Below are positions 1 to 64,000 of a DNA stretch of 64,000 nt, one piece after another. The DNA lies in contig OX597818.1 of assembly GCA_951406725.2 (NCBI GenBank), forward strand, positions 109,616,001 to 109,680,000. The letters are read 5' to 3'. Source of the DNA: Octopus vulgaris. Taxonomy: Eukaryota. How positions within the stretch are numbered: the stretch's first letter is position 1; each line of letters begins with the position of its first letter. Under the pieces are notes generated by a model. That model had not been told where the DNA came from and did no database searches. It saw only the letters and a program-made list of their open reading frames with translations. The position numbers and the translations under genes were made by a program.

Positions 1-421
1 ACATCAGAATGAAATAAATAACGTACAAAATAATATTTTTGTTTAGAATAAACTCAATCCTATTCTGATTAGAGGTGAGTGTTCGGAAATATTCTAAAGA
101 ACCATCTTTGTCGAATTCTTCAATAATATTATCCAAAGCAATTTGCCAGTTGCCGATTTTTGACGCCATTGGACCGGTGTAAACCCAAGTGGATTCCTTG
201 TTAATATTAAGGCTACGATTACGGCGGCGAGCTGGCAGAAACGTTAGCCGAGGAGCATCTTTCGCCAGCGCAGAAAGACAAAACCCAATTTTCACCCTTT
301 CCTTCTCTCTGCCAGCACAAAGCAATCTTTACCTTTTCTTTCTCGGTCAGCAGAACGCACCACTATCAAATACCAACCAGCGAGCCATCAACATGTCGAT
401 TATTTACAATCACTACTATGT

Positions 422-797
422 GTTGTGGCACTCTGTCAGTTACAATGAGGAGGGTTCCAGTTGATCAACGGAACAGCCTGCTCGTGAAATTATCGTGCAA
501 GTGGCTGAGCACTCCACAGACACGTGTACCTTTAACAAGGTTCTCAGGAAGATTCAGCGTGACACAGAGTGCGACAAGGCTGGCCCTTTGAAATACAGGT
601 ACAACAGAAACAAGAAGAAAAAGTTAAAATGAAAGAGTATAGCAAGGGTCGTTACCACACCCTGCCGGAGCCACGTAGAACTTTAAGTGTTTTCACTCAA
701 TAAACACTCACAACGCCAGGTCTGTCTGGGAATCGAAACCGCGATCCTATGACCACGAACCCACTGCCCTAACCACCGGACCATTGGGCCTCCACAC
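422..797 (-). mobile_element. tRNA-derived SINE (family D)
   Basis: Reverse complement of the copy at 36499-36872, with A box and B box (gtttcgattccc). Confidence 0.85.
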
Positions 798-1014
798 TAC
801 TGTATGTATAACTAACGACTGCGGACAAATAAATGTGCGAATATTATTCTTTATTCGTTGCTGTTATTCTTCACTTCATCTGCGCGTTACAATGGTATTG
901 TTCTTCACATTAACAGTAGCTACATCGTTACCCTACAATTATAATAATTGCATTTTTCTCCACAATTGGTGCCTCCGACTTGAGAACCTTAGATCTTCAC
1001 ACTGCAACCCGATC

Positions 1015-1186
1015 TAGGTTAGGATGAGGGTTAAAGTTTAGGGTTCGAGTTTAAGTTTAAGATTTAAGATTAGAGTTAGGGTTCGGGGTTATGTTTGAGG
1101 TTTAGGGTTGGGGTTTAGGGTTAGGGTAAGTGTTAAGGTTAGGATTTAGGGTTTAGGATTAGGGTTGGAATTAGATTAGAGTTAGA
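1015..1186 (+). repeat. degenerate interstitial (TTAGGG)n telomere-like tract
   Basis: About 28 hexamer-like units (ttaggg, ttagag, ttaagg, ttcggg). Confidence 0.8.
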
Positions 1187-1756
1187 CTGCATGCGAAAGT
1201 ATAAATAGCCAGGTAGACCACACACTAAAGTGGACCCTTAAGGACCTTAGTGTAATCATAGATTCCCAAACCCATTTCCATCCATGAAGATAAGTAATAG
1301 TAAACAGTTTAAATCTACAACCGCTTGAATTATTCCGCAAAGACGGAATCTTCAGCGACTTGTCTGTGTCCTGATGAGTTTAAAGGGCATTATTTTCAAC
1401 TAATGCGAACAGTGATAAAAAAAAAAAAAACTACAACAAAACTCGAATACTGAACAGTGACCAGAAACAAGGTTTAGACTTTAGACACAAAAATGATAAC
1501 GTATGAAGTATTTGTAAACATAACATTTCAGTTAGAGTTAACACGTTCATGACCGCACTCTTGAAATAGGTTCAAACTAATTTACTTATCGTTTTTTATG
1601 AAGAGTGTAGGAAGGAATGGTTTTATCTTTCTTTCATTCACCCAGAAAAATAATGGTCAGGTAGTAAAGCGATTAGTAATGTGAGAGTAGAAGCGTATCT
1701 CATTTGTAATGAAGTGCGAATAAAACAGACTATTGGTCGGATTCATAGAAGTAGGT

Positions 1757-2065
1757 GGAGGCGCAATAGCCCAGTGTTTAGGCCAGCGGACTTGTTGTCA
1801 GAGGATCGCGGTTTCGATTCCCAGACCGGGCGTTGTGTGTGTTTATTGAGCGAAAACACCTAAAGCTCCACGAAGCTCCGGCAGGGGGTGGGGGTGACCC
1901 CTGTTGTACTCTTTCGCCCTAACTTTTTTTCACTCTTTCTTCCTGTTTCTTGAGTAACGCTGCGATGGACTGGTGTCCCGTCCAGCTGGGAGGAACACAT
2001 ACACCACAGAAACCGGGTCCATGAGCCTGACTAGGCTTGAAAAGGACGCATAAATAAATAAAAAT
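1757..2065 (+). mobile_element. tRNA-derived SINE with family D head and a different tail ending (TAAA)n
   Basis: ggaggcgcaatagcccagtg A box, ggtttcgattccc B box; the first ~190 bp match 36499. Confidence 0.8.
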
Positions 2066-2460
2066 AACAGAAAGTAGATTGACGCTTTATTAAGTATAAC
2101 ATAACGATAGAACCTTGGTAAGTTTTAATGAATTTCATTAAATTATTTCCTGTTGTCTTTTTAGGAGCAGGAATTTCTAGAAGGGGTGAATTCCCAGTCC
2201 CCTCGCTCCTACCCATTTTAGTCGCTTCTTACAACACGCAGGGAATACGGCGACTGTATTCTACCGATCCCACACACCCAGCCGCAGGGTTTGGGTGTTA
2301 GTTAACCCATCGCTGGGACCCTTACAGGTGCTACCACCCCGGGCCAGAGTAGACCTGGGAACAATAGAGGCTAAGAGGTGATTCCACACTCCTCAGACTC
2401 TGAAACCAGGGCCCCAGGGGACCCACTACCGGGTGTAGTTTAGAGTCATACCCAGGTGAT

Positions 2461-3305
2461 GAGATTTTCGAGAGATGGAATGGCTGGTTGGATGAATGTG
2501 AGTATAAACGGTGAGAGGTTGGAGGAGGTGAGTGTTTTTAAGTACCTGAGATCACGTGACGGCAGATGGGGGAGGGGTTGGCTGAGGAAGTGGGCTATAG
2601 AATGAGGGAGGGGAAAAAGATACTTGGAGTTGTGAAAGATATGCTGAGAGATAAGCGGTTGAGTATGAAAGCGAAAAGAGGTGTGTATGAGAGCGTGATT
2701 GTACCGATAATGTTATATGGCGCAGAGACGTGGGGTCTGAGAGAGGCGGAAAGGAAGCGACTAAATGTGTTTGAGATGGGATGTTTGAGGGCTATGGTTG
2801 GTGTGACACGGACGGACAGGATGAGGAATGAGGAGGTGCGAAGACGAGTAGGAATGAGGGAAAAACTAACAACCAAAATAGACGAATGTTGAGGTGGTTT
2901 GGACTCATGGAGAGGATGGATGAGGAGCAGAGGAAGATGAGGGCAGAAGTGGTAAGCAGCAGAACCAGAGGTAGACCTCAGTTTGTGTGGATGGATGGAA
3001 TGAAGAAAGCTTTGGTGGTTGGAGGTGTTGGAATGAGAGAGGCAAGAGAATTTATAAATGATAGGAAAGCTAGGAGAGTGTTTGCGGATGGATGCTCAAA
3101 GGGGTTCGGAACCAGCATGATGCAGTGGAGGTAAACCAGCATATGCTGTCGGCCCCCACTGCTGATATCGGGGGTTGCGTTTTATGCCTTAACCCGAGCA
3201 TAGGATGGGGCTCGCCTCTTTGAGCTGGGAAATGAATGGTATGTGTCTTGTTGTGGTTACCCGCTCCTAAAAAATGGGAAATAGACCTGGGTGTATATAA
3301 AAAAA
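2461..3305 (+). mobile_element. 5'-truncated RTE-clade LINE, decayed ORF C-terminus
   Basis: NGERLEEVSVFKYL, VPIMLYGAETW, LRWFG, RTRGRP..W.D, with frameshifts. Confidence 0.85.
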
Positions 3306-4079
3306 TGTATAAATTATTTATTTCTTCTGAGAAAAACAAAACAATTTACTTGATGAAAATAGCGTAAAACTGTTCTCGAGTATTTTAGTAGATTGCGCTT
3401 TTAGTACATAAGTTTTTTTTTTTCTCTTAGGTCCAAGTCGGCTCTGAACGAGCAGATTTGAGATCAACGGTGCTGCAAGTGTCATCCTATATTTTCTTCA
3501 AACAACAATATAATTCAGTCTCATTCCATAAAAACAAAACAAAGCAAACGGTACGGATGTAATTTGAGTGAGATTTGACAACCAATTTTAGCACCTCAAG
3601 AGACGATCTTTGGTTTGACAGTATTTTAATAATCGAAAAATGTAAGGATTTTAACATCCTTTCGGTTGGAGGCGCCTAGAAATCGTCACAAACTTTTGTG
3701 CTTGTTGAGCAGTTAGCAAACCCAGATTTAGCCTTTTGAGCGATTGCATTAAAAATTACGGCGGCCTCACATTTTGTCGGAGCAAGACGAAAACTTTGGT
3801 TCAAACGTTTTGAGGAATGGACGGACGTCTTGAGACTGAAGTAAAAAATAAAAAAAGACTAAATGAAAAGCAAAGAAACGAGAAAAACATACTTCATCTG
3901 GCACTGTAGACCAGGGCCCACCGTGGGCAAGCTGAATTTCGGCATGTCGTGGAAATTTCTTTGTTTTCATCACGTTCACCCAAGCGTCCCCTAGCACATG
4001 GTACCCTGGGCGACTGCCCGAGTTGCCGGTACCTTGAGCTGGCCCAGCTCGAGACATGTGTCAGTAGCCACGTTTGCAA

Positions 4080-4380
4080 AGGTTTTACTTCAAATGGAGG
4101 CAATGGTCACCAACTGAAATTGATCTAGCATCGCAAAGAATTATAGAAACTTTATGTGGTTTTGTGAACGTGCCATCCAACTTCTCAAAAGCGACAATGT
4201 ACAAGATGTGAATTCTACCATCGTTCAACAGGTACCAGTTCAAACCAGATGATTTAAGCCAGCTTATGCTGTAGTCGATGGGAACGATGCTACCGACTTT
4301 CCAACATAGTTTCTCAATTTGCTTTGCTGACCTCTTACCAACCTCAAAGAATCTTAAAATCTTAAGCAATGAAGAAAACC
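4080..4380 (+). pseudogene. Helitron PIF1-like helicase fragment
   Basis: Manual translation YRNFMWFCERAIQLLKSDNVQDVNSTIVQQVPVQTR*FK...VVDGNDATDFPT*FLN resembles the Helitron ERAILAPKN...FPTEFLNSL region; contains stops. Confidence 0.7.
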
Positions 4381-4632
4381 CATCCTGTGCACAGTGTAGA
4401 GCAACTCTTTCTACACAGAATCACATTTTCCGACTGATGACGTAGAGTAGAAGAGAAAAGTTGTACAGGGAGACAGCAATCCTCACGGAAATTGCCAAGT
4501 GGTGGGACCTGCGGGAGTTGAGACCAACAAACAGCCAAATTCGAAATAGCAAAAAGACAAAATTAAATACAGGAAGGAACACATATAAAAGCCCTCAATT
4601 AATTATTGAGAATAGTGGGTTGGGCAACATAA

Positions 4633-5027
4633 TCTCTCTCTATATAAAGCTGAAGTTGTCTGTGTATGGCAGGTTTGGTAGCCTTCAACTAACACTATCT
4701 CCTCCGAGACCCTGCGGCGCAAGTTGACCAAAATTGAGAGTATGATAGAAGAAGGCTTACTCTTTCTTCCGTAGAAGATAAAATTCAAATTGGACCATGT
4801 TAACACCAAAAATTATTTACATAAAAAAGGTCTAATTTTTTTCTATGAAAATCCCTATTTTTTACGATATTTTGACTGCTGTGTCGCTATTTTTCGGTGT
4901 ATTTCAACCAGAAAAATGTTCACTTAATGAGAATAATAAGCTACATGATACAAATTTTTTTACTTTTCAAAAATTCCAATTCTAAAGGGTCGAAACAAAC
5001 CCGAGCAACGCCGGGCGATACTGCTAG
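4633..5027 (+). mobile_element. non-autonomous Helitron
   Basis: A|TC 5' end, subterminal hairpin cccgagcaacgccggg, CTAG|T 3' end. Confidence 0.85.
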
Positions 5028-5319
5028 TATACATTAAAAGATAAACCGAACTCGATATCGGTGTCAATCCCAATTTCCTTCAAAATGACTAATTGATTTG
5101 TTGAAGAAAAAACGACGTCGTTGAGTGTTAGCAAGAAATTATATTTCGCCAGGCTTTGATCAAAGGTCTGTTCGATAAAGTTCAAAGGTATTTGATTCTT
5201 AATGGATGATGATAAAGCTCCTGAGACAAAAATAGCTGTGCTTCTTTGTATCAAGCCTCTGACAGGGTGCTGCAAATGGATCTGGTGGGTACACTGCTCT
5301 GACTTGGCATAACACTTCT

Positions 5320-5640
5320 TCTTCTTCAATGTAGGGGCACAAAATAGTTACTTGTGGTTGAACTTGCAGTGCACTGGGAGGGAAGGCTTGATATTTCTTA
5401 CCAACTGAAGAAAGCTAAGTACAAGGGCTTAATTGAGGATCTTGTCAAAGGATGGCATGCAGAATCATTTTCCATTGAAGTCCTCTGCTGCGGTTTCCCA
5501 GCGAAATCATTGTCCTATTTTGAGGCAGAAGTTGTGTTTAGACCCCAAACAACTGGGAAAATCCACTGAGGAAGATAGGTCTGCTAGCTGAGACAAGGTC
5601 AAGGTAGTTGTGTTTTACAAGAGAGCACAGATAGAACCCT
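5320..5640 (+). mobile_element. restriction-like endonuclease C-terminus of an R2/HERO-type non-LTR element
   Basis: VELAVHWE...KKAKYKGL...GW...IEV.C.GF motif. Confidence 0.7.
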
Positions 5641-5708
5641 TTCGGTAGGTGAAGGGTCAGTCTCCACATGCAGATTAAGGGGTAAAAAGCTTGTGAGAAA
5701 GAAGAGAA

Positions 5709-5711
<3 letters not shown>

Positions 5712-5788
<77 letters not shown>

Positions 5789-6062
5789 ACTAACAAAGAG
5801 ACAATATTAGGAGAGGCGCTTGCAACATCTTTCAGTTGCTCCCGCAGGTTCTGTACGGAGCAAAAGATCTCTTATGTGTGGTTCACTTATAAAAATAATC
5901 CCCAACTCGAATGGAATTACAGAACAGAAAAGAAGACAATCTTCCAAGAACATCACAACAAAAACACGAGATAGACAAAACCGTGACACCACCACCTACT
6001 ACTACTACTACTACTACTACTACTCTGTTGATCTGTTGTCTTTCTGTCTCTGTCTGTCTGCC

Positions 6063-6136
<74 letters not shown>

Positions 6137-6205
6137 CATACACACACACACGCTCTCTTCCTCTCTGCAACACACACATACACACACACACACACACACA
6201 CCCAC
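5712..6205. repeat. microsatellite cluster (AG)n, (TAC)n, (TCTG)n, (TC)n, (TA)n, (CA)n
   Basis: Directly visible. Confidence 0.95.
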
Positions 6206-6399
6206 ACTCTCTCGTTCTGTTATCAGCTTTTTTCATATCTTGACAAATTGAAAGCGAACCATTCCCATTAACTCCACCGCATATCATGGAGTAAGGTCCA
6301 ACAATAGTCAAAAGTCTGTTTGTACTTAATTCAACCCAAAACAGTGGATATATTTATTCATTTAGTACCAGGAGCTTTTTTTATACACACACACACACA

Positions 6400-6593
6400 C
6401 ACATATAAATAATAAATACATAAAGTTATCAACACAGTCGGCTGTGACGAAAGACATCGTTACGTCTCCATTGTATCAAGTTCAACATCTCCGCTCTGCA
6501 ATTAACACTTTGCAGCTCATGTTAGACTAAACCAAACTTCGGTTCTCGGACTCACAGACAGGTATTATAGTGTATCAGGATCCTTGCTAAAAG
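6400..6593 (+). promoter_or_regulatory. candidate core promoter and non-coding first exon of the gene
   Basis: TATAAA near 6404, non-repetitive sequence, perfect donor AAG|GTAAGT at 6594. The ATG-bearing exon has an acceptor at 11668, so an upstream exon is expected. Confidence 0.35.
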
Positions 6594-6639
6594 GTAAGTG
6601 AAGAATTCCACTGTAATTCTTTATGTCTCATAGAAAGCG

Positions 6640-9600
6640 TAAAATTATGAATGGCCGGGGATTTTAATCTTTGTCTGCAAGTCTTTAGATACTTCCAGTT
6701 ATCAACATGTAAATAATCCTAATGCTTTTAATGGCCCTGATGAGCCGATTATACTGGAGAAAATTTGTATCTAGTTTTTAAAAATTCTGGGATTTTTTCC
6801 AGGGTGCGGTAAGATCCATCTAAACTGATAAAGCCACGAATCTGGCTAACACCTCTCTCAAACCACGCAGGTAAAACGATTGCTTCTTTACTGACACTTA
6901 AGTGTTTATTAAAGCAAGTGGTCGGTATGATAGGGGACCTCAACCTTGTAGATATTTGGAGAGGTCATATCCCAGGAACATAAGGCTATACTTCTAGACG
7001 TTCAAAGCCTATTAGACGAGCAGGGCTAGATTTCTTTCTGGTGTCACAGAATTTGTATTCATTCATTTGCGAGTCTTCTATAAAGGTTGGGTACAGATCA
7101 GACCATTCTCTTGTAGACATCAAAATAGGATTTTCCAAAGAAGACCGTAAAAGTACATATTGGAAATTTAATAACTCCCTTTTAAGAGATCCCAAATATG
7201 TGTTAGCGGTGAAGGAAACCATTAGCGGCGTGGTTAAGCAACACGCCCCCACTTTAGATCCTGACAGAGATATTAGCTGAGTTAATATGCCTGAGATTGA
7301 ATTTATTATAAATGATTAATTTTTTTTGGAAACTCTGTTAGTGGAAATCAGAGGGAAAACTATTTCATACGCTGCATTCTTAAAAAAAAATCTAGAGTAG
7401 AAAAAGAACAAGATCTTCTAGATGATATCAAGCAACTGGAAACCAATTTGGTAGAAATTGAAAAACTCGAGGAAAAAAAAAAGAATTAGAAGAGATTCGT
7501 AAAGCAAAAATGGTGGGTATCATAATTCGCTCAAAGGCCAAGTGAATAGATGAAGGGGAGAAAAAGTTAGCCGTTATTTTTGCATCATTTTACGAAACTT
7601 TTTATTTTTTTAAGGAGTATGTGCTGAATGATTGTGATCTTGGTGAACTTTTTTCTGAAGGGACCCTGTATAGGCTTAGTAAGGGAGATTCTGACCCATT
7701 GGAAGGCCCAATGACTCCTGATGGACTTTTGAAATGTTTGAAAAAGGCAAAAAAAAAAACCAATAAAAGTCCAGGTTCGGATGGGTTCACTTAAAATTTT
7801 TATAAATTCTTTTGAAAAGATTTATCTCCGTTTTTGTTGAGGTCATTCAACCATAGCTTTGCTAAGGGTTATTTGTCAGCGACACAGAGGTAAAGTATTA
7901 TTACCTGTATTCCCAAAGTAGATAAGCTCAAGAGTTTTTCGAAGAACTGGAGACCTATTTCACTTCTCAATACTACCTACAAACTTTTCTCATCTGTTAT
8001 TGCTGAGAGGTTTAAAAGTCTCCTTCCAAAGTTGGTTAGTATTGATCAAACAGGTTTCATATCTAACAGATAGATTGGGGACAACGTAAGATCGATATAT
8101 GATTGATGAACTACACAGAATTAAATGACATCCCGAGAATGTTTTTAATAGATTTCGAGAAGGCATTTGATTCTGTCTCATGGTCATTTTTAAACAAGAC
8201 ATTAGCTTTTTTTTTTTGTTTTGTTTTGGTGATGACATCCGTAAGTGGTTCAATTCTGTACCATGGTGCTAGATCTTGTCTGACTATTAAAGGTACATTG
8301 TCTCCTTGGTTTCCTGTTGAGCGGGGGCTGTAGGCAGGGCGATCCTCTCTCTATATTTTTATCCTCTGCGTCGAGGTCCTGACTGGTCTTTTAAGAAAAA
8401 AAATACCGAGATATGAAAGGAATTATAGTTGATGATGGAGAGTATCTGTTGACGCAATATGCAGACGACACAGAGTTCATTTTAGCTGGTTCGCAAGAAT
8501 GAAGCTACAGTTGACACTTTGAATTTTTACGCTGATATATCGGGAATTAAAATTAGCTATGATAAGTCTCAGGTGATGTGGGTAGGTTCAAGAAAGGGTA
8601 GTTCAGTCAGATACCTAATTTAAACATAAGATGGAACCCAGATCACTTCAAGCTTCTGGGTGTAATATTTAAAGGATATGACTAAAAAGAATTTTGAAAA
8701 TAAATTATTTGAAATTCTGGTACTTGTGCCACGCTACAGATGTATGAAAAGAATAATTACATCAACGGGTAGAATTGCGGTTTTAAAATTACTGCTCATC
8801 TCAAATTTGAACTATCTCTTCTTTACTCTCCCAAATCCATCGGGTAAATTTCTTCAGGAAATAAACAAAATATTATTTAAATTTCTCTGGAGTGGAAAAC
8901 CTGATAAAATTAAGAGAGCTGTTGCTTGTGAGCCTGTTAAAGAAGGTGGACTTGGAATGGTCGAAGCTTTTGCTTACGGCAACTCTTTAAAGCTATCCTG
9001 GATGAGAAAGTTTCTGGACATTCACTATGAATCCGAATGGAAACACTTATGTTATGCCTCCTCCACAAAACTGAAAAATTTAGCTGTATTTGGTAACGTT
9101 TTCCCGAGCAAACTCGCTAACTCTATCAGAAATGATTTTTGACATCATTGTATTTCTGCCTTTGCCAAGTTTACAAATAAGAGCTTAATTCATTTGATGA
9201 ATTCATAACAGAACCAATTTACTTTAATAAACACTTAAGTGTCGGTAAAGTGACAATCGTTTTTTCCTGCGTGGTTTGAGAGAGGTGTTTGCCAGATTCG
9301 TAACTTTATCAGTTTAGATGGATCTTACCGCATCCTGGAAAAATCCCAGAATTTTAAAAAACTAGATACAAATTTTCTCCGGTATAATAGGCTCATCAGG
9401 GCCATTAAAAGCTACCAAACAAAGTTTAAAATAAGCAAACCTCCTGCTTTCCAACATTTAGAGGATAATACAGCTATCGGAAAGCTCATGTCTGTGAAGA
9501 AAGGAGCCGAACGATACTACTATGTTTTAAACAATGTTGAGACTTGTGTAATATTCAAACACAAATGGGAAGAGTGTATATTTGTTGAACTGGAATGGGA

Positions 9601-10135
9601 AAAAGATATTTTTTACTACCTATAAAGACAACAACAGATACTAAACTATGATGGTTCCAGTTCAGAATTATACCAAATATTTTAGCAACTAATTCTCTAC
9701 TATTCAAGATTAAATTGGCCGAAAGCAACCAGTGCACTTTTTGTCAAAGTGAGACGGTATCACAGCGTTTCTGGTAATGCGAAAGTGTACAGTCCTTCTG
9801 GTAACGCTTCTTAGATTTGCTGTATGAAAAGGGCATACATGTTCGCAACATGAAACTTTACCCACAGCTCATTCTCTTCGGATTGAGAAAAAAAAAAAAC
9901 CCATCTACTGACGGCATCTTTGACTTGCTAATATTATTAGCAAAATTCTTTATATATAAAGGCAAAGTGTCAAAAACCACGCTCAGCTTCAAACATTTTA
10001 GTTAGTTTGTGCACGACAGACATCTAATTGAAAAAAAAAAAAAACCCAAAAAACCAGATTATACGATGAAAGCAAGCAAGAGGAATTTTATAAAAAATGG
10101 AGTCCCTACTATGAGTCTTTAAACGCGTGGTAATC
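6640..10135 (+). mobile_element. decayed L1/Tx1-clade LINE ORF2 (APE end, RT, C-terminal zinc finger)
   Basis: GDFN, SDHS, YWKFNNSLL, KSPGSDGF, NWRPISLLN, DFEKAFDSVSW, QGDPLS, QYADDT, GGLGM, CTFC; many stops and frameshifts. Confidence 0.92.
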
Positions 10136-10244
10136 CTCTGGGGTTACTTCTTGTAGAACTACATAAAGATTTTATGAGTGATTGACGAGTGAATGTGTAG
10201 TAGTGTGTAGTCTATTTTATTTTATTCTGTTTATTAATTTTTTA

Positions 10245-10785
<541 letters not shown>

Positions 10786-10994
10786 ATGCTGTAGTGCTCA
10801 AATGATTTAAGTTCCGAAGTCTTTATCGCTGACAGGGTCCAAAGGGTAAAACTTGGGTATAAAAGAAATCCAGGTAGGCTGATAGTGATGCAGATAAACA
10901 CAATATATATATATATGGGGATATGTATAGATACATTATCTATTCAGAAGATAAACACATATGTGTAAGCATATAAATATTTATTTGTATATAT

Positions 10995-11178
10995 ACTGGT
11001 TTCCAATTTTGGCACAAGACCATCATTTTCGGGGGTAGAGAGTCAGTCGATTAAATCGATCCCAGTGCTCAACTAGTACTTATTTTATCGACCCCGAAAG
11101 AATGAAAGGCAAAGCCGACCATAGCAGAATTTCAACGTTACCCTGCGTGCTAACGATTCTGCCAGCTCACCGCCTTAA
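10995..11178 (-). mobile_element. SINE family A
   Basis: Reverse of ggcgagctggcagaatcgttagcacg...gcctttcatcctttcggggtcgat. Confidence 0.8.
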
Positions 11179-11542
11179 GATATTAATGTATTTTGGCAAA
11201 TAAATTTACTTTTACATGGAGTATAAAAAATACAGAAACGTAATTGGAGAATGCATATTTTTTGAAAACTCGACAGCTGTTTCAAGGAGCTCGGATTTAC
11301 GTAGAAGTTGTAATACTCATAGCGGATGGAAAACGCAAAAATTCATGGATATGCAGCCAGTAGATGGATGCATAGATATGTAATGGTAAAAATTTGTTGT
11401 TATAACAGCATGTTGTAAGATATGAGAGATGAACAATGCATCGGTCCGGCAAAAGATACTGATAGAATAAATACTAGGCTTACAATGAATAAGTTCTGGG
11501 GTCGATTTGTTCAACTAAAGGGGAACAAATCGACCCCAGAAC

Positions 11543-11617
<75 letters not shown>

Positions 11618-11772
11618 CACACACACACACTATGAACTTGTAATATTTTTCTTTCCGTATATTTCCAGAATTACCATTTTTTGGCATATAATTGCCAGGC
11701 ACCACCGCTCGAGAAATCACTGAAGAATATAAGGTTGATATCCATATCAAATTATTGAAATTACTGCCGATA

Positions 11773-11869
11773 ATGTTTCTATGGAAAACATCACTTTTGA
11801 TGCAGATTTTATTTTTGACTTGTTGCCCAACTTCTTCATGGGGAACACCTTGGAACTGCAGTGTCACTG
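11773..11869 (+). CDS. coding exon 1, signal peptide [32 protein letters not shown]
   Basis: Acceptor tttccag ends at 11668, ATG at 11773, donor G|gtaaga at 11870 (phase 1), hydrophobic N-terminus. Confidence 0.8.
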
Positions 11870-12306
11870 GTAAGACGCACACTTTCTTCCCAGCAGGGTC
11901 CCTTCTTGTTCTTCCGCAAAGCGATTTTAATCCTTGTTTATTGATTTCTGTTCAAGTCTTCAGACTATCATCGTGTCATTTTCTTCTCATTTTCTTCAAT
12001 TTTATCCGTTTTCTGCTCAATGTGGGAAGTTTGAAAGCTCATAACTTGCTGTGAGTTTAGTGAATTAGACATTGGGTTGGCAACTCCAGTAGACACCTCT
12101 GGCATGACAACCCCTAATTTAGCTTTGAAGGAAACTTTGGCAGGATCACTATAACATATTCATCTTGTAGGTGAAAACTCCTCAACATTCAGCAGAACAA
12201 AACAACATGAAGAAAATCCTTAAACAGGAACAATAATGGCTTTATTCATTGCGGTGTGTGTCGCAACTTTACAGATAATAGTTTTTCAATGTTGCGTATG
12301 AGACAT

Positions 12307-12368
<62 letters not shown>

Positions 12369-12903
12369 TGTTTTAAGTCCGTTTTCCATGCTGGCATGGG
12401 TTGGACAGTTTCACTGGGGACTGGCAAGCCAGGATGTCTCACCAGGCACCAATCTGATCTGACAACGTTTCTAGTTTAGAAAAATACCTTCTAAAAATAC
12501 TTAGTATATGAAAATACCTTGAAATAAAAACGATGCATCTTATGACCAGAGAACGGTTGTAAGAACAACCTACATACACTCAATGCTTCTCATCCAAAAC
12601 TCAGATGCAAAAAGGGGAAGATTAACTTTGTTTTTTTTCTTTTATAATTCATGGAATGTTCCAGATCGTTCTACAGAAGGTCACTCAAGCTACATCCCTT
12701 TTTTAATTTTTTTTTTTTAATTAACTGAGAGGGCACTACATAAGCTTTCAGACATTGCCACTGGCAAAGACCCACACCCGCATAATTTTCTTGCTAGCTC
12801 TACAGTTATCACTATGACTCACAAATAACCACCAATACACCGGCTGCTCTTGCTAAGGTATTTTTCAATGTTATTATTCCGAGTTCGATTCCAGGCTGTG
12901 ACC

Positions 12904-12966
<63 letters not shown>

Positions 12967-13545
12967 TTGAAAAATACCTTAGCAATGAGAACCCAGGTTT
13001 GAAATTTCCCCAAGACATCTGATGAAGGCTGGAGGGTATATCAGCCGAAACGTTGTGTTAACAACAAACAAGATAAGGACAAATATCCGTCAAATGTAAA
13101 TAATGTACAAACATATTTTATTTCTCAATTTAATTTGCTTTCTCTTTGAATCTAATTTTAGTGTTGTCTTATTTCTGTCAGGTCCAGTCATACTGCCGTC
13201 ATTCTCGTTACCAGAGAGGTATTCAGTTCAAACCGAGTCCAAACAGAACAACAGCACAAACATACATATTATGCATGAAATCTATTTTCACAACGTTTCA
13301 AAGCTAACAGTCAGAAATCTAACTCACATCACAAGTTGTTTGTATGATTATAACTTTGACCAACTTGTAACAATAGTCACAGGTAAGCGGCAGATTGATG
13401 GAAGTTTCAGAAACTTAAAAATACCATTATTTAGAATTTCTAATGACATCGACCATGTGGCAATTTCGGCAAAAGTCTTCAACCATACCCTTGGGCTGAC
13501 CAAAGCCTTGTTAACGGATTTGTACACGGAAGCTGAAAGAATCCA

Positions 13546-13603
<58 letters not shown>

Positions 13604-14449
13604 TTATCATCATCATCATCATCATCGTTTAACATCTGTTTTCCATGCTGGCATGGGTTGGACGGTTTGACTGGATACTGGCCAGCCAGCCAGAAGGCTG
13701 CACCAGGCTCCAATATGATCTGGCATGGTTTCTACAGCTGGATGCCCTTCCTAATGCTAACCACTCCGAGAGTGTAGTGGGTGTTTTTTACGTGCCACCA
13801 GCACAGGAGCCAGTCAGGTGGCACTGGCATCAACCACGTTCGGATGATGCCTTTTATGTGCCACCAGCACAGGAGCCAGTCAGGCAGCACTGGCATCAAC
13901 CCATGCTTGAATGGTGCTTATTACATGCCACCAACACGGGTGCCACTTAGGTGGCACTGGCGTCGGCCACAACTACGATTTCCATTTTTATTTTTATTTT
14001 TATTTTTTAAATTTTACTTGACCCAATAGGTCTTCTCAAGCACAGTGTAGCACCCGATGATTCAAGGGTACTTTCAAATGGTCTGCTTTACATACATACA
14101 TACATGTATGTTTGTATGTATGTATGTATGTATGTATGTATGTATGTATGTATGTATGTATGTATGTATGTATGTCATTATTCAGTTTATTTCAAGATTT
14201 CTTGCCAATAGAGTATGAGCCGGTTTCTAACCTAGATCCAAGGCTCCTTCACTGGAACTTCAAAATCAACAACAGTGTATGCATGTATGTATGTATGTAT
14301 GTGTGTATGTGTGTATGTATGTATGTATGTATGTATGTATGTATGCATGTGTGTATGTATGTATGTATGTATGTATGTATGTATGTATGTATGTATGTAT
14401 TAATGTATGGATGTATGTATGTGTGTGTGTGTATGTATGTATGTATGTA

Positions 14450-14481
<32 letters not shown>

Positions 14482-14495
14482 CATGTATGTATGTA

Positions 14496-14546
<51 letters not shown>

Positions 14547-17354
14547 AAACAAAGATGATATAGTCAACTTTTAATACACATATCTTTTAATATAGATTTG
14601 GAAGGAACAAGAATTGGCTCTTGCTCTGTAAATCCACTGGAAAAGCTCTCACCCTGCGTACCTGGTCATACAGAGACTATACCACTTTTTCAAATTTCAC
14701 GTCTTGGAACCTGGGTAAGATGTTTCTTCATATTAATAAATTGTTACTTATAACATAGATTGAACTTTTTCTAGGCTTATGTTTTTGATTTCAATTTTGA
14801 TTCATTAGTTACATCATTTGTGTGCCTTTTATGTTTCCAGGGGACTTATAAAGTAAGTTTTTGGATCAGGTCCTTCCCTCAGATTGAACTTGCACAGTTT
14901 GAATTCTGTTTGCGGAAATTTTCATAAATAAAAACAGAATCTTTCAGATAGAGTAAAATGTCTCCAGCAAAAATATGACCCTTGGATTATATAGAAACAC
15001 AGTCCAAGTTTTCCATTGTTAATGTCATCAGCCAGAATTGTCTTAGAGGACAACAGATGGCACCAGATCTGAAGAGAAAAGACAGAACTTGACAAATATG
15101 ACAAATAGATAAAATGAATGCCATAAGTTTAGTGACCTGAAGAGTGAAGCATAACAACTGGCTTATGTTTGCATTTGGCTGTCTGCACAGCTATGGTTGC
15201 TAAATTGTTGTGTTGCAGAAACAAGCGCCTACACTAACACCATTTTGCAAGTAAAGTCTTCAGCCTCTCTCAACACACATTCTTCTACTATGAACACAAC
15301 ACAGCTCCACAAACTCACTCCAATGTGTTTTTTTTTCTTTGAACCGCTGTGTTTCATGTTAATTTCTAACAATAAAAAAAGTTGTGTCTGGGGAGACTCA
15401 TTCTCTTTTGGTGCCTTATAATTTAACACACTCACTGGTAAAATTTCCACTTACTTGTGAGTATGTTAAATAATAAGGTACCGAAAGAGAATGACTCTCC
15501 CCAGACACTACAAAATATGCTTCAACACATGAACTCATATAAAGAATCTTGCAAACCAAATCCAAAAACGAAATAAAAAAATGATGAACTGAAAAGGGAA
15601 AAAAAACAATATATTCCATATTCACATAATACCTCCCTTACCTTAATCTTTAAATACCAGTCATATTCTAGGGAAAGTATAATTCATCTAAAAAGAAATT
15701 GTAAGCTTATACTTATGAAAGTCCCTTCCAGACCTATGGTAACATGGTGGTGGAACAAAACTGTAGACAGGGCCATTAGAGCAAAGAAACAAGCGTGGAA
15801 GGGTGGGGGTAGCAGGGAACTGTATCGGATAGCCAAAAGGGAAGCTAGGAGACAGGTCTATACATAGTCAAGGGAGTAGCAGAAAAGAAGTTTGCCAATG
15901 TTCTGGAACATGAGGACCAAAGAACGGAAGTATTTCGGATTGCAAGACAGTGTGTGATAGAAATGTGTCTGCATGGATGATGGTGCCCTTGTGTTTAATG
16001 ATTCTGTAAAGAAAGAGGCTTGAAGATGCCATTATGACAGATTGTTGAATGTGGAGAATGAATGGGAGGAGGAGAGTCTGCCAATGGTTGACCCACTTGA
16101 GGGACCAGAGTCAATCAATGAGGATGATGATGATGGAACTAATCCTCAGGAAGCCTAAGCAAAGATGTAACTGTTACCATGTAAACTGACAAATACAGTC
16201 ACGATAAAAAATGAATGTTGTTATTATTATAGTTGCTGTATTTCAGACGGCAAGCTGGCAGAATTGTTAGCACGCTGGACTAAATGCTTAGCAGTATTTC
16301 ACCCACCATTACGTTCTGAGTTCAAATTTCACTGAGGTCGACTTTATCTTTCATCCTTTCAGGGGTCAATAAAATAAGTACCAGTTGTATTCTGGGGATC
16401 GACGAAATTGACTACCCCCTCCCCCAAATTTCAGGCCTTGTGCTTATAGTAGAAAGGCTTACATTTGGTGTATTCTTATTTACATTATTTACATTATTTA
16501 CACTTGACAGATATTTGTCCTCATCTTGTTTGTTTTTAAAACGACGTTTTGGCTGATATATCCTCCAGCCTTCATCAGGTGTCTTGGGGAAATTCCAAAC
16601 CTGGGTTCTCATTCCTAAGGTATTTTTCAATGTAATAATAATAATAATGATGATAATAATAACAACAACATCGAAAATATCCCTTAGAAATGAGAACCCA
16701 GGTTCAAAATTTCCCCAAGACACCTGATGAAGGCTGGAGGGTATATCAGCCGAAACATTGTGTTATCAACAAACAAGATGAGGACAAATATCCGTCAAGT
16801 GCAAACAATGTACATAATTCCTCATCTCTTAAATATAGAACTGTATTTGGTGTATTGTTCTCTTCTCACTTTTGCAAAATTACAATTAAAAAACAAAATA
16901 TAAAAATCAGAATGAGATTTTGCTTTGTTTTAATTGCCATGTCACTGCTTCCATTGTTGACTTTGGAACTATTGACCGATTTTATCTGTATCATGTCAGC
17001 ACTTTCTATCCTATTCTCATCACCATTCCCATCATCACCAATATCCTCCTCCTCCTCACCACCACCACCACCATCACCACCACCACCACCACCCACCACC
17101 ACCACCACCACCACCACCACCACCACCACCACCACCACCACCACCACCACCACCACCATCATCAAATAAAATTTCATTGAAATGATGTTGAGAGGTTTTT
17201 TTCTGACTGAAATGATTCCACAAATTTTTCAGGTGGCAATAGATATGGTTAAAGTACGTCAGATAAAGTCTACCCATTTCGAACTGTGTCTCAATTACTC
17301 AAGCCATGAAGAAATTAAGTTACATGCATACATTGCCGGTAAGTAGTCAGTTGT

Positions 17355-17436
<82 letters not shown>

Positions 17437-20400
17437 GTGTATGCTTGTATATATGTGAGATAATAGTTTCAGTATTAATAGTGAAAGTATTAAACTGAAA
17501 GTATTATCTCATATCACAATAGAGATGTTATTGTTTCACTTTTGGCATGTAATACTGAAATAGTGTAAAAGATAAGAGATTGCTCTGGGCTCGCATTAGG
17601 CAAGAAGTTGAAAATTGTTTTGGCCCATGGCACTGCATGGACCCTAAGTAAGGCATGTGTAAAATTTGAATGAAATTGGTTGGATAGTTCTCAAGTTTTA
17701 GTGATGTACACATACAGACAGGCAGATAGGCACACATTCTCAGTTTTGTATATACAGATTATAATATTTCCATTATGTGTGGTCTATGGTGTGAATGCAT
17801 CTTAATTAAGGTTCTTTCCCCTGATCTAATTAAGGCTCTTTCTCCTTCTAAGTGTAATAAAATATTCTGTTCCCTTAATACCTAAAAATGTTCACAGTCA
17901 TATTGTATTTCAACGCTAACTCTGCTGTCTTCTACCCTGAAGTTTTATGGTCACTCACCATGAACATACTTTACAAGGAACTGTCTTATACTTGAATACT
18001 CAGTTCGCTTCACCCACCCCAGATGGGTAAAACCTTGAACAAAGCCACACAGGAATATCTGCCTGGGATAAGTATTGGGTTGTCCGGAAAGTTCATGCCG
18101 ATTTTTAAAGGAAAGAAAAAGGTCAATAAATACTTGCCGTTACATTTTTAATCAACCAAATCTGAATCATTTTGTTGCACTGCGTCTCCATCTTTCCTTT
18201 AATTTGAAAATAGCCTCTTCCCAGAAATGAGGTGGTTTCATGGCAAAGGATTCATCAAGGTATCTTTTTACGTCATCTAAGGAATTGAAATTTTTACCAT
18301 TAAGACTAATCTGCAGAGACCTGAATAATTGGAAATCCGAAGGAGCAATATCTGGTGAATATCGAGGGTGGGGTAACACATCCCTGCTGAGCTGTAGCAA
18401 TTTTTGTTTGGTTCCCAAAGCATCCCTTCAAGGCATTGCCCCAGCATGACCGCAGTCTGGTGATTAAGACAAGTGAAAAATACAAAAATACATTTGTTAC
18501 GTATATTTATCTCCGTTTGGTTGTAAAAGAAGCATTGCTCAATCGGGCTTTATGACTGTAAGTAATATCTATTTTCATATTTTGAAGATTCATGGAATTT
18601 TCCTGAATTAAAACCAGAGTTTTCCGCTTTTGTGATGATAAAATTCGAAGAAGTAGATGGAATCATTGTAAATGATTATGTTGATTTCCACACAAGCCCT
18701 ACCTATAAAAATATACAGGTGAGATAAACAAAATATATAATTTCTGAAGTAAATCTGGAATTTTCCATGAAGGAATTAATATTTTAAAAGGTTTTATGTT
18801 AAAAAAGGTGACATTTTATGGGACACATAGTGTCATCATCATCATCATCATCATCGTTTAATGTCCGTTTTCCATGCTAGTATGGGTTGGATGGTTCGAC
18901 TGGGGTCTGGGAAGCCAGGAAGCTGCACTAGACTCCAGTCTGGTCTGGCAGTGTTTCTACAGCTGGATGCCCTTCCTAATGCCAACCACTCCGTGAGTGT
19001 AGTGGGTGCTTTTTACGTGCCACCGGCACAGCTGCCAGGCAAGGCTGGCAACAGCCACGATCAGTTGGTGCTTTTTACGTGCCACCGGCACTGGTATCAC
19101 AACTACAATTTCCATTGATTTTTGATCGATTTCGATTTCATTTTATATAAATAACCTGTTTCTTCAATATTTATGACTGACTTAGTAATTTCTGCATTGA
19201 AAAAGTGCCTTAGAAGCGAAGCAGGCAGATTCTGCAGCTCAGTTTCAATTCCTGTTTTTGGTAACTTCTCTTCTAGATCTTGCTGTGCTTAACTTGTTGT
19301 AAAGTTAGCTGTGATAGATCCATGTATTGATGTCCAGGCTGGTGGTATTAATACCGTGGAACCCTTGTTATCTAGAGAAGTAATTTTAAAAGAAAACTTG
19401 ATATGATAATTTCTGATTTTTGATTTTAGTTACCTTTTGGAACATTCTGTGAAAATATGAAATTTCGTAACGTATCCTTGCCTAAAATACCAGATGTCTT
19501 CGCCATGCACTACGAGAAAGTATTCCTAAAGGAGATAACTACTGAAAAGGTGAGACTGAACTCTTTAGATAAAAATGTAGGAAGTTGTTAATCTTACGCC
19601 TTTCTTGAGAAAACAGTTCTATATTTAGGAGATGAGGAATTAATTACATTATTTACATTTGATGGATATTTCCCCAAGATACTTGATGAAGGCTGGGGCA
19701 GGTATATCAGCCATGGGCATATGGCGTAGTGGTTAAGAGCGTGGGCTACTAACCCCAAGTTCCCAAGTTCAATTCCAGGCAGTGACCTGAATAATAATAA
19801 TTTCAATAATAATAATAATAATGATAATAATATTCATCATCATCGTTTAACGTCCGTTTTCCATGCTAGCATGGGTTGGACAGTTCGACTGGGGTCTGGG
19901 AAGCCAGGAGGCTGCACCAGGCTCCAGTCTGATCTGGCAGTGTTTCTACAGCTGGATGCCCTTTCTAACGTCAACCACTCCATGAGTGTAGTTTGTGCTT
20001 TTTATGTGCCACTGGCACAGGTGCCAGGGTAGGCTGGCAATGGCCACGATCGGTTGGTGCTTTTTACGTGTCACCGGCACGGAAGCCAGTCAAGGCGGCG
20101 CTGGCATCAGCCACGTACGGATGGTGCATTTTATGTGCCACTGGCACAGGTATCATAACTACAATTTCCATTTGAGTTTTTGATGTTGATGGTTATTATT
20201 TTTTGATGTTGCTGTGTTTACATTGCCATATCTAAGTGGTTTGATAAAAGAGACCGACAGAGTAAGTACCAGGCTTAAAAAAATAACTGCCTGGCTTGAT
20301 TCATTCGGCTAAAATTCTTCAGGGCTCTGCTGCAGCGTGGCCACAGTCCAGTAGCTGAAACAAGTAAACGATGGAAGAAAATTAAACATCAGACATTAAC

Positions 20401-23400
20401 TCCTGCATCAACGATATAACTTCATACAATTATTCAGAGTAAATACCATTTTACTTTTTGTAGGAAGATAATTTTAAAGATAGACTCAATGTAGATTGAT
20501 CTCAAATGAAATAAAATGGATGTTTTATTGATGGGGAACCATTGTAATTGTGTAAGTTCTGTATTATTAGTTCAGCATTTCAAAAACGATTTATAATTAC
20601 TTTTTGCAGATAATATATAACAATCGTTTATTTTTGTTTCTACTCTTCTACAGTTAACATTTGACCTGAACAAGAAATATGTTTTGTATGAAATAGAAAA
20701 CCAAAATGTCTCCCATGGTGCCAATATAATCATATATGACTACTACACGGGTAAGATAGTAAATATTTATGACAAGTTTTAAAGTTTCTCAGATATGATG
20801 TATATATGTTACGCAGGGTGTGCTAAGCAGTGATGTGTCTAAATGCAATGTTATTATCAGTTCAGATACTTCAGCCACCGTTCCCTGTGTTTTGTCATGG
20901 AGAAAATTTCGTACTGTAGACAAATGGTGCAAATACACCTAAATCAGCTCACAGCGCCATCTATCCAGACTGTAAAATGCAAGCATTTCGGAGTTGTTAT
21001 ATCCTGAGCTGGCAGACACGTTAGCGCACCGGGCGAAATACTTAGCAGTATTTTGTCTGTCGTTACGTTCTGAGTTCAAATTCCGCCGAGGTCGACTTTG
21101 ACTTTCATCCTTTCGAGGTCAATAAATAAAGTACCAGTTTCATACTGGGGTCGATGTAATCGACTTAATCCCTTTGTCTATCCTTGTTTGTCCCCTCTAT
21201 GTTTAGCCCCCTGTGGGCAATAAAGAAATATATATCCTCTTCAGTCACAGAGACCAGACGGTGACTTTGTGAGCTGATAAGGGAGACAATCTCTCTTAAG
21301 TCATTCCAGTTAACATAGGTCAGCTGGTAGTGCAGATCAACATGTCATTTATGCGTATTACCGCTTAGTGCTTCCAGCCCATAATTTAATCACGCCGAGC
21401 CATCAATTCGCATGACCAGCTTCCGTATGTTGACTGGAATAACAAAAGAGAAATTGTGTCTCTTGTCAGCTCACAGTGCCAACATTGGGTTTGTGGGTCT
21501 GAAAAGGAGATAACCACTCTGAAATGCTTACATCTCATAATCTGGATAGGTGGCTCAGTGATTTTGTTTTGCGTACATTTACACCATTTGTCTACAGTGG
21601 GAAATTTTCTCCATGACAAAACACAGGGAATGACTTGTTTATGAAGTTTGAATGTGTCACTGGCATATTTGAACTGGTAATAACATTTCAGATGTATGTA
21701 TGGTCTTATCTGCACCATTATAAGGAAAATACGTTTAGCTCAAAAAAGTAATGGTCGTTACCACCTCAAAGCAATTGTTCCATACTGAACACTGTTACTA
21801 CTCCTCTAAACAGCTGGTTAATGATACATGATCTGTGTCCGTTATATTGCAAACGAAGGAGCAAACAACTCCCATCTAGAACCGACAGGAATCAATAGAC
21901 TAACTGGTTTCTGGTTATAACCCTTCATCGGTACTGGTTATACCTATCTGCTAGACATGGCAGTCGTTAATCCTAGTTTGCAATATATAAATAACTAAAC
22001 GACACACTCCCGCTGATCTTACATTCAGCCAAGTAGCTAGTTCTAAAATCTCTACATGAGATCAGCATCCATGCTGATTGGTGATAGAGTATGGGCAGAT
22101 TTTTCAAATCCAATGAATCCTTATACATTTATACAGTTAGGAAATTTTACAAATACACTTTTTCAAGGAGATATGATAAACCTGTTATAATGGGTAATAC
22201 TACATGTACTTTTCATATTTTTTATATTGTGATGTAATTCTTTGGACTAACAATGTTTGCAGCTGAAGAGAGCTTTAAACCATCTTTTATATCAATAATA
22301 CACTGATGTAATAACGGATTGTTTATAAAGCTTGAAACATGTGTACCGCGATATCCCTTGTGTCTGTTTTTAATTTATATTTGATACATACTCTCTCACC
22401 TCTGCCAGTATCTGGCATATACAGGTGCTTACACTTATCAAGAATTCACTCTCAATTTATATATATATATATATATATATAAGGGCAGAAGAAAAATTCT
22501 AATGCCAGATACGCCGAAACAAAAAATTGTCGATAGCCATTAAATTTATGCGTCTCGAAACAAACTAATAGAAATCTCTAAAAAATTCGTTATTACCATA
22601 TTGGTCCAATTTCGGGGTTAATTCACAAGAAATTTTCCCCTCTTCAGCGGCAAATACGCGAGATATAAATGAAATACTTACTCATACCCTTGTTTTGAGA
22701 TGCATAAATTTAATGGTTATCGACAATTTTTTGTTTCGGCATATCTGGCATTAGAATTTTTCTTCTGCCCTTATCTTGTAAATTATGTATAAATTTTACC
22801 TTTAAAGGCATTTTTTGATATGCTGGCCATTGATAAAATTTTTTTTCTTGAAAAAAATTTTATCCTATATTAATTATATATATATATATATATACTAGAA
22901 AATGTTTGAGATCTTTGGTACTGTTAGCTTTATTTGAAAAACGAAAAAAGAATAACTTCACTGGTAGTTCTAATCAGTTTGATTCACTATTTTTTAATTT
23001 CACACTTTACTTCATGTACTTCATCTATGAACTAAAGTGTAAAATTTAAAAAATAATAAATTAAACGGATTAGAACTCGCAGTGAAGTTATTCTTCTTTG
23101 TTTTTTAAATATATACATATATATGAGTGAATGTGTGTGTGTGTGTGTGTGTTTGTCTCTCCCTACAATGGGTGGTGGTTTGTTTACATCCCTGTAACAC
23201 TAGCAATTTGCCGAAAAAGAGCAATAGAGTAAATATCAAGCTTCAGAAAGTAAGTACTGAGATTTATTCCTTTGATCAAAATTGTTCAAGGCGGTGCTAC
23301 AGTATGGTCACAACTTAATGACTGAAACAAATAAAAGAATGCCACAACTTACAGGTGGAACCAGAAAATGAGTGAATTTTAAAATCTTTGGTTTTTATAT

Positions 23401-23865
23401 ATAATTTAACATAATTTAACATATTATGACAAGTTCTATGACCATTGAAGAATATTTATTGTATGAATGCCGTTATGTTGATTTCATTACAGGTCACAAA
23501 TACACAATTATTAAAGCAACAGGGCAATGCCAGAATGTTGAGATACTTCAGAATGGCGATCTGTTTGTGGAAGGATCTTCTTCAAAATTGAAAATGACTG
23601 ATGCCTTAAGTTTCTTCTATCTGAAGAAATCCACCTTCGAATATATTGGAATGGTATGTATTATGAAACATCAAATTCATGGTTCAGTTCTATATTTAAG
23701 AGATGAGGAATTATGTACATTATTTACATTATTTACATTCGACGGATATTTGTCCTCATCTTGTTTATTATTAACACGACGTTTCGGCTGATATACCCTC
23801 CAGCCTTCATCAGGTGTCCTAGGGAAGTTTCAAACCTGGGTTCTCATTCCTAAGGTATTTTTCGA

Positions 23866-23904
<39 letters not shown>

Positions 23905-24023
23905 CATTATTCAGGTCACTGCCTGGAATCGAACTTGGAATCTTGGGGTTAGTAGCCCACACTCTTAACCACAACGCCATATACCCACGGGCATATGGCA
24001 AGTTCAATTCCAGGCAGTGACCC

Positions 24024-24071
<48 letters not shown>

Positions 24072-25875
24072 CATCAAAAAATACCTTAGGAATAAGAACC
24101 CAGGTTTGAAATTTCCCCAAGACACCAGGCACATCACTGAAGATGTGTCCAGATACATGTCATTGGTGTATGCACACAATGAGAACAGTGGTTCGAAGGT
24201 CAATGAAGAAAAAAATCAAAAGTGAATTGTGTGATTCATAAGATATTCACATTTAAAACAGCCAGAAAATATTGACAATGTGTTGATCTGACAGCTGGTG
24301 GCGACTGGTTAAATTGGTGAATGGGAATATGCTTCTTGGGCTGCATTTAGAAGTAACTGAACAACACCCATGGACATTCAACAGATGGTTTATTTGTCAC
24401 ACATAAAGACAAACTGTGTTAGTCTTTTACAGATAACAACAGCAATAATTCCATACTGGGAGAGAGATACTGATGCAGCAACATTTGGCTTGCCCAACAT
24501 AATTGGAAACAAATGTTCTATATTCATGGCAATGGAGGTTCTTGGTAATCTGTCTGAGCTGTTTGAATAGGCCATCTGGTGTGGCAAGGATGGGAACACA
24601 TCTCACTGGGTTGCTTCAACATTCTGCAATTAATTACTGCCAAAAGAAGCCTTTTATAGAATTCAGGAAGGTTCTAGAAGACAAAAACATGGGATGGCTT
24701 AACCCTGATTGGTTTCTCAATAGACCATTCACGTGAGACAGTCGTGATGCCTGACCGGTTTTCCAGGGATTTGCTTTTGAATCTCCGCTACTATACGTTA
24801 AATAATTTTTATTTCATTTCTAAATATTCCTTTCATTTATTTGGAATTAAAAGCTTCATCCAGTTGTTTTAGAATGGGACAAAGGCAGTGAGACTTTGTA
24901 ACATTGTTCCATTAACATTTGTCTCTTTCATCTTTATTTTTCTGGTCACTCCTTTCGATTAAATATTTCATCCCTTACTTTTAGCAATTTGTCTGAGATT
25001 TTAAACTTAGATGTAATATCCTTGTATTTTTAGCGTCAACTCCGTGGTGTCTTGTGTAATGTGTGGGCTGGATATCATTTTGACGAGGATTCCAGAGAAA
25101 ACACCACTATAGAATGGTATTTTACGCAGGTAATTTTTGAAATTCAATAACAGGATTCAAATTCATTTTCAAATAGTCATTAAATGAGTTTGGAAAATAA
25201 ATTATGTCCCCCCACCCCAATATGTCCTAAGTTCAGTAAATTTATGCATTCACATACAATGTTCTGAGCCATTCTTCAAATATGCAATGTTATGGAAAAA
25301 TGTAGTTTATTTTCAAGTATATTCGATTAGCCACTACACACATTTTTTTCTCTCGTTTTTTTTTTTTCTGTGTCCCTTTCTGTAGAAGAGTGTAGGCTCG
25401 AAACGTAAAAGACTTTTTTCTATTCCTGAGCGTTATACTAATACATCTGTTTGTTTTGTACACCACCTGTCTTCGTCTTTTGTTTTTTTCGTAAACCCTC
25501 CCTATATAAACAAATAACTTGCTTATCTTCTGATGTAAAGGAAAACATAAGGTAAGTATCAAAGCCAGGTCAATATCAATAACTCAGAACAACAAATCAA
25601 TCAATTGTTTAATCAACTAGATAAAAATTATGTGGTCGAGTAGAAATAAGGTATGGCTGTGTGGTAAGAAGCTTGCTTCCCAACCACATGGTTCCGGTTT
25701 CAGTCCCTCTGCATGGCACCTTAAATGAGCTTTTCCGTTTCTTTTCGCCTTATATAATAATAATAATGAAATTATTATATACAGTGCTCAGGTGCAAGTG
25801 TCTTGTACTATAGCCCCTGGCCGACCAAAGTCTTGGGAATTGATTTGGTAGACGGAAATTGAAAGAAACCAGTCG

Positions 25876-25908
<33 letters not shown>

Positions 25909-26575
25909 ATTGCAGCATGGAAGATGTTTATAAACCATTTAAAAACACACAAAAACCATTAAATTCACTTCAACATTAAAATTTAATTTTTTATAATATT
26001 TTCATTGCTTTGAAATCGCAAACTGTTCACAGACAAAATTCTGTGAGTGACAGGTCATGGTTTCAAAGTGACGAAAATATTTTGACAAATTAAATTTAAA
26101 TGTTGAAGTGAATATAATGGTTTTTGTGCGTTTTTAAATAGTTTATAAAAATCTCCCATGCTGCAATTGTTTTCGTTCCTGCACACTAGATCAGATCAAG
26201 TCACTTGCTATGCAAGTACATCTCCCTATATATATATTATGTCTATTAATTCATTTTGCAAGATTCCTGATGTGAAATCATGTATAGAAACAGATATTAT
26301 TGTATTCACACATACTATATATTTTTTCTTCACTCGTTTATTACTGTTGTTAATTTATTATCTTAACTCATGCCCTTTGTCCGGAAATGTTTGGTCACAC
26401 ATCTGTGACCTCTTCAGTGACACTTTTTGTTTTCATGTGTGTTCTAGCTCCACTTACTCTATTGGAGTGAAATAATAAAATAAAAACAGCAATAAACGAG
26501 TGAGGGAAAAATATAATATAGTGCGTGTGTTTATTTTGTAAATAAAAAAATTACCATGCTGAAATACAACAATAG

Positions 26576-26611
<36 letters not shown>

Positions 26612-27493
26612 ATATATATATATATGTTGAACACAACTTGCACATGCAAGTGCTACCAGTTGAGAACTGTGTATAGCAGAAGCTAGTAAGAAGTGTATGG
26701 GGTCATCAGGTGAGATTGCGTGCCATTTAGGTATATCAAATTCAACTTATGTTGAAAGTCAAGAAACAAAATTTGCTTTAGAAGCGTTATGCACTGGGGT
26801 CGATGTAATCAACTAGCACCCTTCTCCCCAAATTTTCAAGGCCTTGAGCCTTGCGTAGAAGTAATTATCTCTAATTGCATTTATGGAATCTTATTATATT
26901 GTGAAGTCTTCAATGTTCTCTGTTTTGTTTTGTTTTTTTGTTTTTTTCAGAAAAATTGGACAGACAATATCGGTGAAACTGCTGAAAGATTTGTCATCTT
27001 CCGTATGGATGTTTGGATGGTGCGTACATTTTGTATTTGATGTATTAACAAACTTCAATAAGTTATGAATTTATTTATCATTTGTGTTATTTTACTGGAA
27101 ACTACATTTCTGAGCCTCCTTATGTTTAAAGTTCAAATAAGAATCTAATTTCCACCTACGACCATTTCGAATGATAAGACCAACATGTTACAAAGATTAT
27201 AATTATTGTGTTTCTTACTTGTTGGTATTATCATTCAAAACGGTCGTAGGTGGAGATTAAATTCCAATTTGAACTTTAAACATCTTCTCTTCCCCGTTTT
27301 TCTAATTGTTAGTAGTGTTTTATATATAAGATTTTATCTTATACATGCCTATAATGAACTTTTTACTTGTTATCTTCATATTTTAAATGCCTGCTATAGC
27401 AGACTATCATTTTGATATAATGAATATTTATTAGAAATATATTGTTTTGGACCCCACCAAAAGTTTGAATTGTTCTACTTGAGCTTATTCTTT

Positions 27494-27542
<49 letters not shown>

Positions 27543-27721
27543 ACATATATATGTGCATGTGTATATTTATGTATATATAAGTGTGTATAACCATAGGTAC
27601 ATACTTATATATAAAAATAATTTATAGTCTACGGACAATTTTTACACATGCTGGCCACTGGTATAAATTATTATTTAAAATTATTTTTACCCTTAGTATA
27701 TTTATATTTGTATGTGTATAT

Positions 27722-27754
<33 letters not shown>

Positions 27755-27972
27755 AAGTTAATCCAAACATGAAAACACAAAGAGAAAACACAACAACGCG
27801 AGGACGTGGAACAAGTATAGTATTATTGGATGCTCAGGAAAGAAGGAAAAAAGGAGGATTTAACGTTTCGAGTGGAACTCTTTGTCAGAAACATAGGAAA
27901 GGGAAAGATCCAAAGAAGGGAAGATGGAAGAAAAAAAATCGCCAACGGTACACACGCGGTCACATTTTGAAT

Positions 27973-28016
<44 letters not shown>

Positions 28017-28930
28017 TGACTGGCTATATCTATCTTTATCTATCTATCTATCTACCTACATATATATATATCTGAAAATAGAATTAGATATTGTGTAGCG
28101 TGACAGCATATTTATGTTGATGAAGGTGGAGGAGAGCCATATGGTCAAATGTTATTGTATGAGCTTTTTCCTTTTACATTTCATGTGAAGACAGATTGTT
28201 ACATTAATATCAACATGTGGGACTTGAAAACATACACCAGGTATAAAAAATGACTTCAGGTCACATTGCTTTGAGTTTCCACTTTTCCAACTATCCTCCA
28301 CAATTCAGTGTCTCTTCTAGTTCGCTATATCACAATCTTTCTCTTTTTTGCATGGTGCTTCAACTCATCCTTATAATAAGCACGTCCACCACCAACAATA
28401 TCCTCTCCGTTTATCAATTAAGTTAGAACCAAATTGTTATTTTTCTTGCAGCATGGTAATCCAGAAGCATATGTTTATAATATTTATCAGTTTGATACAG
28501 CACCTCCTTCTTGGTCTACTTTTGACATCACTCCATGTGCTAGTTATTCTGATAAAGTACATTTTACAATCCAGTTCCACGGTAAGGATTCAGTAGATCT
28601 TTTCTATTTCTCTGTCTATCTGTCCATTCGTCTGTCTGTTCATCTGCCAATCCACCCACCTGTCCGTCCGTCCGTCCGTCCGTCCGTCCGTCCGTCCGTC
28701 CATCCGTCCATCCATCCATCCATCCATCCATCCATCCATCTATCCATCTGCTTTCTTGTCTGCCAGATTGTCTTTCTGTCTTTCTGTTTCTGCTTTTAGC
28801 TATAGCAATATGTATCACTGCTCAAATTGATGTTTATTTTAACTGTTAAACTAATTTCTTTCTCCTGCAGAGAAGGAAGAATGAGAGTATATGTCACAGT
28901 GTATTTTTAGAAAGGGAGGAGAAAAAGATG

Positions 28931-28973
<43 letters not shown>

Positions 28974-31900
28974 AAATTGATAGATAGACAGGTAGGTAGG
29001 TAGGTAGTGTTGTCATCATAGTAACTAATAAGTTTTGGTTTAAAATGTGGGAATTTTAAGTGCAAGTCTGTCAACACAATGCAACACACTTCAAAAAAAA
29101 TCTATATGTATATATATATATAGACCAAATGCCTGGTCCAATTGATTTGAGAATCACAGTCGCCCTTTGTTAGAGCTGCTTTCAGTGAACTAATCAAACG
29201 TTGCTGAGATGCCCAAACTGGTCTGTTGCCTTTTACTTGTTTCAATCATTTAACTGCGACCATGCTGGGGCACCACCTTGAAGAATGAATCAACCTCAGT
29301 ACTTGTTCCTTCTTAACCCTGATACTTATTCTATCAGTCATTTTTGCTGATCCATCCATCCATCCATCCATCCATCCAGACAGACAGACAGTAAGTCAGC
29401 CAGCCAGCTATTCATCTGTCTATCTCGTTACGTCTTTCATTGCTCAGTCAAAACTGGAAGAGCAGCTGATGTGAACTTTTGCAGGGCTTCTGAAGCTGGT
29501 GGGAGCTAGTCAGAATACTTGCTAAGTGAGTGGACTCTTCAAAAGCATCCAATGGCAGTCACATGTTGGTGTTAAATTAAGCGACAGGAATCCTGTCGTA
29601 TAACCGTAGTAAGTACAACCCACCTGAACAGTCTACCATACCCTTTATCATCATCATCATCATCATCATCATCATTTAGCGTCCGCTTTCCATGCTAGCA
29701 TGGGTTGGACGGGTCAACTGGGGTCTGTGAAGCTGGAAGGCTTCGTCAGGCCCAGTCAGATCTGGCAGTGTTTCTACGGCTGGATGCCCTTCCTAACGCC
29801 AACCACTCCGCGAGTGTAGTGGGTGTTTTTTACATGCCACCTGCACAGGTGCCAGACAGAGATGGCAAACGGCCACGAACGGACGGTGCTTTTACGTGTC
29901 CCCGGCACGGGGGCCAGCCGAGGTTTGCAACGAACACGAATGGATTGTGCTTTTACGTGTCACCAACAAGGGGCCAGACAGAGCTGGCAAACAGCCACGA
30001 ACGGATGGTGCTTTTACGTGTCACCGGCACGGGGGCCAGCCGAGGCTTTTCATTAACAAAACTTAATGCGACCAAAAGCATGATATCAAAAAGTACAATG
30101 TGGTGTGATAAAACCTGGAACAACATGTTTGCGAAGTAAACATTTTAATCACATCACAACACATGCTTTTAGTGTTTTTGGGGCAAGTTATGTTTGTATT
30201 TAGCTCTGTGTTGCATTGAAACACTTGTCAATTGCAAAGTAACTCTGCTATCAACAACTGTAAACTTTCCTACTCTAAGCACAAAGCCCAAAATTTTTTG
30301 GGGGAGGGGGCCAGTAGATTAGATCGACTCCAGTACGCAAATGGTACTTAATTTATTGACTCCAAAAGGATGAAAGGCAAAGAACACAAAGACAGATGAA
30401 ATACCATGAAGCATTTTGCCTGGCGTGCTAACATTTCTTACTGCCCACAAGTTGCTAAACATAGAGGGGACAAACAAGGACAGACAGACAGATTAAGTTG
30501 ATTACATCGACCCCAGTGAGTAACTGGTACTTAATTTATCGACCCCGAAAGGATGAAAGGCAAAGTCGACCTTGGCGGAATTTGAACTCAGGATGTAGCG
30601 GCAGATGAAATACCGCTAAACATTTCGCCTGGCGTGCTAACGATTCTGCCAGCTTGCCGCCTTTTAACAATTGCAAGCTGTATGACTCATTCTGCTCGGA
30701 AAGGAAGGACTGGTATGGCATGTACCTACATTCGTTTTTGTTGGTGCTGATACTCAACATAATATGAATGTGAGACAAGATAGATGATATGTTGTTGATG
30801 TTATTGTTAGTCACTATCAGTGTTGTTTAATCCCAGCTCAGATCTGATCACGATGACTGATGATTAAAGTTATTTTTACCTGGTTTGTTTGTGGTGATGA
30901 ATAAAAATGTATATGATTATTGCTGTTGTTATTAGTAAAAGACCAATACCTGTGCAGATATCTGGAATCGTCTGATGTGTCAGGAATGGAGGCAGATATT
31001 GCTCAGCTGCCTTGACAACAAATGAGACGTGCGCTGCAAAAAGTGTTGGCACCAAAACTGGCTTTTTGTAAGCCATGGAAAGAAGATTCCAAAAGTTTGA
31101 ATCATGTGATTGCTTGACGCTGATTGGTTGCTTAATAGATTGATTACATGAAGCTGCTGTAGTTTGGCCACGACATAACATTTTAGCGATTTGGTTTCGA
31201 ATCACCGCTTTAATATTATAACACATCTTGCTTTTTTATTCAGACATAGTTCATTCCGAACCACATTCTTCAATATATCCTTCCTTAAAAAGAGAGTTGG
31301 GTGTTATCTGAAATTGATTTGGCTGCAATTTCTAGCAAGTTGAGTAAAAAGGAATTTGAAGTTACTTTTTTTGTCAGTTGTTTTCTTGTTATATTTTCTC
31401 TTTCGCTTTTCTTTTTTTACTGGTATTGTTGTTGTTGCAATTCTTACCATTTTTTTTAGTTCCATGTGATTTTACTCCTCTTGGTGTTTGAGCTGAGCGC
31501 TACATAATTGTTAATTACTGTTACCAACAGTGAGAAAATAATCTTTCTCTACAAACACATCCAGTCCCTTGTCCAACTTGCTCTAGATATGAGCAAATAT
31601 GTCTAAAGACATTTTCTCATTGTCTTTCCTTTCACTGCTTTTCTCTTTATTTCTTACCAGTGAACAATAAAAGCAGGACAATTCTAAGGCACCTGACAGA
31701 TCATTCTTCAGTTCAGCAATTACAAGTAGCACTTTCAAAAATGAGTCAAATAACGCCTGTTCGAATCGCTCAGACAGAGGTAATGTTTCCTATTATATTC
31801 TTAAATAGAAGATTGTATATACAATAACGAAATTGTGATAAAAAGGATGGTGTACCTAATGTGGAGGCTGGGATAAATCCTCATCATCATTTAAAGTCCA

Positions 31901-32493
31901 TTGTCCATACTGGCATGGGTTGGCATTCTGGAAGGCTCCAGTCTGATTTGGCATGGTTTCTATAGCTGGATGCCCCTCCTAATGCCAACCACTTCAAGAG
32001 TATAATGGGTGATTTTACATGCTACCAGTATGGGTGCTATTCGCACATCTGCCACGACTGCGATTTTGCTCAGCTTGATGGGTCTTCTTCTCAAGCACGA
32101 CATAATGCCAAAGGTCTTCGTTATTGCCTCTGTGAGGCCCAACACTCGAAAGGAGCTCAGCCACTTTGCCCCCATGAAGCCAAATGTTTGAAAGGAACTC
32201 AGCTACCTCACCACCGAGAGGCTCAACAATATATAATGCAACTAGGTGGCTGGGTTACTATAATGATGATATTTACTTTGATTTCATCAATATTCCATAA
32301 GTTCAATTCCAGTGTGTACCTTTTTCTCCATCTTTTACTTGTTTCAGTCATTAGACTGTAGCCATACTGAGGCACTGCCTTGACAAACTTCAATGAATCC
32401 AACCCAGTATTTATCAACATTTAAAGCCTGGTACTTATTTTATCAGTGTCTTTTATCAAACTGTTAAGTTACAAGGACATAAACACACTCACA

Positions 32494-32535
<42 letters not shown>

Positions 32536-33218
32536 GTAGGAGTGGTTGTGTGGTAAGAAGCTTGCTTCCGAACCACACAGTTCCAGGTTCAGTCCCACTA
32601 CATGATACCTTGGGCAAGTGTCTTCTACTATAGCCTTGAGCCGACCAAAGTCTTGTGAAAGGATTTGGTAGACGAAAAGCTGTAAGGAGCCTGATATATG
32701 TGTGTGTGTGAGAGACTGTGTTTGCCCCCCCCCCCCATCACCTGACAACCAATGTTGGTGTGTTTACGTCCCCGTAACTTTGTGGTTTGGCAAAATAGAA
32801 TAAGTACTAGGCTTACAAAGAATAAGTCCTGGGGTTGATTTGTTTGACTAAAAGGCGGTACTCCAGCATGGCTGTAGCCAAATGACTGAAACGAGTAAAA
32901 GAGTAAAAGAATATATATATATATATATATAAAAGAGTAAAAGAATATATATATATATATATATAAACGAAGTGCTTCTTTAAGTTTCTGCCTATAAAAT
33001 CCACTCACAAGGCTTTGGTCGGCCTGGGGCTATAGTAAAAGACGCTTGCTCAAGTTGCCACGCAGAGAGATTGAACCGAAAACAATGTGGTTGGGAAGTA
33101 AGCTTCCTACCACTCTGCTATACCTACGTCTAGGGACAAATAGATGTGAAAGGCAGCAATGCGGTTATGTAGGTTTGAAACATCTTCCACTTAGCTAATT
33201 AGTATTCTAACGAAGTAA

Positions 33219-33253
<35 letters not shown>

Positions 33254-33610
33254 CACACATACAAAGCTGACTGTAAAACATCAGAGCCTTATTTTCTAAT
33301 GAATTAATTTACATCTGGTTTCAGATGGATGTTGATTTGGATGGAAAGAAATTATTTTTTTCTGCTTCACTGCTGGATGCCCCTAAAGAAGAAAATAAAC
33401 GTTTTCGAAGCGGCATAAAAGATAATGAAATGGCATACATGATGATCCGAGGATTTATGATGAATCAGTGGAATTTTTCAATTGAAATGAAAATAAATTC
33501 GAAGGTATGTATAGAGAGCTAAAAGGGTTTCGCACAGTTTCCGTCATTGTATATACTCGTCTGCTGGTAAAATTATCATATGTTGAGTCATCATCCTCAT
33601 CATCATCATC

Positions 33611-33658
<48 letters not shown>

Positions 33659-36600
33659 GAAATTATTGTATACAGTGCTCAGGTGCACCACAACTTGTCA
33701 ATTGAAATACAATTAAATGTGATATCATCATCATCATCATCGTTTAACGTCTGTTTTCCATGCTGGCATGGGTTGGACGGTTCGACTGGGTTCTGGGAAG
33801 CCAGGAGGCTGCATCAGGCATCAGTCTGATCTGGCAGTATTCTACAGCTGGATGCCCTTCCTAATGCCAACCACTCTGAGAGTGTAGTGGGTGCTTTTTT
33901 ACGTGCTACTGCAGGAGCAAGAGGGGGCTCGTATCAACCCCGATAGGATGGTGCTTTTTACGTGCCACCGACATGGAAGCCAGTTAAGGCAGCACTGGCA
34001 TCGGCCATGTTTGGATGGTGCTTTTTACGTGCCACCGTTACAGGAATCACAACTACAGTTTCCATTTGATTGTGATTTGATTTGATGTTGATGTACTTGA
34101 CTCAAGAGGTCTCCTCAAGCACAGCATGTCGCTCTATGATCCAAGGTCCTTTTGAATGGGCTGGTTATTTTCATTTGATAATGTTTCATTTGAAGTTAGA
34201 ATTAAAACAAGAACTAAGGATCATGATCATTGCAGGCCCAGCCCAGACTTATCATTTACACACTGTTCAAGTAAACTCCTCATAAAGGCTTTTTGGAAGC
34301 TTTTCTTCTCTGGAAGAAATCTGTCACTTACCTCTGTTTAGTGGATTAATGAACGAGAATTAATGAATGAAGTATCAGTTATTCAATTGTGTGTGTGAGT
34401 GTTTATTGCTTGTATAATTCTAGTAAAATCTTTTGTTATCTGAAATATTGAACTTTAGGAAAAGATGATTGTGAACATCACGGCTGAGAACATATGGAAG
34501 TCTTCAGCAGACAGAATATTCTCTTCAACCACAAAAACACTGGAATCATCAACGACTGCACATAAGGCAACAGTTACCAGCAAACCAGTCACCACGAGTT
34601 CAGTTTTCAAATCAACCGCATCTCACAGCACGAAACATTCTTTGAGATCTTCATCTCCACATCCTACACGTCCTGTTCATACTACTAAACATAAAACCTC
34701 AAACAAACCAATAATAACATCCTTCGCCACAACTTCTGTCCATTCAACCACACGAAGATCTTCAAAGGCCCCAACTAAATCATCTCCTTCAAGTAAATCT
34801 GTTCCTTCTACTAAACACACCACCACCTCAAACGCACCCAAAGTTTCATCCGTTACTCCAGCATTAAGACATTTCACGAGCTCCCAGACATCAACACCTT
34901 CCAAAACTACTTTCAAAACGACTTTATCAAACAAGAAATCAACAAATAAACATCTTCGCACAACAACCATGACTTCAAAATCACCAAGCTCGACGAGAAA
35001 GGCCAAAACCAAACTCCCTAACTTTTCTACCATTCGTAAGTAATCTACTTCGGTTGTATTGTTCATGTTTACTTTGATCTGTTCAAGAGCAAAACGTGAG
35101 TGGGCCCCTGCAGTTGCGTAAATAAAATACAATGTAAAATGCTGAGGGATTTACGTAATTTCATTAAACAACATTTAGTTCTATTAACTGAGAATTTAAT
35201 TTCCAGAACAAAACAGGAAATGTGAAAATTACTATTTGTAAATCTCACAACGAGAGATATTCAGCAACAGTACTTTGGAGTAAAAATTTTTTACCAACAT
35301 AACATGGCAGTCCTGGTTTAGGATGAATGTTGCTGTAATTTAGCCCCAGGAGACATCGTCTCCAGCTGGCTATGCAACATGATCTGAGTCCTTATGATTT
35401 TGAGTTGAGTGGGGGAGCTAGATTCCCTTGTTCGAAAATATAAGGACACAGATTGTGTCGTATAGCCTGCTGGAGATGATGTCTTCTGGGGCTAAATTAC
35501 AGCAACATTTGTCCTAAACCAGGACTGCCATGTTATGCTGGTAAACAATCTTTACCCCAAATCAGGAAATGTTGTTCAGTTTTGGCTCTGATCAAAGACT
35601 CAGGACCTATGTAATATCTCTTCTAATTACACCTGGTACAGTACTTACAATTACCACATGAAACATCTCTAGCAGTTTTAAACACACACTTATATGTGAC
35701 TGATGAATGCAAGCAGCAAACTAGTTCTTTGTATTTTGCCAAGAAACTGTTTTGCAAATGAACAGGGAACTCATAAGAAAAATATTGATAAAATATCAGT
35801 GATGATTGAATTAAATTTTCAGGAAGTAAAATTCTTTAATCTGTTTCTACTCATGTCTGAGCTCAATTTTATTTTCTGTAGTTCTGAAAGTATAAGTCTT
35901 TGTTTACATATTACAAATTAAACAATCCAGGCAATAGAAAGAATTCCTAGGTTTAGAAAATTGTTCTTGAAGTTTTGCTACAAACAACAAACAAATTTGT
36001 TCTTGGACATACTTAGAATGGGTTTCATTTTAAACATGTATTTGAGAATACTCGGAATCTAATCCACATATCCATTTTCTCATAAGGCCATTTCTTTTTA
36101 ATAGATTCTATTAAGCAGGTTACAGGAAGACATAATTCCTCGTATTTCTTTGGAACTTAGACTCTTCCCCAGAAGTAAACTGATGACACGAGAAGTCGTT
36201 TTCTATTTCAAGAGTGCATTGTATGCAGACTTACCACTAAAGTGTACGGTACACACAAACTTTACCTCACCGCAAGTTTGGTGGATGCACAGACTAATCC
36301 ACCAGGTACATAGTGTATATAGAGACCAATATATTAAGTGGATATTGTATGTAGAGATTAAATCCCTGTGTGTAGTGTATATAGAAGCTAATCCACCAGA
36401 TGAGCAGTGTCCAAACACAATATGTATAATCTTTCCTGTATTACAACCAATAAATGTAATACAACTGAAAGGGAATTTAGATATACCTATATATACTGTG
36501 GAGGCGCAATGGCCCTGTGGTTAGGGCAGCAGACTCGCGGTCATAGGTTCGCAGTTTCGATTCTCAGACCAGACAATGTGAGTGTTTATTGAGTGAAAAC

Positions 36601-38191
36601 ATTTAAAGCTCTGGCAGGGGGTGGTGGTGAACCCTGCTGTACTCTTTCATCACAACTTTCTCTCACTTTTTCTTCCTGTTTCTGTTGTACCTGTATTTCA
36701 AAGGGCCAGCCTTGTCACACTCTTGTTTCATGCTGAATCTCCCCTAGAATTACATTAAGGGTACACATGTCTGTGGAGTGCTCAGCCACTTGCATATTAA
36801 TTTCACAAGCAGGCTGTTCTGTTGATCGGATCAACTGGAACCCTCGTCATCGTAACCGATGGAGTACAACCAATGTATACTAAATTAAGTTAACATCTAA
36901 GCAGCAAATTCAGTTTTCCTTTCTCACATCAAAGGAAATCATTAACGAGTTTGAAATTGCTTTGATGACCTTGCAGGCTTTGAATGATATCCTAAAAGTG
37001 CAATTGATTTTTTGCAGATGAGAGGAGATGTTCGCCTTGCAATTTACGTCGAAATTACAATGAGATCTGTTAGAAAATTCTCTGATTTGTTTAATTGGAT
37101 TCCATGCTGTGGTTGTGTTTTTGTTAATGTTTGGGGGTTTGGTATTTATGTGGTTTGTTTGTTGTGTTTTGATGTATTTTATGGAAATTGTACAGGGTCT
37201 TAGGCTGTTTTCTTATACTTGGAGTTTGATATAATTTTATTCACACAATAATCTATAAATCTAGAAATATTAAATTTCTAAATATCTCGGAGAGATATAA
37301 GCAGTGGCGGAATGATAGAGCAGTTGTATATTGTCAACTTAATGTGACAGTCCCATAAAGGGAATCACACCACCGCTATTTAGCCCTAGGAAGCATCAAC
37401 GCTTCCTGTTGGCTTAGACACATTTCCTGTGTCCTTATATTTACAAAGGGGAGACAAGCACCCCCAACAGCTAGACCTGCACTCAGAGACATGTTTCTGA
37501 GTCTTGCTCGTCATCAGTCTGGAGTAACATTTTCACTGAAAATATATATGTTTGCAAAGTCGAGACAAGTATCTTCAGCTAGCAGGTCATGCTACTCTGG
37601 ATGCAGTTATAAGGTGATTATGATTATGAAAGACACACACACATACATGCACACACATATATACAGAGAGAGAGGGGAGAGAGAGAGAGAATAGAAATGT
37701 GTATATTCAGGCACGTTTAAGACTAGCACCAGGTGCTTTTTACATGGTACCAACACCACATGGCATCAGCACCAGCTGCTAAAAACATCTCCCTGATATC
37801 AATCACCACTGTCTAAAACATGGGAAGCACATTGGATAATGTGATCCCAGATACACAATGTCTGAAAAGAATAGACTTAATTGAGAATAATGTGAAACTA
37901 AGCTGAAATAAAACAACTCAGCTAAATTCGTATAAAATGCAGGAAGGATATCTTTCAGGTCGGAAGTTGTAAAATTGAAAGGGGGAAAAGACTCTTTTAC
38001 TCTTTTACTTGTTTCAGTCATGTGACTGTGGCCATGCTGGAGCACCACCTTTAGTCGAGCAAATTGACCCCAGGACTTAATCTATCAGTCTCTTTTGCCG
38101 AACCACTAAGTTACAGGGACATAAATACAACAGCATCAGTTGTTAAGCGATGTTGGGGGGGGGGATGACAAACATAGACACACAAACATAT

Positions 38192-38226
<35 letters not shown>

Positions 38227-40594
38227 CATATATACGACGGGCTTCTTTCAGTTTCTGTCTACCAAATCCACTCACAAGGCTTTGGTTGGCCCGAGGTTAT
38301 AGTAGAAGACACTTGCCCAAGGTGCCACGCAATAGGACTGAACCCGGAACCAGGTGGTTGGTAAGCAAGCTACTTACCACACAGCCACTCCTATGTCTAA
38401 TTAAAATATTTAAAAAAATCACATTTTGTGGGATGAAACTAGATGTTTTTAGTGAAACTGAAATATTATTTCTTCACCAGCCGCTTTCATCCTTCCAGGA
38501 CCCATGGTGTGCAGTTGTCCAACACAAACAACTTCAAAAACTTGCTCTGAAAGTTTGTCACAAAGTAGCGAAGATATGTTTACTCGAAGTAAGTAAGCTT
38601 TTACGCAATTGCACTTTATTTTTCATTGATGACTTGACAACACGCACATATGCATACATTAAGATAGACACATAAGCAAGTGAAATTAAAATCAAAATCG
38701 CTGACGTGGCCGATGACAGTACTGCCTGATTGGCACCCGTGCCAGTGGAACGTTAAAAGCATATCTGAGCGGGATCATTGCCAGGGCCACGGATTGGTGC
38801 CGGTGCAGGTGGCACATAAAAAGCACCATCCGAGTGTGATCATTGCCAGCGTTGCCTTACTGGCACCTGTACCAGTGGCACATGAAAAACAACATTCAAG
38901 CGTGGTCATTGCCAGTACTGCCTGACTGGCTCTCATGCAGGTGGCGTGTAAAAAAACACCTTCTGAGCGTGGTCGTTGCCATAACCGCCTGACTGGCCCT
39001 CGTGCCCTTGGCATGTAAAAGCACCCACTACACTTTCGGAGTGGTTGGCATTAGGAAGGGCATCCAGCTATAGAGGAAGAACGGGATTGCTTCATGAAAA
39101 AGTGTTGCAAATGTTGTCTTTACCTGCAGCCAACCGTGAAGGCCTTCTCTATCCAACTTTGTCATTAAGATTGCATTCTCCTTAAGATCAAGAAGAACGG
39201 CTGCAAGTTTGGGATTAAGATCCTGGTCGCTAATAACATCATAATGATGAAGGTGAAAAAGCCACTTCAGTGGCTTCAAGTTGAGTATATCTTGGAAGCA
39301 TCTTCTCATGTCCATTTGCAAGTTCTTCAAATGGCTGACACAGCTGATAATTACAGCTTCTGATGGTTCTGTTTTAACGAGATGACTGATAAAGGCAAAT
39401 TTACTCCTTTGAAGCTGAATTATCTGTAAATCAAGCTTGTTTATGAACGACCACATCTTCTTGGTACAGTCCACTATTGTTGCCCCACGGCCTTCAATCA
39501 ACTTATCTAAGGTGTTCTGAACTTTAGAAGACACAGATTTTTTTGTCATCATGAATAAAGTGTGTCTATTTCCCAATCGTGATGGTCCAGTCACAGATTG
39601 CTATATCCCAGTTAGATTGTCATAGATCCCAGTAGTCTGTCTCTCCTGGGATGTAATTGGCACTGTTAGTTTTCATCCAAAGCCAACACAGAAAACACTT
39701 GGTGCAGTTAATAAAACTTCTGTCAATTGTTCATGAATTCTTTTAATTATTTTTACCTGCAGCCTTAGAAAGGCATTTTCATTTTTCACCAACATCAAGC
39801 ACCCAACAACATCTCTCAACAGTCCAAATTATTTTACATCTCCATCTCTGGTTTGAAATATAAGCCATTAGATTCAGTGAAGAGATCTTGTTCAGTGGAT
39901 TAATGACAACTTCATCCTTGTGTCATTGATGAAATATAAAGATTTTTCAGCCGAACTTCAACATTATTTCCACCTCAGCACCATTTCCTTTGAATCTTTA
40001 AAAGTCACTTGTACCATAAACCAAGTCATTTGTTTGATATTTCATGATGAGGGATCGATCCAAAGATGTTTGACCACCTTTGTAGTGTAAGGGAGTTTTG
40101 AATAAATCCTTCTCTTCTTTGATTTGAAATAATGTTTAATAGAACGGGGCCAGTTGAAGGAGAGTAATTGTGTTGCTGTGTATTTTTGTGTTGTGACCCT
40201 GAATTGTGTAGGGGCTGTATGGCACAAGGTCCCAACCTTTGATGAATTCTGAATTTGGTATTAAGCTCGTTTGGGCAATGTCTGCATACCAGGACTGACC
40301 TGAACTTAAACAACTTCCTAATCATGTTTAAATGCTCAAAAATTTACATCTTTTGTACCCAGTTTTCCTTTAGAAACATTTTAGTTTTGCAAAAGTTTAA
40401 AAAACGCATTTTGTGTATTTTAATATATTTACAAAATATTTATTTTTACAGGTACACTTGCTGGAAGTATATTTGGCGGTTTCTTTCTTGGTATAGCTGC
40501 AGCCTTGATATTAAACGCTGTAAGGCAGCGGTTTATAAATAGATTCAAAGGATCTCATTACCACAGCACCGATAACCCTTACGCTCAATTCTAG
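11773..40594 (+). CDS. 15-coding-exon gene (781 aa) for a single-pass type I membrane glycoprotein: signal peptide, two ependymin/LolA-like beta repeats, C-terminal globular domain, mucin stalk, TM helix, tail with YxxF
   Basis: join(11773-11869,13182-13382,14596-14714,17233-17338,18588-18718,19430-19549,20654-20750,23493-23653,25034-25129,26951-27019,28452-28581,31661-31779,33325-33504,34459-35035,40452-40594) = 2346 nt, no internal stop. All introns are GT..AG with matching phases. Fold assignment is inferred from motifs (PxGxFC..LPx[42 protein letters not shown]). Confidence 0.85.
12850..13109 (+). mobile_element. PLE pLTR-type repeat (B box, (AAT)n, hammerhead) with a short 5' inversion
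   Basis: gttcgattcc B box, (AAT)n, hammerhead at 13014-13059; 12850-12878 is an inverted copy of an internal segment. Confidence 0.8.
13014..13059 (+). ncRNA. minimal type-I hammerhead motif (triplet GUU, probably decayed from GUC)
   Basis: GACAU-CUGAUGA-A-GGCUG(loop)CAGCC-GAAAC-GUU-GUGUU. Confidence 0.7.
13182..13382 (+). CDS. coding exon 2 ([17 protein letters not shown]...[14 protein letters not shown])
   Basis: tttctgtcag acceptor, CAG|gtaagc donor, phase 1-1. Confidence 0.9.
13607..14080 (-). mobile_element. SINE family C with internal ~55 bp tandem units and (GAT)n tail
   Basis: Shares catcatcgtttaac.tc.gttttccatgct and ctggatgcccttcctaa with the other copies. Confidence 0.85.
14596..14714 (+). 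CDS. coding exon 3 ([21 protein letters not shown]...RLGTW)
   Basis: ttttaatatag acceptor, TGG|gtaaga donor, phase 1-0. Confidence 0.85.
15200..15625. mobile_element. interspersed repeat with internal inverted repeat (MITE-like); second copy at 51125-51400
   Basis: gtgtctggggaga.tcattctctttt pairs with aaagagaatgactctccccagacac. Confidence 0.65.
15720..16110 (+). mobile_element. RTE LINE internal fragment
   Basis: [19 protein letters not shown]...RLLNVENEW. Confidence 0.7.
16245..16455 (+). mobile_element. SINE family A
   Basis: Matches 21006-21230. Confidence 0.85.
16475..16842. mobile_element. head-to-head inverted pair of PLE pLTR repeats, each with a mutated hammerhead (16538-16583 minus, 16719-16764 plus)
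   Basis: The arms are reverse complements around an (AAT)n centre. The minus copy has GAAA changed to AAAA; the plus copy reads GAAAC-AUU. Confidence 0.85.
17233..17338 (+). CDS. coding exon 4 ([19 protein letters not shown]...HAYIA)
   Basis: tttttcag acceptor, CCG|gtaagt donor, phase 0-1. Confidence 0.9.
17465..17760 (-). mobile_element. Helitron/HINE-like non-autonomous element
   Basis: Minus-strand start atctgtatatacaaaactgagaatgtgtg..gtctgtatg is typical of such 5' ends. Confidence 0.5.
18074..18420 (-). mobile_element. mariner transposase C-terminal fragment with one TIR
   Basis: [21 protein letters not shown] (YSPDLAPxD motif); TA-started TIR tattgggttgtccggaaag. Confidence 0.9.
18588..18718 (+). 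CDS. coding exon 5 ([12 protein letters not shown]...[15 protein letters not shown])
   Basis: ttttgaag acceptor, CAG|gtgaga donor, phase 1-0. Confidence 0.85.
18834..19140 (-). mobile_element. SINE family C
   Basis: Same family as 13607. Confidence 0.85.
19430..19549 (+). CDS. coding exon 6 ([40 protein letters not shown])
   Basis: gattttag acceptor, AAG|gtgaga donor, phase 0-0. An in-frame alternative donor 27 nt downstream is possible. Confidence 0.85.
19615..19830. mobile_element. rearranged PLE pLTR repeat: inverted tail, partial hammerhead, then a full tRNA-like head
   Basis: gggcatatggcgtagtggttaagagc...gttcaattccaggcagtgacc at 19715-19787. Confidence 0.75.
19835..20190 (-). mobile_element. 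SINE family C
   Basis: Same family as 13607. Confidence 0.85.
20654..20750 (+). CDS. coding exon 7 ([14 protein letters not shown]...IIIYDYYT)
   Basis: cttctacag acceptor, CGG|gtaaga donor, phase 0-1. Confidence 0.9.
20881..21630. mobile_element. foldback/MITE with ~210 bp degenerate inverted arms, interrupted by a SINE
   Basis: ttccctgtgttttgtcatggagaaaattt pairs with aaattttctccatgacaaaacacagggaa. Confidence 0.85.
21006..21230 (+). mobile_element. SINE family A with 8 bp TSD tatatcct
   Basis: tatatcct at 20998-21005 and 21231-21238. Confidence 0.9.
21893..21936 (-). ncRNA. hammerhead-like motif (core CCGAUGA, triplet GUC)
   Basis: CAGUA-CCGAUGA-AG-GGUU-AU-AACC-A-GAAAC-CAGUUA-GUC-UAUUG. 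Confidence 0.55.
22257..22351 (+). ncRNA. type-I hammerhead motif with long stem II (triplet GUA)
   Basis: UUGCAG-CUGAAGA-GAGCUUUAAAC...GUUUAUAAAGCUU-GAAAC-AUGU-GUA-CCGCGA; one stem I mismatch. Confidence 0.7.
22480..22872. mobile_element. PLE-type inverted terminal repeat insertion within (TA)n
   Basis: Arms 22480-22563 and 22690-22773 are inverted, with the hammerhead between them and (TA)n on both sides. Confidence 0.8.
22593..22653 (-). ncRNA. intact type-I hammerhead motif (triplet AUA)
   Basis: UUGCCG-CUGAAGA-GGGG(19 nt)CCCC-GAAA-UUGG-A-CCAA-UA-UGGUAA; all core nucleotides present, palindromic stem III. Confidence 0.85.
22931..23111. repeat. ~85 bp-arm foldback palindrome
   Basis: aagaataacttcactg...ttctaatc pairs with gattagaa...cagtgaagttattctt. 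Confidence 0.8.
23493..23653 (+). CDS. coding exon 8 ([14 protein letters not shown]...TFEYIGM)
   Basis: ttcattacag acceptor, ATG|gtatgt donor, phase 1-0. Confidence 0.9.
23685..24126. mobile_element. full minus-strand tRNA-head/(AAT)n/hammerhead pLTR repeat plus an inverted partial plus-strand copy
   Basis: Minus copy 23685-23987, plus copy 23989-24126 ending just before CTGATGA. Confidence 0.88.
23773..23818 (-). ncRNA. intact minimal type-I hammerhead (triplet GUC)
   Basis: GACAC-CUGAUGA-A-GGCUG-gaggguauau-CAGCC-GAAAC-GUC-GUGUU; stem III reduced to the palindrome ACGU. Confidence 0.85.
25034..25129 (+). CDS. coding exon 9 ([32 protein letters not shown])
   Basis: tatttttag acceptor, CAG|gtaatt donor, phase 0-0. 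Confidence 0.92.
25904..26227. mobile_element. PLE-type inverted repeat element in (TA)n with an extra tail on one arm
   Basis: aaaacaattgcagcatgg pairs with ccatgctgcaattgtttt; ~125 bp arms. Confidence 0.75.
26294..26576. mobile_element. inverted-repeat element with a decayed hammerhead (26378-26422 minus)
   Basis: tcactcgtttatt pairs with aataaacgagtga; minus strand UGUCA-CUGAAGA-GGUCAC..GUGACC-AAAC lacks G12. Confidence 0.6.
26951..27019 (+). CDS. coding exon 10 ([23 protein letters not shown])
   Basis: Long polypyrimidine tract ending tttcag, ATG|gtgcgt donor, phase 0-0. Confidence 0.85.
27122..27283. repeat. ~65 bp-arm inverted repeat
   Basis: atgtttaaagttcaaat..tccacctacgacc pairs with ggtcgtaggtgga..atttgaactttaaacat. 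Confidence 0.85.
27755..27972 (-). mobile_element. PLE-derived solo repeat in (TA)n with a decayed hammerhead (27859-27891)
   Basis: UUU-CUGACAA-A-GAG..CUC-GAAAC-GUU-AAA; a related repeat lies at 25320-25505 (+). Confidence 0.6.
28452..28581 (+). CDS. coding exon 11 ([14 protein letters not shown]...[20 protein letters not shown])
   Basis: ttttcttgcag acceptor, ACG|gtaagg donor, phase 0-1. Confidence 0.92.
29648..30050 (-). mobile_element. SINE family C
   Basis: Same family as 13607. Confidence 0.85.
30262..30665 (-). mobile_element. two adjacent SINE family A copies
   Basis: Repeated ggatgaaaggcaaag and tggcgtgctaac segments. Confidence 0.8.
31661..31779 (+). CDS. coding exon 12 ([12 protein letters not shown]...[10 protein letters not shown])
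   Basis: ttcttaccag acceptor, GAG|gtaatg donor, phase 1-0. Confidence 0.9.
31882..33130. mobile_element. cluster of SINE C and SINE B copies; a plus-strand SINE B (32535-32945) is nested in the microsatellite of a minus-strand SINE B
   Basis: Minus-copy tail at 32330-32495 and minus-copy head at 32965-33130. Confidence 0.75.
33325..33504 (+). CDS. coding exon 13 ([20 protein letters not shown]...EMKINSK)
   Basis: gtttcag acceptor, AAG|gtatgt donor, phase 0-0. Confidence 0.9.
33725..34165 (-). mobile_element. SINE family C
   Basis: Same family as 13607. Confidence 0.85.
34459..35035 (+). CDS. coding exon 14, Ser/Thr/Lys/His/Pro-rich mucin-like stalk
   Basis: actttag acceptor, TTC|gtaagt donor, phase 0-1; matches ORF 34465-35043. 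Confidence 0.92.
35275..35560. mobile_element. MITE/foldback with ~125 bp inverted arms
   Basis: ataacatggcagtcctggtttagga pairs with tcctaaaccaggactgccatgttat. Confidence 0.88.
36499..36872 (+). mobile_element. full tRNA-derived SINE family D
   Basis: A and B boxes, tRNA-Arg-like arm gactcgcggtc; matches 422-797 and 54930-55095. Confidence 0.88.
37484..37521 (-). ncRNA. minimal type-I hammerhead motif (triplet GUC)
   Basis: CAGA-CUGAUGA-C-GAG-caaga-CUC-A-GAAAC-AU-GUC-UCUG; stem III palindrome ACAUGU. Confidence 0.75.
37992..38395 (-). mobile_element. SINE family B
   Basis: Matches 50680-51100. Confidence 0.9.
38685..39072 (+). mobile_element. SINE family C, plus orientation
   Basis: Tandem gtggca..taaaaagcacc units and ggcattaggaagggcatccagc. 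Confidence 0.8.
39073..39480 (-). pseudogene. hAT (Charlie/Buster, ZBED8/SCAND3-like) transposase fragment
   Basis: [18 protein letters not shown]...W...LLDLKEN...GWLQVK..F..LF..AIPF resembles the C-terminal half of these transposases. Confidence 0.6.
40452..40594 (+). CDS. terminal coding exon: TM helix ([23 protein letters not shown]) and tail [23 protein letters not shown]
   Basis: tttttacag acceptor, phase 1, hydrophobic stretch followed by basic stop-transfer residues, TAG at 40592-40594. A small missed exon between 35036 and 40451 cannot be excluded. Confidence 0.85.
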
Positions 40595-40869
40595 AATAAC
40601 TCATAACTTAAGCAAAGATGCCCTCTTTTGTTATATCTTGTATTCTTGTCTGCTTTCCACCTACATACCTACCTACATATATACACATATACACATGCAT
40701 ATGTATGTACAGAAATTAAATATATATTCTACATATATACATACTTACGCATATGTATATGTTTAAATATATTTGCAAATATATATATATAATGTGTATG
40801 CATGTATACACATACATACAAGGTATATACATATAAATAATATATAATATATATATATGTATTCAGTTT

Positions 40870-41112
40870 CTCTTTTACTCTTTTACTTGTTTCAGTCATG
40901 TGACTGTGGCCATGCTGGAGCACCACCTTTAGCCGAGCAAATTGACCCCAGGACTTATTCTTTGTAAGCCTAGTATTTATTCTATCAGTTTCTTTTGCCG
41001 AACTGCTAAGTTACAGGGACGTAAACACACCAGCATTGGTTGTCAAGCGATGTTGGGAGGACAAACACACTCACACACATGCGCACACACACACACACAC
41101 ACATGCGTGCAC

Positions 41113-41143
<31 letters not shown>

Positions 41144-41310
41144 TACGATGGGCTTCTTTCAGTTTCCATCTACCAAATCCACTCACAAGGCTTTGGTTGG
41201 ACCGAGGCTATAGTAGAAGACACTTGCCCAAGGTGCCATGCAGTGGGACTGAACCCGGAACCATGTGGTTGGTAAGCAAGCTACTTACCACACAGCCACT
41301 CCTACGCCTA
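40870..41310 (-). mobile_element. SINE family B
   Basis: Matches 50680-51100. Confidence 0.9.
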
Positions 41311-41348
41311 TATATGAATGTTTTTTTTTATACAGTGCCATGTTTACA

Positions 41349-41553
41349 ATCCTGTAAATAATAATAATGGTAGTTTTCTACAAGCTTTAAAGCTTACAGC
41401 GATCACCGTGCAATGACTAAGGAAAATAGTCTAACAAAGGGGCATATAAGCCCTCCACAGAAAAAAGAAGGCTTTTCTATCCGCATAGGAAAGCCGGTGA
41501 TTGCCATAAGCTTTAAACTTATATAAAAATACCATTATTATATTTTACAGGAT
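41349..41553. repeat. inverted repeat with ~60 bp arms, TA-flanked on the right
   Basis: atcctgtaaa..aatggta..aagctt..atcaccg pairs with cggtgat..aagctt..taccatt..tttacaggat. Confidence 0.75.
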
Positions 41554-41957
41554 ATATATGTACATATATACACATACATATATATATATATATACATCAT
41601 ACATTCATAGTCCTTTGCATGCAACCCTCTGTGTGCCTGTGTATATGAAATCATAACTAATGAATCACCATTTCTCCCATTCATGTTTCTCCTTCCATGT
41701 TTTTTCTCCTTTTTTTGTTCATTTCTTGTTCAAATTTTTCTTTAGTTACACAATCTTCAGTTTCGCTGATGCTGGCCTTCTTCGTGTCTTCCAACACTGG
41801 CTCCATGCCATTTTCTATATACCACTCTGCTTCGGTTCAGTTCTGGCAACTGATCAAATCTTTCTTCCCCTTTATTCTGGATAAGTACAGCCTATCAGTG
41901 TTACTCATTATTATGTGGAAGGCTCCGTGTACTGTCAACATTTTTCTGGTCTTGGTG

Positions 41958-41989
<32 letters not shown>

Positions 41990-42099
41990 CAGGTGGTAAG
42001 CTGGCAGAACCATTAGCATGCTGGGCAAAATGCTAAGTGGCATTTCGTTCATCTCTATGTTTCAAATTCTGCCGAGGTTGACTTTGCCTTTCATTATGT

Positions 42100-42420
42100 T
42101 GAAGCCCTCCACCCAACAAAGATTATGACCCCGGTGGGGTGGATATAATCCCAAAATACCAAGCTCTGTCTTGAGGATTGCCCTTACTCTGAACATTTTT
42201 TTCTGATCTTTCCCTCCTCATCATTACATGCTTAATCCCATCCCCTTCAAATACCACCAGGTATTTGTAACCCCACTCGCCCCTGGTTCCAACTCCTTTA
42301 TAATATTCTCTTGGTCAAGTTTCACATGGATCGTTTCTGTCACTTGCCCTGTGATAAATGTAGCTTTTGTGCATTTGTCTTGGCCAAATTCCATCTTGAT
42401 GTCATCACTAAATTGCACTT
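42100..42420 (-). mobile_element. R4/Dong-like RT fragment
   Basis: FSDDIKMEFGQDKC motif; a similar piece lies at 63300-63500 (+). Confidence 0.6.
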
Positions 42421-44054
42421 GCTGTTGTGATCATCATCGTCATCATTATCATCCTCATCATCATCATAATTACCATCATCATCATCATCATCGTCATTAT
42501 TATTGCAATAAAGAAAGGTTTATGATTGTTTTTCAATTGTGTTATTTTTATTTTGTGTTTTTGCTGCACCACCAAGTGCAGAATGTGAATCACATGCACG
42601 TGGAGTCTTTTCTGGGTGTTTTTTTTTAATGTTTTGATAGAATATATTGTCAGGCTGTAAAATACTTAAACGGCAACAATGCTGATTCTGATTACATCGG
42701 TATAATAATAATAATAATAATAATAATAATTGTGTACAGTGCTCAGGTGCACTACAACTTAGAATCTTTAATGAGGTAGGCTAATTGTAATGAAATTTTT
42801 AATTAATTTATTTTTGCAAATAGGCTTCAGATAGAGTAGATATCAATTATATCAGAATTTATTGGGAAAAAAAATCCTGGGGGTGGAAGTGGGGATGGAA
42901 ACTTTCAGAAAACTGGGTCCCTTTTTTTTGTATTGAAATTTCCTACAAATACCTTTCAGAATATGTAAATTCCGATTATACCAGATTTTGATGTGAAAAT
43001 AAAAAATGGCACTCATGTATGTATGCAAACCGACACACACCACAGTTTTTGCTGAAATTTCAAGTTTCATTTTATAGATATACGTGACATGTGTCAGTAT
43101 GTATGTGTGCGAGGCCACCAGTTTTTTTTTTTCATATTAAATTCCAATATAATCGTAATTTATACTCTCTGAAAGGTATTTGTGGAAAATTTCATAAAAC
43201 TCATTGAGCTTGAGTGAAACCCGTTCAAGTTGGAGATGATAAACGCGATCTGTCTTGAGACAGAATTCCAGGAAGCCATACTCAGCATCCAATCCATCTT
43301 GGTGGTGGCTCAGCTAACACCAGGGGATGCCGTCTACAATCTTGGCTCTCCAATCCTCCCCAAAATAGCCATTTTTCGGAAAGTTTTGAGAAAACCAAAC
43401 TGATTCATGTGAATTTTCAGGAACTTCTCTGTCCACCCAAAGAAAATCATTTTAAAACAAACTGTGTTATAATCAGAATCTTCAACATCTGAAGCGTATT
43501 TGTAGAAAATTTCATTAAAACAAACATTCATTTTTCTGAAAGTTATGAGGAAACAAAGTCAGGAGTGATGGGGCTCACTTATGTAGTATGCCAGCTATTC
43601 AATTGATGTTCACAAGAAATACAGCAGAATTTTGCACACAATATCTGCACATTTAATACGATGAAATTTTATCAATATAACGAGATGACCATATACGATC
43701 CAATTTGGATATCAATCAATACTAAATCAGATCACTTCTACTGACGATAAGTCTTTAGTTAACCATGATGGTTGTTCACCCTCAGTCATTTATTTAGTAA
43801 TTGCAGTGTCTAAATAATGTGATAACGTCATCATCATCATCATCATCGTCGTCGTCGTCGTCGTCGTCGTCGTTTAAGGTCCGTTTTCCATGCTAGCTTG
43901 TTTGAACCCGCTGTCATGGGAGATAACTGTGCCTACAGCCTCATTAAAGATCACACACACTCTCTCTCACTTCTACGACAACCATTTGGTGTGGTTGTAA
44001 AAAGCAGGACCGGCACCGAAGCAACAATATCACCATCAACAATAACAAATACAG

Positions 44055-44720
44055 TTCGGTCTTCTCCATTGATAATTTTCTGGAGCTTAGAGACATCAGC
44101 GAATATTTTCACCTTGCTGCGTTTAGATAGACTATAAAGAGAAGCGGGCCCAAGACAGTCCCCTGAGGGACACCAGTGTAGTAGTTTTTCACCGATTCTA
44201 ACATTTGACAATTTTGATGAGGATATTGGGGTCGACTCGTTACTGAAGCCAAGATATATGACATCACCAGATCTAAGGATATCATCGATGTGGTGTAAGA
44301 GCTGTGTTAGACAGTCCCTGCCGCAGAGGAAGCCATGCTGGTTTGAATTTAGGAGATTGTAGTTCTTCAGGAAGCCCTGCTATCCTTGATCTCATCACCC
44401 TATCAACCACTTTAATGATATGGAAGGTGGATGAGATTGGACCTTAGTTGACTTCGAGAGCGATAGTTGTCTGTTTCGGTATATAGCCTGAGTCTAGAGA
44501 ATTTCTTCAGAGGTTAGTTAGAGGGACTGCAAGTTGGTATCTACAGTCCTTTAGGAGACTAGCGGGGTATCTATCAGGGCCTACAGCAGAATAGGGTTTC
44601 ATCTCATTTATTGCTGCTATGACGTATGGAGCAGTAAAAAAATTACATCCGAAATTAGATGTTGAGGATCGACATCGTTCACATCTCTTGCGTCAATATT
44701 AATGGAATCACTAAAGACAG
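44055..44720 (-). mobile_element. CR1/L2-like LINE RT fragments
   Basis: QHGF..GRDCLTQLL, decayed GVPQGTVLGP, KIFAD.SKL. Confidence 0.7.
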
Positions 44721-44809
44721 AGCAGTATTGTTTCTGCAGGACTTCTGCCCTTTGTTTAGCTTCTTGTTGGATATATATATACGTAAATAAATAATTAAAT
44801 AAATAAATG

Positions 44810-45427
<618 letters not shown>

Positions 45428-45526
45428 CCGGAGTAAACACATAAATGTGAAACAAGGTGGAAAAAAGAGTACTCAAATACCAGTGGTAGAGTAATATGCT
45501 TTATTTTAAGCAGCAGAAAATTCAAC

Positions 45527-45574
45527 AAAATCTGTTACTCTGAGTTTCTCGTTGCCGTTCATCAGACAGTTTTT
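45527..45574 (-). ncRNA. type-I hammerhead motif (left arm)
   Basis: Reverse complement of 47104-47151. Confidence 0.7.
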
Positions 45575-47103
45575 GCTAGAATGGAACATATATATTAATT
45601 CAATCTATACTCTTACAAACGCTACACCTTTAAAAAGAAATGGACTTGTTTGATTGGCCCTTTAGAAAAAACGGTCAATCTTCGAGCGATAAACAAAAGG
45701 TCAAAAATATATGTATATATATATATAAAAAAACTTATAAAAATTATAAAATCCGAGGAAAAAACCGAGGAAAAAACCTATTGCCGTTAATGAAGACAGT
45801 ACAAATTAATGCATAGAAATTAAACCTGTTATAAATACTGCAATACATATTTATATTAAAATCCACATATATATATCAACATACACAAAAGGATGCGCGT
45901 AAACGCCATACATACATATACAGACGTATGAATATGAATCTAAATTATACACATAAAAGCATGTGTACATATATTCACGCAAACCGTCTCGCACGCAAGC
46001 TAAAATTCATCTATGTAGCAATTCTCATATACTGAGCAAGGAGGGGGAACGAAAGAAAGGGAAAGAGAGAAAAAGGAACGAAGGAGGGGTGGGGAAAAAA
46101 CTTGTAGCGATATTATTGTCATCTATAGAGGCCAGTATACATACACAAGTTTGAATTGATACATATACATATACACAAGTTTGAATTGATACATATACAT
46201 ACCGTCGTGTGTATGCGTGCTTAAGCACAAGCATACTTGAAGATTACCTTGATTATTTATATTACCTTGATTATTTATAAATGACCCAAAATAGGATGTT
46301 ATATTTTATTTTATATGTCTTTCGTATATATTTTTATTAATGCACCCATCTTTTAAAAGCAATGTTTTTTTTAAAAAAAGCAATGTTGTCAAATTTAGAA
46401 TGTTTATATAAGTTTGTGTATAGCAAAGCATATGTATTTGTAAGCATGCGTAACTGTGTATGTGTAAGTGAAAGTATGCTTGTGCTTAAGCACGCATACA
46501 CACGACGGTATGTATATGTATCAATTCAAACTTGTGTATGTATACTGGCCTCTATAGATGACAATAATAACGCTACAAGTTTTTTCCCCACCCCTCCTTC
46601 GTTCCTTTTTCTCTCTTTCCCTTTCTTTCGTTCCCCCTCCTTGCTTAGTATATGAGAATTGCTACATAGATGAATTTTAGCTTGCGTGCGAGACGGTTTG
46701 CGTGAATATATGTACACATGCTTTTATGTGTATAATTTAGATTCATATTCATACGTCTGTATATGTATGTATGGCGTTTACGCGCATCCTTTTGTGTATG
46801 TTGATATATATATGTGGATTTTAATATAAATATGTATTGCAGTATTTATAACAGGTTTAATTTCTATGCATTAATTTGTACTGTCTTCATTAACGGCAAT
46901 AGGTTTTTTCCTCGGTTTTTTCCTCGGATTTTATAATTTTTATAAGTTTTTTTATATATATATACATATATTTTTGACCTTTTGTTTATCGCTCGAAGAT
47001 TGACCGTTTTTTCTAAAGGGCCAATCAAACAAGTCCATTTCTTTTTAAAGGTGTAGCGTTTGTAAGAGTATAGATTGAATTAATATATATGTTCCATTCT
47101 AGC

Positions 47104-47151
47104 AAAAACTGTCTGATGAACGGCAACGAGAAACTCAGAGTAACAGATTTT
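47104..47151 (+). ncRNA. type-I hammerhead motif (triplet GUA)
   Basis: CUGU-CUGAUGA-A-CG-GCAA-CG-A-GAAA-CUCAGAG-UA-ACAG. Confidence 0.7.
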
Positions 47152-47179
47152 GTTGAATTTTCTGCTGCTTAAAATAAAG

Positions 47180-47212
<33 letters not shown>

Positions 47213-47235
47213 GTATATGTATGTATATGTTTGTT

Positions 47236-47269
<34 letters not shown>

Positions 47270-47287
47270 TGTATGTATGTATGTATG

Positions 47288-47318
<31 letters not shown>

Positions 47319-48088
47319 TGTATGCATGAATGCTATGCAAAGGGAAAGTATCTTGAATATAGAAACCTTGAATTATTGCCCTTACACTGTGTCGCGATTG
47401 AAAGTTAGCTCTCGGTTGTCATATTTCAAAAGGAAAATGCTTTATTTTAATCGATAATATACTTGAGACAAATATTTAGAATATGATTTTCGTTCACAGT
47501 TAAATTACCCAACATGTCTCTCTGTTTTATTATAATTCAATATCCAAACTTGTCTCTTCGTTTTCTTTTAAAGATATTTCGTTGCTGTTGCACGTCTTTT
47601 TCAGTTTGGGGGCAAATAAACTTCCTTCGTTCGAGAAGAGACAAAATACGCCCACTCGGTAAGGCCTTCGTTGATTCTATCGAAAAAATGTTCGTGTTTT
47701 CAAATATGTTTTATGTCAGAAATTATTATTATTTTAGAAAAGAGGCTGGGTGGTGCTTGGGTGGGACAGTCGACAGCCACACTGTTCTGGGTTCAAATCC
47801 ATCTGAAATCGACAGTATCTTTCATCCGGAAGGAACAGAATCTGTGTGTAAGTCGGGGTCTGCGTGTGAGTACGCGTACAAGTTCTGGCTAAACCCATGT
47901 CACACTGTCCAGCAGACCTAAGTTGCCAAATCTTTTATCATGTTAGTGGTCAGTGTAGTTGCAAAATTTTCCTTATAAAACATGGTTTCGAAGACCACAA
48001 CACCCACAAATCTTTTGAGGGTTTATATATTTTATACCCATTTGTTGGCATTTGGAACATAAGAGACAAAGAACTTCCGGGATAGGAC

Positions 48089-48243
48089 ACACTAGCGTCG
48101 TTAGAGAGAGTTCCGCCTGGGGCGGCCCTTCCATCTGCCGTCCCCGGACCCCACAAAAAACTCATATTGCCTACGGCTGACCCAAAAGTGGTGCCCCTTT
48201 AAAAGCGCTGCTCAGGACGAACCGCCCCACTGTTACGATAGTG
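48089..48243. mobile_element. possible short GC-rich hAT-type MITE
   Basis: Degenerate ends cactagcgt / acgatagtg with GC-rich subterminal motifs. Confidence 0.35.
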
Positions 48244-48753
48244 AGAAGACATCGTGGATATTATTACAAGATAATCTGACATTATTCACGATCAGAAATT
48301 AAAAGTGAGGCGGTTTACGTTCAATGCTCAAATTAACCGGAAAATGCCTTGCATATGGAGTGGATATATATTTAGCAGTGACATATATACCCTTGGTGAC
48401 TTTCCTTCATGGTGAGAATCAGTAGGGAAGGTATATGGTTCGATTTAAGGTCGAATGTCGTACGGACAAGATCAACATGATTGATATCTTTAAAATTCAA
48501 GGTCCACATTGAAAATACAACGACAAAGGAAATAGAGGCCTTACTCTCTTAACTTTTGATAAAGATGTATTTGTCTGTAAACAACTGAACGATTAGACAC
48601 GTGTGGATATTTTAGTTTATCAACGATAATTATTTCTAGTCCCAACAGGTACTATCTAAGTAAGTAATTAATACTTATTAATAATAACTAATTAAATGTG
48701 ATGGACAAGTGTTTTTGAAGGATATAACATAAGCAGTTGTCAGAGTATGTATG

Positions 48754-49568
48754 TACGAAGTGCATTCAAAAACTATCCGATTTTATTTTTTTCTCGCCAA
48801 AATTAATGCCGCGTGGGTAAAATTCTTTGGGTAGGAGGCGACACCACCCTTCCTGCGCATGCGTGAACATTTTCGCGCCGGCAAGCCACGTTAGTTCCGA
48901 ATCATTACGCATAAATTTCAGACGTGTAGGGCGCGCTTGTCGGATTTTCACTTTCACTGAATGCATCGAGCAGAAACATTGCATCAAGTTTGGCGATGAT
49001 GTTGTGGGCAAAACTCAGATCAAGGAGTGGTACAACCGCTTCAAACAAGACCGCATCTCAATGGAGACCGAGGTACGCTGAAGCAAGCTATGGACAAACC
49101 GAAATGAGGAGCCGATTGAGAAGGTTCGGCGAATAGTCATGGAGGACCGTCATGTAAGAATATAGGAAATTGCTCACGAAGAGGGAATAAGCGCAGGACC
49201 AGTGTGTTCCATTTTAAGGGAGGATCTGTGCATGGGGAGAGTGTGGGCGAAATTCTTCCCAATATGCTGGCGGAGCAGCGACAACAGGATATACTGGACT
49301 GTGCAAACCACGACCCAGACTTCATGAAGACCATCTTCACTGGTGCTAGGACATGGGCTTATGGCCTTCTTCTCGATGCATTCGGTCATCGTGCGTGAAA
49401 ACGAAAATCCGAGAGCGTGCGCTATACGCCTGTACTCTAGGCGTAACAGCCGAGAACGAACGCGGCCTGCAGGCGCGAAAGTTTCACGCATGCGCAGGAA
49501 GGTTGGTGTCAACTCCTATCCAAAAGAATTTTGCCCACGTGGCATTAGTTTGAGCGGGAAAAAATAAA
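48754..49568 (+). mobile_element. mariner deletion derivative with ~200 bp inverted ends
   Basis: Transposase N-terminus (ECIEQKHCIKF, EWYNRFK.DR.S, DPDFMKTIFTG..TW.YG); 49370-49568 is an inverted copy of the left end. Confidence 0.85.
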
Positions 49569-50679
49569 TAATGATAGATAGATATAGATATTCATCTGAA
49601 TATCTAGACTGACATTTCAGAAATAAATAGACACTGCTCGTTACACCGTTTTATCTGTGCGGCCACTGCTTTATGCATCAGACTTGTTAAGGCATTACGC
49701 ACACGGCGTGTCTACTGATTGAGTAGATGGAGTACTTAAATACATGAAATTACTTTTCTGTTTCAAGACATAAATCTTTCAAAAATGATGGCGTCTATTT
49801 ACTCTTGAGAGTAGAAAAGAATATATAGGAAATATTAGTGAACTAACAGCACCTAGGATTTGAACAATGCAGTTCAAGATACTTCTAAAAAGACTGTACA
49901 GTCTCCGTAGGAATAGCTTTGATCATAGATTTTTTTTAAAATTAGGCCTGTGGCTAAAAAACAACAACAACAACAACAACAACAACAGCAGCAGCAGCAG
50001 CAGCGGCAGCAGCAGATAATCTAATTGTTTTCCTCTCATCATTGAGCTTTTACAAGTGGTACTTGCGTAACAACAATGGCTTCCATTGTTATGTTTCACT
50101 CCCAAGCCAGTCCTTATCAAAGCACGTAAAGAGATAATGGCTTGTTGTTGTTTAACGTCTGGTCTGGCCTGCTTAAAGACACCATTTTAATTATAACAAT
50201 CCTGTCTTTTGTCAGCCAATCTGTATCTCGGACTACGCTAAGGAATGTTTACTTTTCCTTTTATGACTGGAAGTTTGGTTTCAGAGAGATGTCTTCTAAT
50301 TCAAGTAGATGGAGCAACTACAAAAATATTCCTTCCGTGGCTCACTCAAATAAACGGTTTAGCGCCCTGGTGAATTTCGAAGATCCGTTATTTTGGCGGG
50401 TTTAGGATCAGACTGGGTACACGGACAGGCAGTCGTTTATCGCTCTGGGCAGCGCTTGATTAACCCCTTAAAGCACAATAAGCATGTGCTTAGGGCATCG
50501 AGGAAGCGGGGGCACCACACCACAGAAACGAAAATGGTTTACCGCACAAAAGAAATCTCTTTAAACTTGCTAAAATAATATTTGTAATGCGTTATCTCTG
50601 CTAAGTATAGAAGCAGAAGTTTGATGTAAAATTAATTGTCGCGATATCATTAAAACACTTTGCAATTAAAAAAAAAAAA

Positions 50680-51100
50680 GGCGCAGGAGTGGCTGTGTGG
50701 TAAGTAGCTTGCTAACCAACCACATGGTTCCGGGTTCAGTCCCACTGCGTGGCATCTTGGGCAAGTGTCTTCTGCTATAGCCCCGGGCCGACCAATGCCT
50801 TGTGAGTGGATTTGGTAGACGGAAACTGAAAGAAGCCTGTCGTATATATGTATATATATATATATATGTGTGTGTGTATGTATGTGTGTGTGTTTGTGTT
50901 CGTCCCCCTAGCATTGCTTGACAACCGATGCTGGTGTGTTTACGTCCCCGTCACTTAGCGGTTCGGCAAAAGAGACCGATAGAATAAGTACTGGGCTTAC
51001 AAAGAATAAGTCCCGGGGTCGATTTGCTCGACTAAAGGCGGTGCTCCAGCATGGCCGCAGTCAAATAACTGAAACAAGTAAAAGAGTAAAGAGTAAAGAA
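50680..51100 (+). mobile_element. full-length SINE family B: tRNA head, CORE-like segment, internal microsatellite, LINE-like tail
   Basis: tggctgtgtggtaag A box, gggttcagtccc B box, tail ctccagcatggccgcagtcaaat.actgaaacaagtaaaagag. Confidence 0.92.
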
Positions 51101-51756
51101 TGGAGAAATTTTTCCAAATATAAATGAAGTGGAAGCAAACAAAAATAAACATTTCGTTTTTGGATTTGGCTTGCAAGATTCTTTATATGAGTTCGTGTGT
51201 TGAAGCATATTCTGTTGTGTCTGGGGAGAGTCGTTTTCTTTTTGTGCCTTATAAGTCAAGACTATTGAAAAGGTTGAAAGACGCAACGAAAATTTTAGGA
51301 AAATAAAAATAAGAAAAGTGGAAATTTTACCGGTGCGTGTGTTACATTGTAAGGCACAAAAAAAATGACTCTCCCCAGACACAACAGAAAATAAACGTTT
51401 TTTTCCATCTTTCTGTTAATTTTGCTTCGTTTTGAAAAATAAAAATTGATTTTATGGTTTATCATCGTTTACATTTTGAATTATTTTTCTTTAAATTTTG
51501 AACCATTTACATATATTTGAAGGCACCAAACCCTTTTAAATGCTCAGGACCTCTATGGGTCTTAATCCGGCCTTGGCTCTGGGTATCGTGTGGAAGCCCA
51601 ACACAAATGTTGGGCTTCCATCCAGATTCCATGAACAAAACTTTGCTTAAATGGCATTACTCAAACCTCGATTGTCGTAGAGATCACGTAATCACGTTGT
51701 GTGTCCTCTTAGGGTTCTGTGTTCGCAGCCGGTTCGGGTTACCTTTCGGTTCTCTA

Positions 51757-52182
51757 AGGTGGCGAGCTGGCAGAATCGTTAGTACGCTGGGTACCATGCT
51801 TAGTGGCATTTCGTCCGTCTTTGCGTTCTGGGTTCAAATTCCACCGAGGTCGACTTAAACTTTTATCCTTTCGGGGTCGGAAAAAAAAGTACCAGTTGAA
51901 GGAAATAATCGAAACACAGCCCTTCTGAATTTGCTGGCCTTGTCCCAAAGCCGATATCAATGAAACGAGTTGGGCGACAAACAGACAGAATCGTTACTGC
52001 GTAGGCAAAAATGCTTCGCAGGATTTCGTCCGCTTTTACGTTCTGAGTTCAAATTCCGCCGAGGTCGGCTTCGCCGTGCATCCATTCGGGGCCGATAAAA
52101 CAAATACCAGCTGAGCACTAGAATCGATGTAATTGACTTGTCCCCTCCCTTGCTGGCCTTGTGCGCCTAAATTTGAAACCAA
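51757..52182 (+). mobile_element. two SINE family A copies
   Basis: ttctgagttcaaattccgccgaggtcg motif. Confidence 0.8.
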
Positions 52183-52589
52183 TATTCGCGGTCCTCTGGT
52201 GATGTTGGACCTCAATGGGCATTTGGCTTTAGATGAGAAAACAAAAAACCTCAAAAGGGAGTACTTTAGATGGTGTCTAGAAATGGAGGACGAGAACACA
52301 AATATTTGCGATTTTAAAACATTATTTCACCAGAAAAAAAGAAACCCAACCCAAGATTGCTTTAAAGGAAAAAAGTCACAGGTATTTTAATCACAAACAT
52401 CGTTGTTTCATAAACGATGATTAGAGATTATGATGTCATGAGATAATTATTTTAATTAATAAACTACACGAAAGTCTGTTAAATGAGAATGTCATTTCGC
52501 GCTGTAGAAAGTAAACAAACAATATTTCCTCACAATGAGATTTGACATTTGCTGAGAGAGGAGGGCCCGTCTACCACCACACGCACATG

Positions 52590-52639
<50 letters not shown>

Positions 52640-52967
52640 CATATATAAATCGTTAGACATATGTACACGCATACGCACATATACATAAATATATAGTGAC
52701 ATACACACACATATAACATATATGTAGGTATGTGTGTGTGTAGATATATAGATATATATATATTCTTTTATTCTTTTGTTATTTTACTTGTTTGTCATTT
52801 CACTGCGACCAAGCTGGAGCACCGCCTTTAGTCGAACAAATCGCCTCCAGGACTTATTCCTTGTAAGCCTAGTACTTATCCTATCGATCCCGTTTGCTGA
52901 ACCGCTAAGTTACGGGGACTCGGCCAACGTCGATTTGATGGAGAAAGTAAGCTAATGTGCAACACAC

Positions 52968-54108
52968 ACTTGTCAATCGGTAAATGGAAAGTTTTACAGA
53001 TTTTTACAGTTCCGAATGATGGACTGGATCTGTAGTCTTCGAATTAGCTTTCTCCTTTCTGATTTTGAGGAACCTAATTTCTCAAGATTGGTAATTAGGT
53101 AGAGTGTTAAATATCCCAGGGCCCCAATAATTACAGGTATAAGCCTGAACTTGTAATCTGGATAGAGTATTTGCAGATTTCTCAATAGTTCAGCATAGGG
53201 TATTCCCTTTTTTACACTGATCTTCAGCTTTATATTAACATCCACTGGGCAGCTAGTTTCCACAACTGTACACAGTTTCTCTTCTCTATCCCAAATCATT
53301 ATATTAGGCCTGTTGTCCTTACATTTTATTGAGGTCTTCGCTAGGACATTCCACCAGTATTCCTTTTTATCATGAAGTGGCTATGGTTTCTAACAATCTG
53401 TGGGGTTTTATTTCTTTGTCCTCGGGATTATCTTTCCGACGGATTTCCTTACAGAGTGTCCTAGCTACAACGTCATGTCTCATCGGTAGATAATACCGTG
53501 ATGACATTTTCGGACAACTGCTTATGATGTGGGTGATATCTTCAGTATGAACTCCACAAACTCTGCATCAGTTGTCACAGTTTACTGCTTTTCCAGCATC
53601 TCTATCCCTTTTGTGCATCAGGTGCTTGGTTAATAGTTCCTGTTCCTGGATTGCAAACGCATACCCTTCAAAGTGGGAGGTAGTAATCCGGCTATTCGTC
53701 CATGATAATCCGCTTTGATGATCGATGTTACTATCATCTCGGAGCTTTCTACTAACATATCCATGCATAGTCTTTTGCTCATCCTTTCATCTGATGATAT
53801 GTTGCAGTAGAGTCGTGTGACTTATTTGGGCATGTATTCTAGGTTATCAGACAAAGAGTGTGACTCAAGGAGCTGCCTTCCACGTCTTATGATGTTATCA
53901 GCCTCATGTATGCAAACTTGGTCAAGAGATGCACTTCGACACTTGGTGGTTAAAAGATGTTGCCGAAGGGATGTGATGCGACATTCAAATTCATTTCGGA
54001 TCGATGTTAAGAGTCTGCCGCCTTGTTTTTGTTTTAGGTAGTGGCGGTTTACGTCACTGTTGATGTGGAAATCATATGCGCTTGTTAGCATTTTCGAGTT
54101 TTCACGGT
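52968..54108 (-). mobile_element. R4/Dong-clade non-LTR element, 3' ORF part (CCHC finger and REL endonuclease)
   Basis: CRVCG...ITHIISSC, RHD, WWN, RP.I.IWD, SCP.D, PVIIGALG. Confidence 0.85.
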
Positions 54109-54358
54109 GTATGTATGTATGTATGTATGTATGTATGTATGTATGTATGTATGTATGTATGTATGTATGTATGTATGTGTGTATGTATGTATGTATGTAT
54201 GTATGTATGTATGTATGTATGTATATGTGCAGATTTGTATGCTCTGATTTATGTATTCTCATGCATATAGTTGCATATCTAGACATATATGTATGTCTCT
54301 ATGTATTATGTATGCATATATACGAGTGTATGTATCCCTCCCGCTGTCTGTTTGTCAC

Positions 54359-54390
<32 letters not shown>

Positions 54391-55624
54391 AATCTATATT
54401 TATGTATATGGCGTCACTACAGCCTTTGCACCATTCAAGTGTAACCGCTGATCGCAGTTTGAAGGATGATGGAACCTCTCTACCAAAGTTACTCATCTAT
54501 TAAGGACTGGATAACAGTGAAATTCTTCTGCTGCCTAAAGAAGCTTATGAAGTCGACATGGCTATTGCATGAAAAAAAAAAAAAGAAAAAAAAAAGGTAT
54601 CGGCGGTAGATCGGGGCTTGTGGGGTCGGAGCGTGACCTGATCATCGCTTCATTTGTATTGTTTTTGTATTGTTTATTCCATTCGATTTTTTTATATATT
54701 GTATTTTATTTTTAAAGTCACACTTATGTAAAATCATATCGCTTTACTGATCCCATCAGTTGTTCTGTCCATTTCTATGTTTGTCCTCTGGTGGGCAATA
54801 ATGAAATTCGTATTCGACCCCGTTCACATCCATTTTGTCTTATAACGTTTTCCAAATCCGATCAACTAATGCATGGAAATACGTATTTTAGAAATCCATA
54901 TTGCTGTTATCGGTGGAAATAATTAACGAACTTAATTGGTTGCGACGATGGGAGTTCCAGTTGATCCGATCGACGGAACTGCTTGCTCGTGAAATTAACG
55001 TGCAAGTGGCAGAGTATTCCAAAGACACGCGCACACTTAACGAAGTTCCCAAGGAAAGAACGTGACAAGGCTGGCCTTTCGAACTACAGGTACTACCAAA
55101 ATTCGAACTCATGAGCGTGTGCCGAATGTCCTTAGCACTAAAGACATGCGGCTACACTATACATCTGTACTAAATTAAAGAATGACTCATTGACATTGTC
55201 TTAGTCACATAAAAAACCTGCACACACACACACACTCACACACTCACACATAGAGGCCGTGGTTGTTTACAACGTAGAATTGTCGCCGTGTTATGTTATT
55301 TATTGCTTGTCCTTCAAACAGCCAGCTGTTGCGAACGGCTGATGACATATTCCAGGAATCGATACCCAATGATAAATTATTGATCCCCCTTTCATGGAAT
55401 TTCAGTTATTTTTGTTTACTGTAAATATGTAAATAAAGTTCACACAATTAAATAAGCTGTAACTCGGCTCCTCGATACGAAATAAGACGAACCAGCGGCC
55501 CGGTTTCGATTCCCGGTTTAGTCACTTTTTTTTTTGTATAATTTATCCATTAATTAGTGTAAACAGTGAACGATAAACTGATAAATTTCGCAACTTTCAA
55601 ACATAAGTATCATTATTTCACTAC

Positions 55625-56130
55625 AAAAGGTGGTGACCCTGCAGAATCGTCTGCACGCTGGACAAAATGCTTATTGGTATTTCGTCTGCCGCTACGTTCT
55701 GAGTTCAAATTCCACCAAGGTCGACTTTGCCTTTCATCCTTTCGGGGTCGATTAAATAAGTACTAGTTACGCACTGGGATCGATATAATCGACTTAATCC
55801 ATTTGTCTGCTGTACTTCTTTGTCCTATCTGTGTTTAGTCCCTTGTGGGTAGTAAAGAAATAGGTATTTCGTCTGCCGCTACGTTCTGAGTTCAAATTCC
55901 GCCGAGGTCGACTTTGCCTTTCATCCTTTCGGGGTCGATTAAATAAGTACCAGTTACGCACTGGGATCGATATAATCGACTTAATCGGGAAAATGCTAAG
56001 CGGCACTTCACTCGCCCGTCTTTATGTTCTGAGTTCAAATCTCGCCCATATCGACTTTGCCTTTCATCCTTTCGATTCCGATAAAATAAGTACCACTTCC
56101 CCCAAGCTTGCTGGCCTTGTGCCAAACTGG
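55625..56130 (+). mobile_element. tandem array of SINE family A (three partial units)
   Basis: 55676-55797 is repeated almost exactly at 55863-55986. Confidence 0.85.
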
Positions 56131-57485
56131 GAAAGTAAAAGTACGTTAAGGAGCGGCTGGAAATCGCTTGACATCTGCTTGCTTTCGGATATCCTATTGC
56201 ACAACACTTTGGACAAGTACTTTCTCCCATTGTTTCAAGTAGCCTAAATTCTTCTGAACTAAATTTAGTAAATAGGAATTATCTGGAAACCCGCCGAAAG
56301 AGTTGTTCCTTTCCTCGTCTGATATATTCAATCATTCGTCCGATTTAACGCCGCCACCACCATACTTTATTCTGGTGTAATCATCGGATAGTTTCCGGTC
56401 CGAATATAATTTCCCTTCGCACCGACATCAGAGACAATGAAAAGAATAACGGGTATTGCACTTTTGACTGAATCGTTAAATATCGAACCGATAAAGCGCT
56501 GGGATTTGCACTTACATAGCATGGACTACTGAGCACATTTTATGAAAATGAGACAACCGTGCACACATGAAAAACAAAAAAATAGTTTAAATATCTTCTT
56601 AGTATAAAATGGTGGTAAGTTCTATATCGTCTGAAAAGTCATTAGTTGAACTATTAGTCCTCTTGCATTCTGGGAAGGGGGGTATTGGAGTGTTTGAGTG
56701 ACATTAGACCCCAACAAACGCCCATAAATTAAATGCAATTATCTGGGCCAACATCGTGGTCTGTCAACCTGTGTCTGACGGCCACGATTGTGGCCCGTCG
56801 CGCTTTATGTGTTAATTTCAAAAATCAAACGATGAACGAAATCAATGTTCATGGGTCAAAAACAAAAAATAAAAAAAAAAAAACTCAACAATAACGAAAT
56901 TCAAACTAAGTAGATCAAGGCGTACGTGAAGCTCCTGCTCGACACATCTTCGAGGGTAATAATTAATTCCACCAAGATAATCTGGTCGACATAGAATACA
57001 ACGCGAAGCCAAAGTCGTAAATAATTCTTTAACGTCTCGCTTGGTTCTGGGACTCGTCAATATCAAAATGCAAACAACACTAACATAAAGTTCTTCATCT
57101 ATTTCAGATCTTGAATTCAGAAAGAATACAAACGTTGAAAACACTGTGAATCGAACTCTTAAGTATCAAGACATCGACTTTTGCCCGGCGCCTGTTCTAC
57201 CTAAAAAGACTGATTTAAAAAACCCTCGTTGATTATATACGGTCGTGTTTCTCAAGTTTGGAATCAATTTTTCCCCAGATCTCGGGTATAGCATATCCCT
57301 GAGTGTGGATTTTGTTCCAGCTGTGTTGGCCACACAAGAATATTGAACTAAAGTCACCGGATCGCTGCTACTGGAAACTGTTCCAAATCAGCTGAACATT
57401 TGCGGATGGCTTCAGAATAAATTCTTTTATATTTTTATAAAGAAAAATAAACGAGTTTTGTTACAATTGTTATTCGCGTGTATAT

Positions 57486-57520
<35 letters not shown>

Positions 57521-57784
57521 TTCATTCATTTATTTGAAGATGAACCAAGCGTTCAAATTGGGAGTCTATGTGGTTAGTCATCGTGCTAGATATAACAGAA
57601 CAACTCAAAACACAACCTTGTCTGATATTCAACACCTTATTCATTCTGAGTTCCAATTAAAGCAACATGGACTTTGCATTCTGTAATTGGTTGTGTTCTC
57701 TCCCGGAATTCTACCAATTCTGACTGAAATATGTATAACAAAGATGATTTTTAACATTTTTAAAAAGAATTATTTCAAGCAATT

Positions 57785-58961
57785 TATTTTACGTATGTTT
57801 TATATATGTATTCTCATGCATAGAGTTACATATCTAGACATGCTCATACATATTTAAATTATAAACTTCTGGAAAGTTTTACAGATTTTTACAGTTCCAG
57901 TAATGGATTGGATCTGTAGTCTTGGAATTAGCTTTCTCCTTTCTGGTTTTGAGAATCCTGATTTCTCAAGATTGGTATTTAGGTAGAGTGTTACATATCC
58001 CAGGGCCCCAATAATTACAGGTATAAACCTGAACTTGTAATCTTGATAGAGTATCTGCAGATTTCTCAATAGTTCAGCGTAGGTCTTCTTTTTTTCACCG
58101 ATCTTCAGTTTTATGTTAACATCCACTGGGCAGCTAATTTCCACAACTGTGCACAGTTTCTCTTCTCTCTCTCCCAAATCATTATATCAGGTGTGTTGTG
58201 CTTACATTTTATTGAGGTTTTCACTGGTACATTCTACCAATATTCCTTTTCATTATGAGTGGCTATGGCTTCTACCATATTGTGGGTTTTTATTTATTTG
58301 TCCTCGGGATTATCTTTCCGACGGATTTCATTACAGAGTGTCCTAGCTATAACATCATGTCTCATCGGTAGATAATACCGTATTGACATTTTCGGACAAC
58401 TGCTTATGATGTGGGTGATATCTTCAGTATGAACTCCACAAACTCTGCATCAGTTGTCACAGTTTACTGCTTTTCCCGCATCTCTATCCCTTTTGTGCAT
58501 CAGGTACTTGGTTGATATTTCCTGTTCCTGGATTACAAATGCATACCCTTCAAAGTGGGAGGTAGTAATCCGGCTATTGGCCCATGATAATCCGCTTTGA
58601 TGATCGATGTTACTATCATCTCGGAGCTTTCTACTAACATATACATGCATAATCTTCTGCTCATATAGGTTCATCCTTTCATCTGATGATATGTTGCAGT
58701 AGAGTCGTGCGACTCTTTGGGCATGTATTCTAGGTTATCAGACAAATAGTGTGGCTCAAGGAGCTGCCTTTCAAATCTTATGATGTTATCAGCCTCATGT
58801 ATGCAAACTTCGACACTTGGTGGTTAAAAGATGTTGCCGAAGGGCATTTTGGATCGATGTTAAGCCACTACCGCCTTGTTTTCGATCTAAGCAGCGGCGG
58901 TCTACGTCACTGGTTATGTGGAAATTATGTGTGCTTGTTAGTATTTTTCGAGTTTTCACGG
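57785..58961 (-). mobile_element. second R4/Dong-clade copy with ORF end and 3' UTR
   Basis: Colinear with 52968-54108; ORF ends TGTVKICKTFQKFII*. Confidence 0.88.
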
Positions 58962-59139
58962 TTTATGTATGTATGTATGTATGTATGTATGTATGTATGT
59001 ATGTATGTATGTATGTATGTATGTATGTATGTATGTATGTGTGTGTGTATGTATGTATGTATGTATGTATGTATGTATGTATGTATGTATGTATCTATGT
59101 ATGTATGCATGTATGCATGTATGTATGTATGTGTGTAAT

Positions 59140-59625
59140 ATCTTCACACCGAGCTGATCTTCCAAGCATTTACACACTGCTGAGGGCAAGTCAGGTAGGA
59201 AGGACACATTAAATAAACGCCTGACACATGATTCCCTAAGATACTGTATTACAGTGGACTTGTAGAAGGCAAGCACATGTGAAGTTGACAGAAAATGTGC
59301 TTTAAGGACACATTCGAAGCCTCGCTGAAGAGCTTTGAGATCAGCCCCAACACCTGGGAAACGCAAGCATGAGACTGTCCTGCCTGGCAAAGCTGCACAA
59401 ACAGAGGTGCCACCTCCTATGAACAGAACAGGATGTGAACTGCACAAGTCCAGAGCCAACTCCTTGCCTTCAGTTCTGGCAGACCACCAGTGCCCAACAT
59501 ATGACAGGGCCTTCCAAGTAGACATCACAGTGATTGTGGTTGGCCACAGCTAGACACACCGTGCACTGTCTTTTTCTATCATGTTATGTCCTTGGTCATC
59601 GTCGACAATGACGGACGAATAATAA
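59140..59625 (+). mobile_element. RTE (BovB-like) LINE 3' end
   Basis: Decayed C-terminus and tail tccttggtcatcgtcgacaatgacggacgaat(aat)n. Confidence 0.65.
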
Positions 59626-59651
59626 TAAAGACGATGATGATAATGATGATG

Positions 59652-59684
<33 letters not shown>

Positions 59685-59886
59685 TGTATGTATGTATGTA
59701 TGTATGTATGTATGTATGTGTGTGTATGTATGTGTGTGTGTGTATGTATGTATGTATGTATATATGTGTGTGTGTATGTATGTATGTATGTATGTATGTA
59801 TGTATGTATGTATGTGTGTGTGTATGTATGTATGTATGTGTGTGTGTATGTATGTATGTATGTATGTATGCATGTATATATATATG

Positions 59887-59938
<52 letters not shown>

Positions 59939-60789
59939 TGCATGAATATTCTGATTTTAGTTTTCAACTTTTTCTCACCACTATATAAAGAACAGCTTTG
60001 TTCTCTGGAAACAAACTGAAAGAGACAAATTTCTTTCAAGAGAATTTCACAAACAACATTTATATGTGTGTATATACCTGAGTATATGAATATGCGTATA
60101 TGAAAGTGTGTATATGAATGTGTGTATATGGATGTATGTCACTGCATATGTGGATTTGTATGTTTAAATTATGTTTGTGTACGCATAATATATTTCTTTG
60201 TCTATACGTGCGTATGCGCACTTGTTATACGCTAAATCTATGGAATGTTTTACGTGTTTTCACAAAAAGTTATGTATGTATGTATCTTTGTTTGTCTGTC
60301 TCTGTATGTATGTATGAATGCATGTATGAATATGTATGTCTGTAATTATGTATGTATGTATGTATTTTTGTCTGTCTGTCTGTCTATGTATGTATGCAAG
60401 GCGGAGTGTGAGTTCTTTTGCGTTTTATTTTTCAAAGAAAGAATCCGTCTCAGACTTTGACAATAACAACAATTAGGTTACTGCTGTGCATGAATTCCAG
60501 GTCAGCAGGGATTAATCAGGTTGATGATCAAAGGCTTCCAGCCGAGGCCATCACGACATTCTTAGGAGCATCTAAGACTATATTATATGTGGCGTTAGTT
60601 TCTTTAAAATGGTATGCCTTTGTTAGAGGTTCACAAGTAGTTATAGATCTATACAGGACACAAAAACGGTCTTTATTGTCTAACTGCGGCAATTATGTAT
60701 ATGCATGCAGGTTATTATTCAGTTTATTTCAAGATTCCTTTCCTCCAACCTGATGAACAACATCCTCTCTTCTCCAACATGGACCAGTT

Positions 60790-61625
60790 CCAACAGGGAG
60801 TTGGATGAACACTAGAGGGAATTGAGCTTATCTGCCCCTGGGAAGGTGGAGGACTCTTGGAGTCAGAGAGCTTGTGACAACATAATTTCGGACTCCCTCT
60901 TCATCCAGTTGGACCAGTTTTCAAGGTGTTGCTTACTGTCTACTAGCGCCAAGTACTCAGATGACTGGATTGATGCCATCTCTGTGGCTAACATTGGTAG
61001 CCTACTCAGCTTGGACGAACTTCGTGTCCCCATTGCCCTCAGAATGGGAGCTGACGTATGCACGGGTTTGATCTGTCGTTGTGGCAGGCTCCTCGACTCC
61101 ACAGGTCTCCATGGCCTTTCTTGCCGCCTGAATGCTGGTTGCTTCATGCGTCATACAGAGTTGAACCTGATACTCAAGAGGAGCTTGACCTGGGCAAACA
61201 TCCCCTGCGTCTTGGAACCATCTGGATTGTCCAGATGTGATGGGAAGACACCTGTCGGTCTCACCCTGCGCCCCTGGTCGCAAGGCAGATGCTTTGTTTG
61301 GGATGTCACAGTTAGCGAGTCCTTTGCTTCTTCTCACATTCTGGATGCTGTGGTCAAGCCGAGATTCACAGCTTCTGCTGCCGAGCAGAACATAATCTTG
61401 AAATACCGCGATCTGTCGGCCAACGACATTTTCCATCCTGTGGCGTTCGAGACGTTTGGTGGGGGTCGGACACTTACTACGAGATTCCTGTCTTCCCTGG
61501 CAACTCGCCTTGCAGAGGTTACTGGAGAGGCTCGTGAGGGTGCTTGGCTGTTCCAGCGCATCAGCCTCGCCATCATCCGCGGCAATGCAGCAAGCGAGCT
61601 GGCATGTCTCATTAGTCATTGGAAA
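60790..61625 (+). mobile_element. CRE-clade non-LTR element C-terminus (zinc finger and REL endonuclease), decayed
   Basis: CRCG..LDSTGLHGLSC, RH..LN, LEPSGLSR.DGK.P.G (RPDG mutated), WDVTV, KY, PVAFETFG, LFQRISLAIIRGNA. Confidence 0.88.
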
Positions 61626-61904
61626 GCTTACCCGGCGCCCCCAACTTTTCAACTCAAGTTGGTGAGTTGTTTTATTTCTTTTGTTTTTTTTTTTGTTTTT
61701 TTCTCTTTCTTTCTCTCATTTTTTTTCTTTTTCCTTTTTAATTTTTTCAGTTGTTCTTTGTTTTGACCAGTTTTTAGTTTGATTTTGTAAAACGGTAGAC
61801 ACTGTGAAGGCAATAAAAATCTTAATTAAAAAAAGTTACAAAGACTATTTACAACGCCCTGACGTGTACATGTCAGAGCCAGCTGGTGTTGACACCTTTA
61901 AAAA

Positions 61905-62360
61905 CAAGGTATACTAGGGGAACACTCCAATAAAAACACCAATCCAGTGCAAACACAACGGACATGGAAACCACCTCCCCCCTGTGGGATGAAGTTAAAA
62001 TAATAGAGCGAGAACACCATTAGAAAATAAGAAAACTAAAAGAAGCAGCACATATGCTAGGACACAACATCCTTCTAAGCAGACTGAGTGCAGATATGAA
62101 CAGCAAATGGAACCAGTATTAAGGAAGGATAGGAGAATATTAGATTTATAAGCCCTAAAAAATTCACTGTATAATTGCCCCCCCCCCAGGCATGTGGCAT
62201 AGTGGTGAAGAGTTCGATTCCAGGCAGTGACCTTAATAATAACATCGAAAATTCCCCAAGACACCTGATGAAGGCTGAAAGGTATATCAGCCGAAACGTT
62301 GTGTTAACAACAAACAAGATGAGGAGAAATATCCATCAAATGTAAATAATAGACATAATA
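61905..62360 (+). mobile_element. Penelope-like element 3' end: GIY-YIG endonuclease C-terminus followed by a pLTR with tRNA-like head and hammerhead
   Basis: From 61982: LWDEVKIIEREHH*KIRKLKEAAHMLGHNILLSR.S.DMN..W. Then A/B-box remnant at 62189-62232 and hammerhead at 62260-62305. Confidence 0.8.
62260..62305 (+). ncRNA. minimal type-I hammerhead motif (GUU)
   Basis: GACAC-CUGAUGA-A-GGCUG..CAGCC-GAAAC-GUU-GUGUU. Confidence 0.7.
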
Positions 62361-62364
62361 CTGT

Positions 62365-62685
62365 GAGTGATAGGGAACAAAATTCATGCGCTGTTGCAGA
62401 GATCAGCTGCCCAGGGGATGAAAATGTATAATCAGAAGTTGAGAGAAAAGAAAATATTTGCGGTGAATTAAGGCGGAACTTAGAGCTCTTGAACCCTGAC
62501 TATAAAAATTCTTTTGCACCTATCATCGTAGGTGCATTAAGCTATGTATCTTTAGATTTACTTATCATCCTAGGAACTGGATTTTTCGAGGAAAGAACAA
62601 AAGAAATTGGTGCATATCCTCTCAATTCTGTCTGTTAGTGGCACAGTGAAGGTTTGTAAGACATTCCAAAGATTCTTCATTTGAT
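62365..62685 (+). mobile_element. R4/Dong-like REL C-terminal fragment
   Basis: ISCPGDENV, PIIVGALSYVS, SVSGTVKVCKTFQRF. Confidence 0.75.
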
Positions 62686-63898
62686 ATTATTTATATGATG
62701 AGGTTCGCATATTTGATTTTTGGGCATTAAAAATTCAGTCAACATCTCAACTCAACGACGTGATTAAGAACACCGGGAACTCCCTTAACTGAAAGAGTCA
62801 TGTCGCTTTGTTGGCGACCGGCTTCAACTCTCTTATGAGCCGTTCAAGAATTTGGACCTGGAGATCTCCATTTCCAGCGACTTCGAGAGCCACCTCCCAG
62901 TGGTGTCGGGCGTCAACGAAGAGCTCTCGACTACAACAAGACGACCAAAGTTTTTTTTTCCAAGGTCTAGGGTCTCCTGCCCGTAAGCCCTAGACCATCA
63001 CCTAATCACCCTTATCCGTCTTGTTGCTAAACAACAACAACAACTCTCTTATGAAGAACTTAAATAAATCTCAAAGAAAAAAACACACACATACATATAT
63101 GCAACTCATGGCCATAGACGACCATCACAGACGACAAAAAGTGAATGAATAAACACTGCTAGGATACACTGTCGCAGGGGGAGATTTCAAGGAGATCGTC
63201 TTTCTGTAGGATTATAAATACTTTCAGTGAACGCCTTGTTCATTTTGTTGAGAAAACACGAAGAAAAAAGCACCAAACGCTAGACAAAACTAGCTTCTGG
63301 GTGACCTGAAGTATATATCGAAAATACGAATGCGTTAAAGAAAACCGAAAATATGAACAGGAGCCTTGACCTGGTTACGAAATTCTCAAAGGACATAGGG
63401 GTAGAATTTGGTCAGAAAAAAAATTGTTCCTTCTCGATTTTTAAACAAGAAGAATCAACACGTGAAGGCAATAATCTCACAAATAATGGTCTGACTAAAA
63501 TGTGTATCACGGAATTGAACCCATCACCCAGAGGATGATGTCTAAATTCAAATGAAAGAACTTTGTTTCTTGGTTAGAAACCAGCATTTTCACACACGAA
63601 TTACTGACATTCTAATCGATAGTGTTTAAATCCCAATAAAAGAACCTTGTCTTTGTTGGGGATAGAAACCTGTTCTTCTGTATTGGTGAGAAGTTTGAAA
63701 CATAAAATACGTTAAATCTAAATACCTTCTATTATGATGTTATTTAGGTCAAATCATACAATGCTCTTTTGAAATATGAATATTAAAATGTTTTCCATTG
63801 TTTGGTTGGGTTAGTTTACTAATTTCATGCAAAGACCAAGGCCACACCGCAATAGTAAATAGCAATGGGTTTGGCGTCAATGGAAAATACCTGAGACG

Positions 63899-64000
63899 AA
63901 GGCGGCGAGCTGGCAGAAATGTTAGCACGCCGGGCAAAATGCTTTGTGGCATTTCGTCCGCCGCTGCGTTCTGTGTTCAAATTCCGCCGAGGCCGACTTT
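63899..64000 (+). mobile_element. SINE family A 5' part, truncated by the window end
   Basis: ggcggcgagctggcagaaatgttagcacgccgggc. Confidence 0.85.

Follow-up and report, generated by a model that had tools for sequence, protein, structure and literature searches.

A tRNA-Arg-derived head with A and B boxes in the pseudo-LTR of a Penelope-like element family of Octopus vulgaris

By sequence comparison, the repeated module in the 64-kb stretch of Octopus vulgaris DNA analysed here (the window) is the pseudo-LTR (pLTR) of a single Penelope-like element (PLE) family of the Penelope/Poseidon group, and it opens with a head derived from a tRNA-Arg gene. The RNA of the element probably starts a few bases upstream of this head, from its A/B-box promoter of the Pol III type, and would then be primed internally by the element's own reverse transcriptase (RT).

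The original prediction placed a decayed GIY-YIG C-terminus directly against such a module at 61,905-62,360. This part held up, with the fragment at 61979-62110 being 70% identical to the C-terminus of the PLE protein P0127 (E 5e-14). The parts of this focal copy, read from sequence and folding, are:

61964..62151, plus strand: 3' end of the PLE ORF, where the GIY-YIG region ends; truncated on the 5' side and carrying a single internal stop and a single frameshift
62149-62151, plus strand: family stop codon TAA
62152..62187, plus strand: spacer from the stop codon to the head; 29 nt in the family, with the poly-C expanded in the focal copy
62188..62232, plus strand: tRNA-Arg-derived head; A box 62195-62205, B box 62212-62221
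62233..62243, plus strand: (AAT)n tract, short in the focal copy and of varying length across the family
62260..62305, plus strand: minimal type I hammerhead, inside the ORF N-terminus, with no stable helix III
62260-64 pairing with 62301-05, plus strand: hammerhead stem I
62265-71, plus strand: hammerhead core CUGAUGA, plus an extra A
62273-77 pairing with 62288-92, plus strand: hammerhead stem II, then GAAAC-GUU; predicted cut after 62300
62306..62351, plus strand: ORF N-terminal codons up to the shorter of two 3' end sites

The A box of the head at 62188 reads TGGCATAGTGG. About 28 nt including the anticodon arm are deleted, leaving an A-to-B box gap of only 6 nt, and given this deletion the focal head is likely inactive. 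A second deletion, of ~35-40 nt, removes the predicted start codon. The motif GACAT at 61961-65 and again at 62352-56 looks like a 5-nt target duplication of the focal copy. The insertion splits another decayed coding element, whose flanks (61880-61963 and 62352-62700, plus strand) share one frame; a Pfam search of this element gave no named match, and from their motif we take the flanks to be similar to the endonuclease region at the C-terminus of Dong/R4-type LINEs. At ~60700-61650 on the plus strand lies the end of another, separate non-LTR ORF, also decayed, where a zinc-finger-like and a restriction-like endonuclease-like stretch can be made out by eye, followed by a T-rich run. Repeats of other elements also occupy 45330-47317 and 52985-59106 of the window, with one inverted pair of 0.9 kb (89%) and one direct pair of 1.3 kb (88%).

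Across the family, the stop codon is followed by a 29-nt spacer, the 73-nt head, (AAT)n, the predicted ATG, the hammerhead, the tail and then the rest of the ORF. When the family was searched with the ORF end (2,334 candidates, of which the best 30 of 40 scored matches were examined), BLAST showed that the ORF end is immediately followed by the head in 28 of 29 loci other than the focal one, and the 29th carries a shortened head recognized by eye. With the head in this position in all 29, a chance adjacency of ORF and head is excluded; the head is a fixed part of the pLTR, so the objection of a chance insertion fails, and the original placement of a tRNA head within a PLE pLTR is upheld. At its other end, the module tail runs on into the ORF N-terminus in four long copies (L062, L074, L080 and L082), and the N-terminal stretch that follows the tail matches the protein P0009 (E 3e-20). 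Since the tail continues into the ORF, the head occupies the promoter position, upstream of the ORF start. The earlier reading had missed this arrangement, in which the head evidently precedes the ORF start and the hammerhead lies within the reading frame.

Upstream of the ORF end, the family sequence extends with falling coverage into an RT, recognized in the upstream part of other copies as Pfam RVT_1 (E 1.4e-10). The assignment by sequence comparison rests on 372 homologues of the ORF, including an 836-aa Anolis protein at 44% identity. For the C-terminus, the aligned counterpart is the GIY-YIG region of P0087, a relative from Anolis (E 2e-12); the family ORF itself gave no direct Pfam match to GIY-YIG, and the homologue P0025 has Pfam GIY-YIG at the matching place. 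The pLTR is found on both sides of the ORF, with inverted partners, and one end bears a tail of 30-40 nt. A distant PLE protein was used to look for a sister PLE family lacking the head, and all 30 loci retrieved belonged to the same head-bearing family. The closest relatives outside the family have 55-68% identity. The P0013 cluster includes a relative annotated in the barnacle Amphibalanus amphitrite, with 54% identity in the RT, and others without a name that reach 67-68%; horizontal transfer among marine animals is possible. A metagenome scan with P0009 gave no match. Every part of the element is present in DNA contigs of two further organisms.

The head aligns end to end with genomic tRNA-Arg(ACG) over 73 nt, from the same first base, at 67% identity and with a score of 66, against a maximum of 41 in 1,000 shuffles. 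In a ranking of 30 tRNA sequences against the head the top six were all Arg, in a set that comprised six amino-acid types only and for which the Arg(ACG) genes were retrieved by a search pattern designed to find them. About 19 tRNA-Arg(ACG)-like genes lie elsewhere in the genome in a dense tandem cluster (G000:C2:211893168-211907120). Both boxes are kept in the family, as had been proposed: among 109 full heads, the A box is retained in 77, the B box in 77 and the two together in 52. The cloverleaf is lost, and neither ARAGORN nor Rfam called a tRNA in the module. Over the whole window, Rfam at gathering thresholds and ARAGORN returned no tRNA or hammerhead, and an Rfam E-value scan of one palindromic locus found neither family. 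The last 7 nt of the spacer are self-complementary with the head start. A stand-alone SINE with the same head was not found in 1.24 Mb, a sample biased towards family loci; every match above 27 bits in it was the family itself, other SINE heads reaching at most 20 bits, which rules out a stand-alone parent within that sample. Behind the ORF of distant PLE relatives with at least 100 nt of flank, the A/B pattern was detected in none of 32 and a hammerhead in 10, while ARAGORN on 54 of 80 distant-relative loci gave three tRNAs, all antisense.

Recurrence of the module elsewhere in the window was borne out, with all five sites found and eight arm matches. The ~300 bp module as originally drawn consists of elements that exist, but it is a composite of several copies rather than one; the only complete arm in the window is 23684-23998. 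The "two copies" reported at some sites are indeed two arms, arranged head-to-head in inverted orientation and not in tandem. Apart from the focal copy, the sites are:

12876..13111, plus strand: short copy with B box, (AAT)n, hammerhead and short 3' end, no A box; small inverted stub immediately upstream
16482..16845, both strands: inverted pair without head; short end on the minus arm, tail on the plus arm
19612..19830, both strands: rearranged inverted insertion; intact head at 19711-19794 on the plus strand, then (AAT)n and another repeat, no body
23684..24128, both strands: head-to-head pair with its centre near 23990; minus arm complete with tail, plus arm with a deletion in the head and cut before the hammerhead

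The (AAT)n tract is repeatedly hit by insertions of other repeats (window position 19830; L044, L052, L024 and L130), and in L074 a tail is joined to the (AAT)n tract of the next copy. The endonuclease of the anole PLE prefers ATT, and the tract may, by analogy, also be the element's own target.

Exact matches to the 33-nt hammerhead core number 2,166 across the 2.8-Gb genome, against none for the reversed control, and the core is intact in 131 of 216 complete units. The cleavage triplet had been given as GUC. This did not survive: the focal locus reads GUU, 228 of 229 units in the retrieved loci have T as the third base of the triplet, and GTC occurs in none of the 131 intact cores, which also rules out GUC as a family triplet eroded by CpG decay. 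GUC is present in the 23685 copy. Stems I and II fold, a palindromic AACGUU replaces helix III, and when two cores were cofolded the active dimer was not the minimum-energy structure. Metazoan PLE minimal type I hammerheads are reported to have low activity, and only as multimers (PMC4209133). The copies have their 3' ends 55-85 nt downstream of the predicted cleavage site, and cleavage is described as dispensable for insertion of the anole PLE in vitro (PMC11167929); for these two reasons self-processing is probably not needed for the insertion of short copies. The hammerhead would cleave only as a dimer or with the help of protein, and insertion would be independent of cleavage.

Arms number ~25,000-32,000 genome-wide, ~2,800 of them ORF-linked. 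These figures derive from exact 20-mers (junction 796, head 5,148, tail 11,811), corrected by exact-match rates in independently chosen loci to ~2,800 junctions, ~18,600 heads, ~32,000 tails and ~25,000 cores. The short copies carry the insertion marks of PLEs. In a hammerhead/tail motif sample (100 loci picked, 13 overlapping ones dropped, 87 kept), an inverted partner was present at 61 of 87 loci, and in 46 of 53 pairs the ~30-nt tail was restricted to one arm; inverted partners and a one-arm tail are both described as PLE marks (PMC8557442). On the 3' side the copies end at either of two sites, both within the start of the PLE ORF, and a LINE-derived 3' end with an A-rich or simple-repeat tail is absent. 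The short copies are thus, from their structure, read as inserted by PLE machinery. Short (108) and ORF-linked (44) units differ at p<0.01 in one of 257 columns, where chance gives ~2.6, and are equally diverged (5.5%, n=104, vs 5.8%, n=36; p=0.38). Because of this, we identify the short copies as solo pLTRs of the same master or masters, spread in one burst, and not as a separate SINE lineage. Hence the original idea of solo pLTRs moved by the PLE machinery stands, and that of a separate SINE moved in trans is not supported.

Most of the short copies begin at the head, with their 5' break just upstream of it. Break samples were first-listed places on contig C1 with an exact motif match, the exception being the upstream-pLTR sample, which came from 39 loci with an ORF N-terminus. 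Of the 87 motif loci, 39 have their 5'-most point at the head start and 15 have it in the ORF; in 12 others it lies within the head, and in 21 further 3'. Thus 39 of the 54 loci that reach the head start stop there. In an intact-head sample (90 of the first 100 among 3,055 intact head starts, 4 duplicates dropped, n=86), 65 loci break within ~10 nt upstream of the head and 21 run on into the PLE spacer; the 65 include 17 of 17 solo copies. The break rate is 0.12 per nt upstream of the head vs 0.0029 in the ORF (~40x). Four upstream pLTRs among the 39 ORF N-terminus loci reach the head start; three stop there, and L485 continues into an ORF end.

Pol III starts 10-20 nt upstream of the A box on tRNA-type genes. 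In the mechanism we favour, transcription would start near -6, 13 nt upstream of the A box, and the breaks fit such a start because that spacing matches a Pol III start. The RT would prime internally at two tail sites, as in the anole PLE, whose RT is described as priming internally at two sites bounding the tail (PMC11167929). Priming in the first pLTR would give a 300-nt copy ending at the RNA 5' end, and priming in the downstream pLTR would give ORF-bearing, 5'-truncated copies. Two cDNAs at one target would join by their 3' ends, helped by the self-complementary leader, to yield head-to-head pairs with the tail on one arm. In twelve of the 39 copies with an ORF N-terminus (L448-L485), the end lies 300-352 nt beyond the tail, a hint that the RT may prime at a third site.

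For a Pol III RNA to span the ORF, the sense strand must be free of T runs. No sense-strand T4 run is common to the 28 long copies, compared with 30 common A4 sites and 3.3 common T4 sites expected from synonymous resampling (P ~0.03). For T4 per single copy, 4 of 14 copies reached p<=0.05 and the remainder were not significant; control PLEs showed no depletion (369 T4 observed vs 385 expected in 74 stretches), with 3 of 28 long stretches at zero. The T4 absence would fit Pol III read-through of the ORF and is weakly suggestive of it. In RNA-seq from a related organism (two runs, ~6% of each), both strands were equal and no start peak was seen at the head; such libraries mostly sample copies inside host transcripts. 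A strongly expressed host transcript with a 5'-truncated copy (L239:990) was seen in runs X21 and X23, the same junction appearing in 342 and 181 reads. Translation of an uncapped Pol III RNA is difficult; a different transcript may therefore be required to make the protein. The intact boxes could also be relics of a captured SINE head. A more far-reaching scheme is that an autonomous PLE swapped its Pol II promoter for a captured tRNA-Arg gene, such that the whole 2.7 kb would be Pol III-transcribed, with a terminator-free sense strand allowing read-through, cap-free translation, and SINE-like solo copies shed from its own 5' end. We consider this scheme possible but doubtful. If true, SINE and enzyme donor would be combined in one molecule, a snapshot of SINE birth from a Penelope element.

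The breaks at the head start could have other origins. The head might be a passive relic, with the breaks resulting from RT stalling or fold-back at the junction hairpin on longer Pol II read-through RNAs. The hairpin of leader and head is the most stable local one in 500 nt (median -9.0 kcal/mol) and the strongest 36-nt window near the junction; it forms the centre of many head-to-head pairs and the main loose end among the RNA reads (371 and 303 reads), and the spacer looks like a decayed inverted head. We nevertheless find this explanation unlikely. Hammerhead stem II is nearly as stable (-8.1), yet only 8 of 87 loci break in the 150 nt including it. In one long copy, five further windows equal or exceed the junction hairpin in stability, and breaks do not pile up at equally stable hairpins. 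The breaks fall on the 5' side of the hairpin loop rather than at the stem base, and all 17 solo copies break in the leader without an inverted arm. Under simple fold-back the template-sense (AC) arm should never be the shorter of the two, yet it is in six of the eight readable cases (seven more are ambiguous).

Even with an RNA start near the head, transcription could be driven by Pol II from a promoter within the spacer or the end of the ORF, on the model of Drosophila Penelope, leaving the tRNA sequence as 5' UTR only. A capped mRNA would solve the translation problem, and the spacer has a motif near -17 that we take to be initiator-like; moreover, the Drosophila Penelope pLTR is described as having an internal TATA-less promoter (PMC2377424). 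This seems quite improbable to us. A Pol II start near -17 would leave a PLE-type leader of 8-23 nt, which is found in none of the non-ORF copies, and the breaks lie 10-20 nt upstream of an intact A box, the Pol III start position. The sense strand without a common T4 run also argues against it. The last possibility is that the short form is its own SINE lineage, whose solo copies are transcribed, process themselves through the hammerhead and move in trans. Heads outnumber ORF junctions by ~6.6 to 1, both boxes are retained in those 52 of 109 full heads, and a few copies have a reversed (GT) leader, as expected from a palindromic source. This we judge very improbable, given the near identity in sequence and divergence of short and ORF-linked units described above. 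The direct tandem arrays required for monomer release by cleavage are not seen, with one direct tandem in 86 loci and the 87 hammerhead/tail-motif loci all inverted or solo, and copy ends do not coincide with the cleavage site.

Compared with known systems, the octopus element is most readily set beside Penelope/Poseidon PLEs such as Drosophila virilis Penelope and Anolis Poseidon PAc (PMC11167929), with which it shares, as described there, a single ORF of RT and C-terminal GIY-YIG and a pLTR that provides 3' and 5' UTR, a dual role reported for the Drosophila Penelope pLTR (PMC2377424). Also shared are a minimal hammerhead overlapping the ORF start, two 3' end sites ~30 nt apart, and inverted 5'-truncated partners. 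Unlike in known members, the octopus pLTR opens with a full-length tRNA-derived A/B-box head followed by (AAT)n; the promoter of Penelope itself is TATA-less and internal, with an intron, and the octopus family has the A/B-box head instead. The schistosome repeats Sm-alpha and Sj-alpha are short and SINE-like and likewise combine a promoter of the Pol III type with a type I hammerhead behind it (PMC6765202). As described in that source, in which no enzyme partner is named in the portion available, they are tandem, non-coding units freed by cleavage. The octopus module, in contrast, belongs to an autonomous element and has a minimal core, and its copies are scattered and for the most part inverted. 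Animal non-LTR retrozymes (PMC7229834; bioRxiv 10.64898/2026.07.22.740005) are, in the accounts available, also short hammerhead units related to PLE pLTRs; the accessible text of the bioRxiv paper mentions no tRNA head and that of PMC7229834 no Pol III or SINE. Retrozymes are described as tandem arrays, whereas the octopus copies are solo or inverted and undiverged from their own PLE.

SINEs are by definition non-autonomous Pol III elements that borrow LINE enzymes. The octopus tRNA-derived SINEs OK, OR1 and OR2 were reportedly described by Ohshima and Okada in 1994, and OR2 has been classed as a CORE SINE (PMC4758252). Like these, the octopus short form has a head with kept boxes and lost cloverleaf and exists in tens of thousands of ~300-nt copies; unlike them, its body consists of a PLE 5' UTR and ORF start instead of a LINE tail, it has no 3' simple-repeat tail, and its insertion geometry is of the PLE type. 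An existing SINE entry, OR1 or an unclassified one, may already cover the short form. Already known, according to the available text of two reports (bioRxiv 10.64898/2026.07.22.740005; PMC7229834), are the PLE, its hammerhead and short repeats derived from pLTRs. The published literature searched revealed no tRNA or Pol III head within a PLE, and the accessible part of the 2026 octopus repeat annotation (PMC13282606) none within an autonomous PLE; the repeat library of that annotation may list the family. The structure of the octopus element is well documented, and we think it reasonably likely that its RNA is made by Pol III-type initiation at the head.

The family joins a tRNA head and an enzyme gene in one element, and thousands of copies map the likely RNA start. 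It thereby opens to test whether Pol III can drive a protein-coding retrotransposon, how tRNA heads join retroelement ends as SINEs arise, and which enzyme moves repeats that combine Pol III promoter and hammerhead, such as schistosome Sm-alpha. Some octopus repeats annotated as SINEs may be solo Penelope termini.
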